Part shown: piece after piece, positions 1-64,000 of the stretch
How positions within the stretch are numbered: position 1 is the first letter of the stretch
Layout of the letters: every line of letters starts with the position of its first letter
DNA from: an uncultured Candidatus Saccharibacteria bacterium
GTDB taxonomy: Bacteria > Patescibacteriota > Minisyncoccia > Phycocordibacterales > PALSA-1337
Length of the DNA: 64,000 nucleotides
NCBI GenBank assembly: GCA_964468845.1
Contig: CAYXWP010000001.1
Span: forward strand, 6,411-70,410
Direction: 5' to 3'
Notes under the pieces: model-generated
The model's database searches: none
Seen by the model: only the letters and a program-made list of their open reading frames with translations
Told to the model about the DNA's origin: nothing
Position numbers and translations under genes: made by a program

Positions 1-230
1 TCGAATTTGACACTAGAATTAATAATACTTTTTGACAAAGGAATACCGTGTTCACAATCATTAATAAATATTCCGTAAACCTTTTTTCTGGCTTTTGAGG
101 TTTCCATTGATTTCATAATATTTAATGACTCTGTCAATGAGATATTTGAATCAAGCAACAAGGAAAGTCTTTGTGCAAAAAATATTTGATCGTTAATTGA
201 AAATGATTTGTACATACTATTTTTATACAT
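1..230 (-). CDS. T2SS/type IV pilus platform protein (GspF/PilC family), N-terminal fragment running off the window start
   Basis: Not in the ORF track because the window edge truncates it. A minus-strand ATG at 228-230, 3 nt after the ATPase stop, opens MYKNSMYKSFSINDQIFFAQRLSLLLDSNISLTESLNIMKSMETSKARKKVYGIFINDCEHGIPLSKSI. This matches the conserved N-terminal cytoplasmic domain of GspF/PilC, and ATPase followed by platform protein is the canonical gene order. Confidence 0.5.
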   Translation of the reverse strand, partial: MYKNSMYKSFSINDQIFFAQRLSLLLDSNISLTESLNIMKSMETSKARKKVYGIFINDCEHGIPLSKSIINSSVKF

Positions 231-232
231 AA

Positions 233-1369
233 CTATTCATGTACAACTCTTAGAACTTCCTCCTGACTTGTAATTCCCTTTTCGACCTTGCACATTCCAT
301 CCTCGTACATTGTGACCATGCCCTTACTTCTTACATATTTACCTATTTCGTCTATAGAGATATGAGACATAATGTATTTTCTGAGCTCTTCGTCGACAAC
401 TATAGTTTCCGCAATCACAGTTCTTCCCCGATAACCAATAGTTCCGCAATCGGCACAACCAATACCTTTGCATTCCTGACATATCTTTCTAACTAACCTT
501 TGTGCGATAACTAAGGATAAAGTTGAGGCAACGAGGTAAGGATCAATTTTCATATCAAACAATCTAGGAATCGCACCAAGTGCAGAATTGGTGTGTAAAG
601 TAGATAAGAGTAAATGCCCAGTCAGAGAAATGTTTGTAGCAATCTGAGCTGTCTCAGTATCACGAATTTCACCAACCATAATAATATCTGGATCTTGCCT
701 AACAATGGATCTCAAACCATTTGCAAAAGTAATACCATGCTTAGAATGTATTTGTATTTGCCGAACCCCTGATATTGCATACTCGATCGGATCTTCAAGA
801 GTAATGATGGAATTTTTCTGTGAAGAAAGTGACGAAATTAAAGTATACAGTGTTGAGGTTTTGCCAGAACCAGTCGGTCCAGTGACCAGTATCATTCCTT
901 GATGTTGTGTTAGTAGGTTTTCGATTCGCATAATGTCATGTTCTGAAAATCCGAGCTTCGACAAGGACATTGAATCATTATTATTTTTTAATATTCTCAA
1001 AACTGCATTTTCACCGTAATGAGTCGGGATAATCGAGACACGCACATCGCAATCACAAACACCTTCATTAAATTTAAATCTTCCATCCTGCGGCACAAAG
1101 TGAATGTCTGTTCTCAAAGCAGAAATTACTTTTATCCTAGCAATGAGTTCTTCATGACTTTCATTTCTTAATGTGTCTTTGTATATCAAAACCCCATCTA
1201 CACGAAATCTGACGACAATACCTGCGGGTGTTGGATCTATATGTATATCAGAGGCATTTAAATGATAGCCGTAGCATATTATTGAATTCACCAGTTCAAC
1301 AACTGATTGAATATCGTGTAATACCCTTTCATTTAAATTAATTTTGTATTGCTCATCTGGCATACACAT
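233..1369 (-). CDS. Type II/IV secretion system ATPase, GspE/PilB family
   Basis: Walker A GPTGSGKTST, Asp/His boxes, and a C-terminal tetracysteine CQEC...CADCG motif that is typical of GspE/PilB and absent from PilT. At 378 aa the N-terminal domain is shortened. Confidence 0.8.
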   Translation of the reverse strand: MCMPDEQYKINLNERVLHDIQSVVELVNSIICYGYHLNASDIHIDPTPAGIVVRFRVDGVLIYKDTLRNESHEELIARIKVISALRTDIHFVPQDGRFKFNEGVCDCDVRVSIIPTHYGENAVLRILKNNNDSMSLSKLGFSEHDIMRIENLLTQHQGMILVTGPTGSGKTSTLYTLISSLSSQKNSIITLEDPIEYAISGVRQIQIHSKHGITFANGLRSIVRQDPDIIMVGEIRDTETAQIATNISLTGHLLLSTLHTNSALGAIPRLFDMKIDPYLVASTLSLVIAQRLVRKICQECKGIGCADCGTIGYRGRTVIAETIVVDEELRKYIMSHISIDEIGKYVRSKGMVTMYEDGMCKVEKGITSQEEVLRVVHE

Positions 1370-1386
1370 AAACTAGCAAAGAATTA

Positions 1387-1410
1387 TTAAGAACTTTTAA
1401 AGAAGTTCTA
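1387..1410. promoter_or_regulatory. Inverted repeat TTAAGAACTT-n-AAGTTCTAA 18 nt upstream of the ATPase start; putative operator
   Basis: A near-identical 26-bp palindrome recurs at 23517-23543 in front of the ORF6N gene. Both copies lie in the promoter/RBS zone of minus-strand genes. Confidence 0.3.
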
Positions 1411-1666
1411 AAGAAACAATAAAGATTTAGTACTATGTGCTCATATTCCACATCGCTTGCTATTATTTAAATGTGTGTTAGTATCTTCAACCTAACTTCG
1501 GCACTCAAACAAAAGCTCAGGACGGGCACGGTGTCGAAAAAAGAACAACTGTACACTGCAAAAAACATGACAAGCGACCACGACACTCGAGGTGGAGACC
1601 ACGATGACGAAATCATCACGGCCACACTCAACGATTGAACGAAGACTCGTCTCCACACACCGCTGC

Positions 1667-1700
1667 GCCACTGTAAAACGGGGCCAGTGGTTATTTTTTT
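1667..1700 (+). terminator. Rho-independent terminator (ccactg/cagtgg stem followed by TTATTTTTTT)
   Basis: Stem 1668-1673/1685-1690 followed by a T-run at 1691-1700. Confidence 0.45.
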
Positions 1701-2055
1701 AGCCTGTGGATGAATTCATTGAAATACGTTGATAATTGGATATAAAAAGATAGACTATTGATATTTTCTAGGGATGTGGTACTATTTTTCTTGGCTCTGG
1801 CACTCAACAATTGATAGGTCCAACACTGGACAAAGTGTCAGAATAGAAACAACAAATCGGAGTAACAGAAATGTTCAAAAAAAAACATCTGTTGGGAAAA
1901 ATGCGTCGCAGTCGGCAATCCGCCATCAGGTCTCATCGGAGAGAGACAAACTGCAAACTCAAGATTTTGGCCGCTGAGGCCGAATGGGTGTTGCGCATCG
2001 ACACCGAAGACGCAATGGTCGCAGAAGAGTAACCCGCGACTTTGTTTTCCCAATC

Positions 2056-2096
2056 GCCGCCGGACCCAATCAGCTGGGCCCGGTGGCTATTATTTT
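2056..2096 (+). terminator. Rho-independent terminator (GC-rich imperfect 12-bp stem plus TATTATTTT)
   Basis: gccgccggaccc / gggcccggtggc pairing with an 8-nt loop, then a T-rich tail. It lies 70 nt before the typA start. Confidence 0.4.
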
Positions 2097-2167
2097 ACCC
2101 AAATTTCTCGACACACCTATAATTTGACTTTTACTATGTTTTTATGCTTTAATAGCAACTTAACTTT

Positions 2168-3967
2168 ATGGATATACGAAACATCGCAATCATCGCCCAT
2201 GTGGACCATGGAAAGACGACACTTACTGACGCAATCATGACTCAATGTGGTCACGGGGACGACGGTACAATGGACTCAAACGCCCTTGAACAAGAGCGTG
2301 GTATTACTATTTATGCAAAAAACACTTCGATTGAATATAAAGGAACAAAGATAAATATTGTGGACACACCAGGTCACGCGGACTTTGGCTCAGAAGTAGA
2401 ACGTGTTCTACGATCTATTGATACAGTTCTTCTTGTTGTTGATGCGCAGGAAGGTCCAATGCCTCAAACACGTTTCGTGTTGAAGAAATCTCTAGAACTT
2501 GGTTTAAAGCCAATTGTAATTATAAATAAAATAGACAAGCCAGCAGCGAACCCAAATCATTGTCATGAAATGGTTCTTGAACTTTTCATGGAGCTTGGTG
2601 CGAATGATTCCCAATTAGACTTCCCTACTATTTACGCTATCGGACGTGAAGGTGTGGCTATGAAGAAACTCGGAGATCCAAGAAAAGATCTTACTCCTCT
2701 TCTAGATATGATTCTTGAACACGTTCCACCTGCAAATAAAGATCACAGTGCAACAGCGCCACTTACAGTACAAACTTTCAATCTTGGATATGATAATTTC
2801 CTAGGACGTCTAGCTATCGGTCGTATTTATGATGGAACAATTAAAATGGGTCAAACAGTTTATGAAAAGAAAATTGGTGGAACAGTGAACTCTGGAAAAG
2901 TAACTAAACTTTTTACATTTGAAGGAAAGAAGAGAGTTGAGATAAACGAAGCAACCGCTGGTGACATTGTTACAATCGCTGGATTCCCAGAAATTTATAT
3001 TGGAGAAACTCTTACAGACAATGCAGAAACTCCGGCTCTTCCTGCAATCAAAATTGATGAACCAACCATTTCCCTAAACTTTCTTGTAAACAGTTCACCT
3101 TTCGCAGGACGCGAAGGTAAATTCGTAACCGGACGACAGATTCGAGAAAGACTCGAGAAGGAACTGGAAATCAACGTTGGTCTAAAAGTGGATTTTTCAT
3201 CTGATGTGTTCTATCGCGTTTACGGTCGTGGAGAACTTCATATTGCAGTACTTCTAGAAAATATGAGACGAGAAGGATATGAACTTCAGGTTTCTCAGCC
3301 TCAGGTTATCATAAAAGATATTGACGGAGTGAAGAGCGAACCTTTTGAAGAACTTACTATTGATACTCCTGATGAGTTCACAGGTGCAATTATCGAAAAG
3401 CTCGGTAAAAGAAAAGCGACAATGATAGATATGAAAACAAAAGAAGGTATAACTCGTATGCTTTTCGAAATACCTACTCGTGGTCTACTTGGCTATAGAG
3501 GTGCTTTCGTTATCGATACAAAGGGTAATGGAATTCTCGCAAGTCGATTTATTGATTTCAAACCGTATGCAGGTGAAATTGAAAAGCATTCAACTGGATC
3601 AATGACTTCTATGATGTCAGGAAAGGCACTTGCCTTTGCAATTTGGAATTTACAAAATCGTGGCCGTATTTTCATTGAACCTACAACAGAAATTTATGAA
3701 GGAATGGTTGTTGGTGATACATCAAAGGGTGATGATATGGATGTTAACCCATGTAAAGGAAAAGCGATGTCAAACATGCGTTCTTCTGGAAACGATGAGC
3801 ACATCATGCTTACACCTGCTTGGAAAATTGATATCGAAAGAGGACTAGAAACAATGCGTGAAGATGAGTATTTAGAAATTACTCCAAAGAACGTACGTTT
3901 ACGAAAAAAGTTTTTGACTGCGACAGATAGATCAAAAGCAGGAAGAAAGGATGGGGTGACGAATTAA
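2168..3967 (+). CDS. typA: Translational GTPase TypA/BipA
   Basis: N-terminus MDIRNIAIIAHVDHGKTTL, G1-G4 GTPase motifs and full EF-G-like domain organisation over 599 aa. Confidence 0.95.
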   Translation: MDIRNIAIIAHVDHGKTTLTDAIMTQCGHGDDGTMDSNALEQERGITIYAKNTSIEYKGTKINIVDTPGHADFGSEVERVLRSIDTVLLVVDAQEGPMPQTRFVLKKSLELGLKPIVIINKIDKPAANPNHCHEMVLELFMELGANDSQLDFPTIYAIGREGVAMKKLGDPRKDLTPLLDMILEHVPPANKDHSATAPLTVQTFNLGYDNFLGRLAIGRIYDGTIKMGQTVYEKKIGGTVNSGKVTKLFTFEGKKRVEINEATAGDIVTIAGFPEIYIGETLTDNAETPALPAIKIDEPTISLNFLVNSSPFAGREGKFVTGRQIRERLEKELEINVGLKVDFSSDVFYRVYGRGELHIAVLLENMRREGYELQVSQPQVIIKDIDGVKSEPFEELTIDTPDEFTGAIIEKLGKRKATMIDMKTKEGITRMLFEIPTRGLLGYRGAFVIDTKGNGILASRFIDFKPYAGEIEKHSTGSMTSMMSGKALAFAIWNLQNRGRIFIEPTTEIYEGMVVGDTSKGDDMDVNPCKGKAMSNMRSSGNDEHIMLTPAWKIDIERGLETMREDEYLEITPKNVRLRKKFLTATDRSKAGRKDGVTN

Positions 3968-4058
3968 TGGAGTACCCCAAAAAACTGACCCCCTCCTCCT
4001 CTCTCTTCCTTTCACTCCAACGCACTCCTGCACAGCCACGCTGTAGAAGCCCCCTAGT

Positions 4059-4089
4059 TAAAGGTGACCAAATTTTGGTCACCTTTTGC
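4059..4089 (+). terminator. Intrinsic terminator of typA
   Basis: Perfect aaggtgacc / ggtcacctt stem with loop aaatttt, followed by TTTGCT. Confidence 0.6.
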
Positions 4090-4140
4090 TATGTGGTACA
4101 GCGCCATAACAAACGAAGCCTCGTCTTTCATTCGTAAATA

Positions 4141-4180
4141 ATACAAAAGAAGCCGGGGGTCAGATTGACCCTCGGCTTTG
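4141..4180 (-). terminator. Intrinsic terminator for the minus-strand gene 4192..4572; convergent with the typA terminator
   Basis: agccgggggtc / gaccctcggct stem. The minus-strand read ends in TTCTTTTGTATT. Confidence 0.5.
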
Positions 4181-4191
4181 CTTGAAACTCC

Positions 4192-4572
4192 TCATACAGT
4201 GTCCAGTTTGACAGCACCCATCAAGATGACAGGATTTTGCCCTTGGAAGAATTGACTGATCCGGCCGGCAACACCGAAGGTTAGAATCACGTGCCGTCCA
4301 CGATCATTTACGTATCCGGCAAACTCCGACTCAGGAACAAAGATTTCAATCTTGTTTTCGACCTGGCAATGGCCCGATTCAGTCTGTTGTGCAAGACTTA
4401 GATTGAGAACCCGAAGATGGTCTGGATCGAGCATGACCTCGAGCCAGCATTTCGTTTCTTTGAAAATCCACCAGCCACTTGTTTTTGAGGTGACAGATGT
4501 AATGACACCTCTTACGTTGTACTCCTGTCGGTTACGCCGTAGGTTCGGGTTGATACTAAGTATTGATACCAT
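4192..4572 (-). CDS. Hypothetical protein (126 aa), GC-richer than the backbone
   Basis: Complete ORF with its own terminator. No family recognised. Confidence 0.4.
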   Translation of the reverse strand: MVSILSINPNLRRNRQEYNVRGVITSVTSKTSGWWIFKETKCWLEVMLDPDHLRVLNLSLAQQTESGHCQVENKIEIFVPESEFAGYVNDRGRHVILTFGVAGRISQFFQGQNPVILMGAVKLDTV

Positions 4573-4822
4573 AATTTATCCTCCGTATTGTTGTTGACTG
4601 CGTTTTCAAAATTCTCGATACATTTTTAAATTAACACAAACATCTTATGCTGTCAATATTATTTTATGTCTAAGTAAAAATTCGCTTCTAGCGATTGCTT
4701 TTTTACATATAAAATCCAGTTGATAAATCCAGTAATTGGAGTATTATGCAATCAGTAAAACTGTAGGTAAATCAACAGCAACAAATAACGGTCTTTGAAA
4801 CCACACAACAACTGGGACAACA

Positions 4823-5530
4823 ATGAAAACGACAATTAAACTCGTAGTCTTCTACTTCCTTCTTCAATTGTGCAACCACGCCAGTGCGGCATACTCTGTT
4901 CAATCGGCTTGGTTTCCTTACGGGCCACAATACAACATCCAAGTGTACCGTCTTTTTTGGGGAACAAATAGTGGCGAGTACACGCATACGCAAGACTTTG
5001 GTTTGGAGACGAATCTCGCTCCCCGACCCGACATCATCCGTGTGTTAAATGTCACAATCGAAGTTCCCAACGCAGGACAGACTTACTATTTCATGATCAG
5101 AGGCATCGACAGCAACGGAAATGAGTTTGGGACTTCGGAGGAGTATCCTTGGTGGGTGCAACGCGAAAATGATGCACGTCCATCAATCTCCGCAATTCCC
5201 AACCGCCATTTTTTGATCAACAGTGTATCGAATACAGTGCCCTTCACAATTGGGGACGACCAGACACCACTCGATGAATTGGAAGTGTACTACACTGCAT
5301 GGAACCCGATCATCATACCAGCGACAAACATTTCGCTTGGTGGGTCCGGTGCAAATCGTACGATTACACTGACGCCGATAACTGGGCGCACAGGTACGAC
5401 CACTGTCGAAGTTATTGTTATCGATAACAATCTAAGTCCGAAAGCAACAACATTCATTGTTGAAGTTTCAGCAAATCCAGGAATTACGAGTCCTAGATTA
5501 CTTTGGTTCAAAACAGTTCCCTTGCCATAG
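4823..5530 (+). CDS. Secreted protein with signal peptide and fibronectin-III / Ig-like beta-sandwich domains
   Basis: N-terminal hydrophobic signal ending in ASAAYS. An FN3-like block (YRLFWGTNSGEYTHTQDFG...TYYFMIRGIDSNGNE) is followed by a second Ig-like segment. Confidence 0.5.
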   Translation: MKTTIKLVVFYFLLQLCNHASAAYSVQSAWFPYGPQYNIQVYRLFWGTNSGEYTHTQDFGLETNLAPRPDIIRVLNVTIEVPNAGQTYYFMIRGIDSNGNEFGTSEEYPWWVQRENDARPSISAIPNRHFLINSVSNTVPFTIGDDQTPLDELEVYYTAWNPIIIPATNISLGGSGANRTITLTPITGRTGTTTVEVIVIDNNLSPKATTFIVEVSANPGITSPRLLWFKTVPLP

Positions 5531-5599
5531 CACCTTTCGTAAAATCCGCAAATACGAACACGAACAAGAACATGTGCACATAGACGGAGTCCACGAGCC

Positions 5600-5648
5600 T
5601 GTCACTTCACTTGCCAACATTACTTGGCGGAGGTGACGGCTTTTTTTA
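5600..5648 (+). terminator. Imperfect hairpin plus T-run between convergent genes
   Basis: gtcacttcacttgcc ... ggcggaggtgac, followed by GGCTTTTTTTATTT. Confidence 0.4.
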
Positions 5649-5682
5649 TTTGAATTATTTTTAATTATTTGTATTTGCTTAC

Positions 5683-6432
5683 TTATTTATAATTATCTTT
5701 TTCTTCTTTACTAAAGTGCTCCGTGGCGTATGACAGCATTACTCTAGGCATCTTTTTATAGTATTTATTCAAAAACTTTTTTTCAATATCTCTTGAAATC
5801 CTTTTGCCAACATCACGCAACATCCAACCGACCGCCTTGTGAATTAAATCATGCTTGTCAGACAGCAACATTTCCGCCAACTTAAATACATCCTTATATT
5901 CACCCGCTTTAATGAAAGCATGCGTAGAAATTATAGAGATCCTTCTTTCCCAAATATTTTTTGACCTAGCTAGCCTATACAAAACCGCCCTATCCCTGTC
6001 CCTATACTTATCATTATCATTATTAAGCAAATAATCACCAACAATGTAACTAGCTGACAAATCCACAAGATCCCAATTATTTATATATCTAGTGTTTTTT
6101 AAATAAAATTTATAAATCGCTTTCTTAATTTTTTCATCCTCTTTTTTCTTATCTTTTGTTTTCTTATTATTTGCTCTTTCATATTGCGCTACAAGTATTT
6201 CCAAAGCTGTAAGCCTAAATTCATGGACCTCACTCTCTAATAATTTCTGAATTACATCAAAATTGGCATCAATATATTTATGCGCAATCTTTCTGATTTT
6301 GGGTACAACTATTCCAATAAAAATATCTCCCTCCCCATACTGACCCTTGCCCGTCTTAAAATATCTTGAAAGCAGTTTGGCTTTCTTTGCGTCAGCGAAA
6401 CTATTTAAATCATTGGTTATTTCTTTTATCAC
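5683..6432 (-). CDS. DNA alkylation repair enzyme (AlkD/AlkC-like HEAT-repeat glycosylase family)
   Basis: Conserved pattern FRLTALEIL...WDLVDLSASYIVGDYL...LYRLARSKNIWERRISIISTHAFIKAG...DLIHKAVGWMLRDVGK, typical of the DNA_alkylation family. Confidence 0.7.
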   Translation of the reverse strand: MIKEITNDLNSFADAKKAKLLSRYFKTGKGQYGEGDIFIGIVVPKIRKIAHKYIDANFDVIQKLLESEVHEFRLTALEILVAQYERANNKKTKDKKKEDEKIKKAIYKFYLKNTRYINNWDLVDLSASYIVGDYLLNNDNDKYRDRDRAVLYRLARSKNIWERRISIISTHAFIKAGEYKDVFKLAEMLLSDKHDLIHKAVGWMLRDVGKRISRDIEKKFLNKYYKKMPRVMLSYATEHFSKEEKDNYK

Positions 6433-6465
6433 AAAATTTTAATATATTAGTGTATAATACTTGAC

Positions 6466-7134
6466 ATGAAGGATCTTTTTTACAGATTGCCACGAAATAT
6501 AATTCGTTCTTTTTCTCCTCGTAATTTTATATGGCATCTGGTCGCATTTATTTTAACATATGTAATTGTCATTCAAGGGTTTGATTGGTCTTGGTTTCTT
6601 GCAGTCAGAGGAGAAATCGTAAACAAGATTCTATTTCCTGCAGTTATAATTGGCGCGTTTGTACCAATATTGTTGCCTCTTGGTTTTCTTGCTATTGGTA
6701 AAATACGAAAAAGCAGAAGTCCATACGAAGGCAAAAAAATAATGAATGTTGGCTGGGCGCTTGGACAAGCAGCAATTGTCGGTTATCTTATTTCCTCCTT
6801 CTATAAAATGTTTACAGGAAGAATACAACCTGACCTATCAAATCTAATTAATGATATTAGCAACAATTTCCAGTTTGGTTTTTGGAATCATGGAATATTC
6901 TGGGGCTGGCCTTCTTCACATACAACAATTGCATTCGCAACAATGGTGACGCTAATAATTCTCTATCCAAGAGGTAAGGCACTGAAATACATTGCACTGA
7001 TCTATGCTTTCTATATCGGTCTTGGAGTATCGATAGGGATACATTGGTTCTCAGAATTTATCGCTGGAGCAATAATAGGAGCTGTGATTGGTAAGGTTGT
7101 TGGTAAATGTTTTAAAGATAAAAAGATAGCGTAG
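6466..7134 (+). CDS. PAP2-family membrane phosphatase
   Basis: Multi-pass membrane protein with the PAP2 motifs KMFTGRIQPD (KX6RP-like), PSSHT (PSGH) and SIGIHWFSE (SRX5HX3D-like). Confidence 0.55.
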   Translation: MKDLFYRLPRNIIRSFSPRNFIWHLVAFILTYVIVIQGFDWSWFLAVRGEIVNKILFPAVIIGAFVPILLPLGFLAIGKIRKSRSPYEGKKIMNVGWALGQAAIVGYLISSFYKMFTGRIQPDLSNLINDISNNFQFGFWNHGIFWGWPSSHTTIAFATMVTLIILYPRGKALKYIALIYAFYIGLGVSIGIHWFSEFIAGAIIGAVIGKVVGKCFKDKKIA

Positions 7135-7170
7135 GGGCGCGCTTCAAACATTGAAGTATGCTGCTAATTA

Positions 7171-7764
7171 TCACGACAACTTTTCAATAATTTCTTGCCA
7201 AGAATTTACTCTGACTATGGGGTGCTTGGCATCATATTGATTATCGCATTGATTCCACGGCGCATTGAAAAGAAGTGCTGAAATTCCAACACCTAACACA
7301 TTTTCTACATTCTCCAAGTTATCATCGACAAATATGTCGACGCCCATTTCTTTGCACACATCTCCCTTTGAACGCCTTATGCCATTTCCAGAAAAATGAT
7401 TGGTAAAAACTATATTTTTAAAAGAATTCGGAAAATATTTATCAATCCATTCCGATGTCGCACCTCGAAGTGTTTCAGGCTTAGATGTAATAATAATTAA
7501 AGTGTTATTGTCTTTAAGTTTTTTAATAGCCTCAACTGCACCGAGAACTGGTACGGCATTCAAGTGTTCTGGTGTTGCATAGAAATCAACCACTCTTTTT
7601 ACAGCTTCTTCTTTTGAACAATTTAAAATGTCCGCATATTCAAATACAGTTAAATCATTCCGACAAATATTTGTACCATAAACACGATTATGATATGCGC
7701 AAAAAGCATTATTAAAATCTAATAAAACTTCGTCGAGATCGAGGCCGATTATTCTGGATTTCAT
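7171..7764 (-). CDS. HAD-superfamily 5'(3')-deoxyribonucleotidase-like hydrolase (NT5C family)
   Basis: HAD motif I GLDLDEVLLDF, motif II IIITSKP and motif IV DIFVDDN. The ATG at 7764 is used because the track's longer ORF (to 7839) overlaps the tRNA-Gln gene. Confidence 0.6.
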   Translation of the reverse strand: MKSRIIGLDLDEVLLDFNNAFCAYHNRVYGTNICRNDLTVFEYADILNCSKEEAVKRVVDFYATPEHLNAVPVLGAVEAIKKLKDNNTLIIITSKPETLRGATSEWIDKYFPNSFKNIVFTNHFSGNGIRRSKGDVCKEMGVDIFVDDNLENVENVLGVGISALLFNAPWNQCDNQYDAKHPIVRVNSWQEIIEKLS

Positions 7765-7767
7765 TTG

Positions 7768-7838
7768 CTGGGGGCCAGGGAATCGAACCCCAATACTATC
7801 CTTCAAAGGGATATGTCCTACCGTTAGACGAGCCCCCA
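7768..7838 (-). tRNA. tRNA-Gln (anticodon UUG)
   Basis: The reverse complement reads TGGGGGC-TC-GTC-TAACGGTAG-GAC-A-TATCC-CTTTGAA-GGATA-GTAT-TGGGG-TTCGATT-CCCTG-GCCCCCA-G. It has a 7-bp acceptor stem with U1-A72, a G73 discriminator, a GGTTCGATTCC T-arm and anticodon TTG. No CCA is encoded. Confidence 0.85.
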
Positions 7839-7898
7839 ATATTCTTTTGTCTATATAAAATACCTTAAAATTAAAGAAAATTCAAGTGTTTATCGAAA

Positions 7899-8348
7899 TT
7901 ACAAAGCCCTCTTTATCTCATCCTTAACCTTAAGTAGCTCCTCTTCCGCACTCGGCTCTCTATCCCCTGTCCTATAAAGCATACTTCTAGGATCATAGCC
8001 GAGTAAACCTGTGTCTCCCTTCTTTCGAGGAACAATATGTAAATGAAAATGTGGTACAGATTGTCCTGCAAGCTTGCCTTCATTCCAAACACAATTAAAA
8101 CCTTCTACGTCATAAAGCTTTTTTAAGGCATTCATTATTTTGTCTGCAAGTTCAAGAATTGCCGAACGTTCTTCTTTAGTTAAATCACTCAACTTAGCGA
8201 CACAACGAATGGGTGCAATCAAAGTATGCCCTGGAGTAATAGGAATATTAGTTGGGAAAGCCCACGCCAAGTCATTACTAATTATTTCTCTAGCTTTAAT
8301 TTCTGGCAGACTACAATATACGCACTTTTTTTCTAAATTGTTTTCCAT
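7899..8348 (-). CDS. HIT-family nucleotide hydrolase/transferase
   Basis: Histidine triad PHFHLHIVPR. Confidence 0.8.
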   Translation of the reverse strand: MENNLEKKCVYCSLPEIKAREIISNDLAWAFPTNIPITPGHTLIAPIRCVAKLSDLTKEERSAILELADKIMNALKKLYDVEGFNCVWNEGKLAGQSVPHFHLHIVPRKKGDTGLLGYDPRSMLYRTGDREPSAEEELLKVKDEIKRAL

Positions 8349-8357
8349 TTTTTAAAT

Positions 8358-9422
8358 TTACCCACACACCTCAATCACCGCCATCTCCAATGGTAAACTC
8401 TCTATATATGCCCTTCCTGTGGCATCATAAGCCTTGAGAAGCGCCAGAAGCATAGCCGAGTTAATTCCAGCCTTACCTTCAATCTTTTCGCTAGCAAGGA
8501 CTTCTAGCACCTTCCAGTCATCTTCCGAAACCTGCTCTTGTAAAGTTTTTGCTAAGGCAGGAGCATTTTTTAAAAGCAAAACCAAACGAACTTTTTCTAG
8601 CACTAGCGAAGCAAAAGTTTTCATGGAAATATTGTCTTCTCGAGCAAGGGAAATTACAGAAAGAGCCTTTTCTTTTTCGCCATGTGCTAGAGCAATTATA
8701 AAATCATTTACAAGACTTCCCTTCGGAGCACCAGTTATCATTTCAACTTCCTTGATAGTGACCTTCTTTTCATCCGCTGTACTTATAACCTTCTGAAGAA
8801 TTCCAAGTGTGTCACGGAAAGATCCATCACCAAGAAGTGCGATCAGGTCAGCAACACCAGTTTCAAGTGTATACCCTTCTTTCTTCGCAACTTTTGAAAC
8901 CAAAGTTTTCAAAATATCTCTTGTAGGTTTCTTGAAAGAAAAAACTTGGCAACGAGAAACCACAGTTTCAGGGATTTTATCTGTTTCTGTTGTGGCAAGT
9001 ACGAAGATAGCATGTGCGGGTGGTTCCTCCAGAGTTTTCAAAAGTGCATTAAATGCCTCCTTCGTGAGCATATGAACCTCGTCGATTATATAAACTTTGT
9101 AAACAGACTCAAAAGGCAAAACATTGACCCCATCACGAATCTCACGAATATCATCAATACCTCTATTTGATGCCGCATCAATTTCATAAACATCATTATC
9201 ACTAACACCTAGAGCTCTAGCAAAAATACGAGCAATGGATGTCTTTCCAGTCCCTCGACTTCCAGAAAAAAGATACGCATGCGCAATACGCTTTAATTTC
9301 AATGAATTCTCTAAAACACTGACGATATGGTCCTGCCCAATAACATCTGACCAATCATAAGGGCGATGCTTTCTATATAGAACTGATGAATTTCCTGAGC
9401 TTTCAGTTGTTTTCTTTGACAT
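8358..9422 (-). CDS. dnaX: DNA polymerase III subunit gamma/tau (short form)
   Basis: HAYLFSGSRGTGKTS Walker A, YKVYIIDEVHMLT box and a sensor region. HolB (delta prime) is a less likely alternative. Confidence 0.75.
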   Translation of the reverse strand: MSKKTTESSGNSSVLYRKHRPYDWSDVIGQDHIVSVLENSLKLKRIAHAYLFSGSRGTGKTSIARIFARALGVSDNDVYEIDAASNRGIDDIREIRDGVNVLPFESVYKVYIIDEVHMLTKEAFNALLKTLEEPPAHAIFVLATTETDKIPETVVSRCQVFSFKKPTRDILKTLVSKVAKKEGYTLETGVADLIALLGDGSFRDTLGILQKVISTADEKKVTIKEVEMITGAPKGSLVNDFIIALAHGEKEKALSVISLAREDNISMKTFASLVLEKVRLVLLLKNAPALAKTLQEQVSEDDWKVLEVLASEKIEGKAGINSAMLLALLKAYDATGRAYIESLPLEMAVIEVCG

Positions 9423-9426
9423 ATGC

Positions 9427-10485
9427 CTATTGTAGCATTTTCAAATATTCTTTAACAATTCCTTCAACCTCCTTCAAACCATCACTTTCCATTAGCTTCA
9501 CTCGCAATTCTTTCGCACCTTCCCAACCAGAAACATAAGCTTTGAAATGTTTTTTCATGTTTGCAAAATTCTTTACCTTACCAAGCTGCTTGTCGAAAAG
9601 TTTTGCATGTTCAAGCATCGCTTTTAGTCTTGTCTCAACGGGAATTTCCGCAGGTGTTTTGCCTGCAAAAAACCAAGGGTTGCCAAAAATTCCTCTTCCG
9701 ATCATTGCCCCATCACATCCACTTTCTTTTACTTTCTGGCGTGCATCCGCAAGACTTATAACATCACCATTTCCTATCAAAATAGTCTCTGGGGAAATGC
9801 GATTTCGAAGTTCAACAATCTTTGGCATTAAATCCCAATGTGCCGGAAAATCCGACATTTCTTTGCGAGTTCGCAAGTGTATCGTCAGCGCCGGCAACTT
9901 TTGCTCGAGTAAAAACTCAATCCAAGATAAATCAATTTTATTGTAACCAATTCTTGTTTTAACAGAAACTGGGATTTCTAGCCCCACATCCTTTACCCCC
10001 GCCCTCGCAGCCTCAATAATTTCCTTTGCAAGCTCAGGGTTCTTCATCATGCTCGCCCCTGCACCTTGTTTCTCTATAGATCGATCTGGACAACCCATAT
10101 TTATATCTATTCCATCAAAACCAAGTTTAGCAACTATTCCACAAGCTTCATGCATTTTGTCCGGGTGAGCAGAGAAAAGCTGTGCTACTATCGGCTTCTC
10201 TTTTTTTGAAAATTTTAAATCATTTAGCAAAACCTTTCTTCCGGCAGAGCAGAGCCCATCTGCAGAAACGAATTCAGTCCACATCACGTCTGGCTTGCCA
10301 TATTTCGCAAACATAGAACGAAAAGCCACATCAGTGACATTTGCCATAGGGGCAATAACAAAAACAGGCTTCTTGAGCTTTACCCAGAAGTTTAAACCGT
10401 CCACAGAACTATTTACACTGTGCACTGTGACTTTTTTAACATTCTTGACGTTTTTAGATTGAGTCTTCCCTTTCTTCATAGACAA
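9427..10485 (-). CDS. tRNA-dihydrouridine synthase (Dus family)
   Basis: FVIAPMANVTDVAFR, DGIDINMGCP and TIM-barrel FMN-binding motifs. It has a Lys-rich N-terminal extension. Confidence 0.85.
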   Translation of the reverse strand: MSMKKGKTQSKNVKNVKKVTVHSVNSSVDGLNFWVKLKKPVFVIAPMANVTDVAFRSMFAKYGKPDVMWTEFVSADGLCSAGRKVLLNDLKFSKKEKPIVAQLFSAHPDKMHEACGIVAKLGFDGIDINMGCPDRSIEKQGAGASMMKNPELAKEIIEAARAGVKDVGLEIPVSVKTRIGYNKIDLSWIEFLLEQKLPALTIHLRTRKEMSDFPAHWDLMPKIVELRNRISPETILIGNGDVISLADARQKVKESGCDGAMIGRGIFGNPWFFAGKTPAEIPVETRLKAMLEHAKLFDKQLGKVKNFANMKKHFKAYVSGWEGAKELRVKLMESDGLKEVEGIVKEYLKMLQ

Positions 10486-10493
10486 CCATACTA

Positions 10494-11504
10494 CTACATC
10501 ACGGCCTCATCAAGCAAGTCAAGAGTATCATTATCACGCATTGAGCTTCCGAGGAGAACCACAAGAAAAAGTTTTTCGCTTTTACCAATTTTAAACAAAG
10601 AAACACCTGTTCTGTTTGCTTCAGTGGTATATCCGTTTTTTCCACCCGCATACACACTCAAATTTAGAAAATGTTTTGGGTTGGTCCAAGTATGAGTTCT
10701 CAGCGACTTTGTCTTATTCATAGTATTATCAAAAATTTCTGGATCATTATTTAAAATCCATTTTACGATAATAGATATGTCCTGTGAGGTCGAAAGATTG
10801 TAAGCAGAAAGACCTGACGGATCTCTAAAATATGTTCTGTAGGCACCAATACTATTGACCCAGCTATTCATTTCTCTAATAAATGCTTTTCTTCCTCCGT
10901 AGTATGAAATAGCTAATGCCTCAGCAGAATCATTACTTGAAACCATGAGCAAGGGATACAGCAGTTCCTCTGCAGTCATTTTCTCACCAATTCTAAATCT
11001 TGCCTCATTACCATAAGTGCTAGCCATTTGAGGCGTGATTGCAATGTACTGGTTCTGATCAAGAAGCTTGCGGGCAATTACTGCAGTAACCAGTTTTGTA
11101 ATTGAAGCAATTGGCAAAAGCTTTTCCTGATTTTTTTCAAGAATAGTTTGATTGTCGCTAATGTTTATTACTGAGTATGATTTCGCAGTAATTTTTCTTT
11201 TACTTTCGGTGGCAGGGGCTCCCTCCTTTCTTTCGGCAATTTCAAATCCATTATCAGAAGAATAAATAACCGCATTAGAAATATGTGAAGAAAAAACTGG
11301 ATCTTCTTCATTATTGTCCTCATTAAATAGTTGAAAATCTTCCTCCTGCTGTCTTAATATTTTATCGGAAACATATGGATGCGAGCTGTATGAGTATAAA
11401 AAAATAGCGATCACAGAGAGTATGATACCTGTGGTAATAGCGGTCGACATTGAGTGTATTAGTCCTTTGAAATCATTTTGTGACATAGAATATATTATTC
11501 CCAA
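10494..11504 (-). CDS. D-alanyl-D-alanine carboxypeptidase (serine peptidase S11 / PBP5-like)
   Basis: SxxK (ASITKLVTA), SxN (SSND) and K(T/N)G (GGKNGYT) motifs. N-terminal TM anchor. The start may be an internal Met because the ORF overlaps the upstream gene by 32 nt. Confidence 0.7.
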   Translation of the reverse strand: MGIIYSMSQNDFKGLIHSMSTAITTGIILSVIAIFLYSYSSHPYVSDKILRQQEEDFQLFNEDNNEEDPVFSSHISNAVIYSSDNGFEIAERKEGAPATESKRKITAKSYSVINISDNQTILEKNQEKLLPIASITKLVTAVIARKLLDQNQYIAITPQMASTYGNEARFRIGEKMTAEELLYPLLMVSSNDSAEALAISYYGGRKAFIREMNSWVNSIGAYRTYFRDPSGLSAYNLSTSQDISIIVKWILNNDPEIFDNTMNKTKSLRTHTWTNPKHFLNLSVYAGGKNGYTTEANRTGVSLFKIGKSEKLFLVVLLGSSMRDNDTLDLLDEAVM

Positions 11505-12327
11505 ACCGTAAATTTATATAGTCAAAAACAGGAGGAGTTGAGGTACCCTTCTTTTTTAACACAGAATCATTCCAAAATGCAACAAGATTTGATGCTGTTT
11601 TATCAAATGGAACCTTGTTATCAAAGTACACGACTGCTTCAGACAAATCCTTGTTCTTTATATACAACTCGTATTCATCCTTTTCACTGATGAGTATACC
11701 AACTGTTGAAATTTTTGAATCTTTAATATAGCTAATGAATTTTTGTAATTGTGAAAATAATTTTGTATCAATGAAATATGTTCCAATGATATCCTTTTCT
11801 TCATCTAGACTGACATAGTAATGCGGATACACACCTTCAGAATATAGTGGGGACTCCTCAAAAACATAACCGTCCTTATCTACTGAATAGCATTTCTGAT
11901 CTAGCCCCTCTTCATTGTGAAATCCTCCACAAACTAGCGCTGTAGGAATTCTTTCAACAATGTTTAATCTTATACCAGAAAGTCCACTTCTCTTTATTTT
12001 AATTGAATCAATTTTTTTGAATAAATCGGTCAAGCCATTTTCAACAAAAGTTTCTGGATAGAAAAATGTATTTGTTTTAGGGATAACACCCAAATAATCA
12101 CCATCCAAAAGTTCAAGGGCTTTCCCCTGCAAATCAGAAATATTCATAGTTGTCGTCCCACTCACTTCAACTCTTGAAATTTGTAAAAATTGTAATCGAA
12201 AAAAAAGAATTACAGACAGCAGACAAACAATGATACAAAAGAAAGCCAGGAGCGTAGTTATAATCAACTTCTTTCGCTTTTTTTGAGCTTGTTTTGGTGA
12301 TTGTAATATACGAGAACGTCTTGTCAT
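11473..12327 (-). CDS. FtsQ/DivIB-like cell division protein (POTRA)
   Basis: Basic N-terminus, a single TM, then ISRVEVSGTTTMNISDLQGKA...LNIVERIPTALVCGG..VDKDGYVFEE, resembling the FtsQ POTRA/beta domain pattern. Confidence 0.45.
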   Translation of the reverse strand: MTRRSRILQSPKQAQKKRKKLIITTLLAFFCIIVCLLSVILFFRLQFLQISRVEVSGTTTMNISDLQGKALELLDGDYLGVIPKTNTFFYPETFVENGLTDLFKKIDSIKIKRSGLSGIRLNIVERIPTALVCGGFHNEEGLDQKCYSVDKDGYVFEESPLYSEGVYPHYYVSLDEEKDIIGTYFIDTKLFSQLQKFISYIKDSKISTVGILISEKDEYELYIKNKDLSEAVVYFDNKVPFDKTASNLVAFWNDSVLKKKGTSTPPVFDYINLRFGNNIFYVTK

Positions 12328-12330
12328 TCT

Positions 12331-13605
12331 TTATTTAATGATCTCTTTGCCCATGTATTTCTGTAACACTTCAGGAATTTTTATTGATCCGTCTGCCTGT
12401 TGATAGTTTTCTACAAGTGATACGAGTATTCTTGGTGTTGGAATTGCCGTGCAGTTTAATGAGTGAACATAACGAAGCTTGCCATCAGCGTCTTTGTATC
12501 GAATATTCAAACGACGAGTCTGGAAATCATGAAAATATGAAGCAGATGAAATTTCTCTATATGTATTCTCTTTCGGAACCCAAAGTTCAATATCATATTT
12601 CTTAACCTGACCAAGTCCGAGGTCACCTCCACAATTCAAAACTGTGTGATATGGAATTCCAAGTGACTCGATGAACTCCTCTGTGTTTGTATTTATTTCT
12701 TCATGCAAAGCGACTGATGCCTCGTGACTTGCTTCACATAATACTAATTGTTCAAATTTATAAAATTCATGTACACGTATAAGCCCTTTTACATCTTTAC
12801 TATGTGCTCCCGCTTCACGTCGGTAGCAAGGTGAAAATCCGAGATAACGTATTGGGAATGATTTTTGATCTAGAACTTCTTCACTATGCATTGCCATTAG
12901 AGGAACCTCGGCTGTACCAGCAAGTGCATCGCCATCTTGTGTCATATAGAAATCCTCAACATCACCCGGTAGATGTCCTGTTCCATAAAGATTTATTTTT
13001 CTTACAATTGCAGGAGAAATAACTGGGACAAAATTTTTCCCTTCACCTCTACTATTACTAAAAAATTCCATGGCATATTGCCAGATTGCAAAAGAAAGTC
13101 TAGCTCCATCACCTGTTAGAAAATATCCTCTGAATCCATGGACTTTCGCTCCTCTTTCAAAATCAACCATTCCAAGCTTTGTCATAAGTTCAACATGATC
13201 CTTTGGTTCAAAATCAAATTTTGGTTTCTCTCCCCATGTTTTTATTTCCTTATTATCTTTATCTGTATCTCCATCAGGAACTGACATGTCTGGAATATTA
13301 GGCACACGAAGCATTGCCTCTTGCCATGATTTCATTATTTCTTTAATCGACTCTTCTTCTTTTTGAAGTGCCTCCTTTACAACCTTCATGTCCTCAATCA
13401 TTTTTTGTCTATCCTCCGGTGTTGCTGTAGGAATTTTTTCACTAATGATGTTTTGCTCAGCACGTTTCTTTTCTATAGATGAAAGTATCTCTCGTCTTTT
13501 ATCATCCAATACAATCAATTCATCAATATTAATATTAACGTGTTTTTTCTTTGCCCCCGCTTGCACTACATCCTTATTTTCCCTAATAAATTTTATGTCT
13601 AGCAT
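12331..13605 (-). CDS. serS: Seryl-tRNA synthetase
   Basis: N-terminal coiled coil (MLDIKFIRENKDVV) plus class II motifs 1-3. Confidence 0.95.
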   Translation of the reverse strand: MLDIKFIRENKDVVQAGAKKKHVNINIDELIVLDDKRREILSSIEKKRAEQNIISEKIPTATPEDRQKMIEDMKVVKEALQKEEESIKEIMKSWQEAMLRVPNIPDMSVPDGDTDKDNKEIKTWGEKPKFDFEPKDHVELMTKLGMVDFERGAKVHGFRGYFLTGDGARLSFAIWQYAMEFFSNSRGEGKNFVPVISPAIVRKINLYGTGHLPGDVEDFYMTQDGDALAGTAEVPLMAMHSEEVLDQKSFPIRYLGFSPCYRREAGAHSKDVKGLIRVHEFYKFEQLVLCEASHEASVALHEEINTNTEEFIESLGIPYHTVLNCGGDLGLGQVKKYDIELWVPKENTYREISSASYFHDFQTRRLNIRYKDADGKLRYVHSLNCTAIPTPRILVSLVENYQQADGSIKIPEVLQKYMGKEIIK

Positions 13606-13684
13606 GCATAAATAATATCAGAAAAGACTACATTTTGGAAGAAAGAGGAAGGAAAAAAGAAGAAAAGCCAAAATAACTGCTATA

Positions 13685-13723
13685 TAAAAACAAAACACCC
13701 CGCGTACATCCTTTTACGCGGGG
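13685..13723 (-). terminator. Intrinsic terminator of gene 13757..14257
   Basis: Perfect 9-bp ccccgcgta / tacgcgggg stem. The minus-strand tail reads TGTTTTGTTTTT. Confidence 0.55.
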
Positions 13724-13756
13724 GTGGTTGAAAGATTTCCCTCTTTCGGGGGTTTG

Positions 13757-14257
13757 CTACGCGGCTTGTTGAACCCACGGAGCAAAGATGCAATTTGAGA
13801 GCTCATCGCAGATAGAGACGCCCATCAGCTCAAGCACCTTGTAAAGCTTTGTCGAGCGCTGATCGTCCTTGACATAGCTCGCAACAAGGACAACCTTGAT
13901 GTCTTGCTCGAGAACTTGAACCTTGAGTGCAACATAGGGGTCATCCGTGATGAATGTGACCTCATGGTCGTGGAAAACCTTTCCACAGAATTCCATGAGC
14001 TGAGGGAAGCCTCCGTTCAAAACGAAGTCAAACTTCGTCGATGTCAGAGGGCAACAACCAAAGTTGTTGTAAGTGACCTGTGCCAGATTTGGACTGCTGG
14101 CCTCTAGGAATGCGAGACATGTACTACCCTCCATCGCGCATGTATTGAGAAGATTGAGCATCTCCCGATGGAATGTTGATCCAGGACGAATCCTGGTATT
14201 TAGTCCCTGCAAATTAAAAATCACAAGGGACGATTTGCTAGTTGTTTCAGTGTTCAT
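13757..14257 (-). CDS. Hypothetical protein (166 aa), GC-elevated
   Basis: Complete ORF with a terminator. No family recognised. Confidence 0.4.
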   Translation of the reverse strand: MNTETTSKSSLVIFNLQGLNTRIRPGSTFHREMLNLLNTCAMEGSTCLAFLEASSPNLAQVTYNNFGCCPLTSTKFDFVLNGGFPQLMEFCGKVFHDHEVTFITDDPYVALKVQVLEQDIKVVLVASYVKDDQRSTKLYKVLELMGVSICDELSNCIFAPWVQQAA

Positions 14258-14364
14258 ACTGCCAAATACAGTATCAGAGATATTATATTATGTCAATATC
14301 ACAAAATATAACGACATGATAATGTAAGTATGGACAGAATACACAGCTCAACCCCTATTTTCTA

Positions 14365-14574
14365 ATGAACATATTAATCCTCCTGATCTGGACTCCAACA
14401 ATCATTTGGTGGGCGCTAACAATTGGCATGTTTATGCGTGGACAACATATCGATGAGTACACGAGTTTCGACAACGGCTGGCATTACTGCTGGGTGTCAT
14501 ACAGAAAGGTAGTGAGCGTCCTTTCGATTCTCCTGCCCCTACCCTACTTCGCCTACATCATGGCGGTTAAGTAG
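14365..14574 (+). CDS. Small hypothetical membrane protein (69 aa)
   Basis: Two predicted TM helices. Followed by an intrinsic terminator. Confidence 0.3.
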   Translation: MNILILLIWTPTIIWWALTIGMFMRGQHIDEYTSFDNGWHYCWVSYRKVVSVLSILLPLPYFAYIMAVK

Positions 14575-14597
14575 GCAATCCACTTTTACTTTCGCAT

Positions 14598-14632
14598 CAC
14601 AGACCAAGACGCTTGGCTGTGATTTTATTTTT
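14598..14632 (+). terminator. Intrinsic terminator
   Basis: cacagaccaag / cttggctgtg stem followed by ATTTTATTTTT. Confidence 0.5.
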
Positions 14633-14798
14633 AGAATGTGAATCATTCTAGATCATTAGGTAATTCCAAGCTATTGAACCATTACGAACAATTTGACATT
14701 CGCGATTTTTCTTGATTAAGTAAATATGGACAAAAGTCGTGAATATTACATAAAGTTTACTTGGAGCCGGAAGTTTCAAGTAATGGGCCGGAAGCTAC

Positions 14799-15452
14799 AT
14801 GGTATTCACAACTCAAGTCCTTTACAAAATGAGAAGCCGAAAACAAACGGAGTTCCTGATGGTTAAACATTTCCTTTCGAGAAATGCTCTTCACTCATTT
14901 GAGCCACTTACAGTATGTGATCAGCTCGTCACAAGAAAACAATTTGATAGTAGCCTAATGGTAATGCTATATAGCATATTATACGGAATACCCATCAGTC
15001 TTGTCTTCATCTTTGGCCCCGCTCAGGTTCCACATCATGTGGAAATTGGCAAGTGTATTTTGTACCTCGCCATCGCAATCTTTCTTATCTTCACAGCCAG
15101 AGCCGGCCTCAAGCTTTTCAAAAAAACTATACATCGACGATACGATAGTGCAGCAACTGACGTAGTTGAAATGCTTTGTGACGCAATATTTAGCTTCAAA
15201 AACCAATTCGGAGCAAACCCAGAAAAACTTGGACCAAAGGGTGTTGCCATCAGGCTTACATCTGTGGCAAAAAAAATATTTGAGTGCAAGGAAAAGCATG
15301 ATGAATACTCTGCTGAAATTGAGCGGGAAAGATTGAGGATTTTGTACGATGCCGCCCAGGTACTTTTCCCGGTCAATACCTACCCAGAGATCTTTGAAGC
15401 TGCAGAAGAAGGCAAAGAAGCACCAGAGTGGATTGCGGATTTTGCAAAATAA
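14799..15452 (+). CDS. Hypothetical membrane protein (217 aa)
   Basis: Two TM helices and an acidic C-terminal soluble part. No family recognised. Confidence 0.4.
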   Translation: MVFTTQVLYKMRSRKQTEFLMVKHFLSRNALHSFEPLTVCDQLVTRKQFDSSLMVMLYSILYGIPISLVFIFGPAQVPHHVEIGKCILYLAIAIFLIFTARAGLKLFKKTIHRRYDSAATDVVEMLCDAIFSFKNQFGANPEKLGPKGVAIRLTSVAKKIFECKEKHDEYSAEIERERLRILYDAAQVLFPVNTYPEIFEAAEEGKEAPEWIADFAK

Positions 15453-15525
15453 CCACCTCACAGGAATTTATTGAATTTGGTCTTTCATCCAGCAGCTAGG
15501 TATCAAGCCAGGCTGCTTTTTTACA

Positions 15526-15981
15526 TCAATACACCATTCCAGTTGTATTCATAGTGCTTAGAATTGTCCAAGTATCATCTATTGGGTTAACAACATTGCC
15601 CGATCTTTGAATTAATTCCTTAACTGCCATTTTGTATCTCCCAAGACTTTCCCCTCCATAAATATCTACGTTTGCGTATAATCTACCATCAGAAATTTTA
15701 ATACCTTCACCAGGTCCAAATGCCACTAAGCCTCTTTCAAAAAAATTTACATTCAAAATATTTTTTTCCTTATCAAAAACGTAATGACATGATACGCTCT
15801 GCCCTACGCATCCGGCTTTCTCTAGACGTCCTATAATAGAATCCATAGGAATAGGCTCTATCTGAACATAGCCCTGATAGTACGTTCTAGTGTCACTATT
15901 ACTAATCCAGACAAACAAGATAGCACCAGCTATAACAATTATGACTAGGGCAACAACAAATGTGATTAAAAGTTTTTTCAT
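15526..15981 (-). CDS. Hypothetical membrane-anchored protein
   Basis: N-terminal TM followed by a soluble domain. Confidence 0.35.
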   Translation of the reverse strand: MKKLLITFVVALVIIVIAGAILFVWISNSDTRTYYQGYVQIEPIPMDSIIGRLEKAGCVGQSVSCHYVFDKEKNILNVNFFERGLVAFGPGEGIKISDGRLYANVDIYGGESLGRYKMAVKELIQRSGNVVNPIDDTWTILSTMNTTGMVY

Positions 15982-16014
15982 ATATTAAATATTATACAAT
16001 AAGCTTCGGATTAA

Positions 16015-16560
16015 TTAATAAAACCACGGGAAAACCCCGACCTTTTTCTTGTACTCTAAATACTCTAATCCGAATCTACTTTCAAGAAAGCTATCTTCTT
16101 TTTTAATTACATAGTTAATAAAAAATATTGAAGGAACAAGTACAACTATGAAATAAAAATTTAATTGAAGATACAATCCAACACCTATAAACAACGCACC
16201 CATGTAATATGGATGTCTAGTAAAGCGATATGGACCTCCAGTAAACAAAACTCCTCCAGTGTCATCTCCCATAAAACCCCAGTCCTTGTTTCTATTTAAA
16301 CGTGTCCAAATCATAAGCGAAAGGCCGATTAAAGAAAAAACTACTCCAAGTATATATAGCGGCGTATAAATTATTTTTTCAATTACATTCAAAAGCAATA
16401 AAATAGGAAATAGAAAGAATATCGCAACTTCAAACAATTTCCTCCCCCAGTAAATCAATCTTTCAACTTTTTTTATATCCCTTTTACCTTTCATCAAGGT
16501 AAAGCTATTTCTAAAAATAAAGAATGTTAGAAGTACTAATAGTGGAATTATGTTGATCAT
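16015..16560 (-). CDS. Isoprenylcysteine carboxyl methyltransferase (ICMT/PEMT) family membrane methyltransferase
   Basis: Polytopic membrane protein with the GPYRFTRHPYYMGAL signature. Confidence 0.65.
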   Translation of the reverse strand: MINIIPLLVLLTFFIFRNSFTLMKGKRDIKKVERLIYWGRKLFEVAIFFLFPILLLLNVIEKIIYTPLYILGVVFSLIGLSLMIWTRLNRNKDWGFMGDDTGGVLFTGGPYRFTRHPYYMGALFIGVGLYLQLNFYFIVVLVPSIFFINYVIKKEDSFLESRFGLEYLEYKKKVGVFPWFY

Positions 16561-16579
16561 ATTTATTGGGTTATATAAA

Positions 16580-16987
16580 TTAGCTTTTTCGCAAATATTC
16601 CTCCATTAATTTAATATCATCAAAATCTTTTTGTCTGCCAAGTTCTTTTTTGAATTTAATAAACTCTTCCAACTTTATAAATGGAAAACCATTTATAATA
16701 TCTGCATTATCAATTAAAGATTTTGTATCCCCTATATAATTACCAAACATATAATTAGGCACAATATCTACATTATCTTTATTAAGCATAATTCTACTTG
16801 TACTCAAGCATTGATCACATAGACATTGTTTATACCCTTCTTTAAGTAACTTTTTATACAAATTCGGAGTAACCAAAATATCAAGGTCATGAGCCTCCCG
16901 AATATTATGAGCTGCCATTGCCCCTCCTACAACAACATACTCGCCTGGAGGATAATCAAGTTCCTTTAGTTTTTTGAATATATCCAT
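16580..16987 (-). CDS. Hypothetical protein, possible minimal nucleotidyltransferase fold
   Basis: VVVGGAMAAHNIREAHDLDILV resembles the GS-x9-13-DxD motif. Confidence 0.3.
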   Translation of the reverse strand: MDIFKKLKELDYPPGEYVVVGGAMAAHNIREAHDLDILVTPNLYKKLLKEGYKQCLCDQCLSTSRIMLNKDNVDIVPNYMFGNYIGDTKSLIDNADIINGFPFIKLEEFIKFKKELGRQKDFDDIKLMEEYLRKS

Positions 16988-17075
16988 ATAGCTATTATAT
17001 CAAAACCAGCGGTGTATTAAAATTAAGTATTTTACAAGTAATTATTTTTCCTTAAACGTATAAATTTATACAAAG

Positions 17076-17642
17076 TTATTTTCGTGCAATAAAGTTATAA
17101 ATATGCCAATGTTTCGTTCGGCCTTCTTTCGTCTCCTCCTCACGAAAAGTGATGATTTCCATGTCATTTAAATATCCTCTAGCTTCGTCAGCGCTTAAAT
17201 ATGTCATTCCAACAGTCTTTGACCATTGGTCATGATCACCAAACATTTGTCCACAAAATATACCACCCTTTTTCAGCGATAACTTAATATTCGTAATGAC
17301 ACGACCAAAGTGCTCTGGCTCACAATGAGGCAAAGAATACATTGCTGATGCTAAAATATATTCATCAGCAGGAAATTTATAATCTTCAAATGAAGTCACA
17401 AATGTATGCAATCGCTCGTTTTTTATTTCCAATGCCTCTTTCTCTAATAGAGGGCTTTTATCAATAACTGTCACATCGAATCCTTTTTGTAGAAGATACT
17501 TAGTATCCCTCAACGCCCCTCCACCAATATCAATTGCTTTCCCTGTATTCTTAACATACAAAAGAGCCTCAGCAAGCAATCCGTGTGAAGGTTGCGCCCG
17601 TGTAAAATCATAATATTCAGACCAATCTTTTTTATCTGTCAT
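17076..17642 (-). CDS. Class I SAM-dependent methyltransferase (TehB-like)
   Basis: Motif I AIDIGGGALRDTKYLLQKG and the acidic motif II FDVTVIDKS. Confidence 0.65.
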   Translation of the reverse strand: MTDKKDWSEYYDFTRAQPSHGLLAEALLYVKNTGKAIDIGGGALRDTKYLLQKGFDVTVIDKSPLLEKEALEIKNERLHTFVTSFEDYKFPADEYILASAMYSLPHCEPEHFGRVITNIKLSLKKGGIFCGQMFGDHDQWSKTVGMTYLSADEARGYLNDMEIITFREEETKEGRTKHWHIYNFIARK

Positions 17643-17675
17643 AATTAATACTTTAATACTAACACAGCTATAACT

Positions 17676-17694
17676 GGTGACCCTACAGAGAATC
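17676..17694 (-). repeat. 19-bp direct repeat of the tRNA-Glu 3' end (T-arm and acceptor), followed by an encoded CCA: tRNA fragment / putative att remnant
   Basis: gtgaccctacagagaatcg is identical to 17817-17835 inside the intact tRNA-Glu. The minus-strand read ends ...CGATTCTCTGTAGGGTCACCA. Confidence 0.5.
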
Positions 17695-17780
17695 GGTCAC
17701 AGGTCTCGCACTGCTGTGCTCGCCTGCGACCCTGATTCGCTCGCTCCGTCTTTCGATTCTCCGAGCCTCCCTTACGATAT

Positions 17781-17809
17781 GAAAAAGACTAGAACAAGTC
17801 TAGTCTTTT
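17781..17809. terminator. Bidirectional intrinsic terminator just downstream of tRNA-Glu
   Basis: aaaaagactaga / tctagtcttttt 12-bp stem with a 5-nt loop. Confidence 0.6.
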
Positions 17810-17817
17810 TCAATCGA

Positions 17818-17889
17818 GTGACCCTACAGAGAATCGAACTCTGCTTCCATCCTTGAGAAGGATGTGTCCTAGCCGATAGACGATAGGGC
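17818..17889 (-). tRNA. tRNA-Glu (anticodon CUC)
   Basis: The reverse complement reads GGCCCTA-TC-GTCT-ATCGGCTA-GGAC-A-CATCC-TTCTCAA-GGATG-GAAG-CAGAG-TTCGATT-CTCTG-TAGGGTC-A. It has a clean cloverleaf, and no CCA is encoded. Confidence 0.85.
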
Positions 17890-17890
17890 C

Positions 17891-17917
17891 GAAAAAAGCG
17901 ATCTGCTTCGCTTTTTT
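17891..17917. terminator. Hairpin flanked by A and T runs between murF and tRNA-Glu
   Basis: aaaaaagcga-tctgct-tcgcttttttt. Confidence 0.45.
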
Positions 17918-17988
17918 TAATACCGCTCGAAGAGCGCTGACCGTTGTTGAGCGAAGCGAAACAGGTCAGTACTACAATAAAACAAAAA

Positions 17989-19239
17989 CTACTTCTTCGC
18001 AAGCCAATTTGGATCTTGGCGTACAAGCAACTCCTCAGCCTTTTCTGGCTCAAGAAGAATAGCCTTCGTTGCCCTTTCCAAACGAACAAACTGTGATCCT
18101 TTTATAAGAACAACATCACCCTGCCCAACAATACCTTTTAAATATTCACCAGCATCAGCAGAAGAATCAAAATGCACAGCACTCTCACTCATTTGCTTCG
18201 CTCTTGGTCCAACAGTAATTAAAATATTACTTGCCTTAACAGCAAGCTCCCCTGCCTTCTTGTGCTCCTCAGCAGAGAATTTTCCGAGCTCCATCATATC
18301 TCCAAGTACTGCAATTTTTTTGCCAACCGTTTGAATTTTTGATAAAGCAGAAAGTGCTTCCTGAAGAGCGTCTGGAGATGAGTTGTATGTATCGTCAATA
18401 ATAGTACAACCATTCATACCAGCAATAATATTCATACGACCTCTAGGTGGAACATGGTTTGAAAAAGATTCAACAATGTTTGAAATAGGAATATTCTTTG
18501 CAATACCAACCGTAGCTGCAGCAATTACAGGATATATTTGCTGATTTCCAATTACCTTTTTTATTACAACTGGAACCGCATTCCCCTCATAATTTAATTT
18601 GAATGAAATTCCGTTGGTGATGTCCAACTGAATATCCGAGGCAGAAATAGTAGCAGGATTATCAATTCCAAAAGTCAAAACCTTTTGCTTTAATTGTTTT
18701 GCACCCTCCATAAGCCTTTTGTCATCAGCAGAAATAACTAACACGCCATCTTTTTTCAAAGACTTTGTTAATGTAAATTTCTCAACAAAAACATCCTCGG
18801 GTGATTTAAAAAATTCAACATGAACAGGAATTTCACTTACTTTCGTTATAACAACAACATCAGACTTGAACCACGAAGTCATACGAAGAATATCGCCAGG
18901 ATGATCAGACCCAACTTCCAAAACTAAACATTCGGGATACTTTGATTTAAATAATATCAACTCCAAGCCCTCAAAAATGTTCTTCAACCAAACCACTGGA
19001 TCATTCCATCCATTTTGACAGCCAAGTATTGTAAGTGGAATACCAATATCACTGTTAAAACTTTTATCACTTTTCCTAACATAACCAGTTTTTTCTAAAA
19101 CAGTATACACAGCATCCTTTGTAGAAGTCTTGCCGACACTACCGGTGATTGAAACAATACTTGGATTATATTTTTTTAAGACAAGTTTAGACTCAAGTAT
19201 CAGTATTTTTGTAATTAAATTCTTGAAAAATGATTTCAT
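17989..19239 (-). CDS. murF: UDP-N-acetylmuramoyl-tripeptide--D-alanyl-D-alanine ligase
   Basis: ITGSVGKTSTKD P-loop, a Mur ligase middle domain and the C-terminal IIDDTYNSSP motif. Confidence 0.85.
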   Translation of the reverse strand: MKSFFKNLITKILILESKLVLKKYNPSIVSITGSVGKTSTKDAVYTVLEKTGYVRKSDKSFNSDIGIPLTILGCQNGWNDPVVWLKNIFEGLELILFKSKYPECLVLEVGSDHPGDILRMTSWFKSDVVVITKVSEIPVHVEFFKSPEDVFVEKFTLTKSLKKDGVLVISADDKRLMEGAKQLKQKVLTFGIDNPATISASDIQLDITNGISFKLNYEGNAVPVVIKKVIGNQQIYPVIAAATVGIAKNIPISNIVESFSNHVPPRGRMNIIAGMNGCTIIDDTYNSSPDALQEALSALSKIQTVGKKIAVLGDMMELGKFSAEEHKKAGELAVKASNILITVGPRAKQMSESAVHFDSSADAGEYLKGIVGQGDVVLIKGSQFVRLERATKAILLEPEKAEELLVRQDPNWLAKK

Positions 19240-19248
19240 ATCGTTATT

Positions 19249-20970
19249 TTATCTATCTGGTGGTAATTCGTAATAATTGATAAGGAATTTTGTAATTTGA
19301 ATAAATGGGTCAGTAAGTGTCTCCGAAGCAAACGCCGCATTTTTTGGGTAAACTTGATAAAGAAAAACTATAAATCTTGGGTTATACGCTGGGAAATATC
19401 CAAAAAATGAGTGTAGCGACCTGTCTTCATAATATCCTTTAGTAAGTGGATTAGCAACTTGCGCCGTACCTGTTTTCGCTGCAATGCTGTAATGTTCCAT
19501 TTTAACTTTTCCATTTTTTAATGCTGTGTCAACAAGCTTCACAAGCATTCTTGTGACATCATCAGTTGTTTCTTTTTTAAATATTTGTGTACCAATAGAC
19601 TTTACGAGTTCTGAACTGCCGTCTACGTATTCAATTTTTTTAGCAATATGAGGAATCACCAATGATCCACCATTTGCCAATGTGGCAAGTGCACGAACAG
19701 TCTGAATTGGAGTTAAAGCAATTCCTTGTCCATATGAAGCAGTGGCAATTTCTATATCTCTCTTACTATCCAAGTTTTTTATCAAACCTCTTTGTTCATT
19801 TGGTTGATCTATACCAGTAATTTCTCCAAATCCCAAACTTTTAAAATATTTAGAAAATTCATCATGCCCGATTTTTAAAGCGATCGTTGCTGCCCCGATG
19901 TTCAAAGACTGACTTAAAACTTCCTGCATAGGCACAACTCCACGAGCACGCCCATCAAAATTTGAGAATTTTTTACCATTTAATTCCATTGTGCCAGTAT
20001 CATTGTATACACTATTTGCATTAATTGAACCAGAGTCTATGCCAACTGCCATCGTCAATGGCTTTATAATCGAACCCATTTCTCTTGCATCCTCGACAAG
20101 TAAATTAGAAAAGACCTTTGGGTCTGATACCTCTTTTAAATTATTTGGATTAAAGGTAGGACGACTAGACAAAGCAAAAATCTCGCCTGTGTTTGGATCC
20201 ATGATTATTCCACCAATAGACTCTGGCATCCATTTCTTTTGTATTTCTGTGAGTGTTTTCTCTAAATAGCTTTGAGTTGTTGGTTCAATAGAAGAGATAA
20301 TGTCACCCTCTTTCTTTGAGGCAGAAAAAACTGTTTTTTTAATTTCTGAAAACATTTCTGCAAAAATATTTGTACGGGTACCTTGTGCTGAGCGAGATAA
20401 AATATTTTCATAATATCTTTCAAGCCCATACCTTCCGGCAATTTTGTTTTCATTATCCGATCCAATTAATCCAATAGAATGAGAAGCCAAAATATCGCCT
20501 GGGTAGACTCTCCAAGTATCCTTTGTCAAAATCACCCCAGGAATTTTCAAATTCAAAACTGATTCACCAACATTTTTATCAATTTTTCTTAATATTTCCT
20601 CGTATGGATCATCGGTCTTGCTTGCCTTCTCCATAAAGGACACTTTATCTAGTTTTATATACTCTGAGATAACACCAAACACATCATCAGCATTTTTTAA
20701 AATTTTTGGATTAATAGCTAATGTATATCCCTCCTTTATAGTAGCTGCACCAATCTTGACGCCGTCTTTTGATTCAAAGAAAATTGACCCCCTATCAAAG
20801 CTGGTAGCGGTCGGCTTGGAATATTGACTTTCAGACTTTTGAGTATAGTAATCACTTTTAACAACTTGTATCCAAAACAATCTGGAAGTTATTAAAAGAG
20901 CGACTAAAAGGAATAAAGCCAATATTAATCTGATTCTTTTAGTATGGTTATAATTCATTAGGCGAAGCAA
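19249..20970 (-). CDS. ftsI: Class B penicillin-binding protein / peptidoglycan transpeptidase (FtsI-like)
   Basis: N-terminal TM and dimerisation domain, then SIIKP (SxxK), SxN and KTGTAQ motifs. It sits in the dcw cluster. Confidence 0.8.
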   Translation of the reverse strand: MLRLMNYNHTKRIRLILALFLLVALLITSRLFWIQVVKSDYYTQKSESQYSKPTATSFDRGSIFFESKDGVKIGAATIKEGYTLAINPKILKNADDVFGVISEYIKLDKVSFMEKASKTDDPYEEILRKIDKNVGESVLNLKIPGVILTKDTWRVYPGDILASHSIGLIGSDNENKIAGRYGLERYYENILSRSAQGTRTNIFAEMFSEIKKTVFSASKKEGDIISSIEPTTQSYLEKTLTEIQKKWMPESIGGIIMDPNTGEIFALSSRPTFNPNNLKEVSDPKVFSNLLVEDAREMGSIIKPLTMAVGIDSGSINANSVYNDTGTMELNGKKFSNFDGRARGVVPMQEVLSQSLNIGAATIALKIGHDEFSKYFKSLGFGEITGIDQPNEQRGLIKNLDSKRDIEIATASYGQGIALTPIQTVRALATLANGGSLVIPHIAKKIEYVDGSSELVKSIGTQIFKKETTDDVTRMLVKLVDTALKNGKVKMEHYSIAAKTGTAQVANPLTKGYYEDRSLHSFFGYFPAYNPRFIVFLYQVYPKNAAFASETLTDPFIQITKFLINYYELPPDR

Positions 20971-21277
20971 ACGCTGTTAAAGATTTTTTTGAAATAAACG
21001 AAGTTACTTCAGAATCTTGAAAACCTTTGGCGCGAGCAAGCTCCATATTTATTTTCTCCTTTGTTGCAAAATAGTTTGACTCCATCTCACTTACTAGAGT
21101 GGACTTCTCTCTTATCTCCTTTACAATCTTTTCCCTCTCAACAACATTAACAATAGTTGAGTGAACAAGATTAACGTAGACTAATGTCAAAATTACAATG
21201 GCAGGCACAAGCATCCAGAAAATGCGTCCTCGATATCTCAACATTGAATTAAAGTTTTCTGAAATTGCTTGCGTCAT
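20948..21277 (-). CDS. ftsL: FtsL-like small bitopic division protein
   Basis: 109 aa with a single TM and a coiled-coil tail. It occupies the ftsL position between rsmH and ftsI. Confidence 0.45.
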   Translation of the reverse strand: MTQAISENFNSMLRYRGRIFWMLVPAIVILTLVYVNLVHSTIVNVVEREKIVKEIREKSTLVSEMESNYFATKEKINMELARAKGFQDSEVTSFISKKSLTAFASPNEL

Positions 21278-21289
21278 TTTGTTTGTAAT

Positions 21290-22234
21290 TTATATTATTT
21301 TTTCTAGTATCCTCAACTTTGCGCTTCTAGACCTTGGATTTTCTAAAATTTCTTGCTCCGTAGGCACTATTGGTCTTTTCGTGATTATTTTCGCCTCCCC
21401 TTTTTCTGCCTTTTCTTTATTAAAATTTTTAACAATTCTATCTTCTAAACTGTGAAATGAAATAATTGCCATTCTTCCTCCTTTTTCTAGTCTTTCAAAT
21501 CCATTGGCCAATCCTTTTTTCAACGTATTTAATTCATCATTAACCGTAATCCTTAATGCCTGGAAAGTTCTTGTGGCAGGATGAATTCTTCCTCTTTTAT
21601 AAAACACTGGAACAGCTTGAGAGATTATCTCTACTAGTTCTCCTGTGGTTTCAATTGATTTCTTTTCTCGGTAATTCACTATCGCTCTTGCTATCCTTCT
21701 TGAATACTTTTCTTCACCGTATCCAAAGATAATGTCAGCGATGTTTTCTTCTTGCCATGTATTCACTATTTCATGAGCAGTTAAGTCTCCATCTTTTGGA
21801 TCTTTCTTAAATGTCATTAGTAGTGGCTCATCCTTTCGGAAGCTGAATCCTCTTCCTGAGGTTTCAAACTGGTCAGAAGACAATCCAAGATCAAGCATTA
21901 TCCGATGAACTTTGCTTATATTTAGTTCATCAAGGACTTTGTCCAGATCAGCATAGCTTGATTCTCTTAGGAAAATCTTAGGCTTTTTTTCAAATCTCTT
22001 ACCATTGCCATCACCACTTCCATCACCGCTAAGTCTTTTCTTTGACCTTTCTAGCGCCTCGACATCTCTATCAAGACCTATGACAGTCAAATCGCCACCA
22101 GCTTTTTCTAAAGCATATTCTGTGTGGCCAGCACTACCTAGAGTACCATCAAGATAAATTTCGGATGGATTAATACCAAGACCATCAATTGATTCTTTTA
22201 AAAGAACTGTGCTATGTACATAATTTGTAATCAT
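21290..22234 (-). CDS. rsmH: 16S rRNA (cytosine1402-N4)-methyltransferase RsmH (MraW)
   Basis: DGTLGSAGHTEYALE and the family's conserved C-terminal region. Confidence 0.9.
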   Translation of the reverse strand: MITNYVHSTVLLKESIDGLGINPSEIYLDGTLGSAGHTEYALEKAGGDLTVIGLDRDVEALERSKKRLSGDGSGDGNGKRFEKKPKIFLRESSYADLDKVLDELNISKVHRIMLDLGLSSDQFETSGRGFSFRKDEPLLMTFKKDPKDGDLTAHEIVNTWQEENIADIIFGYGEEKYSRRIARAIVNYREKKSIETTGELVEIISQAVPVFYKRGRIHPATRTFQALRITVNDELNTLKKGLANGFERLEKGGRMAIISFHSLEDRIVKNFNKEKAEKGEAKIITKRPIVPTEQEILENPRSRSAKLRILEKII

Positions 22235-22249
22235 ATTTTCTACTTTATA

Positions 22250-22693
22250 TTAAAGAATTCCGACTGAACCAAGCTTTTCAGCGAGAGCATCAGTTTTCTT
22301 TTCTACAGTAGTGCGATATGACGACCATAATTTCTCGTCCCATATTTCAACTCTGTTAAGTACACCGATAATCGCAACTTTCGTTTTGATTCCGGCATGC
22401 TCACACAAGTGAACTGGAATGAGAATACGTCCAATCGAATCCACTTCAACCTCGGTCGCACGACCAAAAATTATACGGTTGAAATTACGATTGTCTGCTT
22501 GCAAGACCGAAGAAGAATCTGGCCTCGATAGTCTCTCCGCGAATTCCTTCCATCCTTTCAGAGTAAAAACGAAAAGACAGCTATCTATCCCGGGAGCTAT
22601 GACAACAGTGTTCCCCATTTCCTTTCGGAATTTCGAAGGAAGTGAGACTCTGCTTTTGTCATCTATCGTATGTAGATGTTCTCCGATCAACAT
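22250..22693 (-). CDS. mraZ: Transcriptional regulator MraZ
   Basis: MLIGEHLHTIDDKSRVSLPSKFR and a duplicated DXXXR MraZ domain. Confidence 0.9.
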   Translation of the reverse strand: MLIGEHLHTIDDKSRVSLPSKFRKEMGNTVVIAPGIDSCLFVFTLKGWKEFAERLSRPDSSSVLQADNRNFNRIIFGRATEVEVDSIGRILIPVHLCEHAGIKTKVAIIGVLNRVEIWDEKLWSSYRTTVEKKTDALAEKLGSVGIL

Positions 22694-22740
22694 ATATATG
22701 CGTAAGAAAAAGTATTAAAAAAATATTGATAACACTTCTT

Positions 22741-22766
22741 CCCACTTGCCCACCATTTTATCCCAC
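22741..22766 (-). promoter_or_regulatory. Three GTGGG direct repeats (MraZ-box-like) 48-73 nt upstream of mraZ
   Basis: The minus strand reads TGTGGGataaaatGGTGGGcaaGTGGG. MraZ operators in other bacteria are GTGGG-type direct repeats upstream of mraZ. Confidence 0.4.
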
Positions 22767-22805
22767 AGTATGTACTTATGCAAACACAGTTATCCACTTT
22801 TGCAC

Positions 22806-22834
22806 AAAAAAACCGCAGTTCAAGCGGTTTTTTA
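22806..22834. terminator. Bidirectional terminator separating the ORF6N gene from the mraZ promoter
   Basis: aaaaaaaccgc-agttcaa-gcggtttttt. Confidence 0.55.
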
Positions 22835-22892
22835 GATGATTATATATGCGATTAAATAATATAAAAAAATTATTCTTAACCCTAAGTTCAAT

Positions 22893-22917
22893 CTTGAGGT
22901 ACCAAATTGGTACCTCA
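22893..22917. repeat. 25-bp perfect palindrome ttgaggtacc-aaatt-ggtacctcaa immediately after the ORF6N stop
   Basis: A near-identical twin (ttgaggttcc-aaatt-ggaacctcaa) lies inside the same gene at 23236-23262. Confidence 0.5.
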
Positions 22918-22928
22918 AAACCTATTTA

Positions 22929-23504
22929 CTATTTCTTATTAAACCCAATTTTTCTTTTTTGCTTAAACGGTTTCTCAATTACTGATTTATTAATTAAGTC
23001 TTTAACAGCTGAGTGAACATGAGTAAGTAATACTCCTTGATCCCTTTGTTTAAGCTCAATTTCACCTATCTTAACTGACAGGTCTTTATAGTTATCTAGA
23101 GATTCTCGCATTTTTATAAACGCTCTAATAATAAATATGTTCATTTCTATCGCTTTTTTACTATTTAGTACAGAGGAAAGCATAGCGACACCGTGTTCGG
23201 TGAAAACATATGGCAAATAACGGCTTCCGCCATGGCTAAAACTTGAGGTTCCAAATTGGAACCTCAAGTTTTTATATTCTTCTCGTGTCAATGAAAACAT
23301 AAAATCAATTGGAAATCTCGACATATTCCTTTTCACTGCTTTATTAAAATTCTTTGTTGAAATTTGATATAACTCTGCCAAATCTCTATCAATCATTACT
23401 TTTTGTCCTCTCACAATAAATATTTTTTGCTTGATTATTTCCTCTTGCTTAATATTAATATTTTTATGCATGTAAATTAAATTAATTAATAATACACACA
23501 TCAT
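22929..23504 (-). CDS. ORF6N-domain protein (phage-type KilA-N-related DNA-binding / antirepressor-like)
   Basis: IFIVRGQKVMIDRDLAELYQISTKNFNKAVKRNMSRFPIDFMFSLTREEY...SHGGSRYLPYVFTEHGVAMLSSVL matches the ORF6N family pattern. The true start may be the internal Met at 23471. Confidence 0.7.
   Translation of the reverse strand: MMCVLLINLIYMHKNINIKQEEIIKQKIFIVRGQKVMIDRDLAELYQISTKNFNKAVKRNMSRFPIDFMFSLTREEYKNLRFQFGTSSFSHGGSRYLPYVFTEHGVAMLSSVLNSKKAIEMNIFIIRAFIKMRESLDNYKDLSVKIGEIELKQRDQGVLLTHVHSAVKDLINKSVIEKPFKQKRKIGFNKK
23236..23262. repeat. Intragenic palindrome cttgaggttcc-aaatt-ggaacctcaag, twin of 22893-22917
   Basis: It encodes ...LRFQFGTSSF... within the ORF6N domain. Confidence 0.5.
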
Positions 23505-23516
23505 ACCGAATCAGGG

Positions 23517-23543
23517 TTAAGAACTTCTAAAGAAGTTCTTAAG
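23517..23543. promoter_or_regulatory. Palindrome TTAAGAACTTC-taaa-GAAGTTCTTAA 13 nt upstream of the ORF6N ATG; putative operator
   Basis: 11-bp perfect arms. A closely related copy lies upstream of the pilus ATPase at 1387-1410. Confidence 0.35.
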
Positions 23544-23579
23544 AGATGATAAAGACTGGGGATAAGTCACAAAACCCTC

Positions 23580-25049
23580 CTACTTCTTCGGTCTCATCAA
23601 TGGGAACATTTGTAATTCACGTAGAGGTTTGTCAGCAAGAAAAGCAAAGAATCTTTCTCCAAATCCGAAACCACATGTTGGTGGCATACCGTGTTCAAGC
23701 ATTTCAATAAATTCGTAATCCGCCATCATAGCTTCTGTATCGCCAGAATCAATAAGTTTCTGTTGGCTATCAAATCTTTCTCTCTGATCCACTGGATCAT
23801 TCAATTCAGAATACCCTCTTCCAACTTCACTTCCGGCAATAATTGGCTGAAACATCTGTGCGACATTTGTTGTCTTTCCGTCTTCTCCAACTACACTTTT
23901 TGCTAAAGGAGAAACAAGTAATGGATGATTGATGAGGAATGCTGGTCCGGAAATATTTTTTCTACAATATTTCCAAAGACTGTCTGTAAGTCTCTCCTTA
24001 TTCTTTCCATCATACTCAACCTTCAAGTCCTGCAATTTCTTCATCATCTCCTTTTCATTTGCAGTATTTATATCAACACCTGTCTGCTTTTTAATTTCGT
24101 CTGAGTAATCAATTTTTACCCATTCCTCTGCGAGATCGAAAGTGTGACCGCGAGTTGTAAACTTTGTAGTACCAAAAACTTCCTGAGCTATTTTTATATA
24201 CATTTCTCTCACTAATTTCATTCCATCATTATAATCAGCAAAAGACCAATAGAATTCCATATTTGTGAATTCCTGTGCATGCTCTGGACTTGTTCCTTCA
24301 TTTCTAAACACCTTACCTATTTCAAAAGTTTTTGGAAATCCCGCAGCCATCAAACGCTTCTGCCATAATTCGCCAACAGATATTCTCAAGTACACATCAA
24401 GGTCATAATCATTGTGATGAGTCTTAAAAGGTGTAGCTTCCGCACCTCCAGTTGTCACCTCGAGCATTGGTGTTTCTACTTCGATAAAGCCATTTTCTTT
24501 TAGAAAATTTCTTGTTACATCCCAGAACTTTATTTTCTTCATGAACAAATCGCGAAGCTCCTCATTCATTAAAATATCTAAATATCGCTTTCTGTATCTT
24601 TCATCGTCGTCTTTTATTCCATGCCACTTTTCTGGCAAAGGCAAAAGCGTTTTTGTAGCAATTGTCCAGGATTTTACAAGTAGACTTTGCTCTCCACGTT
24701 GTGTAGCAAAAAATTTTCCTGTAACAGAAATGAAATCCCCAATGTCTACTGCATCGGTAAATAACTGAAATAGTTTTTCGTCAATTTCATCCTTTTTGAA
24801 TACTGCTTGAAATTTCCCCTTTCCGTCATAAAGAACGACAAAAAGAATTGCTCCTTGTCCTCTGATCGCCATTATTCTTCCAGCAATTGAAAATTCTTTT
24901 CCACTTTTTTCATTTTCAATAAAACCAGCTTTGGCATCAGCAAGACAGAATGAACGAGGAACTTTGCTAGGAAATGGATTCATCCCCGCCTTTTTTAGTA
25001 TTTCAAGTTTTGCTATTCTTGTAGATTTTAATTCTTCTAAAGAAGACAT
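23580..25049 (-). CDS. lysS: Lysyl-tRNA synthetase (class II)
   Basis: N-terminal OB anticodon-binding domain plus class II motifs 1-3. Confidence 0.95.
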   Translation of the reverse strand: MSSLEELKSTRIAKLEILKKAGMNPFPSKVPRSFCLADAKAGFIENEKSGKEFSIAGRIMAIRGQGAILFVVLYDGKGKFQAVFKKDEIDEKLFQLFTDAVDIGDFISVTGKFFATQRGEQSLLVKSWTIATKTLLPLPEKWHGIKDDDERYRKRYLDILMNEELRDLFMKKIKFWDVTRNFLKENGFIEVETPMLEVTTGGAEATPFKTHHNDYDLDVYLRISVGELWQKRLMAAGFPKTFEIGKVFRNEGTSPEHAQEFTNMEFYWSFADYNDGMKLVREMYIKIAQEVFGTTKFTTRGHTFDLAEEWVKIDYSDEIKKQTGVDINTANEKEMMKKLQDLKVEYDGKNKERLTDSLWKYCRKNISGPAFLINHPLLVSPLAKSVVGEDGKTTNVAQMFQPIIAGSEVGRGYSELNDPVDQRERFDSQQKLIDSGDTEAMMADYEFIEMLEHGMPPTCGFGFGERFFAFLADKPLRELQMFPLMRPKK

Positions 25050-25058
25050 AAGTAAGTA

Positions 25059-25526
25059 TTATTCTATTGAAACAAGTGTGTAAGTCGCCTCGCCCTTTGG
25101 AGTTTTGAAACTGACAACATCGCCCTTTTTCTTTCCAAGCAAAGCTGAGCCAAATGGAGAAATGTTTGAAATCTTTGAAGCAAGCATGTCTGCCTCTTCT
25201 GAGCCAACAATTTTGTATGTTTTTGTCTCACTTTCCCCCTCTTTTTTAACCTTTACTACAGTACCAATAGTGACACTGTCGCCACTTTGACCATCAACAA
25301 TAACAGCTGTCTTTAATAGGTTCTCAAGGTGATTGATACGATCTTCGATTTCTGCTTGTGCTTGTCGTGCCTCATTGTATTCTGCGTTTTCTGATAGGTC
25401 GCCGAGCTTCTTTGCGTATTCTAGATTTTCTGCAATTTGCTTTCTCTTTTCTGTCTTTAGGTGATCAAGTTCCTTCTTAAACTCTTGTAATTTCTCATTA
25501 GTTAGATATTGTTGTATTTCGCTCAT
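25059..25526 (-). CDS. greA: Transcription elongation factor GreA
   Basis: N-terminal coiled coil with acidic-tip residues and a C-terminal FKBP-like domain. Confidence 0.9.
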   Translation of the reverse strand: MSEIQQYLTNEKLQEFKKELDHLKTEKRKQIAENLEYAKKLGDLSENAEYNEARQAQAEIEDRINHLENLLKTAVIVDGQSGDSVTIGTVVKVKKEGESETKTYKIVGSEEADMLASKISNISPFGSALLGKKKGDVVSFKTPKGEATYTLVSIE

Positions 25527-25626
25527 GCTTTTAAATATATGATCTTATAAGACCCTTATCTTACCTTATATTAAGGCAATAGTAAAGGAAGTGTCGGGAA
25601 ACTGATTTGTATTTTACCTACCAAAT

Positions 25627-26619
25627 CTACTCCTCACCAAAACTTGTAAAAGATGTTTTGTTTTCTAGATCGCGGTTTGCGAGATAATTGTTCACAACAT
25701 ATATACCAAGAATAAGTACAAGGACGATAAGTCCATTTGTAATAAGTCTTGGATGCTTTTTATCCATACGAACAAATAGTTTGAACAGAAGTGCAATTAT
25801 GACGAGAATTGCTAAAATAAATAATACAATATTTATAATATGGCGTGGTGATGTTGAGTATTTATCGATAACAGTAGATTTTACATATGTTTGTGGGGGT
25901 TCTGTATTCACGATCTCTGTTGAAGTACCTTTGACTGTCGGTATGAGAGTTTCTATTTTTTCTACTAAGACCGGTGTCACACTCTTGGCTACTACTGGCT
26001 TATCCACAACATTAATCTGTGCAGGCTTGCCATAAACCTGAGCAACGAAAATAGTAGGACTTCCCTCAAATGTTCCTGTTGCAATACCCGTTCCCATCTC
26101 TGTATAAGCATTCTTCACAATATTTGCCTTATGGGTCGGAGAATTCATCCATGCGATAGTAACATCCTGTGAATCCGTGAAGTCGATAGCTAGATTCTCT
26201 CCCGCATACTCATATTTGTATCCAACTTGATTAAACCAGTACCATGGAGCCTTTCCTTCGGGACTAACATGGGAAAAATAACCCTTTTCTGCCATATCCC
26301 TTGCTTTGAGCTCTGCAACTTTGTTTAGAAGTGGATTTACCGTAAGAATTGCTAGATCCTGTGATTCTCTATTTTGATTTGTTAAGTCGTCTAGTACGCT
26401 GGGTAGAACCGCTGCTAGATTACTATTATCAACAAAACTAAGTGGTGGTATGTACGGCAATGTCAAAGCACCGATCTCCAGCATGAATACAATCAATACC
26501 AGTAAGCGTGTATTTTTGCCACGTAAAAAATGAGGTTGGTGTCCATTACCTTCATGAGGTATAAAATGTTTTTTTATCCACTTCATCATTGGGATTATTG
26601 TAGCAAACAACCCACACAA
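25627..26619 (-). CDS. CAP (SCP/PR-1, YkwD-like) domain membrane protein
   Basis: N- and C-terminal TM helices. The CAP signature is YFSHVSPEGK...GENLA...WMNSPTHKANIVKNAYTEMGTGIA. Confidence 0.6.
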   Translation of the reverse strand: MCGLFATIIPMMKWIKKHFIPHEGNGHQPHFLRGKNTRLLVLIVFMLEIGALTLPYIPPLSFVDNSNLAAVLPSVLDDLTNQNRESQDLAILTVNPLLNKVAELKARDMAEKGYFSHVSPEGKAPWYWFNQVGYKYEYAGENLAIDFTDSQDVTIAWMNSPTHKANIVKNAYTEMGTGIATGTFEGSPTIFVAQVYGKPAQINVVDKPVVAKSVTPVLVEKIETLIPTVKGTSTEIVNTEPPQTYVKSTVIDKYSTSPRHIINIVLFILAILVIIALLFKLFVRMDKKHPRLITNGLIVLVLILGIYVVNNYLANRDLENKTSFTSFGEE

Positions 26620-26669
26620 AGACGAGCCTCATGTGGGTGTATTGCTAACATCTTAGAGATATAGAGATA

Positions 26670-27101
26670 TTATTTTGTGTTTAATTGTTCAAGTGTCATT
26701 GGTCCAACTCTTCCGACTGTAGGGATCTCATTTGCTAGCTGGAATGCCTTAACTGCTTCCTTTGTAATTGAGCCAAAGAATCCTGTTGATTTACCGAATT
26801 TAAAATGTCCTAGAGCAGCTAGAAGATTTTGTAGCTCAACAACATCACCTCCTCTCATACCTATTTCAAGTTGCTTTGTGAAGTTGAATGCAGATGCTCC
26901 AAGAACACGTCCCTTTTGTGTAGCAATAACTGCCCTTGGGTTTGCTTGTACAGGAAGTACTGGATATGTTCTGTTTATATAACCCTGTGAACCAGAGGAA
27001 TTTCCGCCTCCGCCACCATAACCAAACGCTGTTCCAAAACCTATAGCCGATACCGTAACTAGGGCTGCAATCGCTAAAACTATTTTTGTGTAACTTTTCA
27101 T
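26670..27101 (-). CDS. Secreted peptidoglycan-binding domain (PG_binding_1) protein
   Basis: Signal peptide and a Gly-rich linker, then GDVVELQNLLAALGHF...FFGSITKEAVKAFQ. Confidence 0.55.
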   Translation of the reverse strand: MKSYTKIVLAIAALVTVSAIGFGTAFGYGGGGGNSSGSQGYINRTYPVLPVQANPRAVIATQKGRVLGASAFNFTKQLEIGMRGGDVVELQNLLAALGHFKFGKSTGFFGSITKEAVKAFQLANEIPTVGRVGPMTLEQLNTK

Positions 27102-27179
27102 TATTTTTAAAATATTTAATTAAATGCTTTTTATATGATAAGATACTACCATAGTAATCAACCATGAGCAAGGTGTAAC

Positions 27180-28712
27180 ATGTTAACAACCTCACTTCAA
27201 AAATCAAGCCTTAATTTAAGCCATAGTCTCATATTAACATCTCTATTTACACTAATCATCCTTGGAGGTTTTTTACGTTTCTACAACCTCTCATCTCAAT
27301 CATATTGGATGGATGAGGGTTATACAGTGAACGCAGTCATGTCTATTTCTGAACATGGATCAACTATTCTAGACTCAGGCCAGAATTACTCATGTCCAAC
27401 ATACTGCTATCCTACGGCATTATTTGTAAAAATACTTGGTAATGATCCGGGAACTTACCGTCTACTATCTGTGATAGTTGGGTTAATTTTTATTGTTGCA
27501 ATATTCTTTATTGTTAGGAAACTCTTCGATAAAAATATTGCATTACTTTCATCTTTTTTTATTACTTTTTCCTATTGGCAGATAGCATGGTCTAGACAAG
27601 CACGTTGGTATACCCTTTTTGCTTTATTTTTTTGGTTAGCTATTTATTTCTTTTATCAAGCTATCTATTCTGAGAAAAAAAGATACGTAAACATTCTTCT
27701 TACTACTACTTTCTCAGTCCTTGCTATCCTTACTCATGGTTTGGGGTATTTGTTACCTATTATATTCATTGGTTGGATATTGCTGGATCAAGTATTCATT
27801 CAAAGGAATTTTAATTGGAAAAAGAACCTCCTTGTTCTAGCAGGCGGAACGATTGTCTTATATATATTCAATCTCATATCAAATATCGATATAATAGGAT
27901 ATCTTTTAAATACCTTCAAGCTTCACTATGTTCTGCCATACTATCTGAATTTTTATCTCCGAAACTATTGGCTCTTTATTGTCCTTGCTCTTGTCGCAAT
28001 TTTTAGTAATAACAAGTCTTATAGAAAAGAAATATATTTTTTATTATTTACTTTTCTTATTTACTTTATTCCCCTCTCTCTATTCACAGACATCGTTCAG
28101 TATCGTTATATGTTCCATCTGACACCAATTTTTTTTATACTGGGTTCTATGGGGGTATTCCAACTACACAATGATATAAAGAGCCTATACGGAAAAGTTA
28201 TACTTTGGATTGTAGTTGTGGGCCTATTTGCTACTATAGCTGGTGGCGTATTTATTCCAAAGACAAACTATTATCTAGAATCTGATAATCCAAGTACTCT
28301 TGGTGACCGTCCTTACTATGCTTATACTCCTCAGCCAAATTGGTCTGGTGCATACGGCTTTATAAAAGCCAATAGTAATGCTGATTCTAAAATTATTTCT
28401 AGTCATCCTCACTTCAATAAAATATTTCTTGGCCAAGCTGGTTATTGGATAAAGTATAACTATCTCGGTTTTGATAATAAAGCTGAATATAGTAAAGATA
28501 ATAAAGAATTCTATGTTGGAGCAGAAATCATTAATAATATTGATAAGTTAAAGACTATAGTGACAAATAGTAATGGCTATATCGTATTTGACTACATGGC
28601 TACAGACGGAAGAATATTGCCTGAGATTATTGATTATATAGAAACCAATTTGGATCTAGTATTTCACGATTTTACAAACTCATATTCTGAAGTCTGGGTG
28701 TATAAATTTTAG
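27180..28712 (+). CDS. GT-C fold glycosyltransferase (family 39/83, ArnT / PMT-like)
   Basis: About 11 TM helices. The first-loop motif YWMDEGY and overall topology are typical of polyprenyl-phosphate-sugar dependent GT-C enzymes. Large C-terminal periplasmic domain. Confidence 0.6.
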   Translation: MLTTSLQKSSLNLSHSLILTSLFTLIILGGFLRFYNLSSQSYWMDEGYTVNAVMSISEHGSTILDSGQNYSCPTYCYPTALFVKILGNDPGTYRLLSVIVGLIFIVAIFFIVRKLFDKNIALLSSFFITFSYWQIAWSRQARWYTLFALFFWLAIYFFYQAIYSEKKRYVNILLTTTFSVLAILTHGLGYLLPIIFIGWILLDQVFIQRNFNWKKNLLVLAGGTIVLYIFNLISNIDIIGYLLNTFKLHYVLPYYLNFYLRNYWLFIVLALVAIFSNNKSYRKEIYFLLFTFLIYFIPLSLFTDIVQYRYMFHLTPIFFILGSMGVFQLHNDIKSLYGKVILWIVVVGLFATIAGGVFIPKTNYYLESDNPSTLGDRPYYAYTPQPNWSGAYGFIKANSNADSKIISSHPHFNKIFLGQAGYWIKYNYLGFDNKAEYSKDNKEFYVGAEIINNIDKLKTIVTNSNGYIVFDYMATDGRILPEIIDYIETNLDLVFHDFTNSYSEVWVYKF

Positions 28713-28753
28713 CTATTGTAATATGGTCATAAATATGACATAATATTGCCCAC

Positions 28754-29836
28754 ATGAATAACTTTCTGAAACACTTAAGAAGTGGCCTTTGGCTCAAATC
28801 CCCTATCTTCTGGGCTCGCTTCCTCGCTTACGCTATCCCTCTCACCTTCCTCCTCTATGTTCTATATATGAACTTCCTTCCTTTTGGCTATAATAAGAGC
28901 TTTGTAATAGATGTTGGTAGTCCTACCGATACTAAAGTCAGTGAATTCTATCTCGAACCATCGAAAGATCTCTCAGAATCAAAAGTTGGTCCTGATGGTA
29001 AAACATACCGTGAACTTAACGGTACAGCTTCAGTTGTTTTCAAACCAAAGGTCATATTAAAAAATGCTACTGCTACTATATCAGTTGATGGTGAAGGTGT
29101 GTCAATAATCCCTCCAGTAATCAACTTTGATCCATCTAGTATCACAGACTGGGACTATAGTTGGGACTTCACAAAAGGAATTCCGAAGGAATTGGTAGGC
29201 AACGCCTTCATGTTCGATGGTGCTACGTATTTCGATGGTAAAAGCAGACTAGAGCTTCCAAATACTGCAAATAAGTTTGAAAACAGAGCATTCAGTATTT
29301 ATGTAGAATGGGAGCCAAGAGATAGTGAGAATAATACCCAGCAAATCATCGGACACTATAACTGGGAAATATGGCAGAATAAAGAGACGGTAGAATTTCG
29401 TGTCGGTAGAATGACGAATAATACTGGTCCTGCATACTCACTAAAGTTTAACATCATTCCAGATTTTTTTAATAAGAGTCATACAGCACTAGCAATATAT
29501 AATCCATCAGAAAGTGGCTATATAGAATTTTATGTTGACGGTAACTTTGCTGGAAGAACATATTTTGCTAATGAAAAAATATTTACTAAATATGGGGATC
29601 AGAATTTAAGTTTGGGATGGACACCACATAACAATAGTAATAGTCCATACTTTATTGGATCGGTTTATAAGGTAAACACCGTCTCCAAGAATGTATTACA
29701 GCCTCAATCTGAGATAAGCCTTACAGCGACTAATAGTGATCCGATTTATATTTCTATTATTTCCACTTATGACACCTCAACCTCGACTGCCACCTCGACT
29801 ATTAGGCAAATAAAATTAAATGCCATTCAAAAATAA
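28754..29836 (+). CDS. Membrane-anchored LamG / concanavalin-A-like lectin domain protein
   Basis: N-terminal TM, then FDGATYFDGKSRLELP...FSIYVEWEP...EFRVG (Laminin_G_3-like). Ser/Thr-rich C-terminus. Confidence 0.45.
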   Translation: MNNFLKHLRSGLWLKSPIFWARFLAYAIPLTFLLYVLYMNFLPFGYNKSFVIDVGSPTDTKVSEFYLEPSKDLSESKVGPDGKTYRELNGTASVVFKPKVILKNATATISVDGEGVSIIPPVINFDPSSITDWDYSWDFTKGIPKELVGNAFMFDGATYFDGKSRLELPNTANKFENRAFSIYVEWEPRDSENNTQQIIGHYNWEIWQNKETVEFRVGRMTNNTGPAYSLKFNIIPDFFNKSHTALAIYNPSESGYIEFYVDGNFAGRTYFANEKIFTKYGDQNLSLGWTPHNNSNSPYFIGSVYKVNTVSKNVLQPQSEISLTATNSDPIYISIISTYDTSTSTATSTIRQIKLNAIQK

Positions 29837-31625
29837 TATAAATAAGTATATTTATTCAACATATAGGTATTTTATTATACCATTTTGCTTAATGAGTAGT
29901 ATTGTAATATTAGTCATTATTATTTATTTTCCTATCTATGGTAATACATTTAAACCTTATACTGGTTTAATTAGCCCCCTAAAATTTTTTTCAGCATTGG
30001 GATTAATCATGCTAATAATTAAATTTAATAATTATTTTAAGACCCCAAAACAATCTATAGATATAAAAAAGGAATACTTTTTTCATCCAATATTGCTCAC
30101 AGCATTTATTATTACATACATTTTAACCAGATTGTATTTTATCCTTCATTCCCCGATTAATGTCTCTGATGATTGGCAAGCGATTACTTCAGGAAAAAGC
30201 ATAATAGAAAATGGTTATTTTCCATCAATCACCACTAATGATTCTCAATATGGATATATTAGGGGCGCGTATGTTTCAATTCTTGTTGCAATATTTTTTA
30301 AATTGTTTGGATATAGTATTTATGTTGCAAAGGCAGTACCAGCTTTTATTGGATTATTAAACTCAATATTGTTTTATAATATTTGTAGCAAGATTTTTCA
30401 AAATAGGTGGGTAAAAGTATTGTCATTGATAATATATATAGTTTGTCCACTAATTATATTTAATGATTGGTTTATTAGAATGTATGTTTTTTATGAGTTT
30501 TTTGCACTTTTAAGTATATTATTTCTATTTAGGATCAATTTATTTATTGAAACTAAACAAAACAAAAAAATACTCACGTATATTATATTAATAGTCCTCA
30601 TAAATATATTTTGTTGGTTTCTAAGCTTTGATCCAGGAAAATACCTTATACTCATACTAAATATATTTGGTTTATTTGCGATTCTATTTTTAAATAGAAA
30701 AGAATTATACAAATTTGATATTATAAAAAAGATAACTTGTAATAAGTTTTTACGAATTACTGATATGTTTATATTAGTAACTATTATTATGTCTGGGTTT
30801 ATGATTAGATATTTCCCAGTAATTCAGGATAGAATATTTTTTTTATTAAATGGTAAATTAGATAACTCATTACATTTATCTTTTTATAAAATATTTTTTG
30901 AGGAAAATATAATATTAACACTTCTCTTTATTACTTCCTCATTATTTATTGTAAAATTAAAAAATAACAGTAGTAAATTAATTACCATTATAGGAATATC
31001 GTTATTTTTACTTCATTTAATTTCAAGTGATGACCTACAAGTTTCAAGAGGATTACTATATTTTATACCAATCTACATTATTATTGCTTTAATTTCACTT
31101 GAAAATATTATTGAGTGGATAGGATCTAAGTTATTTTCTATTTTACTTATTATGATAATTGTATTAAATATATTACTATCTTTTCCTTTAAATTATATTG
31201 AATCATTTCCGAGTTTAGAAAATGAACTTCACTATCAAGATGATCTTGGTTTATATTCCTTTATTAAAACAGATTTAAAAAACTATACTATATTACAATC
31301 AACATATGAAAATATGCCCGATTTATTTTTTGATACCTATACGGAATTTAATATTATATTAAATAGTCACTCTACAACTGATATACCCTATTTTTACTTT
31401 GATTCAGAAAATAATTTATATAGACAAATATCAACTAAAACACCAGTTGTGACAAACGCTGACATTTTTGAAAATAAATTTAATATTTTATTAAAAAATA
31501 AAGTAGCAATAGTAATTTTGCCACACGTTAGAGAATTATTTATTGATAATAAAACTTTTGAAGTGATAAGACAAAAACTTCCAAACTTGAGAAAATTTGT
31601 TGGATATGAAATATACTATAATTAG
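29820..31625 (+). CDS. Large polytopic membrane protein; possible second GT-C glycosyltransferase or O-antigen polymerase-like
   Basis: 601 aa, extremely AT-rich, at least 12 TM helices in the N-terminal two thirds and a soluble C-terminal domain. No diagnostic motif recognised. Confidence 0.35.
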   Translation: MPFKNNINKYIYSTYRYFIIPFCLMSSIVILVIIIYFPIYGNTFKPYTGLISPLKFFSALGLIMLIIKFNNYFKTPKQSIDIKKEYFFHPILLTAFIITYILTRLYFILHSPINVSDDWQAITSGKSIIENGYFPSITTNDSQYGYIRGAYVSILVAIFFKLFGYSIYVAKAVPAFIGLLNSILFYNICSKIFQNRWVKVLSLIIYIVCPLIIFNDWFIRMYVFYEFFALLSILFLFRINLFIETKQNKKILTYIILIVLINIFCWFLSFDPGKYLILILNIFGLFAILFLNRKELYKFDIIKKITCNKFLRITDMFILVTIIMSGFMIRYFPVIQDRIFFLLNGKLDNSLHLSFYKIFFEENIILTLLFITSSLFIVKLKNNSSKLITIIGISLFLLHLISSDDLQVSRGLLYFIPIYIIIALISLENIIEWIGSKLFSILLIMIIVLNILLSFPLNYIESFPSLENELHYQDDLGLYSFIKTDLKNYTILQSTYENMPDLFFDTYTEFNIILNSHSTTDIPYFYFDSENNLYRQISTKTPVVTNADIFENKFNILLKNKVAIVILPHVRELFIDNKTFEVIRQKLPNLRKFVGYEIYYN

Positions 31626-31629
31626 AAAT

Positions 31630-32385
31630 CTATATATTTAAAATCAGTCTTATCTTCTTTTTTATTATAAAAATATAATATCTAAGATAACCAAAATAGA
31701 ACTTAACAATCAATGATGACTCCCTATAATTTTCTCTTTTCTGTCTTGAACTCACTCCATCTATTCCATAGACAGCAACGTCTCTATCTAAGTAACCAAT
31801 TCCTTTTTTTTGAATATAAAATTTACAAATCAGATCAAAGTCAGATGCAATTCTGTAGTTTAAATTAAATAAACTAAAATTAATAATTGATCTTCTATCC
31901 ATAAAAATTGCTTGATGTGGTGGTCTCCTACCAGCTTTTATATCTTTATAATTAAATATACCTCCAATCTTATTATAATCACCGCTCTTTGACATAAAAG
32001 TTACATTTCCATACAACATATCAATTTTTTGCGTTTTGTAATAATTCATCATATCTAAAATTGAATTATTGTCAGCAATAACGTCATCCGCCCCAAGAAA
32101 ATATATAACATCACCCTTTGACAGACTAACTCCTTTGTTCATCGCGTCATAGATACCACTGTCTGGCTCGCTTATTATACAATCGATTGAATCTTGGTAT
32201 TTATCTATAATACTTAGTGTCCCATCAGTAGATTCACCATCAACAATAATATATTCAAAATTTCTATAATTCTGATGTGCGACAGACTTTATTGTATTTT
32301 CAATGGTATCTTTGGCATTAAAGACAACAGTGATGATACTAAGAAAGGGTTTATCTATTTTTTTATTTTCATATCTTTTGTGCAT
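31630..32385 (-). CDS. Family 2 glycosyltransferase
   Basis: SIITVVFNAKDTIENTIKSV...YIIVDGESTDGT and DxD. Confidence 0.8.
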   Translation of the reverse strand: MHKRYENKKIDKPFLSIITVVFNAKDTIENTIKSVAHQNYRNFEYIIVDGESTDGTLSIIDKYQDSIDCIISEPDSGIYDAMNKGVSLSKGDVIYFLGADDVIADNNSILDMMNYYKTQKIDMLYGNVTFMSKSGDYNKIGGIFNYKDIKAGRRPPHQAIFMDRRSIINFSLFNLNYRIASDFDLICKFYIQKKGIGYLDRDVAVYGIDGVSSRQKRENYRESSLIVKFYFGYLRYYIFIIKKKIRLILNI

Positions 32386-33673
32386 TTTTTTTAAGAAGAA
32401 AATAATAATATGATATAAATAATATATCAGTAAGACATCTTATACCAACCGTAGCATATACTCCACCCATAAATCCAAACTTACTAATTAACATATATGT
32501 AAATGGGATATTGAGTATGCCGAATATAAGTAAGAAATACATATTAATCTTTGCGTGTCCTGTAGCAACACTGAAGCCAACAGAAACGACAGCTGCGACA
32601 GCTTGTGTAATTAACATAATTAGCATCACATAAAATGCATTAAAGAAAATTACAGCCTGATATTTAATTAATATGTACTTTAGAATGAAAGGTACAAGTA
32701 AATATGAAGCAATAGTTAAAATAATTGAAATAACAAATATTAATGTAAAGTATTGTTTAAATTTTTTATATATTTCACTGACTCTTCCACTAGCATACAG
32801 ACCAGTAATATCAGGTGAGATCACCTGAGCAAAAATCATAAATGGTGACACTAGAATTAGAAAAATTTTATTAATCAATTCGTAAAAACCAATTTCGGAT
32901 ATATAACCAAAGTGACCTAATAGAATCACATCTACTCTGCTATATACAAAATAACTTAGACTTATTACACCAAGAATTATAGAATATTTGCTAATATTTC
33001 TAATAACTGATAAATCAACTTTAATCTTCCATTCTCTTGGCCAATAGCCAATCAGAATAGCTAAAAAAAAGATAATTGAAAATACGTTATTAGCCCAAAG
33101 AGCACCAAACAATCCCCAAAAATATATAAGGGGTAAAGAAATAATTAATCCAATAATACCCGTAAATGCGGTTATAATTGATAGTTTTTTAAATAATTTT
33201 AACCCGCGATATATTCCTGTATAGATATAAGTTAACGGAAGAAAAATTAATGATGGAATTAAATTTTTTACAAATATGAACTCCTTTCCTAATAGAGATG
33301 GTCCAAATATTAATAATAACAAACTCAATAATATTAAAATAGATCCAACAAAAACCAACGTACTAAATGATAAATATTTTAGTTTGTCTTTATTAGTTTC
33401 ATTATACTCGGCAACATATTTTGATGTTGCAGTAGATACACCAAAATCTCCAAATAAAACAAGTAGCATCAATATGGCTACTGAATAATTATAAATACCA
33501 AAGTCATATGAATTTAATAACCACGCTGATATAAAAAATACACCCAATATAAACAGCTGTTTCCCTGATATTTGAATAAACTGCCAAAAAGTATTAGCTA
33601 GTGTTTTTTTATTATTTAAATATATTATTCTTATTTTGTTAATCATTTTTAATACGTTTATATAAGACTGCAA
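32369..33673 (-). CDS. Wzx-like oligosaccharide flippase (MOP superfamily, polysaccharide biosynthesis protein)
   Basis: 434 aa with 12-14 TM helices and the typical MOP-flippase hydrophobic profile. Confidence 0.6.
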   Translation of the reverse strand: MQSYINVLKMINKIRIIYLNNKKTLANTFWQFIQISGKQLFILGVFFISAWLLNSYDFGIYNYSVAILMLLVLFGDFGVSTATSKYVAEYNETNKDKLKYLSFSTLVFVGSILILLSLLLLIFGPSLLGKEFIFVKNLIPSLIFLPLTYIYTGIYRGLKLFKKLSIITAFTGIIGLIISLPLIYFWGLFGALWANNVFSIIFFLAILIGYWPREWKIKVDLSVIRNISKYSIILGVISLSYFVYSRVDVILLGHFGYISEIGFYELINKIFLILVSPFMIFAQVISPDITGLYASGRVSEIYKKFKQYFTLIFVISIILTIASYLLVPFILKYILIKYQAVIFFNAFYVMLIMLITQAVAAVVSVGFSVATGHAKINMYFLLIFGILNIPFTYMLISKFGFMGGVYATVGIRCLTDILFISYYYFLLKKNAQKI

Positions 33674-34598
33674 AGTTAGTTATGATTAACGATAAACCAT
33701 CCATCCATGGCTTAATTAATAAGCTTTGAAAAAATAAACCAGTTTGATGTGCAGATTTAATTGAGAAAAAAATTAATAATCCTCCACCAATCATGAAAAG
33801 CAGTAGTGAAAGCTTTGGAATATATACGCAACTTAATAATATTATTAAAAAATATATTATTGGTATATTAAAACGAAATAATACACTTAATGGGTCATTC
33901 ATACCCATTTTAATCATGGTTGCTCGCCCTAAAGAACCTTTAATCAATGTAGAAATATAATCTAGAAAAAATGATGTATTGTCATGAAAAATAAAAGTGT
34001 GAGGGTTATAAATAATATTATAATTTGATTTAAATATTCTTTCACAAAGCTCTTTATCCTCAGAGAAACGGGTAACATTTGATGTTGTTTGTAGTTTTTC
34101 GAGAAAATTACCTACTTTTTTTAGAACATTTTTTCGAATCGCGAGATTGCAACTAGGACATCCACGCATATATTTAAAATGTTTGAACCTAGGATACCCA
34201 TCTAATAGTGCAACTCCGAGATAGTTTGATATCCAAGTTACGTTAAATGGTAAAATCATGCCTATTCCAGCACCAGTTTTAGTATCTACGAAAGTTTCGT
34301 CATTACAAAAATTTAGATACTCAGAATCAATTTTTGTATCGGCATCAAGAAATAATAGAATTTCTCCTAATGATTTTTCTATTCCTAAATTTCTAGCCTC
34401 AGATGGCCCACTCTTAACTTCTAAAAATACTTTTATTGGATATTTTCTAGCTATGTTTATGCTTGCGTCATTAGAATTATTATCAACATAAATAATTTCG
34501 TATGCTTTTTTTGGATAATTTAATTTTAGACATGATTGAATACATCTATCTAAATTTTTTTCTTCATTATAACCACATATAATTATACTAAATTTCAT
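33639..34598 (-). CDS. Family 2 glycosyltransferase with C-terminal TM helices
   Basis: FSIIICGYNEEKNLDRCIQS...IIYVDNNSNDAS and the DAD motif. Confidence 0.75.
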   Translation of the reverse strand: MKFSIIICGYNEEKNLDRCIQSCLKLNYPKKAYEIIYVDNNSNDASINIARKYPIKVFLEVKSGPSEARNLGIEKSLGEILLFLDADTKIDSEYLNFCNDETFVDTKTGAGIGMILPFNVTWISNYLGVALLDGYPRFKHFKYMRGCPSCNLAIRKNVLKKVGNFLEKLQTTSNVTRFSEDKELCERIFKSNYNIIYNPHTFIFHDNTSFFLDYISTLIKGSLGRATMIKMGMNDPLSVLFRFNIPIIYFLIILLSCVYIPKLSLLLFMIGGGLLIFFSIKSAHQTGLFFQSLLIKPWMDGLSLIITNFAVLYKRIKND

Positions 34599-34599
34599 A

Positions 34600-35715
34600 T
34601 TATTTTATATACTTTTCAGCAATTTTTTTTAAATTAAATTGATTACTATATTTTATTATTTTTTCTCTATTAAAATAATTTTCGTTAAAAATAGTCCCTA
34701 TGTCTTTTATAGTCTGATCTATATTATTATATTCAATTAAAAAACCATTTGTATTATTTACTAAGTCAGCCTGTCCACCATTATTTGTTGCTACGATTGG
34801 TAGACCGACTTGCATAGCTTCCTGCAAGACAATTCCAAAACCTTCATGAACAGACGATAGAAAAAATATATCACTATTTTGTAAATATTGAAACTTTTTG
34901 TTTTGATCTATAAACCCAGTAAAGATTATCTTATTAGATATACCTAGTTTATAAGCTAAATTTTTTAATTGTTTCTCCTCTGGACCATCACCAATTATTA
35001 TTCCAATGACATTATTTGGTAATTTAGATATAACTTTAATAAAAAAATCAAAGCCTTTTCTTTTTACAAGCCTACCGACTCCGATAACATACTTTTTATC
35101 TACTTCCAAACCTATTTCTGATCTACTTTTTTTATCAAATGGCACCAACTCGTATGGTAGTGGGATAATCTGTATATCATTTTTAGGGTGATAATATTTT
35201 ATACAATTTTCCTTCGTATTTGAAGATTGGGCCACTATAGTATTGGCTCTATTTAAAAGGAAAGTAATGCATTTCCTTAAATACCAATGTAAGTGAGGCG
35301 AATTATTTTTAGTTGGATCATATATATCACCACCATGAAGAGAGACTATATTTTTAATATGAAATAGTCTTGCTAAAATATATCCAAGTGGGCCAGTAGG
35401 CACTACAAACTGGGTATTAATAAACTCATATTTATTCTTTCTACATAAAGATATCCCTTTCCACAACCCAGAAATTGGATAACAGAGCATGGAAATAGTT
35501 GTGGCGGTAGATAATTCCTTTCTGCCAAAAACTTTTACTCTATATACATTAATACCATCAATAATCTCAAACTTTCTTAATCCTTTATACCATGTAGTAA
35601 TGTAGTCTACCTGATAACCAAGTTCTACAAAACCTTTTGCTAATTTATGAGCAGCAACACCTCCTCCCCCACCAAGTGGTGGAAATTCATAGTTTAGGAC
35701 TAATATCTTTTTCAT
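34600..35715 (-). CDS. Family 4 (GT-B, group 1) glycosyltransferase
   Basis: N-terminal GGGGGVAAH and the C-terminal EGFGIVLQEAMQVGLPIVAT (E-x7-E region). Confidence 0.8.
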   Translation of the reverse strand: MKKILVLNYEFPPLGGGGGVAAHKLAKGFVELGYQVDYITTWYKGLRKFEIIDGINVYRVKVFGRKELSTATTISMLCYPISGLWKGISLCRKNKYEFINTQFVVPTGPLGYILARLFHIKNIVSLHGGDIYDPTKNNSPHLHWYLRKCITFLLNRANTIVAQSSNTKENCIKYYHPKNDIQIIPLPYELVPFDKKSRSEIGLEVDKKYVIGVGRLVKRKGFDFFIKVISKLPNNVIGIIIGDGPEEKQLKNLAYKLGISNKIIFTGFIDQNKKFQYLQNSDIFFLSSVHEGFGIVLQEAMQVGLPIVATNNGGQADLVNNTNGFLIEYNNIDQTIKDIGTIFNENYFNREKIIKYSNQFNLKKIAEKYIK

Positions 35716-36677
35716 TATTTTATTAGAATCTCTCTCACTCTATATCTCCTCTCATGTTTCGATGTATTGAATCGAATACCAATAAGTAGATCAATTACAA
35801 TACCGAAACTAAATAATATTATACCAGCAATTATTAGAAATGCTGTTATGAAGAAGAGGCCGTTTCTGTTGAACCCAAGGCCCATAAATATTTTTTCATA
35901 AAGAGTCCAGAATCCTGCTACGAATCCAAAGAAGAAACATGTGATACTTGCGTAGCCAAAAAGGTGCAGAGGTCTTTGTGAATATTTCTGTATAAACCAA
36001 ATATATACTAGGTCGATAAAACCTCGTATTGCTTTACTGCAATTATATTTACTCTTACCAACTGTCCTTGGGCGATGATTCACTACCAATTCACCAATTC
36101 TAAAACCTTTCCATTTTAAAATAGCTAGAATATAACGATGCATCTCACCTCCTATATCTAGACAATCAACTGCCTCCTTTGTATAAACTCGAAGCATACA
36201 CCCACTATCATGAACAATATCACCTATAAGTATTCGGCGAAGTATACGGCCAATACGTGTAAGAATATTAATACTAGAGCTATCCATTCTCTTCTTTCTC
36301 CATCCAGCAACTACATCTAGGTTCTCTTTTATTAGCTTATCAAAAAGGAGTGGTATATCAGCTGGATCATTCTGACAATCGCCATCCATAGTTACTACAT
36401 ACTTGCCAGTACAAGCTCTAAAACCAGCGTCTAAGGCTGTTGCTTGACCATAGTTACGGTTTAGATTGATGATCTTCGCATTACTTAGTGTATTGAGCTC
36501 TGTTAGGGTTTCATCAGTACTACCATCATTCACATAAATAACTTCGTAATCTCCTGAAATATCAGACAAAGATGTTTTTATTTCCTGATCTAGTCTACTA
36601 ATATTCCCTGCTTCATTATATATAGGGACCACAATAGACAGTCTTTTTCCTGTATTTTCCATAAAAATACTATACAT
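35715..36677 (-). CDS. Polyprenyl-phosphate glycosyltransferase (GT2; GtrB / ArnC / DPM1-like)
   Basis: LSIVVPIYNEAGNI...VIYVNDGSTDET and DGD, plus two C-terminal TM helices characteristic of Und-P-sugar synthases. Confidence 0.7.
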   Translation of the reverse strand: MYSIFMENTGKRLSIVVPIYNEAGNISRLDQEIKTSLSDISGDYEVIYVNDGSTDETLTELNTLSNAKIINLNRNYGQATALDAGFRACTGKYVVTMDGDCQNDPADIPLLFDKLIKENLDVVAGWRKKRMDSSSINILTRIGRILRRILIGDIVHDSGCMLRVYTKEAVDCLDIGGEMHRYILAILKWKGFRIGELVVNHRPRTVGKSKYNCSKAIRGFIDLVYIWFIQKYSQRPLHLFGYASITCFFFGFVAGFWTLYEKIFMGLGFNRNGLFFITAFLIIAGIILFSFGIVIDLLIGIRFNTSKHERRYRVREILIK

Positions 36678-36744
36678 TAGAAATCAGTTTCTTACAATAG
36701 GATTACTCTTAAATCTCCAATATCAACCTTCCAGTAATCGCCTC

Positions 36745-38415
36745 CTACCTCAAATACTCTGGCGTATTCACATTCATCCAATCCACAATCTCTCTCATTA
36801 CAGAACCTGCACCGATAAGATTGTGTGTGGATCCTTTTTCTAGAAGAATAGCGAATGCATATCGAGGATTTTTGTAAGGAAAATACCCAGTCATCCATGA
36901 ATTAACTTTTTCCTTTGCCGATCCAAGCTCGGCAGTACCAGATTTTGCAGCAATTTCAACAAAGGGGAAATTTAGAGATTGGCAAGTACCTTCGGTAGTA
37001 CAAAGGCGCATTCCTTCCTTTATTATTGAAAAATATTTCTGTGGAAGTTCTACACTCCTCAAAACTTTTCCCGCTTCACCTTTTATAATACTCGGATCAC
37101 GAATCAGCCCGTCATTAGCGATTGCAGCGACAGCGCGAGCAACCTGTAGTGGCGATGTTTGAAAACCATATTGTCCAATAGAGGTGTGATATGTATTACC
37201 TAGATTCCATGACTCACCATCAAAATTTTCCTTTTTCCATTCAGGATTTGGGACAACACCATCTGACCCTGTAAAGAATGAACCTTCAATTTTTTCTCCA
37301 AAACCAAATGATTTCATGTATTTCTCTATGCGAGCAATACCCAACCCTTTCTGATCTTTATAACCTCCACCAATTTCATAAAAATATACATCAGAAGACA
37401 CAGCAAGTGCATGTCTCATATCGACCCAGCCATGTGCTTTCCAATCCTTGAAAACAGTTTGTAATGTTGGATAATACTGATTTTGTACAGAAATAGAACC
37501 AGTACTTAAAATCCTCGCAGTTGGCTCAATAATTTTTTCATTTAACGCAGCCATTGCCATGAATGGTTTAATAATGGAACCGGGTGTATACAATCCATCA
37601 ACAACTCTATCCAAAAATGGCTTCTTTTTATCATTTAAAAATGATTTAACTTTAACAGTATCCTCTTTCAACGACATAATTTCTGAGTCATATTCTGGAT
37701 AACTTGTCAGAGCCAGCACTTCACCACTTCTTGTGTCCATAATTATTCCAGCTCCTCCATCAAAACCCACTCTCTCTGCGACACCTTTTATTGCTCTGTA
37801 CATTTCAGATTGAACTCTTGAATCGATCGACAACACAATGTTTTTCCCTTCCTTAGGTGGTTGAGTAATATTTTGCGAACGAACTTTTCCGCTAGCATCA
37901 ACCTCAACAAGCTTTACTCCGTTACTTCCCTGTAGGTCTGAATTAAAATATCTTTCAATTCCGTCTGCTCCTTCAAAATCTTCACGATAATAAAATCCTG
38001 CCTTATCCTTTGAAGGATACTGAACGTACCCAAGAACATGTGCAAGTCCAACATCATCCTTGTATTTTCTCAAAGCTATATCTGGATCCTCGCTAGGTGC
38101 ATTCCATGCAAGCTCGACTCCATTTCGATCATAGATAACACCTCGCGCAGCAAAAATTGGAGTATTTCTTAATCTATTATTTTCACTTCTCTCATTATAT
38201 GCCTCACCACTTTTTATTTGAAGAAACCAAAGCTTTGAACCAAATACCAAAAAGACTAATACAAAAAAAGCCAAAATACCCATGAGACTCAATCTGGAAA
38301 TTGGTTTGTCCAAACGTCCTTCAAATTGCTGATTATCAAACATCGGCAAATTGTGAGAGTCCATAAATATCTCATCGGGAGCAATATCTTTATTATTCTT
38401 TATTTTATGATTCAT
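36745..38415 (-). CDS. mrdA: Penicillin-binding protein 2 (elongasome transpeptidase)
   Basis: TM, dimerisation domain, then GSIIKPF (SxxK), SSD (SxN/D) and KSGTAE. Located directly downstream of mreBCD. Confidence 0.75.
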   Translation of the reverse strand: MNHKIKNNKDIAPDEIFMDSHNLPMFDNQQFEGRLDKPISRLSLMGILAFFVLVFLVFGSKLWFLQIKSGEAYNERSENNRLRNTPIFAARGVIYDRNGVELAWNAPSEDPDIALRKYKDDVGLAHVLGYVQYPSKDKAGFYYREDFEGADGIERYFNSDLQGSNGVKLVEVDASGKVRSQNITQPPKEGKNIVLSIDSRVQSEMYRAIKGVAERVGFDGGAGIIMDTRSGEVLALTSYPEYDSEIMSLKEDTVKVKSFLNDKKKPFLDRVVDGLYTPGSIIKPFMAMAALNEKIIEPTARILSTGSISVQNQYYPTLQTVFKDWKAHGWVDMRHALAVSSDVYFYEIGGGYKDQKGLGIARIEKYMKSFGFGEKIEGSFFTGSDGVVPNPEWKKENFDGESWNLGNTYHTSIGQYGFQTSPLQVARAVAAIANDGLIRDPSIIKGEAGKVLRSVELPQKYFSIIKEGMRLCTTEGTCQSLNFPFVEIAAKSGTAELGSAKEKVNSWMTGYFPYKNPRYAFAILLEKGSTHNLIGAGSVMREIVDWMNVNTPEYLR

Positions 38416-38683
38416 AGATAATTAAACGCTTCTTAAGTATGAGAGAAATTAGAAATAAAACAATACTGACAAGAGTAAAAATGTAATTTATATTCCAAAA
38501 GCTAGGTAGTGGTATGGCGTATAGAGCATCATATAAAATTCCCCATGCAATTATTTCAAAATAAATTGGGAAATAAAAAAGAAAAATTATTGATAGAGAC
38601 CACGTAAGCCACCAATATCCCCACAAAATAGAACACAAAACTAATATTCCAAATATAATTCTAATTTGATTTTGTCTTTTCAT
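38405..38683 (-). CDS. mreD: MreD-like small membrane protein
   Basis: 92 aa with 3 TM helices, positioned between mreC and mrdA. Confidence 0.4.
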   Translation of the reverse strand: MKRQNQIRIIFGILVLCSILWGYWWLTWSLSIIFLFYFPIYFEIIAWGILYDALYAIPLPSFWNINYIFTLVSIVLFLISLILKKRLIIYES

Positions 38684-39407
38684 AGATTTGAACCCATTTC
38701 TGTTCGTAAATATTTATTGGCTGAGAAAATATTATTGTCGAAAACGCACGAGCTGGATCCGCGATAACCTTACTGACAATTCCAAAAACAGAACTAGAAA
38801 TATTCGGAATGATAATTGTATCACCTTCTGAGACCTTTACATCTCTTGGAATTATTGTTTCAAACAAGCCGCCACCACGGCCAACTGCTGTCGCTTGAAT
38901 ATTTTGCTCACCAATTAAAACATCATATTTTTCTCCATATGTTGAATATAATTTTACTTTTGAAGTATTAGAAAATACCTCTTCAGTTTCTCCAATCAAT
39001 ATATTTCCTAACACATATACCCCATCGCCCTTTTCGACTCTATCATTTGAACCAACATCCAAAATAAAGGAATCATAGGCTGTAAATGGTGGTTTTTTCA
39101 AGACATAAGCAAGTACAAGATTCTTTGAAACGGCACGATTCATTATTTCCTTCAATTCAAAATTCTCCTTTGTAAGCTCAGAAATTATCATGTCTTTCGT
39201 ATTATCAGGAAGCTGATTCAGACTAGGTCTATTTCCAGAATTAATATTCCAAACTGGGCTTACAATAGTTGTAATTATTGAAGACAAAAAAGTTGGAGCA
39301 GCGAAATGTAGTAACACAAGCACAAGAACAATCACACCAACAACCTTTATTGGCCAAAAAATTTTTCTTTTGTGAATACTACTTCTGAGCACGTAATTCA
39401 TCTTCAT
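38661..39407 (-). CDS. mreC: Rod shape-determining protein MreC
   Basis: N-terminal TM, coiled coil and a beta domain (AYVLKKPPFTAYDSFILDVGSNDRVEKGDGVYV). Confidence 0.6.
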   Translation of the reverse strand: MKMNYVLRSSIHKRKIFWPIKVVGVIVLVLVLLHFAAPTFLSSIITTIVSPVWNINSGNRPSLNQLPDNTKDMIISELTKENFELKEIMNRAVSKNLVLAYVLKKPPFTAYDSFILDVGSNDRVEKGDGVYVLGNILIGETEEVFSNTSKVKLYSTYGEKYDVLIGEQNIQATAVGRGGGLFETIIPRDVKVSEGDTIIIPNISSSVFGIVSKVIADPARAFSTIIFSQPINIYEQKWVQIYEKTKSN

Positions 39408-40443
39408 TTTGTATTAATACACCAGAATACTTTTCTAATTCTTCAAGAATAATGCCTGTTCCACGAGCAACGGCAGTCAATGGATCTTCAGAAATATAAA
39501 CAGGAATTTTAAGTGTTGAAGTTAAGAGCTCATCTAAACCTTTTATCAAAGCTCCACCACCAATTAAATGTATTCCTCTGTGCATTATGTCAGAGAGTAT
39601 TTCAGGGGGAGTAGATTCTAGAACCTCTTTTGAAGATTCGACTAGAGTATCTATGGATGAGGACATGGCTTCGCGCATATCCGAATCTGTAATAACCACT
39701 TCTCTTGGCAAACCAGTAATCAAGTCTCTTCCGCGAATTGTTGTTTCAAGAGATTCACCTGGTATAACCGCACCAACGGCAATTTTTATAAACTCAGCAG
39801 TTTTTTCGCCAATCAAAATTTTAAATTCATTTCTAATGTATGACATTATGTCATTATTAAGTTTGTCACCAGCAATTTTAATATTTTTTGAACGGACAAT
39901 TCCGCCAAGAGAAATTATTGCAATATCTGTTGTGCCACCACCGATATCAATAATCATACTTCCGATCGGTTCATGTATTGGCAAACGTATTCCGATAGCA
40001 CCTGCCATTGGCTCTTCGACAATATACACTTCTCTTGCTCCAGCGTTTTTCGTTGCATCTCTCACTGCACGAATCTCAACGTTCGTAACTCCAGACGGCA
40101 CTCCGACAACAACTCTTGGTCCCAACATTTTCTTTGAATATTGTTCTGCCTTTTTTATCAAATATGAAATCATTTCTTCAGTAACTTCAAAATCAGAAAT
40201 AACTCCATCGACAAGAGGTCTTATCGCAACAATGTGAGATGGTGTTCTGCCAAGCATATTTTTTGCCTCTGTTCCCACGGCGACAACACGACCAGTTTTC
40301 TGGTTCACGGCTACGACAGATGGCTCAGTGACAACGATTCCATGCCCACGAAGATAGACTAGAGTATTTGCAGTACCGAGGTCAATTCCAATGTCATTTG
40401 ACATATATCTATACATCTTTTCCTTGAAATCTTTCATAGGCAT
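39379..40443 (-). CDS. mreB: Rod shape-determining actin homologue MreB
   Basis: DIGIDLGTANTLVY phosphate-1 motif and full actin-fold motifs. Confidence 0.9.
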   Translation of the reverse strand: MPMKDFKEKMYRYMSNDIGIDLGTANTLVYLRGHGIVVTEPSVVAVNQKTGRVVAVGTEAKNMLGRTPSHIVAIRPLVDGVISDFEVTEEMISYLIKKAEQYSKKMLGPRVVVGVPSGVTNVEIRAVRDATKNAGAREVYIVEEPMAGAIGIRLPIHEPIGSMIIDIGGGTTDIAIISLGGIVRSKNIKIAGDKLNNDIMSYIRNEFKILIGEKTAEFIKIAVGAVIPGESLETTIRGRDLITGLPREVVITDSDMREAMSSSIDTLVESSKEVLESTPPEILSDIMHRGIHLIGGGALIKGLDELLTSTLKIPVYISEDPLTAVARGTGIILEELEKYSGVLIQNEDELRAQK

Positions 40444-40529
40444 ACATTACCATAAAAAATAGTTTTTTGTAATAAAAAGAGCCGGAAATTCCCCAGCTCA
40501 ATGAAAAACAAACTTTCCTTCACACACCC

Positions 40530-40763
40530 TCAGTCCGCCACCTCTCGGTAATCCCCTTTATTCAGATTCACGACCACGGGGCAAGCATCATCAACATCCC
40601 TTCGAGGGTCAAGGGAAACCTTGATAGTTCGATCCGGATTGCGAATCATGAACATTCCTCTTGAATCAACTGGGAATGTCGCTCCAGCCTTGTGTGGGTG
40701 AGGGATTGCCTTTGTGAGTCGAATGATCACTGCTTTCTTAACTACACGTTGTCTTATTGGCAT
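40530..40763 (-). CDS. Small hypothetical protein (77 aa); GC-rich gene with a strong SD
   Basis: The track's 132-aa ORF is trimmed to the Met at 40763, which has AAGGAAA 5 nt upstream. Sequence MPIRQRVVKKAVIIRLTKAIPHPHK... No family recognised. Confidence 0.35.
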   Translation of the reverse strand: MPIRQRVVKKAVIIRLTKAIPHPHKAGATFPVDSRGMFMIRNPDRTIKVSLDPRRDVDDACPVVVNLNKGDYREVAD

Positions 40764-40869
40764 GTGGTTTCCTTCGTTTGAACGGTTGGATGTTTTACTA
40801 CAGAAAATCTGACCCCAAAATCTGGGGTAATTTATACACCAAAATACCACCTTGCGCAACAAATTTTCA

Positions 40870-41145
40870 CTAAGCGGCCATCTTTTTCTCGTATAACATA
40901 TCTTTAATTTTGGCAATATAACTTTCACGATTACTCAACATGTACTCACTCGCAAGTTGAGGGTTATTATTAAATAGTTCAATTAGTTTATTTTCGTGTT
41001 CATTATGCCAATTTTCTATTTGCTCATCGCTTACATCATTAGTACCAAAGAAATCCTTTAATAAATCCATTTTTACCAGCGTCCTTATATTCTCAAATGA
41101 TTTCTCAATTTCTCCCGCTTGATCTACAAAATTCCTCTCGTTCAT
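40870..41145 (-). CDS. Hypothetical acidic protein (91 aa)
   Basis: ORF only. Confidence 0.3.
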   Translation of the reverse strand: MNERNFVDQAGEIEKSFENIRTLVKMDLLKDFFGTNDVSDEQIENWHNEHENKLIELFNNNPQLASEYMLSNRESYIAKIKDMLYEKKMAA

Positions 41146-41189
41146 AAAATTTAATTTATTAAATATTAATTGTAACTTACTACTAATTT

Positions 41190-42437
41190 TTAAAACCCTT
41201 TTATAACCTCGGATATTTCTTTCATTTCTACCCTACCGTCTAGCCTACATTTAACCTCCACCTTTCCTTCAGCCAAAGTTTTTTCACTAATAACAAATCG
41301 TACCGGGATACCAATAAGATCACTATCTGCAAATTTCTCTCCAGCGCGCATATCTCTGTTATCATAAAGCACCTCAACACCTTTCTTCGTCAGTTCAGCA
41401 TAAAGTGTATCTGCTTCTTTTTTTACTTTCCCTTCCTTGTCCTCGATAGAAATAAGATGAATAGCAAAGGGCGAAATAGATTCTGGCCAAACAAGACCCT
41501 TATCATCTGAAAGAATTTCTGCAACAGTTCCCATAAGTCTTCCGGGACCAATGCCGTAACTTCCCATTATTACTTTTTGTTTTTCACCTTTTTCATCAGA
41601 ATATGTAAGATCTAGAGCATCAGAAAATTTAGTGCCGAGATTAAATATGTTTCCAACCTCCACAGCTTTCTTCTCAATCAAATCTTCTCTTTTTAATCCC
41701 AAATCATTCAGAACCTCATCATTCAAAACTTCCTTATTTATAGCGATCTTTTTACTCTCATCAACAAAAATACTGTCTTCACCTGCGTCGGTTACCGTTT
41801 GGAATTCATGTGAGTATTTCGAAAATGTACCGCCAGAAGAAAAGGTTATATATGTTATATTTCCAAGTCCAGCTCTATTATATATATTTAAATATGCTTG
41901 CTTGGCTCTGTCATAAAATGCGTCATGCTCTTTTTCATCTCGTGAAAATGAATACAAATCTTTCATCAAAAATTCTCTACATCTCATTATTCCTGATTTT
42001 GCCCTTATTTCATTTCGGAATTTTGTTTGAAATTGATAAGCGTAAACAGGAAGATCCCTGTAAGATCGAATGTAATCCTTCATAAGATTAGTAATTTCCT
42101 CTTCATGGGTTGTGCCAAGACCAACCTCTGTTCCATTTTTAAATGTCGTCTTAAACCAAATATCTACAACGTCATCTGACCAACGGTTCGTCTTCTCCCA
42201 AAGATTTTTATCCTGCAATGCAGTCAACGAAATCTCCTGTCCTCCAATAGCATTCATTTCCTCTCGAATTATTCCAATAATCTTATTCATCACCCTCAAA
42301 CCAAGTGGTAAATATGAATAGACACCTGCCATTTCTTTATGGATAAAACCAGCACGAATTAGAAGTTGTGCATTTTTTGACACCTCGTCTTTTGGCGCAT
42401 CTTTGCGAGTCTTTGTAAATAATTGTGACTGATACAT
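41190..42437 (-). CDS. proS: Prolyl-tRNA synthetase (bacterial-type catalytic core lacking the INS editing domain)
   Basis: N-terminus MYQSQLFTKTRKDAPKDEVSKNAQLLIRAGFI, class II motifs and a C-terminal anticodon-binding domain. Only 415 aa. Confidence 0.9.
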   Translation of the reverse strand: MYQSQLFTKTRKDAPKDEVSKNAQLLIRAGFIHKEMAGVYSYLPLGLRVMNKIIGIIREEMNAIGGQEISLTALQDKNLWEKTNRWSDDVVDIWFKTTFKNGTEVGLGTTHEEEITNLMKDYIRSYRDLPVYAYQFQTKFRNEIRAKSGIMRCREFLMKDLYSFSRDEKEHDAFYDRAKQAYLNIYNRAGLGNITYITFSSGGTFSKYSHEFQTVTDAGEDSIFVDESKKIAINKEVLNDEVLNDLGLKREDLIEKKAVEVGNIFNLGTKFSDALDLTYSDEKGEKQKVIMGSYGIGPGRLMGTVAEILSDDKGLVWPESISPFAIHLISIEDKEGKVKKEADTLYAELTKKGVEVLYDNRDMRAGEKFADSDLIGIPVRFVISEKTLAEGKVEVKCRLDGRVEMKEISEVIKGF

Positions 42438-42455
42438 AGATATTATTTAATAATT

Positions 42456-42875
42456 TTATTTCACGGCTTCAATCTTAGCTGCTTCAATTGGATTCGCCAA
42501 TGTATGCTTCATTTCCTCAACCATTTGATCCAAACTATAATTTGTCTTTATAAGATATCCTGAAGCATTATTCGTAACGGCATCAGAAATCGCATCTAGC
42601 TTGTCCACCAAAGTTAACATAATAATCTTTACCTGCTTACCCCATTGGTCTTGTCTTAACCTCTTTAAAACTTCAAGACCATCAATTCCAGGCATAAGTA
42701 AGTCTAGCAAAATAATATCTGGATGGACCGAAAAAGCCTTCTGTATTCCCTCTTCTCCATTTGTCGCTCCTATGGCTTCAAACCCAGAAATATTCAATTT
42801 ACTCACAAGGACAGTGTTCAAATTTACATCATCATCAATGACTAATATTTTTTTCTTATTACTAGGATTATCCAT
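42456..42875 (-). CDS. Stand-alone response regulator receiver (CheY-like)
   Basis: KILVIDDD...DIILLDLLMPGIDG...K. No output domain. Confidence 0.8.
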   Translation of the reverse strand: MDNPSNKKKILVIDDDVNLNTVLVSKLNISGFEAIGATNGEEGIQKAFSVHPDIILLDLLMPGIDGLEVLKRLRQDQWGKQVKIIMLTLVDKLDAISDAVTNNASGYLIKTNYSLDQMVEEMKHTLANPIEAAKIEAVK

Positions 42876-42902
42876 GTTATTGATTATATTATTTATATGT
42901 TA

Positions 42903-44201
42903 TTAAAACGTAATGGTAAAAATACTACCCTTATTCTCTTCTGATGAAAAGCGTATATCACCTCCCATTGAAACTATTATTGATTTTACCAGATATAAGC
43001 CCAAACCGGTACCTTGACTACTACTTAATTTCTTAACATTGTCCGCTCTAAAGAGTTTGGAAAATATTCTATCCTGCTGGTCTATAGGTATACCAAAACC
43101 AGTATCCGAAACAACTATTCTCCTCTCATTCGATGATTCTTCAAAATTGATGGAAATCGTACCACCATCTGGAGTATATTTTATTGCGTTTGAAACCAAA
43201 TTTTGTATAACAATACGAAATAGTTTTGGATCGCTCTCTATACTCTCGAACAAACCATTATAATTAACAACCAAATTAATCTTTTTTAAATTAATCTGCA
43301 ATGCAAATTCATTTTTAATACTCTCTAACAAATCCTGTACATTGGTTGGCACTTTTTCAACTGCCAAAGAACCCATTTCAATTCTTGAGATATTCAGTAG
43401 CACATCCACGAGCTCAACCATGTTCTGATTCGCAACATGCAAAACAGTCATGTACTTTTTTTGTTCATCGTTAAGTACACCAATATCTCCAGAAAATAAC
43501 ATATCGGTGTACCATTTTGTTGTGGCAAGTGGAGTTTTCAATTGGTGTGCTGCAAGTGATAAAAACTCCGTCTTTGCTTTTTCGATTAGTTTCTGCTCAG
43601 TAATATCCATAATTACTGCTAGTCCTGTGCTCAAATAACTACCTGGACCTCTCATATCAAAAACGGAAATCATAACTGATCTGACTGTTCCATCTTTTAT
43701 CATCATCTGTACCTCTTTCCTATTTATAGAAACCTTGGACCTAAAGTATGCAAAAAGATCGCCGGCTTTTTCTTTTGAATCATCGGAGACAAAAGAAAAG
43801 AAGTTTTTATTTTCAATATCTTCAGTCAATGAACCAAAAAAACGTAGCGCAGCCTTGTTTGGCTCATGCATATTACCATCACCGTCCAACATTACATATG
43901 GAATAGGTGCACTTTCATATAGTCTTTTGAATTGCTGTTTTGAGAAAGCTAAATCCTTTGTTTCATTCCATATTTCCAAATTAAACCGAGAGTTAAAGGT
44001 TAATAATAAATAAAATATAAATGAAAGTGAAACAGCCACAATAATAAATAAAACAAGAATAATCTTTACGTTCGTCTGTACGTCAACCAATAGAATATCC
44101 AAAATAAAATTACGAGATGCAAATAACACACCAAGAAGTGTAATCAAAAAAATCAAAGAAACAAGCACATGTGTAGAATACAGTTTACCTTGATTTGACA
44201 T
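42903..44201 (-). CDS. Sensor histidine kinase with TM and PAS domains
   Basis: Two N-terminal TM helices and a PAS-like region, then H-box LAAHQLKTPL and the HATPase_c boxes (N, G1 DTGFGIP, G2 GTGLGL). Confidence 0.8.
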   Translation of the reverse strand: MSNQGKLYSTHVLVSLIFLITLLGVLFASRNFILDILLVDVQTNVKIILVLFIIVAVSLSFIFYLLLTFNSRFNLEIWNETKDLAFSKQQFKRLYESAPIPYVMLDGDGNMHEPNKAALRFFGSLTEDIENKNFFSFVSDDSKEKAGDLFAYFRSKVSINRKEVQMMIKDGTVRSVMISVFDMRGPGSYLSTGLAVIMDITEQKLIEKAKTEFLSLAAHQLKTPLATTKWYTDMLFSGDIGVLNDEQKKYMTVLHVANQNMVELVDVLLNISRIEMGSLAVEKVPTNVQDLLESIKNEFALQINLKKINLVVNYNGLFESIESDPKLFRIVIQNLVSNAIKYTPDGGTISINFEESSNERRIVVSDTGFGIPIDQQDRIFSKLFRADNVKKLSSSQGTGLGLYLVKSIIVSMGGDIRFSSEENKGSIFTITF

Positions 44202-44229
44202 ACCTACATTATATCAGACAATGTAATCA

Positions 44230-44997
44230 CTACCATCCCCAGATATTAGCGGCCTTAAAGATGCCACTCTCAGCAATTGAGCCAGATATCTTTATCTTAT
44301 CAGAAAATTTCAAGCAATCTTCAGTATGCCATTTAGCATCATCAGTTTTAATCACCCACACTCCACCATGGAAATCCAAAAGGGTTATCTTTGTAGTAGA
44401 AGTACTAGGGACCGCGCCAAGATCAGTACATGCTTTTATTCCTTCAATTTCAAGGATTTCCCCACCAAGTAAACCATCCTCTGATCGACTCCATACGGAC
44501 AGTTTAGTATTTGATACCTCGTGATAATATGGGACTTCATTAATAAAAAACCTATCGACATATTCAAACGTATTAGTAAAATAAAATACCACTCCAAGCA
44601 ATATGTACACAGCAATGACAATGTAAGTCACCTGAAAAAACTGTCTATATCCGTATTTTGTTTTTATAAAATCAAAATATGCCAAAACGGCTACAGCCAA
44701 AAATATCGTCAACCAAAACAATAGATCTATAAAATATACAAGATAGCTAAAGACACCTCCAGACTGAAGGGCAACTGCATCATTACTATCGAACAAAGTG
44801 TAGATAAAAACACTTAATGCCAGACTTGCAATTACAACAAGCGAAACACAGAGTACCCAGAAAATCGCCTCATTAACGAAGAAGTGCCATTTAGGTTTAA
44901 CTTTAATTTTCTTGTCAGATATCATTTGCAAAACCTGGGCTTCTACCATGCTTCCGCCCTCGTCTTTTTTCATATCTGTTTTATTTTGTTTGGTCAT
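44230..44997 (-). CDS. Membrane protein, putative anti-sigma factor
   Basis: It overlaps the ECF sigma stop by 4 nt (translational coupling). Cytoplasmic N-terminus, 4-5 TM helices and an extracytoplasmic C-terminal domain. Confidence 0.35.
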   Translation of the reverse strand: MTKQNKTDMKKDEGGSMVEAQVLQMISDKKIKVKPKWHFFVNEAIFWVLCVSLVVIASLALSVFIYTLFDSNDAVALQSGGVFSYLVYFIDLLFWLTIFLAVAVLAYFDFIKTKYGYRQFFQVTYIVIAVYILLGVVFYFTNTFEYVDRFFINEVPYYHEVSNTKLSVWSRSEDGLLGGEILEIEGIKACTDLGAVPSTSTTKITLLDFHGGVWVIKTDDAKWHTEDCLKFSDKIKISGSIAESGIFKAANIWGW

Positions 44998-45623
44998 ATG
45001 TCTTTTTTTGTTAAATTATTGCTTCCTGCAAGTTCCTTGAACTCTTTTTTTGCCCTATGCACAAGTATTGCAACAGTTCCCAAGGGAATTTTTAAAATAT
45101 CAGAAATTTCATTATAATCCTTATCCTCTAAATATTTCAAAACCAATACAGCCCTGTACTTTTCCTTCATTTTTAGTAAAACTTGCAATACCTGCTCCTT
45201 TAACATTCTACCATTTGATTCCTCCGCAACATTCACTTTATCATCTGGAATATTCACAAAAAAATCCTCTTCCTCGTCGCTTGAAGCGGTTTTTGGTCTA
45301 ATTTTGAGTTTCCTAATATAATCAATTGTCTCGTTATGAGCAATACGATATATCCAAGAAGAAAATGGTAAGTTTATATCGAAGTTATTTAAATTTCTGT
45401 ACACTTTTATAAAAATATTTTGTAGCAAGTCATCTATTTCAAAAGACGTAGACCTCGCTATCCTGTAAATGTATCTTTCGATACGCGGAGAATACTTGCG
45501 CATTATCTTACCAAATGCCTCTGGCTTTAATAGTGTTTCCGCAACCAAAATTCTATCATCTTCCATGACCTCTAATGTTTTTGAATTTTCATGAAGAATT
45601 GTTAATTTGTCACCCTTTTTCAT
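44994..45623 (-). CDS. RNA polymerase ECF-type sigma-70 factor
   Basis: Sigma region 2 (YIYRIARSTSF...FSSWIYRIAHN) and region 4 HTH (YNEISDILKIPLGTVAILVHRAKKEF). Confidence 0.8.
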   Translation of the reverse strand: MKKGDKLTILHENSKTLEVMEDDRILVAETLLKPEAFGKIMRKYSPRIERYIYRIARSTSFEIDDLLQNIFIKVYRNLNNFDINLPFSSWIYRIAHNETIDYIRKLKIRPKTASSDEEEDFFVNIPDDKVNVAEESNGRMLKEQVLQVLLKMKEKYRAVLVLKYLEDKDYNEISDILKIPLGTVAILVHRAKKEFKELAGSNNLTKKDI

Positions 45624-46094
45624 AGCAATGATTCAATTATATCACCTTAACTGTGTAATCAGAGTAAACATTATGCGTATATTTGCTTCTTATAGGGCAA
45701 AAAGCCCCGGCATATGTAATGCCTAAAGGGTCACTGTATGATGATACCCCTTTAATTTTGACGGGCTCCAAAAAGATCATTCTATTTATGCTACGTATGA
45801 GTGTGAATATTTCTTTCAATTTGTTAAATTTTGTAAAAAAACAAGTAATTTTCAATCAAAACTTGCTCACTTAAAATATTATCAGCCAAGATAATTATGT
45901 GCTAACTATTTATATTAATTTTTGAAAGTTTTTTTTATACCGTCCGTAGTATAAGCATGAAGAAGTAAAATAAAGTCGAATATTAAACTTCATTACTAGC
46001 ATAATTGTAAAATTTTTAAGTAACTATGATTTAAAAATATAGCAAAACAACAAATAACCAACTAAATGGTTCAAAGAATGTGTATAAAGAGAAG

Positions 46095-46130
46095 TCAGCC
46101 GAAATTTTAATATCGGCTGATTTCTTTTTT
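46095..46130 (+). terminator. Orphan intrinsic terminator 20 nt upstream of the DUF192 gene
   Basis: tcagccga / tcggctga stem followed by TTTCTTTTTT. There is no obvious upstream plus-strand gene. Confidence 0.45.
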
Positions 46131-46151
46131 CCTCGTACGTGATATATTTAT

Positions 46152-46772
46152 ATGAATGGAAATAGAGAAAAACTCATGATTAGACTGCAAACAAAGAGGA
46201 TAGTAGCTATTTTATTTACATCCATATTGGTACTAGCAATTGCGTCTTTTTTCATATTTAAAAGTAAACCTATAAATATTGATGGGGGTCTTTCAACTAT
46301 TCAACAAGCATCTACAATAACCACATCCCCTGTTATCGTTGTTAAGCCGGCAGGAACAACTACAACTTCCACGTCCAAACAAGCAAAAGTATTGATAGGA
46401 AGTACAAAAATATCCGTAGAGCTTGCGAGGACTACAGCACAGATAAATAAAGGCCTGTCTGGCCGACTTTCACTTGACCCATATAATGGTATGCTTTTTA
46501 TGTTTAGTAAGGCATCTATATACCGTTTCTGGATGCCAGACATGCATTTCCCGCTCGACCTAATTTGGATAAATAATGGTAAGATTGTAGACATATCAGC
46601 GCATGCTTCAAATGATTTTAACCCGACGAACCCTGTGTACTATAGACCGAAAAGCCCAGCCCAATATGTACTAGAGGTGAACGCTGACTTTTGCAAAAAT
46701 CATGGGATAAAAATAGGAGATAAGGTGACATTTGAAAATATCCCCCAGCTTAACAATCTAAGTAATGAATAA
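46152..46772 (+). CDS. DUF192 (COG1430) domain secreted protein
   Basis: TM/signal, Thr-rich linker, then GLSGR...GMLFMF...FWMPDMHFPLDLIWIN. Confidence 0.65.
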   Translation: MNGNREKLMIRLQTKRIVAILFTSILVLAIASFFIFKSKPINIDGGLSTIQQASTITTSPVIVVKPAGTTTTSTSKQAKVLIGSTKISVELARTTAQINKGLSGRLSLDPYNGMLFMFSKASIYRFWMPDMHFPLDLIWINNGKIVDISAHASNDFNPTNPVYYRPKSPAQYVLEVNADFCKNHGIKIGDKVTFENIPQLNNLSNE

Positions 46773-47790
46773 TATAGAAATTACAACAATGTATCCCGAG
46801 CAATGGGATAAATTCGTAGAAGAAAATTACCCTGCAGTTGGGGCTTTTATGCAAACATGGGCCTGGGGGGAATTCCAAAAAAAGCTAGGTAGAAATGTAA
46901 ATAGATATTCAGTAATGAATGGCAAAAAAGCTATAGCAGTCTTTACTCTCGTCGAACTAAAATTAAATTTTGGTTTTAAATATGGATATATACCAAGAGG
47001 ACCAGTAATACAGAGGGGTACTAATTCAAAAAAGATAGCTGATATATTTGAATCAATCAAAAAATGGTCTTTAAAAAAATTTCCACAATATATTTTTCTT
47101 CGTCTTGAACCACCAATTTCTTTTTCAAATGAATATATGCGAAATGGTTTCCATTTACCATCATTTTATATTCAGCCAAGACACAATGTTGTTATAGACC
47201 TTACTAAATCTGAGGAAGAAATTCTTGCTTCTTTTCATTCTTCAACCCGATCAAACACAAAGCGTGCAGAAAAGCGTGGAGTAACTGTTGTGGTGAAAGA
47301 CAATATTACCCTAAGCGACTATCAGGCCTTTAAAGAAATGGTGAACGACACTATAGTAAGAAATAACGGCAAAAACGCTTATCCGAGCGACGAATACTTC
47401 CGATTCTTTCTGAAGGAAGTCCCCTTTACTGGATTTTATGGTCTGTGCGATGAAAAACCAGCATCCGTTCATTTTGTACTTTTCTTTGGCAACACAGCGA
47501 CATATCTTTATGGAGCATCCCATACAGCATATTTAAACTCAAAGGTGGATACGTATCTGCATTGGTCCGCAATGCGAGAAGCGAAGCGCAGGGGATGTAA
47601 ATACTATGACTTAGGGGGGATTGATCCTGTACGCTGGCCGGGCCTAACTGCTTACAAAAGACAGTACAAAGGCATGGAATTAGAATACATGGGAAATATT
47701 GATATACCTTTTAAAATAATTCACTATAGGCTATATTCGCTTGCAAGGCTTATAAAAACCAAGATCAGTGAGATGATTACGAAGAAGTAA
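46765..47790 (+). CDS. FemAB-family aminoacyl-tRNA-dependent peptidoglycan peptidyltransferase (lipid II interpeptide bridge)
   Basis: 341 aa. W..F......F.Q...W......G...Y, YIPRGP and a duplicated GNAT-like fold typical of FemX/FemAB. Confidence 0.6.
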   Translation: MNNIEITTMYPEQWDKFVEENYPAVGAFMQTWAWGEFQKKLGRNVNRYSVMNGKKAIAVFTLVELKLNFGFKYGYIPRGPVIQRGTNSKKIADIFESIKKWSLKKFPQYIFLRLEPPISFSNEYMRNGFHLPSFYIQPRHNVVIDLTKSEEEILASFHSSTRSNTKRAEKRGVTVVVKDNITLSDYQAFKEMVNDTIVRNNGKNAYPSDEYFRFFLKEVPFTGFYGLCDEKPASVHFVLFFGNTATYLYGASHTAYLNSKVDTYLHWSAMREAKRRGCKYYDLGGIDPVRWPGLTAYKRQYKGMELEYMGNIDIPFKIIHYRLYSLARLIKTKISEMITKK

Positions 47791-47816
47791 TTTTAAAAAC
47801 CGCCATCATCCCTCCA

Positions 47817-48272
47817 TCACACATGTTTCTCAATATTTTTAAAATCACCAAAAAGACAAATTGGGTCCATTGCGTGTATTTCTTCTAAATAAGCTGACTC
47901 TGTAGGTATGTCATTTGAAAGAAATATCTTTTTATCATTTACATAAGCCATTCCCATTTCCATCAGACAATTCCCTCCAATGTAATTTTTCTTACCTTTC
48001 TTCTCCAAATTTACAATCAAAATGGCATCACTCTCTAATATATGTTTGTAGTGTTGACGAATATAATCATGAGCGCGCTTAAAATCTGCAGTTTCAATTT
48101 GGCTCGCCCCTTCTTCTAAAATCGCCTGAACTTTACCATTTACATGATCCTCGTAATCCTGATGAATCCACCCATTGTAACCAAGTTCGCAAAGCTTATT
48201 CTTACTATCAACCATTTCATTCACAAAACTATTACTTCCTAATACGTATATTTTAGGGGGTTTATTTTTCAT
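47817..48272 (-). CDS. Nucleoside 2-deoxyribosyltransferase-like protein
   Basis: KIYVLGSNSF N-terminal strand and the C-terminal NYIGGNCLMEMGMAY..KKIFL motif of the NDT/YtoQ fold. Confidence 0.4.
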   Translation of the reverse strand: MKNKPPKIYVLGSNSFVNEMVDSKNKLCELGYNGWIHQDYEDHVNGKVQAILEEGASQIETADFKRAHDYIRQHYKHILESDAILIVNLEKKGKKNYIGGNCLMEMGMAYVNDKKIFLSNDIPTESAYLEEIHAMDPICLFGDFKNIEKHV

Positions 48273-48306
48273 AACAATATAATAATACAGATGTTATACT
48301 TAAACA

Positions 48307-48780
48307 ATGCAAAAGAAATGTGATCACACAAGTGTAGGAATGCTTGTTTGGAAGGATGAAAAACTTCTATTAATAGAGAGGAGGAAGTTTCCCTTTGGCT
48401 TCGCGATACCTGCTGGACACGTTGATGGGGATTCAACATTTGAGGACGCAGCAATACGAGAACTGAGAGAGGAAGTCGGCTTGGATTCTATCAATTTAGA
48501 ACCTGTTTATGATATAAAAAAAGAAAATCCATGCAGACGCGAGGACGGGACCTGGCATCACTGGAAAATATTTAAAACCGAAATTATTGGAGAGGGGGAA
48601 TTGAAACGTAGTGAAAGCGAGACGAAACAAGCAAATTGGTTTGATAAAGATCAAATACGCGCATTAGCTGAAAAAACTGCGAGATATTTTGATAAAAAAA
48701 TATCTGACGAGGAATGGGAGAAGAGTCCTGGGCTTGAACCAGTGATGTACGAGTTTTTCAAGGAATTAAAAATTATATAG
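48307..48780 (+). CDS. NUDIX hydrolase
   Basis: Nudix box GHVDGDSTFEDAAIRELREEVGL. Confidence 0.75.
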   Translation: MQKKCDHTSVGMLVWKDEKLLLIERRKFPFGFAIPAGHVDGDSTFEDAAIRELREEVGLDSINLEPVYDIKKENPCRREDGTWHHWKIFKTEIIGEGELKRSESETKQANWFDKDQIRALAEKTARYFDKKISDEEWEKSPGLEPVMYEFFKELKII

Positions 48781-48791
48781 AAAATATAAAC

Positions 48792-49208
48792 CTAAATACC
48801 GAAGGTTTCATCAATCTTTTGTTGCATCTCATTAAATGCCTGGTTATAAATATCAGGAATAAATATATCTAAATTCCCCGAGTTCCCTTTTTTTACAAAA
48901 ACCATAGCCACTTTTTTCTGAGCATTATTGCGACCATTATAGGTAGTTGTGTTAGACCCAACCTTACATTTAGTCTCGTAATTTGCATATATTGGCCACG
49001 CATCAAATTGTTTTATGTATGCACCCAAACTTACATTATCAAGAAAAGTTAATGCATTTGTTCCCTTACAGTTTCCAAAATCGCTAGACTCAATATATGT
49101 TTTTATCTTTGATTCAATACCGATAATTGAAGGTCTATTATTTGTAGTAAAATACCTTATCGCAAAGAATGCGCAAACCAAAATAACAATTCCCATTATG
49201 TATTTCAT
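48792..49208 (-). CDS. Hypothetical secreted protein
   Basis: N-terminal signal/TM. Confidence 0.3.
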   Translation of the reverse strand: MKYIMGIVILVCAFFAIRYFTTNNRPSIIGIESKIKTYIESSDFGNCKGTNALTFLDNVSLGAYIKQFDAWPIYANYETKCKVGSNTTTYNGRNNAQKKVAMVFVKKGNSGNLDIFIPDIYNQAFNEMQQKIDETFGI

Positions 49209-49349
49209 GTTATTTATTTTGTTTATTAGTTACTAATGTTAAGTATAATTTAGCATAATAATAGCATAATTTGAATATCAATAAAAAGAAAACCCACCTT
49301 GCGGAGGGTCGTGTGCAACAAACGAATGGCGAAAGCAAACTGCTGGGGG

Positions 49350-49685
49350 TTAATTAAGAACAGCTGAATCAACCCGAGCAATCTCTCTCCAGTAAAATGC
49401 TGGGAATACCCATCCACGCCTTGGAATTGAATAGAATGGTTTACGTTCTTGAAGTAGATAGTTGATCGCGCTTTCAAAATTGCCAGGTGCAAGTGGATCT
49501 TGAATCCAAAAACGAGGGTTGCTTCTTGCTGAAAGTAATGTAACAGTCGGAATACCGACATCAATATTTTCAGCAATTTCTCCAAAAAGAATACACGGCT
49601 CTCCATCCCCCAATGGAACACAGAGAATTGTGCAATTACTCGCAGCACATCGATGAGCCTCGATAATTTTAGTGAGATCAATCAT
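49350..49685 (-). CDS. Hypothetical protein (111 aa), GC-rich
   Basis: Preferred over the overlapping Leu-rich alternative frame 49250..49681. Confidence 0.3.
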   Translation of the reverse strand: MIDLTKIIEAHRCAASNCTILCVPLGDGEPCILFGEIAENIDVGIPTVTLLSARSNPRFWIQDPLAPGNFESAINYLLQERKPFYSIPRRGWVFPAFYWREIARVDSAVLN

Positions 49686-49861
49686 GAAAAAATGGGTTAG
49701 ATTGTTTCTCCATCCAGAATCAATCTACTAGATAGGTACTGATTAGTCAATTTTTTGTACGCGTCCATAACATGTGACGCAGGTTGTCCTATTGAAAAAC
49801 ACTGCAAAAGTCAAATGTGACTAAAAATTGGTCAACTTTTCAAAACTAGCATTCTGGACAA

Positions 49862-50326
49862 TCAACTCCAGAGCCCATTTTTTAATTCCTCCCTAATTTC
49901 CATCCAAATTTTCCCGATGTGATTTAAGCCCTCACCATCTATCCCATCATCCCAAAAGCCATCACCTGGTGGATAAGTCACGATATGCTTCACAATTTTT
50001 ACATCTCCAGAATTAATTAATGCTTTTATCACCTCTTCATGTTGCACGGCCTTAAGTTTCATAAGCTTCTTCATTACTAGGAGTTTATATTCTTCACTTT
50101 TAAATTCTGGAATTTGCAAATGCTTATATTTTGTAGAAACCTCCCAAGCCTTCACTGGGCTATGTGCATTAATAATTTCACTCCTTATTTTCTGATCCGT
50201 ATACCTTTGACATTGATATGCATGCTCTACAGTAGGATAAACAACGCCATCAATCTCTATCGCATGCGCCGTGTATGGTGAAAAATATATGTAAAATATT
50301 TCTAAAGGTAAAATTTCATTTTTCAT
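49862..50326 (-). CDS. NADAR (YbiA/DUF1768) family protein
   Basis: FYIYFSPYTAHAIEIDGVVYPTVEHAYQCQRY...GDGFWDDGIDGEGLNHIGKIWMEIR. Confidence 0.7.
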   Translation of the reverse strand: MKNEILPLEIFYIYFSPYTAHAIEIDGVVYPTVEHAYQCQRYTDQKIRSEIINAHSPVKAWEVSTKYKHLQIPEFKSEEYKLLVMKKLMKLKAVQHEEVIKALINSGDVKIVKHIVTYPPGDGFWDDGIDGEGLNHIGKIWMEIREELKNGLWS

Positions 50327-50333
50327 AAATTTC

Positions 50334-51239
50334 TTACAAATTTTTTAAGCCATTTATAAAATCACAAACCTCCTGCGCCAACGCATCTTCATCACCAAAA
50401 TATCCATGATTCGCATCACCAAGGATTTTTGTTTCAACTCTTGAACTATTAGTAGCCGCATTTTTTATTCTACTCATCACTTCCTCCACCGGCACGACGA
50501 TAGCATCATCCTTCCTCCCCATAATTACAAAAAGTGGTTGTGTAATTTTACTTAAAACCTCCAACTTATCCTCAGGCTTATATAAATTAAAAATTCCTGT
50601 CTTAGACTTTTCGCCAAAAAGACTTAAATATGTTGAGGCACTTAGTAGATAATCATTCCAAAGTAATTTTGAAAGCAATTCACTCCCTCTACCACTCTCA
50701 GCTTTTTCATTTGCTTCTTTAATAAATTCCTCAAACCCCTCACCTTCATCGCGAGCCAATCCGTGCATATCAGCAGGCGATAACAACAAAATTGAATTAA
50801 TTCTTTTGTCATTTGCCTCAGTGATATAGAATACAATTTTTGATGTGCCTAAACTGTGCCCAGAAAGATTAATTTTATTGAAACCTTGGCCCGCCACAAA
50901 GTCCATCGCGGCACCGATATCAAAAATGCAATCCTCAAACTTTTCATAAGTGCTTCCAATCCGAACAAAACTCTTTTTGCTATCTTTTTTGCTATCTATC
51001 GTTTTAGTTAAATCTTTAATTGCCTCACATCCCCTATTATTAAATACAAAAAGGGCAACACCTTCACTAGTAAGTTTTTTTGCAATTGAATCTACGAACG
51101 GGTTTTCATAAAAATTTCCACCCATTCCGTGAACGTGCACTAGAATTTCTTTTGAGTCACTAACACCGTCAGGCTCATAAAGCAAACCTACTAGTTCCAA
51201 GCCGTCTTTTGTAATGATGCGATGTAAGGTAGTTTTCAT
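50334..51239 (-). CDS. Alpha/beta hydrolase
   Basis: HVHGMGGN oxyanion region, GHSLGTS nucleophile elbow and a C-terminal His. Confidence 0.65.
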   Translation of the reverse strand: MKTTLHRIITKDGLELVGLLYEPDGVSDSKEILVHVHGMGGNFYENPFVDSIAKKLTSEGVALFVFNNRGCEAIKDLTKTIDSKKDSKKSFVRIGSTYEKFEDCIFDIGAAMDFVAGQGFNKINLSGHSLGTSKIVFYITEANDKRINSILLLSPADMHGLARDEGEGFEEFIKEANEKAESGRGSELLSKLLWNDYLLSASTYLSLFGEKSKTGIFNLYKPEDKLEVLSKITQPLFVIMGRKDDAIVVPVEEVMSRIKNAATNSSRVETKILGDANHGYFGDEDALAQEVCDFINGLKNL

Positions 51240-51263
51240 AAAAGTATTATATATAATAACAAA

Positions 51264-51593
51264 TTACTCCACATCTACCCAAGCTTGCGCTTCATAGTTA
51301 TATGATGACAACAAATCACTACTGCAAGGCATATCATTTTCATAGTGAATAGCGTGAATTTCAGTTGCACTAGTAGAATTTCCATCGGGATAGTTTCCTT
51401 TTCTTAAATACAAATACTCTGTAAAACTACCTGGTTTATCACCCTCAAGTTTTGTTTCCAAACGATAAAGACCTTTGTCATCTGATTTTTCACTGGTTAT
51501 GACCATATTTTCCGCAAAACGTGAAATTATCTCTAGAACAATTTCTTTTGTTGGTATCCATTCTATAGTTGTTTCAAATCGGCTATTTTCCAT
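51264..51593 (-). CDS. Hypothetical protein
   Basis: ORF only. Confidence 0.3.
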   Translation of the reverse strand: MENSRFETTIEWIPTKEIVLEIISRFAENMVITSEKSDDKGLYRLETKLEGDKPGSFTEYLYLRKGNYPDGNSTSATEIHAIHYENDMPCSSDLLSSYNYEAQAWVDVE

Positions 51594-51598
51594 AATAT

Positions 51599-52144
51599 CT
51601 ATTTTAATAAATCATCTGGCGTTGATAAATCATAACCCAATTCCTTTGCTCTAAGCGCAGATTTTTTCAAAAAATAGACCCAATGATCGTAATCCTTGTT
51701 CTCATTATGTGCTATCCAACTAGAAAGAATGTCCTCTGCACTTACCCAATCGAGTGTAAACCTTTCGTGATCCTCTAGTTTGGTATCCACTAGTTTTCTA
51801 CTTTTTAATATTACAAGAAAACATGTAGCCATTGCTGACCTGTTTACATTCTTTAAAACATTATGAAAATGTGTAAACACTTTAGCAATTTTCTCAACGC
51901 ACAGAAAATCATACAGGCCACTTTCTTCAACAACTTCTCTCAAAACGCCCTCCTGAATATCTTCTTTATCGCTAACCCCACCAGAAAAAAGTATGTACCT
52001 ACCCCTTTTTATTTGATCACCAACTGCATACTTTTGTGTTTCTGGATCAAAGACAACAGCACATCCGCCATCGCGACGCTCCTCATTTTCTCGCTTAATT
52101 CCAAATTCTAGAATGCCATCTAAAGTCATGTAGCTATTATACAC
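51599..52144 (-). CDS. NUDIX hydrolase (divergent)
   Basis: Nudix-like GGVSDKEDIQEGVLREVVEESGL. Confidence 0.5.
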   Translation of the reverse strand: MYNSYMTLDGILEFGIKRENEERRDGGCAVVFDPETQKYAVGDQIKRGRYILFSGGVSDKEDIQEGVLREVVEESGLYDFLCVEKIAKVFTHFHNVLKNVNRSAMATCFLVILKSRKLVDTKLEDHERFTLDWVSAEDILSSWIAHNENKDYDHWVYFLKKSALRAKELGYDLSTPDDLLK

Positions 52145-52166
52145 TCATCAATGTTGTTTGTAATGC

Positions 52167-52586
52167 TCATCCCCTATACCCCTCCGCGTATATCTTAAAA
52201 TTATTCAAAATCGCTTGCCAGCCCACCCGTTGCTTATCCTCAGGATTAATATTTTCCAATTCAAAATTTTCTACAATTCGTATACCTGTATTTAATTGAT
52301 AAAAAAATACCGAAACTTTTCTATTATCATCTAAAATATATGCTATTACTTTATTTATCTCAACAATACTGTAAGTGCCAGAAAAATCAAAAGAATCTGA
52401 TTTATCCTTTGCAGACATAGTAAAAACAAAACGTCCCCCAGCTTTGAGGTCATTCTCGGCATTTGGACATTCCCAATCATACGATGCATGCAACCATTTC
52501 ATAACATGCTCTGGTTTGGTCCATAAATCCCAAACCAGCGACAATTCTCTATTTACTGTCGTCTCAACGTTTATAGATTTAAACAT
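52167..52586 (-). CDS. SRPBCC (AHSA1 / polyketide-cyclase-like) family protein
   Basis: MFKSINVETTVNRELSLVWDLWTKPEHVMKW... typical of the family. Confidence 0.55.
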   Translation of the reverse strand: MFKSINVETTVNRELSLVWDLWTKPEHVMKWLHASYDWECPNAENDLKAGGRFVFTMSAKDKSDSFDFSGTYSIVEINKVIAYILDDNRKVSVFFYQLNTGIRIVENFELENINPEDKQRVGWQAILNNFKIYAEGYRG

Positions 52587-52728
52587 TTGAATTACCCCTT
52601 ATCACCCTAATCAAGATCATGATAATAGCAACTACCAACAAAACATGAATAAAACCTCCTATAGTGTAGGAAGTAATCAAGCCCAGCAACCAAAGAATTA
52701 CCAAAATGATAGCTATTGATGTTAGCAT
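52579..52728 (-). CDS. Small membrane protein, lmo0937-like family (49 aa); absent from the ORF track
   Basis: MLTSIAIILVILWLLGLITSYTIGGFIHVLLVVAIIMILIRVIRGNSNV. It overlaps the SRPBCC start by 8 nt. Confidence 0.45.
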   Translation of the reverse strand: MLTSIAIILVILWLLGLITSYTIGGFIHVLLVVAIIMILIRVIRGNSNV

Positions 52729-52916
52729 GTTTGTATATATATTATATTTATTCTAATAATAGGCGCCAGTTATAGTACGAAGCTGGAGGGGTTTTTGTTA
52801 CGGGGGGGATATGTAAAAGGGTTATTTATAGGATTCATCATTACATCATAAAATGAATTCTAAAATAAAATCCCCACCACGTTGAACCGTAGTGAGGAGA
52901 TGAAACAACCGCAACT

Positions 52917-54221
52917 TCAATCAATCGCGCCCGAAATGGAATTGGTCGCCTTATCGCCAATATCATGTCGCATCTGCTTGCCATTGAAATGGATTTCGTT
53001 GGCAGCAGCATAAGCACGTTTCTTAGCTATATGAAGATTTTCTCCCCAAGCAGTGACTCCTAGGACTCGTCCCCCATTGGTACCAAACATCTGGCCCATG
53101 CGCTTAGTCCCAGCATGAAAGATTTTGACATTGTCCATTTTGGATACTCGATCGAGCCCCCAAATCAACTGATCGTTACTTTGCCCTTTCGGATACCCCT
53201 TTGAGGCAAGCACGATGCAGACCGAGGCACCCGGAAACCAGTCCAATTTAACATGGCTGGAACCGCCGTCCGACGAGCATGCATATAGAACTTCAAACAG
53301 ATCGGAGCCAAGCCTGGACAGATATGCTTGAGCTTCCGGATCACCAAAGCGGGCATTAAATTCGAGAACCTTCAAACCCTTGTCCGTGAGCATAACCCCT
53401 GGATAGAGTAAACCTCGATAATCGATACCTTCTGTTACGCATCCATCATGCCAGTGTGCAATTATATCCTCATTGATTTTCTTGAGTAGCCCATTGTGAA
53501 CAAATGGCGTGGGAAAATATGCACCCATACCGCCTGTCATGGGACCTTGATCACCATCAAGAAAATGCTTATGATCTTGAGAAGTCGGAAATAGATACAC
53601 GTTCCTCGCGTTGCAAAGAATGTGAAGTGAGATCTCTGTTCCAACAAGCCGTTCCTGTATAAGAATTGGAGAGTCCGGCTTATTCGCAAACTTAGCATCA
53701 ATCATCTCAATGGCCTCCTCAATGAAATCTGGTAAACTCACACCCTTGCCCCTACATAATCCATCAGATTTAATGACACATCGCCCACCAAGTTTTTCAA
53801 CGTAATGTTTTGCAGGTTCTGGGTCGCTAAACACTTCCCCATTTGGCGATGGAATACCATAACGCTTCATGAAGTTGTGAGAATAAACCTTGGATGACTC
53901 AAGTTGTGCAGCCTTCTGATTTGGTCCGAATATGGCAAACTTTTTCCTTGCAAAGAGATCCGCAATACCGATTGCAAGCGGATCGTCAGGACCGACAACA
54001 GTCAGTGTTGGTTTCTTCTCACAAGCAAAGCTAAAAAGTCGTGGCAAATCTGTGACCTTAATACCAACGCATTGCACGGAATTGCCGTTCTTCAGTCGCT
54101 CTTGTGCTATACCAGGATTACCTGGAGCACACCACAGTTCCGTAACTTGTGGTGATTGTGCCAATGACCACACTAACGCATGTTCCCTACCACCTCCGCC
54201 AATAACCAGTACAGTGCTCAT
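52917..54221 (-). CDS. purD: Phosphoribosylamine--glycine ligase (GAR synthetase), copy 1; GC-rich
   Basis: MSTVLVIGGGGREHALVW and an ATP-grasp domain with LEFNARFGDPE. The start is trimmed to the Met at 54221 because the track's N-terminal extension is AT-rich leader. Confidence 0.9.
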   Translation of the reverse strand: MSTVLVIGGGGREHALVWSLAQSPQVTELWCAPGNPGIAQERLKNGNSVQCVGIKVTDLPRLFSFACEKKPTLTVVGPDDPLAIGIADLFARKKFAIFGPNQKAAQLESSKVYSHNFMKRYGIPSPNGEVFSDPEPAKHYVEKLGGRCVIKSDGLCRGKGVSLPDFIEEAIEMIDAKFANKPDSPILIQERLVGTEISLHILCNARNVYLFPTSQDHKHFLDGDQGPMTGGMGAYFPTPFVHNGLLKKINEDIIAHWHDGCVTEGIDYRGLLYPGVMLTDKGLKVLEFNARFGDPEAQAYLSRLGSDLFEVLYACSSDGGSSHVKLDWFPGASVCIVLASKGYPKGQSNDQLIWGLDRVSKMDNVKIFHAGTKRMGQMFGTNGGRVLGVTAWGENLHIAKKRAYAAANEIHFNGKQMRHDIGDKATNSISGAID

Positions 54222-54295
54222 AATTTTATTTCCTTTCGAAGAACATTCACCATTGACTATACTGATTTTTAGCAAAAAAACAACCGATAGAAAAC

Positions 54296-54844
54296 TTACT
54301 CCACCAATGTAATCCTTGGCCACCTTTCCTTCCACTTCTTTTTTTCCATCCTTTCTTTGATTACATCTATCCTATCTTTAAAAACTGGACTCGGTCTTAC
54401 AATAAAATTTACAAGGTCACTTATCCCATGTGGGGCAACTAAGACCAAGTTGCCATTTTTATCCATGCTCACACCTACCGCAGTAGCTGTCTCTGGCCAC
54501 TTTGAAATTGCATCTTCAGTTGATGTATATGGAGATAAACCATTCCACTTATTTGCATAGAATTCGTTTACAACTTCCCATTCAATTCCAGTCTCCTCTT
54601 GAAGCTTGGTAGACAATTTTTTATCCGCCTCCTCGTCATTACCGTTTGGATCAAAATATACCAAATCGATGTCAGTAATATCGGCAGTTGTATTCTCAAT
54701 CCCTGACAAATGATTCCATATTTTACTTCTCACAAAGCCAGCACCGATAACCCAATCGGGTAAATTTAGTGTAGAAGCAATTGTAATAATTTTCATCATC
54801 CATTCGTCTTGTTTTATTAAATTGTGTATGTCTTGTTCGGTCAT
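54296..54844 (-). CDS. Nucleotidyltransferase-family protein (NTP_transf_6 / DUF925-like)
   Basis: WVIGAGFVRSKIWNHL...DIDLVYFD. Confidence 0.5.
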   Translation of the reverse strand: MTEQDIHNLIKQDEWMMKIITIASTLNLPDWVIGAGFVRSKIWNHLSGIENTTADITDIDLVYFDPNGNDEEADKKLSTKLQEETGIEWEVVNEFYANKWNGLSPYTSTEDAISKWPETATAVGVSMDKNGNLVLVAPHGISDLVNFIVRPSPVFKDRIDVIKERMEKKKWKERWPRITLVE

Positions 54845-54984
54845 AAATATACGCTTTCTATTATATCAAACCTATAAATTTAATCCTTGCATTTTCTACA
54901 TCAAAATGTAACATTACTTTTAGACACCTTGAGTGAGGTGTGCATTAGCAAAAATACGAAAAAACTAACCAAAAAGGAGGAGCT

Positions 54985-56475
54985 ATGGCTCACATCCCTC
55001 AGTCAGTACTTGAAAAACAAGCAGTTATCGAAGGCCTCAGTCTGCGTGGTCGTGGAAAAGTTCGCGAATCGTATGACCTGCTCGGGCATCCAAACGAAAT
55101 GCTAGTGGTGGCATCAAACCGCTGTAGCATCTTCGATTTTGTTTTACCAGCCTTGGTCCGCCTTAAAGGAGAAATCCTGACGGCGATGAACCACTTTTGG
55201 GTGACGAATGTCATCGGTGAAATCTTTGAAACCGACCTCGTCGCCTGCGGATCCGGCGTGGATCTGTTTCTGCCAGAGGGTCTGCGTGGTAATGCGGAAC
55301 TTCAGAAGCAAGCCACGGTGGTGAGAATTCTCCCCGCTCCAGACGTTGAGGACGTCGTACGTTTTATCCTCACTGGAGGTGGTTGGGAAAGCTACAAGGC
55401 AACGCAAAGCATCTGTGGGCATCGCTTTCCGAATGGCCTCAGTGATGGAAGCAGGCTTCCATTTCCAGTTTACACCCCAACAACGAAAGCGGCCGTCGGT
55501 CATGATGAACACATCACTGCCGACAGTGTCGCCGAACGTTATGGTGTAAAACGCGAAAGGATGTCTCTGCAGGTAGCTGGGCTTATCGCAAGTTACGCTG
55601 CCAGTCGTGGAATTATTCTCGCAGACACCAAGTTTGAGTTCAGTCTGAGCAATGGGAAGTTGATTTTGGCGGATGAAAAAGGAACCCCGGACTCGAGCCG
55701 ATTCGTCGACAAGGCGACCTGGGAAAAACTCGCGTCAAAGGGCAAGTTTCCGCCCTCACTCGACAAACAATACATTCGTGATTGGGGCATCAAAGCAGGG
55801 GTCAAAATACGAGATCCCCGTAAAGCTGAGGATCTAGCCTTTGTTGACTCGCTTGAAGTGCCGGAACGAGTCACAGATATGACCACCAGCATTTACCGCT
55901 ATGTCTTCTGGAGGCTGACCGGCAAGCAAATCGAGTATTATCAGCGTGACATCTTGGGAATCGCCATGCAGACACCCACACGACGCAAGATCCATGTCGT
56001 GGTCGGAAGCGAAAGCGACTTACCGCAAATTGTCAGGGGGGTTGATTCCATGCGAGTTGTTGCTGACGTGGGTGTAAGCGCCATCAGTTGTCATCGCAAC
56101 CCGGATGAACTGCGACGTTTCGTTCGTGATGAACTAACCACGACTGATGTAGTCATCGCCGGCGCTGGGAAAGCTGCAGCATTACCTGGAATTATCAAGA
56201 GCTACTTGTGCGAACTCGGCAGCCATGTGCCAGTCATTGGTGTTGCCCTTGATTCTGAAAACAGGAAGGACAATGATGCAGCAATATATTCGATTGAATG
56301 CTTGCCAGGGCAACCTGTCGAACTTGATGCCGACGGCAATGCCTATTTCGGCCCAATCGGTTTCATGAAGGCTTGTAGTGCCGCTTCGTGGGATGAGTTC
56401 CTCCCGAAGGCAGTCGAACACAAACCTGCGAAAATCCATATCGAGGGGCAACTTGGGCGGTCTTATCCCCACTAA
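54985..56475 (+). CDS. Bifunctional SAICAR synthetase (PurC) / N5-CAIR mutase-type PurE fusion protein; GC-rich
   Basis: The N-terminal about 300 aa carry PurC motifs (RGRGKVRESYDL, SNRCSIFDF, FWV). The C-terminal about 170 aa carry PurE motifs (HVVVGSESDLPQ, SCHRNPDEL, IAGAGKAAALPG, PVIGVAL). The AGAGxAAxLPG form is class I-like. Confidence 0.8.
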   Translation: MAHIPQSVLEKQAVIEGLSLRGRGKVRESYDLLGHPNEMLVVASNRCSIFDFVLPALVRLKGEILTAMNHFWVTNVIGEIFETDLVACGSGVDLFLPEGLRGNAELQKQATVVRILPAPDVEDVVRFILTGGGWESYKATQSICGHRFPNGLSDGSRLPFPVYTPTTKAAVGHDEHITADSVAERYGVKRERMSLQVAGLIASYAASRGIILADTKFEFSLSNGKLILADEKGTPDSSRFVDKATWEKLASKGKFPPSLDKQYIRDWGIKAGVKIRDPRKAEDLAFVDSLEVPERVTDMTTSIYRYVFWRLTGKQIEYYQRDILGIAMQTPTRRKIHVVVGSESDLPQIVRGVDSMRVVADVGVSAISCHRNPDELRRFVRDELTTTDVVIAGAGKAAALPGIIKSYLCELGSHVPVIGVALDSENRKDNDAAIYSIECLPGQPVELDADGNAYFGPIGFMKACSAASWDEFLPKAVEHKPAKIHIEGQLGRSYPH

Positions 56476-56514
56476 GAACCAGAACCGTTCCTGATACTAA
56501 TCACTTGCAACAAT

Positions 56515-56548
56515 CCAGCGTATGAAAATACGCTGGTATTTTATTTTC
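56515..56548 (+). terminator. Intrinsic terminator of the purC-purE gene
   Basis: Perfect ccagcgtat / atacgctgg stem with a GAAA loop, then TATTTTATTTTC. Confidence 0.6.
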
Positions 56549-56638
56549 ATAATAAATTTACTCCCATTAAATTTGCCAAAATTAATAATTCATGATATTT
56601 TGCTAAGCAGTCTGAACCTTACCAACCAAGGCACCACT

Positions 56639-57205
56639 ATGTTTATCGAATCCATCGACCGCTGGCTACTTACTAACGTTTTTCAGAAGTTCTCCAACTG
56701 GTTTCAAAGACTTACTGGCAAAGACAACTTCTTTCTTGCTAATGTCTGCATATTCATGGAACTGACTTGCAGCATAATCCGATCGATTTATATAAAGAAA
56801 GATGTTCGCTTCATTGTGATCACTTCTGATTTCGTGTTCGCTATTATATTTTTTTTCACGGTGAAGCTAATAAGAATGCGTCATAAACAAATGTCCATTA
56901 AGTCAATGGGAATGAACCCTTTGGCGATAAGCCCAGGAAGTATTTTGATGAGAGTGATTGGTGTAGTTATAGTATTTACTGGGATCATCAAATTCTTTGT
57001 GGATTTGAAAATGCATGGAGGTATTCCAACAGATACTCTGATCAAGTTTGTGTTTGAACAGGCTGGATCAGGATTTATGGTATCAGCCTTCTATCTGATA
57101 GCTTGCACTCCACTACCACCTCAGAAAGGTAAGATCAGCGAGTGGCTAACTAACTTAGGGGAATCCCTCGCGAACAGAATGTCCCCAGTGCCAGAGCCGG
57201 TGTGA
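56639..57205 (+). CDS. Hypothetical multi-pass membrane protein
   Basis: The track's ORF starts at 56522, inside the terminator hairpin. The Met at 56639 (MFIESIDRW) is the more plausible start. 4-5 TM helices. Confidence 0.35.
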   Translation: MFIESIDRWLLTNVFQKFSNWFQRLTGKDNFFLANVCIFMELTCSIIRSIYIKKDVRFIVITSDFVFAIIFFFTVKLIRMRHKQMSIKSMGMNPLAISPGSILMRVIGVVIVFTGIIKFFVDLKMHGGIPTDTLIKFVFEQAGSGFMVSAFYLIACTPLPPQKGKISEWLTNLGESLANRMSPVPEPV

Positions 57206-57221
57206 GGTGATCGAAGCACAG

Positions 57222-57270
57222 CGTGCCAGAGCCATCGTCAGGGAGAAATTCCTCACGATGGTTTTATTTT
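57222..57270 (+). terminator. Imperfect hairpin plus long T-run
   Basis: ccatcgtcagggag-aaatt-cctcacgatgg followed by TTTTATTTTTTATTT. Confidence 0.4.
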
Positions 57271-57449
57271 TTATTTATCTTAAATTAATTGTCATTTAGT
57301 CTCCCTTCTCGTCTTCCAAATTATAGGAAACATCGGAACGATACATAGATACCACGTAGTTACTCTGATCAGTTTTGAAGTGGTTTCTATTTCAGTTTTC
57401 CAATATAGACCTATCCACAAATCTTGTCTTACAAATTTTATTTTCATAC

Positions 57450-57785
57450 TTAAAATAAGTTTCCACCAATAACTGATATAGCCTTATCAGGCGTGATTAA
57501 TACAACATTACCATCTTTATCAGGAACTCCAAGTGTCAAAACTTCTGATTCAAAAAGTCCAATTTTTCGAGAAGGAAAATTAACAACACCCAAAACCAAC
57601 TTGCCAATAAGTTCTTCCTTTTTATAGAGTGCGACAATTTGCGCAGAGGAGTTTTTAACACCAATCTCAACACCAAAATCTATCCTAAGTTTATATGCCG
57701 GTTTCTTTGCTTCAGGAAAATCATTCACTTCAATTATTTTCCCCACCCGAATATCTATTTTTTTGAAATCTTCAATGGTTGCCAT
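57450..57785 (-). CDS. tRNA-binding protein (CsaA / Trbp111, OB-fold Myf domain)
   Basis: FKKIDIRVGKIIEVNDFPEAKKPAYKLRIDFG...SAQIV..Y..EELIGKLVLGVVNFP. Confidence 0.75.
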   Translation of the reverse strand: MATIEDFKKIDIRVGKIIEVNDFPEAKKPAYKLRIDFGVEIGVKNSSAQIVALYKKEELIGKLVLGVVNFPSRKIGLFESEVLTLGVPDKDGNVVLITPDKAISVIGGNLF

Positions 57786-57790
57786 GTTAT

Positions 57791-58444
57791 TTAATTAAGT
57801 ATTATATATTTACCTTCACTAATTACATCGACCATGCCATCAACAATTTTTAGCGCTGACTGATCATCAAGAGCATAAATCTTCTTAGGTAGTGTCTTAG
57901 CGACCTCTCTAATCGTGTCCTCCATACGTATTGGGTAAAATGGAGAATTAAGGTGGGGTAAAAAGTAAAAATCAACATAATTCAATCCATCCATAGGCTT
58001 CTCCCCTATATCATCTCCATAAATTATTTGTGACAATCTCAAAGCAAGATCTGGATTAGTCACCATACTGCCTGCACTTGACCCTACATATACTTTTGTC
58101 TTAATAAACTCAGGGAGAATATTGATAAGTCCAGATTTATTTATCCACCTCATTAAGTGATAGGTATTACCACCTTCAAAATACAAAATATCCGCTTCTT
58201 CCAACTGTGGTCTCCAAATACTTTCTGAAACCGCAGAAATATCCACAATATTTACTGATTTAAAATTTTGTTTATAAATATTATTAAGGTCTTTTATAAA
58301 CCATTCTTTGTTACCCATTTCAACATTTGAAGCTGTCGGAATAAAAGCAATTATTGTATCATTGAGTTCTTTCCCAACTAAGTCAAAAAGTGCTTTTGAA
58401 ATTGACTTGTTTGTAAGCCCTGATGAGGTTAGAAGAAATTTCAT
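57791..58444 (-). CDS. Peptidase S51 (dipeptidase E / type 1 glutamine amidotransferase-like)
   Basis: ADILYFEGGNTYHL...YVGSSAGSMV. Confidence 0.65.
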   Translation of the reverse strand: MKFLLTSSGLTNKSISKALFDLVGKELNDTIIAFIPTASNVEMGNKEWFIKDLNNIYKQNFKSVNIVDISAVSESIWRPQLEEADILYFEGGNTYHLMRWINKSGLINILPEFIKTKVYVGSSAGSMVTNPDLALRLSQIIYGDDIGEKPMDGLNYVDFYFLPHLNSPFYPIRMEDTIREVAKTLPKKIYALDDQSALKIVDGMVDVISEGKYIILN

Positions 58445-58445
58445 A

Positions 58446-58943
58446 TTACTTAATTAATAAATTAATAATACTATGTAGAGACGTAACATATTTATCAGGA
58501 TAATTTTTCATATCAAGAAGAAGATCATCTTTATTAATCCATTTAATTTGCTCGACTTCATCCTCTTGAATAACAAATTGCTCAATGGATCTATCTATCT
58601 CACAAAGAAACCACTGACCAAAATATTTTCTTGGCGATACAGAGTGTTGTTTCGGACCTAATTCTAATTTTATACCTGTTACTCCAATTTCTTCCTCAAG
58701 TTCTTTATACGCATTTGACTCGTATGTCTCTCCTTCTTCAACAGTTCCGGCAGCAGCAGGTCCCCACTTTCCTGGATCCTTACTTTTTGTAAATTTCCTC
58801 TGAGCGATTAGTATTTCACCTTGAGAATTGACCAACCAAATACCAGTACATCTATATGTTTCTTTTAAATAATCCACTTCATCACGATATTTTGTTCCCA
58901 CTGGAACATCATTATCATCTACGATAACTACCTTCTTTTTCAT
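58446..58943 (-). CDS. NUDIX hydrolase (IDI-like architecture)
   Basis: Nudix box AAGTVEEGETYESNAYKELEEEIGV. Confidence 0.65.
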   Translation of the reverse strand: MKKKVVIVDDNDVPVGTKYRDEVDYLKETYRCTGIWLVNSQGEILIAQRKFTKSKDPGKWGPAAAGTVEEGETYESNAYKELEEEIGVTGIKLELGPKQHSVSPRKYFGQWFLCEIDRSIEQFVIQEDEVEQIKWINKDDLLLDMKNYPDKYVTSLHSIINLLIK

Positions 58944-58956
58944 AAGTCTAATATTA

Positions 58957-59631
58957 TCACATTTTCTTAGCTAAACTCACTATAGTAATTTTCTTTACTT
59001 TATCAACATGTTTGTAACCTAAATCTATTTTTGCATCAGAATTCTGTATGTCCCCATACATCAAATTTTCAAAGCCGTTGTCAGTTAAAATATTGTACAT
59101 TTCCCATTTTGTCTTTATAAAATTAGATACAACAACTGAATTCTGTTTACACCCCAATCTCACTGGTATAACTGTGTTTATTAGGCTTTCTGATCCCTTA
59201 GCAACATCATACGCACTAAATGTCGACAGCAAAATTCCGTCTCTCTTTAAGACTCTTTTAATTTCTAATATTGGTTTTATGTATTCATCAAAATGATGGA
59301 AAACAAAATTTGAAAAAACTATATCAATTGAACCATCTTCAATTGGCATATTAGCCCCATCAGCCACAACAAATTTTACATTTTTATATTTTTCACTTAA
59401 ATTATTACCCGCCAACTTAATCATTTTCTGACTATTATCAATTCCAGTAACAGACTTGGCACCCAATTGAGATAAAATCAGAGAGTACCTACCATCTCCA
59501 CAACCAAAATCAAGAATATCCTTACCTTCTAAACCAATTTTACCAATCAAAGAAAAAACTAGCTCATCCGTCGCAATAAAATCACCTCTATTTTTTGAAT
59601 AATCATCTGAAAGCTTATCTGAGTATTGCAT
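58957..59631 (-). CDS. Class I SAM-dependent methyltransferase
   Basis: ILDFGCGDGRYSLIL motif I and an acidic motif II. Confidence 0.75.
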   Translation of the reverse strand: MQYSDKLSDDYSKNRGDFIATDELVFSLIGKIGLEGKDILDFGCGDGRYSLILSQLGAKSVTGIDNSQKMIKLAGNNLSEKYKNVKFVVADGANMPIEDGSIDIVFSNFVFHHFDEYIKPILEIKRVLKRDGILLSTFSAYDVAKGSESLINTVIPVRLGCKQNSVVVSNFIKTKWEMYNILTDNGFENLMYGDIQNSDAKIDLGYKHVDKVKKITIVSLAKKM

Positions 59632-59639
59632 AAAAATTT

Positions 59640-60098
59640 TTATTTTTCCCAGTTATCTATTAACTGATTAACAATCTTGGCGTTATTTTCTATAAGATCA
59701 TGAGTTATTTTTTTATAGTAACCCACAAGTTCTTCAGCTTTATATTTGTTAATGTTAAAATTTAATTGCAATTGAAAATATGGTTCCCTCTTAATTTCAT
59801 CTTCTATCTTATCTAGATCATAATTATTACGAAAGCTAGATAAACCATACAACTCAATTCCCGACATATTTTTCAATAAATTAAATAGGTTACCACTCCA
59901 GGAATCTGATTTAATGATGAATACAAAATATACTTCATCTCCGTAAGAACCTATTTCACAATATTCTGTAGTTAAAGTAGGTATACCTATCTCTATCGGT
60001 TTATCACTTTTATCATAATTCCCTTTAGTTATTTCCTCAAAAGTCACGACGCCAGAACTTTCCAATTTATTTTTTATTTCTTTAATTATATCTGCCAT
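59640..60098 (-). CDS. Hypothetical protein
   Basis: ORF only. Confidence 0.3.
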   Translation of the reverse strand: MADIIKEIKNKLESSGVVTFEEITKGNYDKSDKPIEIGIPTLTTEYCEIGSYGDEVYFVFIIKSDSWSGNLFNLLKNMSGIELYGLSSFRNNYDLDKIEDEIKREPYFQLQLNFNINKYKAEELVGYYKKITHDLIENNAKIVNQLIDNWEK

Positions 60099-60163
60099 AA
60101 TTTATATTATATATCATCCGTAGCTTCTATTACATTATTAATTAAAATAATATATTAATTCTC

Positions 60164-60199
60164 TACAAAAACGCACCTGTAGCCGGAGCTACAGGTGCG
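60164..60199 (-). terminator. GC-rich intrinsic terminator of purD copy 2 (bidirectional)
   Basis: Perfect 12-bp cgcacctgtagc / gctacaggtgcg stem with a cgga loop, and T-runs on both sides. Confidence 0.6.
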
Positions 60200-60228
60200 A
60201 GTGTTTTTCAAACGAGGAACGATCTTTG

Positions 60229-61524
60229 TCAGTGGACCGCCAAGGACTTGGCACCGATATCTTTCCGATACTGTGCACCTTCGAAGTCGATGCACTCCAC
60301 ACCGTTGTAAGCGTGATCGAGTGCTTCCTGTAGCGTTGCACCGATGCCGGTGACACCGAGGACACGTCCGCCAGATGTGACGAGATGGCTATCAGTTTGC
60401 TTGGTACCTGCATGGAACACGACGACGCCAGGAAGAATCTCGGCGTTATCGATGCCTGTGATCGGCAGACCTTTTTTGTAGTTAGGCGATGGGTAGCCAC
60501 CGGACGCCATTACAATGCAGGCAGCGAAGCCCGGATTCCACTCGACGTTGATCTCATGGAGTCGTCCTTCGACGCACGCCTCCAAGATGTCGAGCAGATC
60601 TGTTTTCAAGAGACACATGTAAACCTGTGTCTCCGGATCGCCGAATCGCGCATTGAACTCGAGGACCATGGGTCCCGCTTCTGGCATCTTGAGTCCGGGA
60701 TAAAGCAAACCGACGAACGGCGAGCCTTTTTCGCGGAGCCCGCTAAGAATTGGGCCGATGATCTGTTCACTCACCGCATTGTGGTCTTTGAACCACGGGA
60801 CCGGAGCAATCGTACCCATGCCACCGGTGTTCGAACCATCGTCGCCATCGAATGCCGGCTTATGATCCTGCGCTGACGGAAACAGCTTGAACGACTTGCC
60901 ATCGCAGAACGCATGGATAGACACTTCCTGTCCGCCTACATATTCTTCGATGATGACCTCATCGCCAGCGCTTCCATGAAGGTGCTTCACCATGACCTCG
61001 TCGAGAGCCTGTTCAGCTTCGGTAAAATCACGGCAGACGTACGCTCCTTTTCCGAGAGCGAGACCTGATGCCTTCACGACAATCGGTAGTCCAAAGTACG
61101 TAGCAAAATGCCTGCGCACGTCCTCGAGGACTTGAGTGTGGTCCGTGTAAACATCGAACAATGCTGTCGGCACGCCGCAATCTTTCATGAGACGTTTCGA
61201 GAACACCTTCGATGCCTCGATTTGAGCCGCTGCCTTGGTGGGACCGAAGATGCGAAGGCCTTTTGCCTGAAATGCATCCACGATGCCGAGTGCGAGCGGA
61301 TCGTCTTGGCCGACGATAGTGAATTCGATCCCTTCCTTGAGTGCGAAGGCTAAGAGGCCGTCAACGTCCGTAGCTTTCACTGGAACGTTTTCTGCGATCT
61401 GAGCCGTGCCAGCATTACCTGGAGCGACGAAGAGTTTGCCGAGTCGGGGGGATTGGCGAAGTTTCCACGCAATTGCGTGTTCACGGCCGCCACCTCCGAC
61501 CAGTAGGACTTTCATTTGGTTCAT
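60229..61524 (-). CDS. purD: Phosphoribosylamine--glycine ligase (GAR synthetase), copy 2; strongly GC-rich
   Basis: MKVLLVGGGGREHAIAW and an ATP-grasp domain with LEFNARFGDPE. AAGGAG lies 8 nt upstream of the ATG. Roughly 40-45% identical to copy 1 by eye. Confidence 0.9.
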   Translation of the reverse strand: MNQMKVLLVGGGGREHAIAWKLRQSPRLGKLFVAPGNAGTAQIAENVPVKATDVDGLLAFALKEGIEFTIVGQDDPLALGIVDAFQAKGLRIFGPTKAAAQIEASKVFSKRLMKDCGVPTALFDVYTDHTQVLEDVRRHFATYFGLPIVVKASGLALGKGAYVCRDFTEAEQALDEVMVKHLHGSAGDEVIIEEYVGGQEVSIHAFCDGKSFKLFPSAQDHKPAFDGDDGSNTGGMGTIAPVPWFKDHNAVSEQIIGPILSGLREKGSPFVGLLYPGLKMPEAGPMVLEFNARFGDPETQVYMCLLKTDLLDILEACVEGRLHEINVEWNPGFAACIVMASGGYPSPNYKKGLPITGIDNAEILPGVVVFHAGTKQTDSHLVTSGGRVLGVTGIGATLQEALDHAYNGVECIDFEGAQYRKDIGAKSLAVH

Positions 61525-61700
61525 GATCTTGTCTCCTTTTTTTGTGAGAGGTTCAGGTGAGTACTTTAAGCCGTACCCTTAGCTTGCCGAAGTACATCGA
61601 CTCTGGAGCAATATTAGCCGACAATTGACATAAAATCAAATTTGTTGAGCTACTGTAGGTCGAACCAAATTGTATAAACCATACGTCCTTTTTTTTATAA

Positions 61701-62162
61701 TCAGTAACCCTTTGGAGGCGACGCTTTTTCTCCAAGATAAATAAGATCTAGAGATATAATTTCTTGGTATATATTATTAACTAGATCACCTAAAATTTGC
61801 TTCTCTTTTTCTGTTTTTGTCATAAGAATGTAGTCTAAAGCCTTATCAAAATCATTATTATATTTTTGATTAATGTCCTTCCAATGTATCCCTTTGAGAA
61901 TAGCTCCTGCATTTTGATCATATGAAATAACCCCAATTTTCAGCAAAAAAGCGATTGACGGGTAGCCCAAATCACCTATCCAATATGAGCTATTATCATT
62001 AGACATAATAGCTTTCTTACTCGAATCGTAAATGACATCGTAATGTTTATTTCTACTAGACGAATATACTTTAGCTGAATTACCGTCAATCTCTACTCTG
62101 CTATCTGCTACGGCACCCAATGCTTCATAAATTTTGATTACGTGAGGATATTTCCATTTCAT
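61701..62162 (-). CDS. Hypothetical protein
   Basis: ORF only. Confidence 0.3.
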   Translation of the reverse strand: MKWKYPHVIKIYEALGAVADSRVEIDGNSAKVYSSSRNKHYDVIYDSSKKAIMSNDNSSYWIGDLGYPSIAFLLKIGVISYDQNAGAILKGIHWKDINQKYNNDFDKALDYILMTKTEKEKQILGDLVNNIYQEIISLDLIYLGEKASPPKGY

Positions 62163-62173
62163 ACACTATTTGA

Positions 62174-62734
62174 TTATAGACTGTTTAGTTCCTTCATTAT
62201 TTCAGGAAGTTCTACATAGCCATCAGTCTCTGAAATATGACCTGCATTGTGCATCACCACTACCTTTGACCCGAGCTCGCTGAACTTCTGTTTATTTATT
62301 TCAAAAGCACCGAACGGATCATTATCGGAAATGATTAAGGTTGATTTTGGCAAAACCTTTCTTATTTTTTCTATGTCTATGGGTGTATGTATCCAAGGAC
62401 TGGCGATCCTCTCAGTTTCCTCATCCTCCAAGTTTTCCAAATTAAACCAACCTGCCACGAATATAGCTCCCCCAACCTTTACATTGACTGTTTCTAAATA
62501 TCGCAAAATAGCCTGACATCCAATACTGTGACCAATAAAATATGTGTTCCTGTCAGGAGTGCCTGCAACTTCTGTGAGTTTGCTAACCCATTTCCCTATT
62601 TCCGGAACATCCATGTCAGGCATTTCGGGTACGAGAACTTCAGAACCAAGCTTCTCTAGCTCGACTCTGAGCCATGGCCTCCAATCACCCTCTGCTCCAG
62701 ACATCCATTGATGGACTATAATTACTTTTTTCAT
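62174..62734 (-). CDS. Serine hydrolase of the YdeN/RBBP9 alpha/beta-hydrolase family
   Basis: IIVHQWMSGAEGDW...FIGHSIGCQAILRYL...HNAGHI. Confidence 0.6.
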   Translation of the reverse strand: MKKVIIVHQWMSGAEGDWRPWLRVELEKLGSEVLVPEMPDMDVPEIGKWVSKLTEVAGTPDRNTYFIGHSIGCQAILRYLETVNVKVGGAIFVAGWFNLENLEDEETERIASPWIHTPIDIEKIRKVLPKSTLIISDNDPFGAFEINKQKFSELGSKVVVMHNAGHISETDGYVELPEIMKELNSL

Positions 62735-62782
62735 ATATATTTGTTAAATTGTAACACGATCATTCATTTTTGATTCTCTTCA

Positions 62783-63448
62783 TTATCCCAAATGGGTATG
62801 GTCGTTGTAAATCCAAAGTCTCCAACTATCCTCCTGTCCAAAACTTGATTGGTAACGGATAACCGTAATGCCAGTATTTTCCGTATGTGCGCTCTTTTGA
62901 AATTTAAAGAATATTTCTTCAGACAGTGAATCACCGACAAGTATCCGGGCAATCAATGTACGCAAGAAAAATCCATGAGTAATTACAACAATTGATTGTT
63001 CTGATTTGTCCTGCAGAAATTTAAGTGCCTTATCAGCGCGTTTTAAAATATCATCAAAATTTTCTCCGTCAGAAATACGCATGCCTGAGATATATAAACT
63101 CTTCTCCCATTCATTCCAAATATCATTTGCCACCTTATCCTCATGAGGTTTACCATTTATAGAAGTTGGCTTCACCCTTTCGACAAATAGATTTGAAAAT
63201 TCATACGTTTTCCCAGTAGCTTTAGCAATAAAGTCGGCAGTTTCTTTCGCCCTTTCTAATGGACTTGTGATTAAGACATCGAATCGTAATTTAGCTATTC
63301 TCTTTGCTATAGACTCTGCTTGTTTTTTGCCAAGCATGCTAAGTGGAGAATCGGGAGATTGGAATACAGAAGTAGCATTATGTTCGCTCTGTCCGTGACG
63401 AATAAAATAAACTATCTTTTTGATATTTTTATCAAGTTTGACATTCAT
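62783..63448 (-). CDS. Histidine phosphatase (phosphoglycerate mutase-like) family protein
   Basis: VYFIRHGQSEHN catalytic RHG motif and a downstream His. Confidence 0.7.
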   Translation of the reverse strand: MNVKLDKNIKKIVYFIRHGQSEHNATSVFQSPDSPLSMLGKKQAESIAKRIAKLRFDVLITSPLERAKETADFIAKATGKTYEFSNLFVERVKPTSINGKPHEDKVANDIWNEWEKSLYISGMRISDGENFDDILKRADKALKFLQDKSEQSIVVITHGFFLRTLIARILVGDSLSEEIFFKFQKSAHTENTGITVIRYQSSFGQEDSWRLWIYNDHTHLG

Positions 63449-63768
63449 ATATTTTCCAAAGGATACACATCCAAAGCTACTTCTTCATACGGATGGACAC
63501 TTTTAATTGCTTCAATTACATCAGTCAGTTTTTCTCTAGAACAAACCACCTCTATTCTTTCCTCTACAACTTCCTCAAATTTTCCAACTTCACCTATATA
63601 TGGATTAGCCTCTTGTTCTGGTCTGAACCTTCCGACACCCTTTGACGAGAAAGTGCAGTAACTATAATTACCAATTTTGCCTGCACCAGCCTTGCCCATA
63701 GCTTCACGAACTATATCTGTGTGAGTTTCTGGCACAAAGACTATAATTTTTACGTTATTTGAATTCAT
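63445..63768 (-). CDS. PII/CutA-like small protein (COG3323-type)
   Basis: VFVPETH...EAMGKAGAGKIGNYSYCTFSSKGVGRFRP...NPYIGEVG...HPYEEVALDVYPLEN. Confidence 0.4.
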   Translation of the reverse strand: MNSNNVKIIVFVPETHTDIVREAMGKAGAGKIGNYSYCTFSSKGVGRFRPEQEANPYIGEVGKFEEVVEERIEVVCSREKLTDVIEAIKSVHPYEEVALDVYPLENI

Positions 63769-63770
63769 AT

Positions 63771-64000
63771 TTAAAATTCCTTTTCATCTCCCTCATTCAT
63801 AATAATAAATTCAATACCATTCTCAGACAGAACCTTCTCAGGTACTTTATGTGAAGCTCCAATACGATCTTTCTGAAGCATTCCATCATGAACAGGAAAA
63901 ACTTTCTTAGGCTTTACTGTTAATGCATACCGAATAGCATCAGAAACCCTACACCAAGGGCCAGCGACAGGTAGCGCAAGAATATCAATTTCTTTTTTAG
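63771..64000 (-). CDS. MBL-fold metallo-hydrolase, C-terminal part (5' end beyond the window)
   Basis: The minus-strand read ...KEIDILALPVAGPWCRVSDAIRYALTVKPKKVFPVHDGMLQ...EGDEKEF ends at the stop at 63771-63773. Confidence 0.45.
   Translation of the reverse strand, partial: KKEIDILALPVAGPWCRVSDAIRYALTVKPKKVFPVHDGMLQKDRIGASHKVPEKVLSENGIEFIIMNEGDEKEF

Follow-up and report, generated by a model that had tools for sequence, protein, structure and literature searches.

The two long palindromes upstream of the pilus ATPase gene pilB and of an ORF6N-domain gene in this genome are each probably the centre of a conserved promoter module bound by a tandem-repeat factor, and not self-standing operators. 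The module is 55 nt long on the minus strand and is built of four direct repeats in 11-bp phase, (CTTWA-N6)x4, followed by an 11-mer with a putative -10 box (nnTGnTAnnnT). Its orientation and spacing are identical at eleven sites in this organism and its relatives. The repeats have a constant structure, phase and orientation and a fixed spacing from the -10 box (at pilB also from the ATG); they are conserved between species and restricted to these genes.

The palindromes and the phased repeats

The following features of the window, which is the whole 64-kb stretch of DNA that was analysed, are needed for the description.

233..1363, minus strand: pilB/gspE-type pilus assembly ATPase gene (Pfam T2SSE, 8e-113; NCBIfam GspE/PilB)
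1370..1380, minus strand: fifth 11-mer of the pilB module, TTTGCTAGTTT, with putative extended -10 box (TG 1378-1377, TAGTTT 1375-1370)
1381..1424, minus strand: pilB promoter array, units CTTTATTGTTT CTTTAGAACTT CTTTAAAAGTT CTTAATAATTC; zero-mismatch match, PWM 65 bits
1387..1411, no strand: palindrome 1, which extends over units 2 and 3 into the first part of unit 4; arm complementarity 9/10
22929..23471, minus strand: ORF6N-domain gene, 180 aa (Pfam ORF6N, 3e-34), between lysS and mraZ
23500..23510, minus strand: fifth 11-mer of the ORF6N module, TTCGGTATGAT, with putative -10 box TATGAT 23505-23500, in the same register as in all arrays
23511..23554, minus strand: ORF6N promoter array, units CTTTATCATCT CTTAAGAACTT CTTTAGAAGTT CTTAACCCTGA; zero-mismatch match, PWM 61 bits
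23517..23542, no strand: palindrome 2, perfect 12+2+12; RNA hairpin of -11.7 kcal/mol without U-tract
23557..23565, minus strand: DnaA-box-like TTATCCCCA ('unit 0'), directly upstream of the ORF6N array, at a fixed position in relatives
23580..25049, minus strand: class II aminoacyl-tRNA synthetase gene (LysRS/AsnRS type; Pfam tRNA-synt_2 and OB fold), which ends 37 nt before palindrome 2

Palindrome 1 is TTAAGAACTTTTAAAGAAGTTCTAA, whose right arm is one T short (one indel), and palindrome 2 is TTAAGAACTTCTAAAGAAGTTCTTAA. The earlier note had described this pair upstream of pilB/gspE and ORF6N, and the pair is indeed present and not a chance finding: at three mismatches or fewer, the two are the only matches in the 64 kb, where shuffled sequence gave a mean of 0.02. 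Both starts were placed correctly in that note, but the ends were not, site 1 being 1 nt too short and site 2 1 nt too long. The similarity of the two sites goes far past the 26 bp. On the minus strand some 75 nt align ungapped, with TCTTTAT on the upstream side and a TAnnnT hexamer on the downstream side. The common orientation to a minus-strand gene stands, but the position which the sites share is relative to the -10 box and not to the start codon or RBS.

From 44 units we obtained the consensus C-T-T-W-A-K-M-A-Y-T-T (CTTWAKMAYTT), with C1, T2 and A5 present in 44/44 units each and T3 in 43/44; the CTTWA pentamer is retained in 42/44. The pentamers alternate as CTTTA-CTTAA-CTTTA-CTTAA in seven of the eleven arrays, which gives a super-period of 22 bp and thus two 22-bp boxes. 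The TAnnnT falls at positions 6-11 of the fifth unit in 10/11 sites; in the L168 genome it is 1 nt off. The predicted -10 box is often extended, and at the -35 position there is AAAAGT or AGAAGT and no TTGACA-like hexamer. The pilB array of L166 carries an insertion of 22 nt, exactly two units, so its phase is intact. With the putative transcription start set 7 nt past the -10 box, the array would cover about -61 to -18.

Two other readings of the core promoter were rejected. A sigma-70 promoter TTTAGA-18-AATAAT could be drawn over palindrome 1, but the better fit is the conserved TGnTAnnnT, which all orthologs have 6 nt upstream of the ATG. In ECF-sigma promoters 16-17 nt separate a GGAAC-type -35 element from the -10 element, which is of CGT type; here the GAAC which might serve as -35 is lost in L165, L168 and L170, and a CGT-type -10 element is missing.

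The DnaA-box-like 9-mer was compared with TTATCCACA / TTWTNCACA. It is a perfect TTATCCACA at the pilB sites of L165, L166 and L168, TTATCCCCA (8/9) at the L163 pilB site as well as at ORF6N of the window, and TTTTCCACA at ORF6N of L170. It was not found at the pilin arrays nor at the pilB site of the window. A second factor may bind at this 9-mer.

Target genes and distribution of the module

The PilB homologs are nearly all 376 aa long, which indicates that the probable start of pilB is ATG 1363 and not 1369. The closest named homologs belong to the Patescibacteria group and to Candidatus Taylorbacteria/Paceibacterota, and on these grounds the organism is taken to be an uncultivated member of the Patescibacteria (CPR). 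For ORF6N the start is ATG 23471, in agreement with the gene call of the ENA source contig and with the ortholog. The spacings of 18 and 13 nt from palindrome to start in the earlier note had been taken from the longest ORFs, and they have to be corrected to 24 nt for pilB and 45 nt for ORF6N. Between the -10 box and the ATG of pilB there are 6 nt in five species (the A of the ATG is 7 nt past the box), and from this fixed spacing the pilB mRNA is probably leaderless, with its start at A 1363. ORF6N transcription would start near A 23493, and a 22-nt AT-rich leader without Shine-Dalgarno sequence, conserved in L170, would follow; the leaders of ORF6N and the pilin genes would be 22-26 nt long and AT-rich.

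The element was also thought to lie immediately 5' of the RBS. Instead it is upstream of the -10 box, and this genome rarely uses Shine-Dalgarno sequences: they were seen in 6/71 genes of the window, and TAnnnT ends 5-7 nt upstream of 24/71 starts, many of them as TGnTAnAAT-N6-ATG. With so few Shine-Dalgarno sites and with TAnnnT so close to the starts, leaderless mRNAs appear to be common in this genome.

The third array of this organism precedes the major pilin gene, 6 kb past the left edge of the window. Its product, MQNIKNEKKG/FTLIE, is a genuine prepilin (KKG/FTLIE), and the link with piliation that had been suggested before is strengthened by this array. Zero-mismatch matches to (CTTWA-N6)x4 are found in this organism at 1424(-) of the window for pilB, at 23554(-) for ORF6N and at L001 14619 for the major pilin. 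In the relatives they precede pilB and the pilin gene of L163 and are also found there at 5966(-), and they precede pilB in L165 and L168, the pilin gene in L166 and ORF6N in L170. The pilB array of L166, with 2 mismatches, is the eleventh site. The array of the ORF6N ortholog is also present upstream in L171. The PilB proteins of the relatives are 86% (L165), 85% (L163), 79% (L166) and 78% (L168) identical with that of the window. L163 and L170 are one genome, coming from the same JGI sample with proteins that share the 728,797-bp longest contig. In an alignment of the upstream DNA of the five pilB genes and of ORF6N the spacing is the same throughout, and TGnTAnnnT has a constant position in all pilB orthologs.

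The array at 5812-5966 of L163 (minus strand) stands with its -10 box before a tRNA-like element of about 70 nt, GGGGGTG...GCGGGTTCGACTCCCGTCACCTCCA. This element has a G3:U70 pair, A73 (an alanine-type acceptor) and a cloverleaf fold; ARAGORN gave no match, and Rfam gave a weak match to a tmRNA 3' end (E = 0.012). We counted it against the reading as a phased promoter module that this array of one relative precedes a tRNA-like element and not a pilus gene.

In all, about 150 kb of DNA of the lineage was examined, and the array was seen in relatives whose PilB is at least 78% identical. Two ORF6N homologs of more distant lineages, P0125 and P0133 (69-72% identical, in a different gene context), are without array. 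The ORF6N upstream regions of L173 and L175 have another motif in its place, ATTTACArAGTTT...AACTTTGkACACTGCA. At one mismatch or fewer, (CTTWA-N6)x4 gave no match in 1.18 Mb of unrelated loci, and at three or fewer it gave 0-1 matches in shuffled windows. Known sites score 47-76 bits with the PWM, the maximum in shuffled windows is 7.4, and L168, which was excluded from the PWM, scores 36 bits. The PWM scan of the window returned the two known arrays and no further site. In a scan of genome contigs with the loose pattern TTAAGAACTT-N6-AAGTTCT, the matches listed were all chance matches in unrelated taxa. With the loop fixed, a scan of metagenome contigs gave 12 unrelated matches, several of which are hairpins beside tRNA genes of other organisms. 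Viral scans with the palindrome and with the four-unit pattern returned chance matches and 11-bp satellites, scoring well below the real sites.

ORF6N and mraZ are syntenic in L170, L171 and L172. We left out L172 as evidence, as it resembles a strain variant but is a recombinant or an assembly chimera. Its positions 341-1768 are 100% identical with 23272-21845 of the window over 1,428 nt, on a 2.7-kb JGI contig with unrelated flanks on both sides. Its left breakpoint lies exactly at the edge of another palindrome, inside the ORF6N coding region. The block reflects either recombination at this palindrome or a chimeric assembly. The in-gene palindrome at 23238-23272 is a perfect 17+1+17, AAAACTTGAGGTTCCAA-T-TTGGAACCTCAAGTTTT; the peptide encoded there is NLRFQFGTSS. 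Another palindrome, 12+1+12 and related to it, is found at 22894-22918, 10 nt past the ORF6N stop, and reads TTGAGGTACCAA-T-TTGGTACCTCAA. The core TTGAGGTTCCAAwTTGGmACCTCAA recurs in ORF6N homologs of other lineages (L170 10214, L175 10223), and this recurrence suggests that the DNA or RNA is itself under constraint, besides the protein motif.

Among the genes of the window are bacterial housekeeping genes, those for BipA, GreA, the class II aminoacyl-tRNA synthetase and MraZ/MraW, and a dcw cluster comes after the last two. The proteins of the window recur on groundwater-metagenome contigs, the G+C content is about 36%, and Rfam found two tRNAs only. The gap between pilB and bipA (1412-2167, 800 bp) is unusually long and higher in G+C. 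It holds plus-strand ORFs of 53 aa (1871-2032) and 55 aa (1471-1638), each followed by a terminator-like stem-loop, and relatives have a gene of 186-237 aa in its place. The mraZ promoter region (22730-22840, minus strand) has three GTGGG repeats, typical of an MraZ-type operator, and a TTATCCAC box, and in it the canonical bidirectional terminator AAAAACCGC...GCGGTTTTTTT closes the ORF6N transcript. A low-G+C island (23-30%) at 30000-36000 carries glycosyltransferase and polysaccharide-export genes, and just upstream of it there are two large ORFs of 360 and 601 aa without Pfam match. Two full-length purD-type (GARS) genes, 52917-54335 and 60229-61524, lie within 8 kb, in regions where G+C is higher (41-47%).

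Dyad symmetry and rival explanations

Judged from the repeats themselves, the dyad symmetry is a by-product of direct repeats. Arm complementarity at the eleven sites is 10, 9, 7, 9, 9, 9, 7, 5, 3, 2 and 6 out of 10. The sites with a dyad of 2-7/10 (6/11) include the pilin array of this same organism (7/10) and the array of the ORF6N ortholog (7/10). Hairpin energies in the relatives and in the organism's own pilin array are 0 to -2.4 kcal/mol. Conservation spans 44-55 nt in 11-bp phase and passes both dyad arms. CTTAAG is self-complementary and the succession TTAAGAACTT / CTTTAG / AACTTCTTAA is already 9/10 complementary; likewise, the tandem units CTTAAGAACTT / CTTTAGAACTT / CTTAA are 9/10 self-complementary before any change. 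In this genome the perfect dyad arises through a single change from C to G at the ninth position of unit 3 (G for C or T), and a G at this position occurs in 2/44 units, exactly those of the two window palindromes. The palindrome thus exists because tandem quasi-symmetric units received a single C-to-G change. The two position-9 G's may reflect selection or patchy gene conversion. What we counted against the phased module is that the dyad stays at 9-10/10 in the two closest genomes (window and L163), and in these two the symmetry may have an extra role.

The earlier note took the 26-bp palindrome for the operator of a dimeric helix-turn-helix-type regulator, perhaps ORF6N, which would repress or activate pilB and its own gene. 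The perfect 12+2+12 at ORF6N and the 9/10 at pilB agree with this, both dyad-completing G's are unique to the two sites of this genome, the palindrome overlaps the -35 region, and the L163 sites stay 9/10 complementary. Across the sites, however, the dyad falls from 10/10 to 2/10 while the phased pentamers are kept. The conserved sequence also goes beyond the half-sites, continuing in phase for 11-22 nt past the dyad on the upstream side, and a phase-keeping 22-nt insertion is tolerated. The conservation of the palindrome in relatives had been named beforehand as the check on this idea, and there the genes are retained and the palindrome is gone, the outcome that had been set to speak against it. 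We therefore regard such an operator as quite unlikely. Operators with GAAC/GTTC arms are known, such as the LexA Cheo box GAAC-N4-GTTC, and CIRCE-type repeats are 9-N9-9. The window sites are like the former in holding GAAC-N10-GTTC within a long dyad near the promoter. Both the LexA/Cheo box and CIRCE were rejected, since the spacing is wrong and GAAC/GTTC is lost at orthologous sites.

The array could also act without any factor, as an UP-like or intrinsically bent element that boosts strong promoters such as those of the pilin gene and the tRNA-like RNA. It is AT-rich, repeats at about one helical turn and lies upstream of promoters without -35 element, and the pilin and tRNA-like genes are both expected to be highly expressed. 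But the presence of C1 and A5 in all 44 units indicates base-specific contacts and not curvature, the TpA steps of each unit and its pair of short T-runs, spaced by half a turn, would be poorly suited to A-tract bending, and the two tRNA genes of the window are without array, so this explanation is unlikely. A role in RNA looks highly improbable to us. By this account palindrome 2 would be a hairpin ending or stabilising the synthetase transcript, and palindrome 1 would do the same for an unannotated minus-strand RNA. Site 2 does begin 37 nt past the synthetase stop, its hairpin of -11.7 kcal/mol has z = -4.2, and identical hairpins lie behind tRNA genes in unrelated metagenome contigs. Yet the hairpin has no U-tract, while canonical terminators of this genome have T-runs, for example at 22810-22835; site 1 is weak (-5.4 kcal/mol on the minus strand; -7.0 on the plus strand) and has no minus-strand gene upstream; and the hairpin is missing from all orthologous sites. 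Neither palindrome was called by a terminator scan, and both have no T-run, as had been stated in the earlier note. Site 2 resembles a Rho-independent terminator only as a stem-loop behind a gene, and an intrinsic terminator was rejected, with an AT-rich stem, no U-tract, no conservation and, at site 1, no upstream gene.

The origin from a mobile element considered in the earlier note left no sign in the data, and a dispersed REP- or MITE-like repeat is hardly conceivable. Near-identical copies do occur in one genome, and the three of L163 are identical at 43-44/44 positions. Against this, there are two copies in the 64 kb of the window, all eleven are directed to genes at a fixed distance from the -10 box, and they occupy orthologous promoters in five species. 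ORF6N-mraZ synteny is found in a relative, and terminal inverted repeats, target duplications and in-gene copies of the array are absent in the DNA covered. The regulatory link between pilB and ORF6N thus survives as a shared, non-terminator upstream element, present at pilB in four relatives and at ORF6N in one, but not as a palindromic operator and not as a mobile element.

Putative regulator and known systems

For the phased promoter module we propose that a sequence-specific factor would bind head-to-tail on one helix face, from about -61 to -18, most likely as a pair of dimers, in the way that regulators of the OmpR/PhoB type occupy tandem Pho boxes. The bound factor would recruit RNA polymerase to weak -10 promoters that have no -35 hexamer, so that protein binding would mean activation rather than repression. 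It would co-regulate the pilB-pilC operon, the major pilin and ORF6N, which lies by the mraZ/dcw cluster, and in a relative one or more other targets. The sharing of the module points to one common putative regulator.

Pho boxes are tandem 11-bp direct repeats to which regulators of the OmpR/PhoB family (E. coli PhoB, Bacillus PhoP) bind head-to-tail. For S. coelicolor PhoP, binding to 11-nt direct repeat units has been described (PMC2275107). The architecture of the array resembles such activator sites replacing the -35. As in Pho boxes, the 11-bp direct repeats lie on the coding strand and are paired into two 22-bp boxes (four units); they replace the -35, the last conserved pentamer being some 11 nt ahead of the -10, and cover about -60 to -20. 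Unlike Pho boxes, the unit is CTTWAKMAYTT and not CTGTCAT or GTTCACC, the targets are pilus and not phosphate genes, and no winged-helix regulator is in the window, so the analogy is one of architecture and not of membership.

In the competence/pilus regulons of ComK and sigma-X, one cis signature joins the pilus ATPase operon, pilin and further genes. The ComK K-boxes at comG of Bacillus are AAAA-N5-TTTT dyads, and the streptococcal sigma-X cin-box lies in the -10 region and serves an alternative sigma factor. The array is like these regulons in having AT-rich repeats that precede the core promoter on a single face of the helix, but its sequence matches neither K-boxes nor the cin-box, and no ComK or ComX homolog was seen. 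The type of element is classical; the motif, the gene set and the lineage are new.

No DNA-binding response regulator is encoded in the window, where the only response regulator is a receiver-only one. Its gene is in the region 42456-45623 (minus strand), together with those for a PAS histidine kinase, an unknown 255-aa protein and an ECF-type sigma factor. L163 has an ECF-type sigma factor near its pilus cluster. ORF6N, a candidate for the factor, is the only protein of DNA-binding type that is linked to the motif. Its gene is conserved beside the mraZ/dcw cluster and has its own array in two species; no relative of solved structure is detectable by sequence. We may speculate that the chromosomal ORF6N (KilA-N-type) is an autoregulated CTTWA-repeat binder and master regulator of type IV pilus expression, though we hold this to be rather doubtful.

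Long palindromes in raw sequence can arise as by-products of tandem direct repeats, and this is a general lesson from the present case. Here a sharply defined cis-element joins the pilus ATPase operon, the pilin and ORF6N, and it gives a handle for regulon prediction in complete genomes. With the array one could also look for the binding factor by pull-down or DAP-seq and design inducible promoters. Type IV pili are described as conserved in Patescibacteria, and in the few cultivated members they have been linked with attachment to the host, with twitching and with natural competence (PMC11623550, PMC10633639). Our full-text literature search returned no pilus regulator or promoter motif described for Patescibacteria and almost nothing on the function of ORF6N. 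If ORF6N were the regulator, it would control attachment or DNA uptake in this Patescibacteria lineage; a cellular ORF6N protein would then have an assigned function for the first time, and the group its first regulator of pili.

Follow-up and report, generated by a model that had tools for sequence, protein, structure and literature searches.

Two candidate small transcription units in a GC-rich block between pilB and typA of a Patescibacteria genome

What is encoded by the GC-rich, apparently gene-free DNA that lies immediately upstream of typA in this genome? The block in question, positions 1467-2097 of the window (by which is meant here the whole 64,000-nt stretch of DNA that was analysed), is bordered on one side by a pilB/GspE-type pilus ATPase gene and on the other by typA (bipA), the two genes being divergently oriented (Table 1). 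The window PilB is identical to a protein of locus L081 (L-numbers denote loci throughout) that matches the Pfam family T2SSE, and the pilB-typA synteny was found at 54 loci. TypA of the window is 94% identical to TypA of several MAGs of Taylorbacteria/Paceibacteria (CPR/Patescibacteria), and identical copies of the locus are present in groundwater assemblies (L081-L084). GC-rich islands in AT-rich genomes are often housekeeping RNAs, and an earlier sequence-only reading had proposed on such grounds that the block houses one or more structured RNA genes. The block is indeed enriched, with a GC content of 45.6% against 36.3% for the whole window, a level reached by only 5.8% of 631-nt windows; but it is not a uniform island. 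Two segments of about 50% GC, both A/C-rich and T-poor, are found at 1491-1697 (50.7%) and 1792-2094 (49.5%), and these are split by a spacer, 1698-1791, of only 29% GC.

The spacer bears the second of two sigma70-type promoters, each of which opens a self-contained plus-strand unit: unit 1 (1457-1700) and unit 2 (1758-2097). The predicted transcription start sites lie at about 1491 and about 1792, and the predicted transcripts of about 205 and about 300 nt come close to the lengths of about 200 and about 350 nt proposed earlier. The two plus-strand terminators on which that proposal relied proved to be real (z -3.3 and -4.6), the hairpin being followed by UUAUUUUUUU in unit 1 and by UAUUAUUUU in unit 2. 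Both were missed by a generic terminator scanner, because of its limits on loops and bulges, and were found by a custom scan. Each unit also has a stem-loop at its predicted 5' end. In unit 1 the outer stem is formed by UUCGGCACU and GGUGUCGAA, enclosing an inner hairpin GCUC..GGGC; in unit 2 it is formed by CUGGCACUC and AGUGUCAG, enclosing GGUCC..GGAC. The exact 9-mer GGCACTCAA occurs twice in the 64 kb, at 1500-1508 and at 1799-1807, in each case 13-15 nt past the -10 box. The two terminators have the arm CCRGTGGYTATT in common (arm CCAGTGGTTATT of unit 1, shared with unit 2, where the arm is given as CCGGTGGCTATT). Since each GC-rich segment is preceded by its own promoter and 5' stem-loop, the two are best read from these signals as paralogous monocistronic units.

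Table 1. Predicted and annotated features of the pilB-typA interval, in window coordinates
Feature	Position	Strand	Remarks
pilB/GspE-type pilus ATPase gene, 378 aa	233..1369	-	left border of the variable slot; from the ORF list
Unit 1 promoter, TTGCTA-16-TGtTAGTAT	1457..1484	+	-35 box 1457-1462, extended -10 box 1476-1484; read from the sequence and by regular expression
Unit 1 5'-terminal leader stem-loop	1497..1538	+	-13.1 kcal/mol, z -2.65
Unit 1 candidate short ORF, 23 aa, MTSDHDTRGGDHDDEIITATLND	1567..1638	+	weak; ATG at +76
Unit 1 intrinsic terminator	1660..1700	+	hairpin 1660-1690, U-run 1691-1700; -17.5 kcal/mol, z -3.26
Unit 2 promoter, TTGATA-16-TGgTACTAT	1758..1785	+	promoter scan match, with TG
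Unit 2 5'-terminal leader stem-loop	1796..1842	+	-16.6 kcal/mol, z -3.26; z -4.0 with the 5' strand fixed
Unit 2 candidate small ORF, 53 aa, MFKKKHLLGKMRRSRQSAIRSHRRETNCKLKILAAEAEWVLRIDTEDAMVAEE	1871..2032	+	first ATG past the hairpin, at +79
Unit 2 intrinsic terminator	2056..2097	+	hairpin 2056-2087, U-run 2088-2097; -24.3 kcal/mol, z -4.63
typA promoter, TTGACTTTT-N6-TTTTTATGCTTTAAT	2124..2153	+	typA's own conserved promoter, downstream of the second terminator
typA/bipA, 599 aa	2168..3967	+	right border of the slot

Searches for known RNAs gave no support to the idea that the block contains a divergent housekeeping RNA (RNase P RNA, tmRNA, 6S or SRP RNA) or a riboswitch or leader belonging to typA, for which the GC-richness of the block had been the chief attraction. 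When the whole window was searched with the 4227 models of Rfam, only tRNA-Gln and tRNA-Glu were found at the gathering threshold. The interval 1300-2250 gave at E<=10 a single chance-level match, on the minus strand at 1308-1448 and thus outside the units, so that even at this threshold there was no match to RNase P RNA, tmRNA, 6S, SRP, a riboswitch or any other family at either unit. ARAGORN likewise found no tmRNA, and the corresponding intervals of L085 and L002 yielded no Rfam match at E<=1. The block is moreover absent or replaced in relatives whose TypA is 94% identical, and at three loci (L022, L024 and L026) the space between pilB and typA is empty and only about 180 bp long, which is unlike the behaviour of an essential RNA. 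A riboswitch or leader of typA was also dropped as a candidate: both units come to an end before the conserved promoter of typA itself begins, so they are not part of the typA leader. These results effectively refute a housekeeping RNA or a typA riboswitch, and leave the question of what else the two units might specify.

Comparison with relatives was hampered by distance. The set comprised 80 GTDB loci recruited through TypA, together with others recruited through PilB homologues and through the pattern of the typA promoter; the search of metagenomes with this pattern recovered typA loci. When 1400-2167 was compared with 104 related loci by blastn (word size 7), the typA promoter and 5' UTR alone could be aligned, apart from the AT-rich region next to pilB and a 23-nt promoter match. 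The third codon positions of the window typA are saturated against every relative (identity 0.49-0.62), and since neutral sites are saturated the failure of the units to align says little about whether they are functional. A search for closer relatives through PilB homologues, contigs and a metagenome scan returned only the identical groundwater copies or equally distant loci, the best identity in the PilB protein search being 87%. A literature search turned up nothing on this type of locus.

The content of the slot between pilB and typA, on the other hand, could be compared directly, and it was found to be variable among about 60 relatives. Apart from the empty slots already mentioned, the slot contains a divergent adenylate-kinase-like (ADK-like) gene of 180-310 aa on the typA strand, or from one to three small units, or both. 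The ADK-like proteins match the Pfam adenylate kinase family (PF00406) weakly, with E values of 1e-4 to 3e-8. There is one small unit in L001 and there are three in L007; the slot of L085 has an ADK-like gene and two small units; and those of L002, L005, L006 and L096 have an ADK-like gene and one small unit each. Neither the window nor its nearest relatives (L001, L007 and L089) have the ADK-like gene, and the copy that L085 retains is short (191 aa) and matches the family weakly. The GC content of the ADK-like genes exceeds that of their own loci by 5 points on average and by up to 17 points. A raised GC content is therefore a property of the slot, protein genes included, and the rule that a GC-rich island in an AT-rich genome betrays a structured RNA is inapplicable here. 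The sequence-only reading had named protein-coding counterparts in related genomes as evidence that would tell against an RNA gene, and the slot of relatives is indeed protein-coding: it accommodates a gene of the ADK family, and small ORFs too, on a shared scaffold of promoter, leader and terminator.

That scaffold is also the one found in the window. Both units lie between pilB and typA on the typA strand, an arrangement shared with the units of L001, L007, L085, L002, L005, L006 and L096. Both have the family promoter (TTGnnn, a spacer of 16-17 nt, and TGnTAnnnT), both have a leader stem-loop, and both are closed by a terminator. The promoter of unit 1 has the same architecture as the unit promoters of L085, L007, L002 and L006, while the -10/start-site region of unit 2 is identical at 21 of 23 positions to the promoter of unit B in L096. 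The terminator arm GGTGGYT..TTATTTT of the window units recurs in units of L007 and L085.

The leaders of the family are marked by a motif, TGGCTGTTCTTY, about 7 nt past the -10 box, that is common to ADK-like and small units; in L006 an exact 12-mer of it occurs twice, once in each unit. An nhmmer profile of this motif finds matches essentially only upstream of typA. The window units were not reported by the profile at E<=10, and bear TGGCTCTGGCACTCAAC and TTCGGCACTCAAAC in its place, but their leaders keep the same architecture through a compensatory variant in which GGCAC pairs with GUGUC; the unit 2 leader is also partly similar to the one in L002 unit B (TTGGCTGCTCTTCAATTG as against TTGGCTCTGGCACTCAACAATTG). 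In the family the 5' strand of the 5'-terminal stem-loop is made up by the motif, and an A-rich linker leads from the 3' side of the stem-loop to the start codon. A MAFFT alignment of the leaders misaligned the 3' strands, and fold statistics for each sequence were used in place of a covariance model. The 29 leaders gave a mean fold z of -1.70 (t-test p=7e-10), and the 5' end was paired in 23 of them where 12.9 would be expected. The conserved 5' strand overlaps the transcription start site, and its conservation could equally reflect an operator or a signal in the initially transcribed sequence. Elsewhere in the window a near-match to TGGCTGTTCTTY is found at 13659, outside any extended -10 promoter context.

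How the cassettes evolve is best seen by comparing L085 with L007, where the DNA between units, consisting of terminator tail and promoter, is 79-91% identical, as against 66% for the third positions of typA, while the bodies of the units cannot be aligned. The excess of identity over typA third positions argues that the expression signals are under selection, while the products of the cassettes diverge very fast. The signals of the window units are likewise intact, though typA third positions are saturated.

These observations bear on one alternative, that the window units are decaying copies of ADK-like cassettes, internally deleted and frameshifted, which are still transcribed but give no product. 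The loss of the ADK-like gene from the window, L001, L007 and L089, and the short, weakly matching copy in L085, would fit such a history, as would unit 1 of L007, which shares promoter and terminator with the ADK-like unit of L085 but whose body is about 300 nt shorter and unalignable. The units and the ADK-like genes have the same GC content, and unit 1 of the window has no ORF like those of the family. No trace of an ADK-like sequence was found in the window, however: tblastn with 12 slot proteins gave only noise at E<=10, and the best score of an ADK profile HMM against the six-frame translations was -1.1 bits. Near-consensus promoters, hairpins and strong terminators have been kept in spite of saturated neutral sites, in L085 and L007 the signals are conserved at 79-91%, and in L002, L005, L006 and L096 small units under purifying selection are found beside intact ADK-like genes. 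On balance we regard decay of an ADK-like ancestor as a rather unlikely account of the units.

If the units are not relics, they may be either messengers or RNAs that act as such. At the level of the family the small units look coding, to judge from the ORFs they contain. For 13 small units the longest sense ORF beginning with ATG was compared with those arising when each transcript body was shuffled 2000 times with dinucleotides preserved, and the ORFs were longer than in the shuffles (Fisher combined p=5.6e-8). The ORFs begin at +3 to +87, stop 10-30 nt before the terminator, and specify predicted peptides of 33-89 aa, and the 11 predicted from relatives are hydrophilic and have a pI of 9.0-12.0. 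Only the pair L002 and L005 is close enough to be informative: in the 51-codon ORF of unit B, seven consecutive differences are all at third positions and all synonymous, the identity at codon positions 1, 2 and 3 being 0.90, 0.96 and 0.75. The unit B product of about 52 aa, 'MAR...KPG', is conserved in L002, L005, L006 and L096 (blastp E=4.5e-5), and a profile HMM built from these four seed members found only the seed members in six-frame translations of 88 typA-upstream regions, the window included. Shine-Dalgarno-like motifs precede only 4 of 56 genes in the window genome, below the random expectation, and this scarcity fits initiation from A-rich leaders. No gene has been called at the units in the source assemblies (none in L081 or L085). 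A type I toxin was considered and was dropped, the predicted peptides being hydrophilic rather than membrane-like.

Unit 2 conforms to this pattern. The sequence-only reading had seen no plausible protein in the block, and the ORFs of 63-71 aa that it listed do indeed lie on the minus strand or begin inside a promoter, but it had overlooked the 53-aa ORF on the plus strand at 1871-2032. Between this ORF and the terminator hairpin there are 23 nt, in keeping with the position of the ORFs of 11 small units in relatives, and the predicted peptide is basic (pI 10.0), with seven K or R among residues 1-15. Taken alone, the length of the ORF is not exceptional (p=0.12 against shuffles), and the basic composition could simply follow from the A/C-rich nucleotide composition. 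No homologue of the peptide was found among 5.8 billion word-indexed proteins or among 1.84 billion scanned with HMMER, and comparison with Pfam and NCBIfam gave only noise. A single-sequence AlphaFold (AF2) model of the 53-aa peptide is one long helix with pLDDT 93, to which little weight is given because such models are typical of K/R/E-rich sequences. Taking the RNA and protein searches together, the units appear to belong to no curated RNA or protein family.

Unit 1 matches the cassette plan in its signals only. The start of its candidate ORF falls within the range seen in the family, but the length is unremarkable (p=0.28 against shuffles) and the predicted peptide is acidic (pI 4.7), unlike those of the family. 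An in-frame GTG at 1531, within the hairpin, would give an alternative of 35 aa, the frame being open over 1471-1638. The ORF of unit 1 may therefore be degenerate or non-coding, and its body has no more structure than shuffled sequences (z -0.3).

It is here that a second alternative must be weighed, namely that each unit specifies a small RNA peculiar to the lineage, non-coding or of dual function. The conserved scaffold would then express a structured, fast-diverging body that acts as RNA, and the short ORFs would be incidental. Unit 2 folds better than its shuffles, both as a whole (z -4.8) and in its body (z -3.0 to -3.3), and unit 2 of L007 (z -3.7) and the unit of L089 (z -2.7) are also over-stable; the lack of a convincing ORF in unit 1 and the orphan status of the unit 2 peptide point the same way. 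Between L002 and L005, too, the nucleotide sequence of the leader and of the first 30 codons has an identity of 97-100%, where typA third positions reach 69%, a constraint beyond coding. Set against this, most bodies in the family show no excess of structure (z about 0 to -1.9, within a full range of +0.2 to -3.7 and a mean of -1.3), that of unit 1 among them. ORFs are maintained across the family and differ synonymously between L002 and L005, as described above; a genuine protein gene of 200-310 aa, the ADK-like one, is driven from the same scaffold; and Rfam gave no match either in the window or in the slots of L085 and L002. We consider it unlikely, therefore, that the units act purely as small RNAs with incidental ORFs or as dual-function RNAs. 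Of the original proposal of RNA genes, the part that stands is that there are self-contained plus-strand units with RNA structure in them; what the searches and folds do not support is a match to a known RNA family, or excess structure in the body of unit 1. The evidence supports independent small transcripts and does not favour a new gene for a structured RNA. Because the cassette family encodes kinase-like and tiny basic proteins in relatives, a small-protein mRNA is more likely than a new structured RNA gene.

The most likely explanation of these results, to which we would give about an even chance, is that the block consists of two members of the cassette family. Unit 2 would be a small-protein gene missed in annotation, and unit 1 a paralogue of it that has been truncated or has degenerated. 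On this explanation a lineage-specific family of cassettes would occupy the pilB-typA slot across Taylorbacteria/Paceibacteria, with a common scaffold driving an ADK-like gene, or from one to three fast-evolving small basic proteins, or both. The proposed order of elements in each cassette is an extended -10 promoter, a 5' stem-loop, an unstructured A-rich linker, a short ORF, and a terminator some 23-28 nt past the stop codon. Each unit would be transcribed separately, with its terminator as a barrier towards typA. The hairpin at the 5' end may serve in stabilisation of the mRNA or in regulation, and the A-rich linker may provide a ribosome entry site that is independent of a Shine-Dalgarno sequence. 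Unit 2 would then yield a basic, probably helical peptide of 53 aa, and unit 1, at most, a peptide of 23-35 aa. From the charge of the peptides and the typA neighbourhood one might guess that they bind nucleic acid or the ribosome.

The closest known kind of gene is the unannotated bacterial small-protein gene, an sORF of fewer than about 60 aa with its own promoter and terminator. The small units of the family resemble such genes in that they are independent predicted transcripts of 200-300 nt whose bodies are filled by an ORF of 33-89 aa, that gene callers miss them, and that their predicted peptides are hydrophilic, basic and fast-evolving. They differ from described small-protein families in having no homology in Pfam or NCBIfam, and from the usual sORF genes in forming tandem paralogous cassettes in a single variable slot, with a promoter and leader shared with a kinase-like gene. 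With the ADK family (PF00406) genes of the slot they share location, strand, type of promoter and leader, type of terminator and raised GC content, but the window units lack a detectable ADK-like coding sequence and are 5-10 times shorter. Stem-loops at the 5' end that stabilise mRNA are known, as in the 5' UTR hairpin of E. coli ompA, and others give protection from RNase J or from decay that depends on the 5' end. The cassette leaders are like these in that the stem-loop begins within a few nt of the predicted 5' end and precedes an A-rich, unstructured stretch for ribosome loading, and unlike them in the sequence conservation of the 5' strand (TGGCTGTTCTTY), the role as stabiliser being putative only. 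Finally, the units are like the small RNAs of Rfam (6S, SRP, tmRNA, RNase P and riboswitches) in length (200-300 nt), in high local GC content and in their 3' terminator, but unlike them in matching no covariance model, in not being conserved in relatives and, for unit 1, in having an unstructured body.

A more far-reaching version starts from the conserved scaffold and from bodies that cannot be aligned, either between L085 and L007 or between the window and any relative. On this version, which seems to us quite improbable, a cassette system of CPR bacteria would express hypervariable RNAs, structured in part, or RNA/peptides of dual function, and not ordinary orphan sORFs. If it were true, small regulators of a new kind, diversifying fast, would be associated with the neighbourhood of the competence pilus and typA. 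The finding as it stands is a modest one of annotation and evolution, and current understanding is not overturned by it. An obscure GC-rich island has been given a concrete predicted anatomy, in which a promoter, a 5' hairpin, a short ORF and a terminator each occur twice, and the case illustrates that a GC-rich, ORF-poor island in an AT-rich CPR genome need not be a structured RNA, the whole slot being GC-rich. The TGGCTGTTCTTY motif with its hairpin, which is absent from Rfam, is a candidate cis-regulatory element marking typA-adjacent cassettes; and in Taylorbacteria/Paceibacteria, it would seem, gene callers overlook recurrent genes for small basic proteins beside typA.

The leader-and-promoter cassettes (units) that occupy the variable interval, or slot, between pilB and typA were compared in two pairs of loci from relatives. 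Between L002 and L005 (L002 slot about 1075-1250 against L005 locus about 4610-4790), unit B is 97-100% identical across its promoter, its leader and the first 30 codons, whereas third positions show only 69% identity in typA and 54% in the adjacent adenylate-kinase-like (ADK-like) gene, so that the near-identity of unit B reflects strong constraint at the nucleotide level or, alternatively, recent recombination. Comparison of L085 (2300-4010, reverse strand) with L007 (3700-5010) gave 79-91% identity in the DNA between units, comprising terminator tails and promoters; the transcribed bodies lying between these conserved stretches could not be aligned. The peptide start MKKPN is nevertheless common to L085 unit C and L007 unit 3.

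Among the slots of 39 related loci, the ADK-like genes have diverged strongly from each other, and their GC content exceeds that of their own loci by 5 points on average and by up to 17 points; in L020, for instance, the gene has 48% GC and the locus 31%. Several loci (L044, L047 and L052) house two tandem copies.

The AT-rich tract upstream of pilB is retained in L001, L085, L090 and L088, and may be promoter or operator sequence for pilB. On the typA side, many relatives bear a short GC hairpin followed by a T-run (for example CGAGCCACAGGCTC+TTTTT) downstream of the conserved typA promoter and ahead of the start codon, among them L001 (about 4982-5000), L085, L007, L023, L006, L096 and distant loci, and this could be an attenuator-like element. 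The hairpin and T-run are absent from the typA 5' UTR of the window (2154-2167); in this genome the element is lost. A short way downstream of typA lie two orphan genes of 45-50% GC, neither of whose products gave a Pfam match. Both are also annotated in L081, a groundwater assembly with an identical copy of the window locus.

Features of the window outside the slot units
Feature	Position	Strand	Description
AT-rich region upstream of pilB	1380-1430		repeated motifs TAAAGAA, TTCTAAAG and ATAAAGATT
typA 3' UTR	3968-4091		pyrimidine-rich tract of ~100 nt (CCCCCTCCTCCTCTCTCTTCC...), then terminator hairpin GGTGACCAAATTTTGGTCACC+TTTT
Orphan gene, 126 aa	4192-4572	-	GC-rich
Orphan gene, 235 aa	4823-5530	+	GC-rich; signal-peptide-like segment at N-terminus
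SAICAR synthetase + AIR carboxylase fusion gene	54985-56475	+	purine synthesis
GAR synthetase gene	60229-61524	-	purine synthesis

The two purine-synthesis genes have 51-55% GC in a genome of 36% GC, and each is preceded by a strong Shine-Dalgarno (SD) sequence (AAAGGAGGAGCT-ATG and AAAGGAGACAAGATC-ATG), which very few other genes in the window possess. Together, the high GC and the strong SD sequences suggest recent horizontal acquisition of both genes from a GC-richer donor that uses SD sequences. Among window ORFs of at least 150 aa (n=56), an SD-like 4-mer was found at -18 to -5 in only four, a lower frequency than the 10% at random positions, and start codons lie within A/T-rich leaders. 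Translation initiation in the source organism therefore appears to be largely SD-independent.

Follow-up and report, generated by a model that had tools for sequence, protein, structure and literature searches.

A folded module with a duplicated tRNA 3' end behind tRNA-Glu(CUC) and its family behind tRNA genes of Patescibacteria

A direct repeat from the T-loop to the 3' end of a tRNA gene is the expected footprint of integrases which use the T-loop sublocation. The locus described here resembles such tRNA/tmRNA integrase sites, CIMEs included, in its T-loop-to-3'-end repeat, where one side keeps the gene intact and the other has a partial copy, and within its family the tmRNA and occasionally the 3' end of a protein gene are handled alike. 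Small repeats form a second group of similar elements. REP/REPIN sequences, Rickettsia palindromic elements, MITEs and mitochondrial GC-cluster or hairpin elements, among them the hairpin elements of sponge mitochondria (PMC2800124), are likewise short, multi-copy, GC-rich hairpins in AT-rich compact genomes. They share with the present module the lack of an ORF, a patchy distribution, tandem arrays and service as a landing pad for IS110 (locus L003).

The nearest topic in the literature was the group I introns which interrupt the anticodon loop of tRNAs in Patescibacteria, and a method note of the same paper mentions introns with a boundary at the tmRNA T loop (PMC13011429). Like the module, these introns are structured RNA insertions in tRNA-type genes, and the T-loop is a known insertion point. 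No description of the module family itself was found in the literature, and it appears to be undescribed.

A preliminary description of the window, that is, the whole 64-kb stretch of DNA analysed, had noticed a second copy of a tRNA-Glu 3' end and proposed an att-site scar or a tRNA pseudogene. Here the repeated tRNA end is read as the closing right arm of a folded insertion module, not as a prophage scar.

The repeated 3' end of tRNA-Glu(CUC) in the window

The intact tRNA-Glu(CUC) gene was located at 17819-17890 on the minus strand by ARAGORN and by the Rfam tRNA model (51.5 bits), in synteny with murF. The earlier account of this gene and its repeat holds, except that its positions were one base off. 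The tRNA gene lies next to murF, as that account stated; murF (17989-19239) is upstream and a gene for a TehB-like methyltransferase (17076-17642) downstream. The tRNA gene ends with ...GTTCGATTCTCTGTAGGGTCA; the bases after it are CTC, which means that it encodes no CCA. Copy 1 of the direct repeat (17818-17836, minus strand) covers tRNA C56 to A73 plus C74, that is, the 3' part of the T-loop, the 3' strands of T-stem and acceptor, the discriminator and one further base. Copy 2, also called IR-R, was found at 17677-17695 on the same strand, beyond a stretch of about 125 nt. Within the 64 kb the 19-mer CGATTCTCTGTAGGGTCAC has exactly two occurrences, both on the minus strand, and two matches were seen in 0 of 100 dinucleotide shuffles, which bears out the exact 19-nt repeat as real.

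Copy 2 together with CA completes a CCA (17675-17677, minus strand; ...GGGTCA-CCA), in agreement with the observation that this copy carries CCA and the tRNA gene does not. This CCA is probably the original 3' flank of the tRNA-Glu gene, since the insert-free relatives L005 and L009 encode CCA directly after the tRNA.

The G+C content between the repeat copies was 0.52-0.62, against about 0.2-0.45 in the AT-rich region around them. The stretch before copy 2 had been characterized as GC-rich and unlike tRNA, which is correct, yet it holds a conserved family fold and is not debris. A tRNA scan had been suggested as a check for a second gene; ARAGORN, and the Rfam tRNA model even at E up to 10, found no second tRNA or tmRNA at the locus, and no tRNA 5' half precedes copy 2, as had been said. 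Neither an integrase nor a remnant of one was present between or beside the repeats among the ORFs and domains of the locus, and a simple promoter scan gave no convincing promoter for the module.

The object between the copies is a complete family member, composed of a terminator-like hairpin, an anti-T segment and a core of about 60-70 nt. The spacer hairpin (17775-17816, minus strand) reads CGAT-TGAAAAAGACTAGA / loop CTTGT / TCTAGTCTTTTTCA-(T)ATCG and resembles a bidirectional terminator. At its centre 17780-17793 and 17799-17812 form an inverted repeat of 14 bp without mismatch, flanked by an A-run and, on the other side, by a T-run. The hairpin reported before as a strong bidirectional terminator was recovered in this form, but it was not called by a simple terminator scan, because the T-run sits within the stem.

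The anti-T segment, or IR-L (17754-17763, minus strand; CGGAGAATCG), was assigned as the 5' strand of helix P1 by the single-sequence fold and by covariance model alignment. It complements CGATTCTCTG (C56-G65) of either repeat copy, one G.U included. The three-way-junction core (17695-17754, minus strand) extends from GAAAG to GTGACC and was delimited by the match of covariance model R1 and by covariation. Its elements are P2 (G-N-C pairing with G-N'-C) and a GGA/GA internal loop, then hairpin Pa and a G-rich joiner, and finally P3 (17723-17731 paired with 17695-17703) and hairpin Pb (17708-17719), whose loop is AGCA. The closing helix P1 is composed of anti-T and the duplicated T-loop from C56, with the first 10 nt of copy 2 as its 3' strand. 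Hairpin Pa is truncated in the window, so this copy may be partly or slightly decayed.

Model R1, which was built from 33 metagenome copies with the window left out, gave a single match in the 64-kb window, at 17681-17768 on the minus strand (60.6 bits, E 1.6e-16). The short spacer between the repeats had been taken as the remnant of a deleted or excised element. This did not hold up, for it is instead a complete module of a family whose members measure about 90-150 nt each.

The gene order murF-tRNA-Glu(CUC) was conserved in 29 of 38 related loci. Comparison of this site across relatives, which had been proposed earlier, did reveal variation: the insert was present at about half of the orthologous murF-tRNA-Glu loci and absent at the rest. 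In several of these relatives MurF is 40-69% identical to that of the window, yet a second copy of the tRNA 3' end is present 140-220 nt downstream, and it always equals the own local tRNA, the T-loop/T-stem sequences being different (GATTCTCTG, GACTCCCTG, GATTCCCCG and AATTCCCTG). Their inserts share a GC-rich motif, ...GAATCGAAAGNCGGAGCGAGCG...GGGTCGCNGGC...CCTGTGAC, directly before the copy. R1 also matched the murF-tRNA-Glu loci L006, L010, L013, L018 and L022, and in L003, where the core of the insert is split by an IS110-family transposase gene, it matched the 3' half of the interrupted copy. The module was found at this locus even in genomes where MurF shares no more than 47-69% identity with that of the window. 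The duplicates of L006 and L010 match the tRNA next to them, while their anti-T keeps the mismatching GAGAATCG, which indicates that the duplicate is locally templated or homogenised and that the anti-T moves together with the unit. No pair of filled and empty alleles was seen at the locus; four near-identical contigs all carry the same arrangement.

A module family behind tRNA genes and its fold

The core pattern GAAAGNCGGA...GGGTCG...ACNNNTGACC was used for the search and matched at least 120 metagenome contigs. R1 recovered 107 copies in the fetched sequence. Among the 122 matches listed, 99 lie within 300 nt 3' of a tRNA or tmRNA on the same strand, the adjacent genes represent 29 anticodons, 14 amino acids and three tmRNAs, and the median distance from tRNA end to module is 63 nt. 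Seven further pattern matches sit at the edge of a contig. Of the rest, several follow tRNAs which were missed by ARAGORN and in which T-arm and acceptor are still visible; some of these tRNAs probably contain introns. In true copies the sequence before the core complements the local T-loop and the sequence after ...GTGAC equals the local tRNA from C56; the pattern matches L087, L101 and L116 are chance.

The modules are multi-copy and extragenic, with 2-4 copies on single contigs, where only some of the tRNAs carry one. A module family resident in at least 100 copies behind many tRNA genes of Patescibacteria was thereby shown, on metagenome contigs which bear no taxonomic assignment of their own. 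Three unrelated conserved cores occupy the same niche, namely type A, type B (10 copies) and type D (4 copies). The presence of three core types in one niche also resembles modular aptamers on one platform. Rfam 15 gave no non-tRNA match at the gathering score and, over the modules, only chance-level matches at E up to 10 in a search of short stretches and canonical members. No known ribozyme or riboswitch class in Rfam matched core types A, B or D.

This distribution bears on the reading of the two repeat copies as attL and attR of an element of the tRNA-targeting tyrosine-integrase type, be it a prophage, an island or an integrase-less CIME, that has lost its body by deletion. The exact 19-nt repeat from T-loop to tRNA 3' end, the CCA behind the distal copy only and the different occupancy among relatives would all be in line with it. 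Against it stand the lack of any integrase ORF or remnant at the locus, and the 125-nt insert, which is a full-length match to a conserved non-coding fold. The same module lies behind at least 29 tRNA species and tmRNA, a spread that a single site-specific integrase would not yield. The core pattern had no match in viral contigs, and the phage and plasmid collections gave a trivial terminator match only and none to the core. Among about 120 loci no gene was found between the repeats, with the exception of the IS110 gene inside the core in L003; no autonomous copy was present among them, and no linked transposase, reverse transcriptase, integrase or HUH enzyme was found for the family. The earlier att interpretation was right as to an insertion footprint at the tRNA 3' end, but an integrase scar is very improbable and is largely refuted, with neither a recombinase nor a restriction to few sites being found.

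Copy 2 as a decayed tandem tRNA-Glu or a chance local duplication is hardly credible. tRNA genes do often duplicate in tandem, and an acceptor 5'-like strand precedes the module in the type B relatives. A tRNA-like 5' half was nevertheless not detected by ARAGORN or Rfam, the DNA on the 5' side of the copy holds a conserved fold which is not that of a tRNA, and the same architecture exists at 99 other tRNA loci. At the G.U sites of the tRNA 5' strand, the left arm follows the perfect complement of the 3' strand at about 20 positions and a copy of the 5' strand at 7, which argues against an origin of this arm from a decayed tandem tRNA, and that origin was rejected. The pseudogene or partial duplication proposed at first, and likewise chance duplication, is refuted by the family-wide recurrence of the non-tRNA core.

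The proposed fold is based on 33 copies of the 66-nt class, which were aligned without gaps. Its 5' part comprises P1 (the two flanks), an AAA joiner, P2 (G-N-C/G-N'-C) and the GGA/GA internal loop, and its 3' part comprises Pa with a GANG loop, a GG(G) joiner, P3, a bulged A and Pb with an AGCA-type loop. P3 pairs GGUCGNNNG with CNNNGUGAC and includes an invariant G.U, where many such invariant columns reflect ascertainment, the copies having been gathered by a sequence pattern. Across the 33 copies 86% of cells were paired against 72% in shuffled alignments, none of 500 shuffles reaching 86%, and double-sided changes numbered 168 against 60; slid controls gave about 40% paired cells. P2, Pa and P3 plus Pb reached 96-99%. 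For all 107 copies 91% of cells were paired against 69% when shuffled (0 of 500 shuffles reached it), with 649 double-sided changes against 186, in an alignment which was made by the covariance model and is biased towards it. The P1 pairs covary with the local T-loop across the family, and the pair GAAAG-N...GAG-N' was seen as all four Watson-Crick types. Compensatory changes are therefore far above both shuffled and slid controls, as is expected of a structured RNA in general.

In the core helices G.U outnumbered A.C by 59 to 3 when read on the tRNA-sense strand, 33 of the 59 being imposed by the search pattern, so that 26 against 3 remain. This excess argues that the folded strand is the tRNA-sense strand, as RNA or single-stranded DNA. 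An antisense small RNA or primer-binding site had been considered, with the plus strand running from TGG through the complement of the tRNA 3' end to a fold and a terminator; it was ruled out by the same 59 to 3 count and by the weaker fold of the plus strand.

Within P1 the anti-T reliably pairs only about C56-C62, and 3.2 of 5 T-stem positions pair against 3.0 of 5 with random partners. Pairing in the T-stem at random level means that the acceptor part of the duplicate is unnecessary for the fold, and this part looks like a by-product of the arrival of the unit. A full-length palindrome as part of the fold was dismissed for its random-level pairing past about C62.

Such a fold could belong to a host-functional structured RNA in the tRNA 3' trailer, which would act as a maturation switch or chaperone or be excised as a small RNA by tRNA-processing enzymes. 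In the switch form, anti-T would pair either with the T-arm of the tRNA itself or with the downstream decoy, and the core would decide between them as a sensor or protein-binding domain. This is the main rival of the explanation favoured below, although on the whole it seems rather unlikely. It is favoured by the strong and specific conservation of the fold with compensatory changes, by the tRNA-sense strand being the folded one, by the maintenance of the module at the orthologous murF-tRNA-Glu locus across deep relatives, and by three unrelated cores on one anti-T/T platform, as in riboswitch modularity. In addition, the predicted minimum-energy fold of tRNA plus trailer is not that of a tRNA (-95.4 kcal/mol, z -6.6); this prediction pairs the T-arm of the tRNA with anti-T, and copy 2 with the 5' strand of the acceptor. 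Some loci also retain a perfect 17-nt complement of the tRNA 3' end.

Insertion signature, spread and possible origin

In about 30 of 41 intact repeats the duplicate begins at C56 directly after the core (...GTGAC). It mostly ends at C74 or A76, and its lengths cluster at 19-22 nt with extremes of 18 and 56 nt; a few are long, such as 27 nt and 56 nt (L123). Tandem arrays were present in L113 and L125. In L073 the module follows a protein gene with a duplicate of about 80 nt at about 90% identity, and L130 has the mirror layout with the module upstream, on the 5' side, of tRNA-Phe; in both, the interrupted gene stays intact thanks to the duplicate, as at tRNAs. Variant cores within long arbitrary hairpins were observed in L069, L078 and L133/L140. 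Two spacer types, CGAC-A-run-hairpin-T-run-GTCG and AATGATNNGCGAGGA...ATCATTGCG, recur behind different tRNAs, thus the unit includes the spacer. Spacers of the window type (CGAC...GTCG) after tRNA-Glu or tRNA-Arg were seen in L003, L018, L067, L077, L099, L130 and L136.

At pattern-free positions cores next to the same tRNA species shared an identity of 0.676 and cores next to different species one of 0.678, and 12 of the 13 pairs with at least 0.9 identity for which both tRNAs are known sit behind different ones. Core similarity is thus independent of the adjacent tRNA, which points to duplicative spread. L075, L076 and L081 are close relatives whose tRNA-Leu genes are identical; their right arms are in different states, and their flanks decay fast. 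The family is consequently best described as a repeat spreading duplicatively with turnover, into which 29 independently inherited cis-elements do not fit. Several of these observations weigh against a host-functional trailer RNA: the module on only a subset of tRNAs per contig, the missing module at about half of the orthologous loci, the quick decay of flanks among close relatives with identical tRNAs, the core similarity unrelated to tRNA identity, the terminator-like hairpin between tRNA and module, and the copies behind a protein gene and in arbitrary hairpins.

The favoured explanation, held with a little more belief than doubt, is that the module is a small non-autonomous selfish structured repeat, which inserts at the T-loop/3' end of tRNA genes and duplicates its target. 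The unit of spacer, anti-T and core would be a structure-dependent repeat, copied to the tRNA T-loop/3' end without being autonomous. Anti-T and the T-loop-like end would supply homology, microhomology or docking. Copying would duplicate the segment from C56 to the gene end, and an intact tRNA would be kept upstream. Recombination between the repeats may later keep the copies identical, make tandem arrays, or delete the unit cleanly. The copying route could be a template switch in replication, or a staggered-nick or target-primed insertion that uses a trans-acting factor. Most likely the module would be transcribed in the cell as a tRNA 3' trailer. The main weakness of the explanation lies in the negative searches for an enzyme, for an autonomous copy and for a pair of filled and empty alleles.

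Two further features, the persistence at murF-tRNA-Glu and the strong conservation of the fold in streamlined genomes, fit a host function just as well as a selfish repeat, which is a point against the favoured explanation.

The position of the junction also allows for RNA capture, in which the core, as a catalytic or guide-like RNA, would dock on T-loops by means of anti-T and be joined 5' of C56, its copies being fixed by reverse transcription. In the modelled structure the junction ...GUGAC|C56 would lie at a coaxial P3/P1 stack beside a guide-like helix, and the duplicate corresponds to a 3' fragment C56-A73/76. CCA stood only after copy 2 in 9 loci, the window counted, only after the tRNA in 3, and after neither in 18. 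The split of 9 to 3 leans towards capture but is not significant, and the 18 loci with CCA after neither copy speak against it, as do the lack of a reverse transcriptase linked to the family and of a match of the core to any known ribozyme class in Rfam. RNA capture is for these reasons improbable, and CCA after copy 2 was not accepted as proof of a retro-copied mature tRNA, given the same non-significant 9 against 3 loci.

Somewhat less doubtful, though still unlikely, is a structured RNA or single-stranded DNA device which acts directly on tRNA 3' halves, either by T-loop-guided self-insertion 5' of C56 or as a maturation switch. With self-insertion, whether independent of protein or assisted in trans, anti-T would serve as the guide, and the module would represent a new class of structure-guided, tRNA-targeting mobile elements. 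As a switch, the three core types would be sensor domains toggling anti-T between the tRNA and the decoy copy.

Significance and comparison with known systems

The genomes of Patescibacteria are very small yet keep many copies of the module, which makes this a question of selfish elements or of tRNA biology. The type A family and at least two sister cores, B and D, are outside Rfam 15, and in the annotation of MAGs such modules will be misread as att sites, tRNA pseudogenes or terminators. The module is a defined RNA fold that can be tested, and its closing helix, which is linked to the T-loop, is programmable. It also shows how an element can enter essential genes without destroying them. A catalytic, ligand-binding or guide-like fold would make it a new class of RNA; a purely selfish module would amount to a new type of repeat in bacteria, whose rule of target duplication is unusual. 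Either way the family is of interest to specialists of RNA and of mobile elements.

Three-way-junction aptamers of riboswitches resemble the module in the covarying P1, P2 and P3, in P1 strands that can pair alternatively, and in several cores on one platform. Riboswitches are located upstream of a coherent gene set, whereas the module lies 3' of tRNAs, is multi-copy and variably present, and has different downstream genes between loci, which is not the setting of a riboswitch.

Target-primed (LINE-like) and template-switch (DUP-INV-DUP) insertions are similar in having one junction fixed beside the 3' end of the element and the other looser, in long duplications, and in occasional inverted copies of the target. 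The module differs from them in being bacterial, and we know of no reverse transcriptase or endonuclease for its family.

In contrast to the group I introns of Patescibacteria tRNAs (PMC13011429), the module lies outside the intact tRNA, needs no splicing, and measures about 66 nt rather than more than 200 nt; Intron_gpI gave no match at E up to 10. Compared with integrase sites, the insert is only about 100-150 nt long, lacks a recombinase, and belongs to one family present at 29 or more tRNA species. It has, moreover, a covarying single-strand fold of which the partial tRNA copy is itself a part.

Small repeats have conserved terminal repeats, and their target duplications are short and fixed or missing. 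A MITE does not agree with arms that follow the local T-loop and tRNA or with duplications of 18-56 nt, and REPINs are without the target duplicates which the module carries. In the module the arms come from the local tRNA, the duplication of 19-22 nt or longer starts at a defined T-loop position, and the conserved part, unlike that of palindromic repeats, is a three-way junction.

Surroundings and predicted fold of tRNA-Glu

The predicted minimum-energy fold of the tRNA-Glu gene with its trailer in the window (17671-17890, minus) was not a cloverleaf (-95.4 kcal/mol, z -6.6). In this fold the second copy of the tRNA 3' end paired with the acceptor 5' strand, and anti-T, the short left arm of the module that is complementary to the T-loop, paired with the 3' strand of the T-arm. 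Nested GC-rich hairpins were present in the spacer between murF and the tRNA (17891-17988, minus), with a terminator hairpin of A-run and T-run ending 1 base ahead of the tRNA 5' end, so that no obvious room was left for a tRNA promoter. Besides tRNA-Glu, the window contains a single tRNA, tRNA-Gln(UUG) (7767-7838, minus), in which CCA was likewise not encoded, and no module was found downstream of it.

Other cores behind tRNA genes

A second conserved core, type B, had the same position behind tRNAs as the three-way-junction core (type A), and the two were sometimes in tandem. It was laid out as anti-T-GAAGACCTTGAG...hairpin...CGAAAGGTGTAC-hairpin, with a TGTAA loop in the latter hairpin, and had no match in Rfam. 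Type B was located in related loci L001 (5441-5553), L024 (5855-5946), L025 (5569-5683) and L094 (310-424), and also in L073, L105, L130, L132, L069 and L177. A third core with the same flanks, type D, was arranged as anti-T-GAACGNCGGAGCGAT...CCGCGAGNCGGTGCCCAG... and was present in L029 (5447-5570), L034 (5524-5646), L105 and L149 (from 2556). Ahead of the type D core in L029 there was a strand resembling the 5' side of an acceptor (GACTCTA), together with a hairpin whose loop was CTGC.

Modules at other genes and tRNA ends

In L078, a tmRNA gene (8219-8640, Rfam tmRNA 84.5 bits) was followed about 50 nt downstream by a type A module (8693-8774), and tmRNA was upstream of three pattern matches among the matches listed in the metagenome set. 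In L073, a module (5046-5139, minus) lay just 3' of a protein-coding gene's stop codon. The 3' end of this gene was duplicated after the module (about 80 nt, about 90% identity), and the left arm was in part the reverse complement of the beginning of this duplicate. The order was mirrored in L130 (747-837 and flanks), where 41 nt from the 5' part of tRNA-Phe were duplicated upstream of the module and the intact tRNA-Phe lay downstream of it.

In both L063 and L122, a tRNA 3' end (T-arm and acceptor) was located some 250 nt ahead of the module. The sequence 5' of this end was conserved over about 250 nt but not tRNA-like, and no tRNA was called there by ARAGORN. These tRNAs probably contain introns, like the Patescibacteria tRNAs reported to have group I introns in the anticodon loop (PMC13011429). 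In the two-unit array of L125, the last tRNA-end copy (CAAGTCCTCTCCGCGGCACCA), which follows the second unit, had an acceptor strand unlike that of the upstream tRNA-Leu(GAG). This difference suggests that the copy recombined with a different tRNA-Leu gene or was carried over from one.

Insertions within the module

A 14-nt mini-hairpin, such as ACATGTACTCATGA or AAGTGTACTCACGG, was inserted in the right arm, within its T-loop copy, visible after ...GTGACC when L075 was compared with L081, and present also in L064, L067, L073, L086, L089, L117, L122 and L128. Its stems covaried around a TACT loop, and its position looks like a nested insertion hotspot.

At L003, an orthologous murF-tRNA-Glu locus, the core of the module was split between ...GAGGCGG and GGGGTCGC... 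by an IS110-family transposase element (5477-6812), whose ORF (5678-6748, minus) matched Pfam DEDD_Tnp_IS110 and Transposase_20. The multi-copy module appears to be a landing site for the element in L003, a use comparable to that of REP sequences, which are landing sites for IS110 relatives.

Follow-up and report, generated by a model that had tools for sequence, protein, structure and literature searches.

A modular surface-glycan cassette with a conserved frame and a variable AT-rich centre predicted in a Patescibacterium

Known routes of extracytoplasmic glycan assembly

The locus described here resembles the Wps pathway of Lactococcus lactis/cremoris (polysaccharide pellicle, cwps locus), in which WpsA/WpsB, WpsC-F, WpsG, WpsH/WpsI and WpsJ set a precedent for a glycan that is primed on a monophosphate, elongated in the cytoplasm, flipped by Wzx and transferred by a GT-C. 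A GT2 loads undecaprenyl monophosphate, cytoplasmic glycosyltransferases (GTs) elongate the product, a Wzx-type flippase exports it, and polymerisation and attachment to a conserved polymer are the proposed role of GT-C-fold enzymes, much as we propose below for the cassette, and both loci combine a conserved with a strain-variable part (PMC10821137). However, the GacI/WpsA-type enzyme needs a small activator, whereas its cassette counterpart (g8) is of the GtrB/ArnC type with two transmembrane (TM) helices of its own. Unlike those of Wps, the cassette GT-Cs are mutual paralogues of the PMT_2 type with the gene of a LamG-fold membrane protein between them, and the cassette has co-travelling CAP and PG-binding proteins and no rhamnan genes nearby. 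The host of Wps is a Lactococcus and that of the predicted cassette a Patescibacterium.

Three- and four-component extracytoplasmic glycosylation systems (GtrA/GtrB/GtrV, ArnC/ArnEF/ArnT, CsbB/GtcA/YfhO and GacI/J/K/L) resemble the cassette in combining a conserved GtrB-like synthase with a flippase and a variable GT-C. They add one sugar and have no cytoplasmic GT2/GT4 set, whereas the cassette always carries 2-5 extra GTs; it also has two GT-Cs, and its flippase is of the Wzx or LPG_synthase_TM type rather than the GtrA type. In the Agl N-glycosylation pathway of Haloferax volcanii (AglJ, AglG/I/E, AglR, AglB), the GtrB-like AglJ, which resembles g8, primes polyprenyl monophosphate, soluble GTs elongate, flipping involves a Wzx-like protein and the glycan is handed over en bloc by a GT-C. 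That transferase is STT3/AglB with a WWDXG motif, whereas the cassette GT-Cs g1 and g3 lack WWD and fall into the PMT_2 branch; in the Agl pathway the acceptor is Asn of the S-layer protein.

Wzx/Wzy O-antigen and capsule loci share with the cassette a GC-poor, mosaic, serotype-like centre with Wzx and several GTs, conserved borders and exchange as cassettes. Unlike them, the cassette has no initiating phosphoglycosyl transferase (PGT), Wzy-type polymerase, Wzz/PCP or WaaL/LCP ligase, and its large polytopic protein is a GT-C. Paired GT-C paralogues are represented by yeast Pmt1-Pmt2 and mycobacterial EmbA-EmbB; the cassette pair differs in that one partner is hypervariable, a LamG-fold gene lies between the two and their complex is presumed from invariant adjacency.

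A ten-gene cassette between mrdA and greA

The window, by which we mean the whole 64-kb stretch of DNA analysed, contains a self-contained, ten-gene surface-glycan cassette at approximately 25.6-36.7 kb. An earlier sequence-only reading had described nine consecutive genes at 27180-36677, a span which was found to hold eight ORFs, as did that reading's own list, all of them at the exact coordinates given below for g1 to g8. It had also placed the locus between PG-binding and CAP genes on one side and mrdA-mreDCB on the other. The gene identities proved correct (PG_binding_1, CAP, GreA and LysRS on one side; PBP2, MreD, MreC and MreB on the other), but the CAP and PG-binding genes move together with the cassette and thus belong to the unit rather than to its flanks.

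The cassette lies between mrdA (PBP2) and greA, which stand side by side in 37 related genomes. Of 80 related genomes compared, not one has a cassette gene near mrdA. At the greA-proximal junction (25527..25626), alignment with the relatives' mrdA-greA spacer showed that about 70 bp upstream of greA still aligns, so that the cassette must lie between that point and the mrdA stop codon; the mrdA-proximal junction (36678..36744) comprises 67 nt from the PBP2 stop to the g8 start. Direct repeats at the borders did not exceed chance, and annotation of the surroundings revealed neither an integrase nor a tRNA at the flanks. In other loci the cassette is neighboured instead by OMPdecase/Band_7, SOUL/Msr or UvrC/UvrA genes, which shows that it relocates.

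Genes g1-g2-g3 share one strand, with a 41-nt gap between g1 and g2 and a 17-nt overlap between g2 and g3. The other five form a minus-strand operon in the order g8-g7-g6-g5-g4, g8 being first and g4 last, with a 1-nt overlap (g8/g7), a 1-nt gap (g7/g6) and overlaps of 35 nt (g6/g5) and 17 nt (g5/g4). Profile searches of the cassette and the remainder of the window found no PGT, Wzy, Wzz or LCP.

The claim that the core at 29.8-35.7 kb is far more AT-rich than the rest of the window was upheld on calculation: GC is 26.4% at 29820-35715 against 37.5% in the remaining window, where the lowest equal-sized window has 33.9%. The five core genes range from 22.8 to 29.4% GC, and their GC3 of 17-23% compares with a mean of 32% in the background. 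AT-extreme composition and variability are confined to the centre, g3-g7, while g1, g2 and g8 have host-typical GC, which corrects the earlier description of the whole block as AT-extreme. Since in 13 of 14 cassettes GC of the centre falls below that of the frame, a GC-poor centre is typical of this type of locus and gives no evidence of a single recent transfer.

A conserved frame around a swappable centre

The cassette has a conserved frame (g1, g2 and g8, joined in a fuller listing by the CAP and PG-binding proteins) around a swappable AT-rich centre, which comprises the GT-C g3, a single flippase and several GT2/GT4 enzymes, some soluble and some membrane-bound. The CAP/SCP-domain membrane protein (25627..26619, minus strand, 330 aa; Pfam CAP 8.9e-15) has one hydrophobic helix at the N terminus and two helices at the C terminus; its CAP domain spans residues 78-194, and its linker is rich in Pro, Thr and Val. 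Its gene is missing from the mrdA-greA junction of relatives. Divergent from g1, the PG-binding gene (26670..27101, minus strand) encodes a secreted or anchored PG_binding_1 protein of 143 aa (Pfam PG_binding_1 9.3e-14) with a Gly/Ser-rich linker. A CAP gene occupies the equivalent position in the loci L083, L085, L086, L087, L093, L097, L099, L111 and L116. In the 32 cassettes with at least 4 kb of upstream sequence, searches with single-sequence HMMs detected a CAP gene in nine and a PG-binding gene, at the position it has here, in 15.

The conserved GT-C g1 (27180..28712, plus strand, 510 aa; GT39/GT83-like) matches Pfam PMT_2 at 6.1e-12 with 46.5 bits, above the gathering score of 26.1, and its YWMDEGY loop is present with D45 and E46 invariant in 32 homologues, placing it within the GT-C superfamily as had been claimed. 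Its C-terminal part is an extracytoplasmic alpha/beta domain, its GC is 32.4% and its identity between cassettes has a median of 50% and a maximum of 71%. The LamG lectin fold assigned earlier to g2 (28754..29836, plus strand, 360 aa) was borne out at the level of fold: the AF2 model (pLDDT 88.1) matched ConA-like jelly rolls in the PDB by Foldseek with probability 1.0 and E of about 6e-8, the matches named being the BoNT Hc-N lectin-like domain, CBM40 and NEL, and PF13385 is recorded for several g2 homologues. The protein is anchored by a single hydrophobic helix (residues 18-36), its gene always lies between two GT-C genes and its median identity between cassettes is 53%.

The third frame gene, g8 (35715..36677, minus strand, 320 aa, 35.1% GC), encodes a polyprenyl-phosphate glycosyltransferase of the GtrB/ArnC type. 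It aligns end to end with NCBIfam ArnC (NF007986, positions 6-312 of 316, 1.3e-40), matches PgfS over its full length at 1e-35 and AglJ (TIGR04182, positions 3-288 of 293) at 2e-19, and in the PDB matches ArnC (9hwj, 3.9e-35) and GtrB sll0501 (5eke, 2.6e-28). A DGDCQNDP motif and two C-terminal hydrophobic helices agree with the earlier GtrB/ArnC/DPM1-type assignment. Identity is about 61-63% in most cassettes (median 61%).

The low-GC centre opens with g3 (29820..31625, plus strand, 601 aa, or 577 aa with the start at 29892), a hypervariable second GT-C with D117-D118 as its loop motif. Of the three identities previously offered for this protein (GT-C, YfhO or O-antigen polymerase), the first is retained: g3 is a GT-C paralogous to g1 and not a Wzy. 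Pfam matches supported the remaining family assignments: g4 (31630..32385, minus strand, 251 aa; Glycos_transf_2 7e-26) is a soluble GT2 in which a hydrophobicity scan found no hydrophobic segments; g5 (32369..33673, minus strand, 434 aa; Polysacc_synt 1.7e-21, also Polysacc_synt_3 and MatE), with about 11 hydrophobic segments, is a Wzx-type (MOP superfamily) lipid-linked glycan flippase and the sole flippase candidate of the cassette; g6 (33639..34598, minus strand, 319 aa; Glycos_transf_2 4e-23, Glyco_trans_2_3) is a GT2 with C-terminal membrane helices (hydrophobic segments at 236-276); and g7 (34600..35715, minus strand, 371 aa; Glycos_transf_1 2e-41, Glyco_transf_4 1e-16) is a soluble GT4 of the GT-B fold.

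An equivalent architecture recurs at about 50 metagenomic loci whose chromosomal surroundings differ, and this type of cassette is widespread in ultra-small Patescibacteria (Paceibacteria/Parcubacteria-type genomes). Each of the 52 loci for which sequence sufficed encodes a protein of 600-790 aa with 13-16 hydrophobic segments downstream of the LamG gene, immediately so in 49 and after a gap of 0.4-1.9 kb in three. Family HMMs of g1 or g3 match 40 of these 52 proteins, and five of eight more compared with Pfam match PMT_2 above the gathering score. g3 itself is detectable in only three loci, at 25-29% identity, and g4 and g6 in four each, while g7 is most similar (52-58% identity) to the GT4s of cassettes whose frame genes are distant. 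Frame and centre show discordant similarity between cassettes, and the centre is a mosaic. Neither the position of the block nor its composition is constant, and the suggestion of a variable, horizontally exchanged surface-glycan locus was sustained by comparison with about 130 loci.

All 14 complete cassettes have a centre of 5.9-9.0 kb, none consisting of the frame only, and every cassette encodes 2-5 cytoplasmic GTs. Across 37 loci there were 24 Wzx and 12 LPG_synthase_TM flippase candidates, never both together, and 36 loci have a single candidate. In about 40 cassettes, 94 centre ORFs had no other assignment, and PGT, Wzy, Wzz and LCP do not figure among the 25 Pfam families that these ORFs match most often, a tally which could miss a PGT confined to a small number of cassettes.

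A proposed pathway and its alternatives

Our leading reading, advanced tentatively, is that the locus is one copy of a modular, relocatable envelope glycosylation cassette that is monophosphate-primed, Wzx-flipped and GT-C-finished. On the cytoplasmic face g8 would load the first sugar onto polyprenyl monophosphate, g7 (GT4) with g6 and g4 (GT2) would elongate it to a strain-specific oligosaccharide and g5 would bring this to the outer face. Conservation patterns suggest that the variable g3 may then handle the variable portion of the glycan, either polymerising it or transferring it in a glycan-specific manner, and that the conserved g1, probably in complex with g2 and g3, may use the conserved reducing-end sugar-phosphate-lipid to join the product to an envelope acceptor that is likewise conserved, a wall polymer or a protein. 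The simple scheme of the sequence-only reading, in which a single sugar is loaded by a GtrB-type enzyme, flipped and transferred by a GT-C, leaves the GT2/GT4 genes without primer or ligase, and the oligosaccharide route would suit the gene content better. Several points count against it. To our knowledge all biochemically characterised PMT_2/ArnT/PMT relatives use polyprenyl-phosphate monosaccharides as donors, not oligosaccharides, so that g1 and g3 would each be expected to add a single sugar; soluble GT2/GT4 enzymes normally elongate diphosphate-linked primers; and a priming enzyme could be encoded beyond the 64-kb window.

The same family precedent lends itself to a second reading, possible though on the unlikely side, in which the g8 monosaccharide-lipid is flipped and g1 and g3 each transfer that one sugar; the acceptor of g1 would be conserved, and g3 would modify a strain-specific position, as do the serotype-specific GtrV-type enzymes of Shigella phages. 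The GT2/GT4 enzymes would then build a separate, diphosphate-linked repeat unit, and the enzymes for its priming, polymerisation and attachment would be encoded elsewhere. In the Gtr paradigm GtrA/GtrB are conserved and Gtr(type) is variable, which is mirrored by the pairing of a constant donor synthase and a hypervariable GT-C; g8 is homologous to GtrB/ArnC over its full length, and g1 and many of the proteins encoded after LamG are of the PMT_2 type. GacK, moreover, provides an example of a Wzx-type protein able to serve a monosaccharide-lipid (PMC10821137). However, this reading needs two flipping steps, against which the single flippase candidate of 36/37 loci counts, and the PGT, Wzy and LCP it calls for were seen neither in the cassette nor among the commonest centre families. 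Relocation of the cassette as a whole, always with its cytoplasmic GTs, favours one self-contained pathway.

A third proposal concerns the acceptor and fits either donor model. We consider it rather unlikely that the cassette is a protein O-glycosylation system like actinobacterial Ppm1/Pmt or streptococcal PgfS/PgfM1/PgfM2, acting on Ser/Thr-rich secreted proteins and possibly on the CAP and PG-binding proteins or g2. The full-length match of g8 to PgfS is consistent with it, as are the annotation of g1 as GT39 by sources, the matches of some g1 homologues to PF02366 PMT, the Pro/Thr/Val/Ser-rich linker of the CAP protein, the Gly/Ser linker of the PG-binding protein, the C-terminal STYDTSTSTATST stretch of g2 and the movement of the CAP and PG-binding genes with the cassette. 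These two genes, however, occur in just 9 and 15 of the 32 cassettes by single-sequence HMMs, PMT_2 also includes lipid- and polysaccharide-directed enzymes such as ArnT, a MIR or other PMT-specific domain is absent, and a Wzx gene accompanied by several GTs points more typically to a polysaccharide route.

Quite improbable is a lipoglycan route like that of mycobacterial PIM/LM/LAM, in which a lipid anchor is glycosylated in the cytoplasm by GT4/GT2 enzymes and flipped, both GT-Cs then extending the glycolipid with sugars from the g8 product: the GT4 matches lie far under the family cutoffs and are no better than those to many other GT4 families, a second flipping activity would still be required and the cassette has no acyltransferase or lipid-anchor gene. 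That there is no island, low GC reflecting the amino-acid bias of membrane proteins under ordinary vertical inheritance, is scarcely credible, for while g3 and g5 are very hydrophobic and rich in Ile, Phe, Leu, Lys and Asn, this is contradicted by the junction comparison (block missing in 80/80 relatives), by the discordance of frame and centre and by the GC and GC3 values, the soluble g4 and g7 also being GC-poor (28.4% and 29.4%) and the polytopic g1 standing at 32.4%.

Gene content, composition and insertion site

An ORF list reproduced exactly the gene coordinates of the sequence-only reading, which had counted nine glycosylation genes; eight are present, named here g1 to g8. Three lie on the plus strand, g1 (27180-28712), g2 (28754-29836) and g3 (29820-31625), and five on the minus strand, g4 (31630-32385), g5 (32369-33673), g6 (33639-34598), g7 (34600-35715) and g8 (35715-36677). 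Neighbours in the minus-strand series g8-g7-g6-g5-g4 overlap or abut in this list, with g8 at the head, and g1-g2-g3 form a second unit convergent with it. The start of g3 is ambiguous, as the longest ORF runs from 29820 and overlaps g2 by 17 nt, and public gene calls begin at 29892 to give 577 aa; the first ~90 residues of g3 are poorly conserved and modelled with low confidence.

Via PBP2, 80 related species genomes were fetched (51-78% identity), all of them Patescibacteria and mostly labelled Taylorbacteria, Nomurabacteria or Paceibacterota. In 37 of these greA followed within 350 nt of mrdA, the gene for PBP2, in 14 the mrdA-greA junction held an insert of 0.4-4.1 kb, and in 22 greA fell outside the fetched flank. 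None of the ten cassette genes, from the CAP-domain gene to g8, was found next to mrdA in any of the 80 relatives. In the window, 70 bp upstream of greA could still be aligned with the mrdA-greA spacer of the relatives. The alignable spacer, taken with relatives' junctions devoid of cassette genes, indicates that 11.1 kb (~25.6-36.7 kb) is an insertion into a conserved mreBCD-mrdA-greA-lysS backbone. LysRS, GreA, CAP and PG_binding_1 are encoded to one side of g1-g8 and PBP2, MreD, MreC and MreB to the other, in agreement with the flanks proposed, but the CAP and PG-binding genes lie inside the insertion and are not flanks. No integrase, tRNA or meaningful direct or inverted terminal repeat was found at the cassette borders, where repeats occurred at chance level only (for example a 23-nt pair of 83% identity, located inside genes).

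The mrdA-greA junction appears to be a place where accessory genes with surface-related functions land repeatedly. Junction inserts were seen in the relatives' loci L008, L017, L019, L029, L035, L040, L048, L054 and others; in L008 (L008:11741-15718) the insert amounts to one gene, for a secreted surface protein of 1325 aa that is rich in repeats.

The claim of an AT-extreme core was borne out on calculation, the GC content being 26.4% at 29820-35715 against 37.5% in the rest of the window, and 33.9% in the lowest equal-sized window elsewhere in the 64 kb. The five core genes, g3 to g7, range from 22.8 to 29.4% GC, and their GC3 is 17-23% where the background is 32%; the CAP gene, the PG-binding gene, g1, g2 and g8 have host-typical GC. 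Low GC as a by-product of membrane-protein composition was rejected, since GC3 is also low and so is the GC content of g4 and g7, which are soluble. A promoter scan of the AT-rich DNA returned 65 sites where 68.8 were expected.

Predicted functions of the cassette proteins

The g1 protein matched PMT_2 (PF13231) in Pfam with 46.5 bits, above the curated cutoff of 26.1, over residues 73-230, a match spanning the N-terminal module of TM1, EL1 and TM2-5. Its first extracytoplasmic loop carries YWMDEGY, and across 32 homologues D45 and E46 of this motif do not vary; these features place g1 in the GT-C superfamily, in the PMT_2 (GT39/GT83-like) branch.

The g3 protein itself had no match in Pfam, NCBIfam or PDB sequences, and sequence profiles did not assign it to a curated Pfam GT-C family. 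Its family, of which an exhaustive HMMER search recovered ~180 cluster representatives, has no Pfam model, and only 2 of 44 members matched PMT_2, weakly. Alignment of the 44 members showed conservation of a 'Y.G.Y.DEY.HI.SG' loop, along with Arg, Tyr and Glu positions that do not vary. Profile-profile comparison (hhalign) aligned the g3 family with the g1 family at 99.4% probability (E 9e-22) over 453 columns, the C-terminal soluble domain included, and placed D117-D118 of g3 on D45-E46 of g1; in the g3 family the first position is D in 41/44 members and the second E or D in 42/44. Direct sequence and family profile searches of PDB sequences gave nothing useful for g1, g2 or g3, so that fold comparison was needed, and structure comparison gave a GT-C fold, with its polytopic N-terminal module, for g3. 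These results make g3 the second GT-C of the cassette, distantly paralogous to g1, and its candidacy as a Wzy was rejected accordingly. The STT3 WWD motif occurs in neither g1 nor g3, and by the WWDXG motif and the STT3 profile neither belongs to the STT3/PglB/AglB oligosaccharyltransferases.

No Pfam or NCBIfam match was obtained for g2 itself, and PF13385 is on record for ~15 of its homologues. The g2 model (pLDDT 88.1) has a single N-terminal membrane helix followed by beta-sandwich domains, which Foldseek matched to ConA/LamG-type jelly rolls (BoNT Hc-N, CBM40, NEL) with probability 1.0 and E values of 6e-8 to 1e-6 over ~200 columns. The modelled structure of g2 is thus that of a LamG/ConA-like lectin fold.

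The g8 protein aligned end to end with the NCBIfam profiles of ArnC (1.3e-40, positions 6-312 of 316), PgfS (1e-35) and AglJ (2e-19). A PDB sequence search matched it to two solved structures along their entire length, ArnC 9hwj (3.9e-35, residues 9-317) and GtrB 5eke (2.6e-28). Two C-terminal hydrophobic helices lie within residues 239-287, and a DxD-type metal/nucleotide-sugar motif (D-A/G-D-x-Q) is present as VTMDGDCQNDPADIP from residue 95, with D-G-D from D98, in the form DGDCQNDP. As g8 scores below the NCBIfam equivalog cutoffs it is not an orthologue of ArnC itself; it is a putative polyprenyl-phosphate glycosyltransferase of the GtrB/ArnC/DPM1 type. Pfam and NCBIfam further assigned g4 and g6 to GT2 and g7 to GT4, and g5 was recognised as a Wzx flippase by its Pfam match to Polysacc_synt/Wzx (1.7e-21).

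Scans of the cassette genes and of genes across the rest of the 64-kb window found no phosphoglycosyl transferase (PGT; WecA/MraY-like or WbaP/PglC-like classes were sought), Wzy, Wzz or LCP protein. The search was extended to 94 centre ORFs from ~40 related cassettes, being those that our own HMMs had left unclassified, which were scanned against Pfam. GT4 led the tally (16), followed by LPG_synthase_TM and methyltransferases (13 each), sugar epimerases and dehydratases (10) and further Wzx (8); WbsX and nucleotidyl transferases were also frequent. No PGT, Wzy or LCP appeared among the 25 commonest families, and no Wzy_C or O-antigen polymerase family was found there or among the cassette genes; the large polytopic proteins of the cassette are GT-C only.

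Among 37 loci whose membrane ORFs were clustered, 24 carried Wzx and 12 an LPG_synthase_TM protein; the two never occurred together, and one locus lacked both. By this sequence-based tally there is one flippase candidate per cassette in 36 of the 37 loci. The LPG_synthase_TM protein (PF03706; ~300-340 aa, 6-9 hydrophobic segments) stands in place of Wzx in 13 cassettes, 12 of them in the tally, within the centre regions of L091, L107, L108, L113, L116, L122, L130, L131, L133, L138, L142, L144 and L157. Its strict mutual exclusion with Wzx suggests that it serves as the flippase where Wzx is absent.

Conserved frame and variable centre in related loci

Close homologues of g1 and of g2 number in the hundreds and occur on shared contigs. 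Three genomic contexts were inspected directly, and the g2 family was used to retrieve 80 metagenomic loci. The common layout comprises CAP and PG-binding genes in some loci, on the reverse strand, then a first GT-C, a LamG protein and a large GT-C, all forward, and then, reversed, glycosyltransferases with one flippase and sugar-modifying genes, and finally an ArnC-like GT2. The surroundings vary by locus (OMPdecase/Band_7 with TspO; SOUL/Msr; UvrC/Ddl with UvrA). In all 52 loci with at least 2.3 kb of downstream sequence, the slot after LamG holds a protein of 600-790 aa with 13-16 hydrophobic segments, immediately in 49 and after a gap of 0.4-1.9 kb in three. HMMs of the g1 or g3 family matched 40 of these 52 proteins, and five of eight further ones passed PMT_2 in Pfam. 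The ArnC-like gene ends the cassette in 16 of 21 loci with at least 9.5 kb of sequence, and a cassette consisting of the frame only was not seen among the loci.

Identity to the window proteins, as measured across these loci, separates a frame (g1, g2, g8) from a centre (g3 to g7). Median identity was 50% for g1 (maximum 71%), 53% for g2 (76%) and 61% for g8 (63%), whereas g3 was detectable in three loci, at 25-29%, and g4 and g6 in four loci each. In L083, the locus nearest in frame (g2 76%, g1 68%), the centre is unrelated and includes a glycosyltransferase of the WbsX type, and the loci nearest in centre genes are distant in frame: L081 has g3 at 49%, g4 at 53% and g5 at 54%, and L114, L121, L138 and L165 have g7 at 52-58%, yet g2 at only 41-53%. 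In 13 of 14 complete cassettes the GC content of the centre was below that of the frame, and low GC is therefore a standing property of this locus type, as it is of O-antigen and capsule loci.

Three further loci, L166 to L168, were suspected of being strain variants with another centre because their next gene was called 56 nt downstream; this was rejected, as they are 99.98-100% identical to the window and differ only in the choice of g3 start codon. They come from groundwater, each from an independent assembly (PRJNA292723 and a Logan run), and correspond to window positions 25754-31045 (L166), 25754-30923 (L167) and 28058-30503 (L168); g2 likewise traced the window to groundwater metagenomes of PRJNA292723. 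Each of the three breaks off within g3, where the low-GC centre begins, a pattern that hints at strain heterogeneity or a drop in coverage.

The centre genes may be common to DPANN archaea. Locus L082 (L082:1457-10790; GCA_041659265.1, contig JBAZYP010000003.1), from a MAG labelled 'Candidatus Pacearchaeota archaeon' and of 24% GC throughout, has counterparts of g3, g4, g5 and g7 at 41-51% identity and in the order of the window centre (a g3-like GT-C at 45% over the C-terminal half, a GT2 at 41%, a Wzx at 47% and a GT4 at 51%), with no g1, g2 or g8. This may reflect sharing between CPR bacteria and DPANN archaea or a mislabelled bin. Genes with NYN and WYL domains lie in or beside the cassette in two unrelated loci (L084:18575-19641 and L082:10932-11489), and DUF433 and DUF5615 genes, which we take to be toxin-antitoxin-like, adjoin the L082 copy.

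Proposed pathway and its implications

A mobile unit with a constant set of parts is most simply read as one pathway, comprising one lipid-sugar synthase, several cytoplasmic glycosyltransferases, one flippase and two GT-Cs. In such a pathway g8 would prime polyprenyl monophosphate, the cytoplasmic glycosyltransferases would lengthen the glycan on it and the flippase would move the product out, after which the GT-Cs would complete assembly. The conservation pattern suggests a division of labour between g3 and g1 like that between Wzy and WaaL, in which the hypervariable g3 would handle the variable glycan, and the conserved g1 and g2 the constant parts, namely the acceptor and the reducing-end sugar supplied by the equally conserved g8.

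AglJ-primed N-glycosylation in Haloferax offers one precedent for the proposed priming. Another, the lactococcal Wps system, is the closest described analogue of the pathway: there, WpsA/B makes GlcNAc-P-C55, which is extended on the cytoplasmic side before a Wzx-type protein flips it, and proteins of the GT-C fold have been proposed to polymerise the glycan and link it to the rhamnan (PMC10821137). The match is one of architecture only, in that the cassette likewise has an Und-P sugar synthase, cytoplasmic glycosyltransferases, Wzx and GT-Cs and no PGT. Unlike Wps, which employs a GacI/WpsA-type enzyme with a small GacJ/WpsB activator, g8 is of the GtrB/ArnC type with its own TM helices, and the ORF list shows no small membrane-protein gene beside it. 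Compared with a Wzx/Wzy locus, the cassette has Wzx but lacks an initiating PGT and Wzy.

Characterised PMT_2, ArnT and PMT enzymes take monosaccharide donors, so that a Gtr-like arrangement stays a serious rival, one that we consider possible but rather unlikely. Here g8 would make the donor, g1 and g3 would add one sugar each, and the GT2/GT4 product would be primed and attached by genes elsewhere; this accords poorly with the single flippase and with the self-contained, mobile nature of the cassette. As to the acceptor, protein O-glycosylation is one option, suggested by the resemblance to PgfS and GT39 and by linkers rich in Ser, Thr and Pro that occur in g2 and in the CAP and PG-binding proteins; a wall polymer and a lipoglycan are the others.

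Patescibacteria, which live attached to other cells, constitute a large share of bacterial diversity, and recognition of hosts and phages at the cell surface is central to them; to our knowledge, almost none of their envelope biochemistry has been characterised. We consider it possible, though less likely than not, that they share a self-contained, relocatable serotype cassette in which priming is of the GtrB-type monophosphate kind and a heteromeric machine of two PMT_2 GT-Cs and a LamG subunit polymerises and attaches a heteropolysaccharide. If true, this would be a route to surface-glycan diversity needing no Wzy or LCP. Polysaccharide assembly that is primed on a monophosphate and depends on GT-C enzymes, until now proposed chiefly in lactococci and streptococci, would thereby be extended to a distant phylum, and a polymerase or ligase role would be implied for PMT_2-type enzymes.

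All the gene families and the logic of multicomponent GT-C glycosylation are already known. The literature searched, with incomplete coverage, did not describe the cassette and went no further than noting in general terms that genes for glycosyltransferases and concanavalin-like lectins are numerous in Patescibacteria. Within that coverage, we did not find described the combination of a ten-gene cassette, an invariant GT-C/LamG/GT-C triplet and the g3 family, nor the frame-and-centre organisation across Patescibacteria and the relocation between chromosomal sites. A new principle would follow only from demonstration of the monophosphate-primed, GT-C-polymerised route. The cassette provides a useful, testable entry into Patescibacteria envelope biology and is a candidate for what determines attachment to hosts and susceptibility to phages; its conserved handles g1, g2 and g8 around a swappable centre make it a searchable marker of surface-glycan types, analogous to O-antigen or capsule typing, and structural and heterologous studies have a defined target in the triplet of GT-C, LamG and GT-C genes.

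Elsewhere in the window, a FemAB-family peptidyltransferase (46765-47790) and a PilB-like type II/IV secretion ATPase (233-1369) are encoded, envelope and surface functions that are typical of Patescibacteria genomes. Two full-length purD (GARS) genes and a SAICAR synthetase-AIR carboxylase fusion occupy 52917-56475 and 60229-61524, patches of 46-51% GC against 36% for the window, which may represent a second, high-GC acquired region for purine synthesis.
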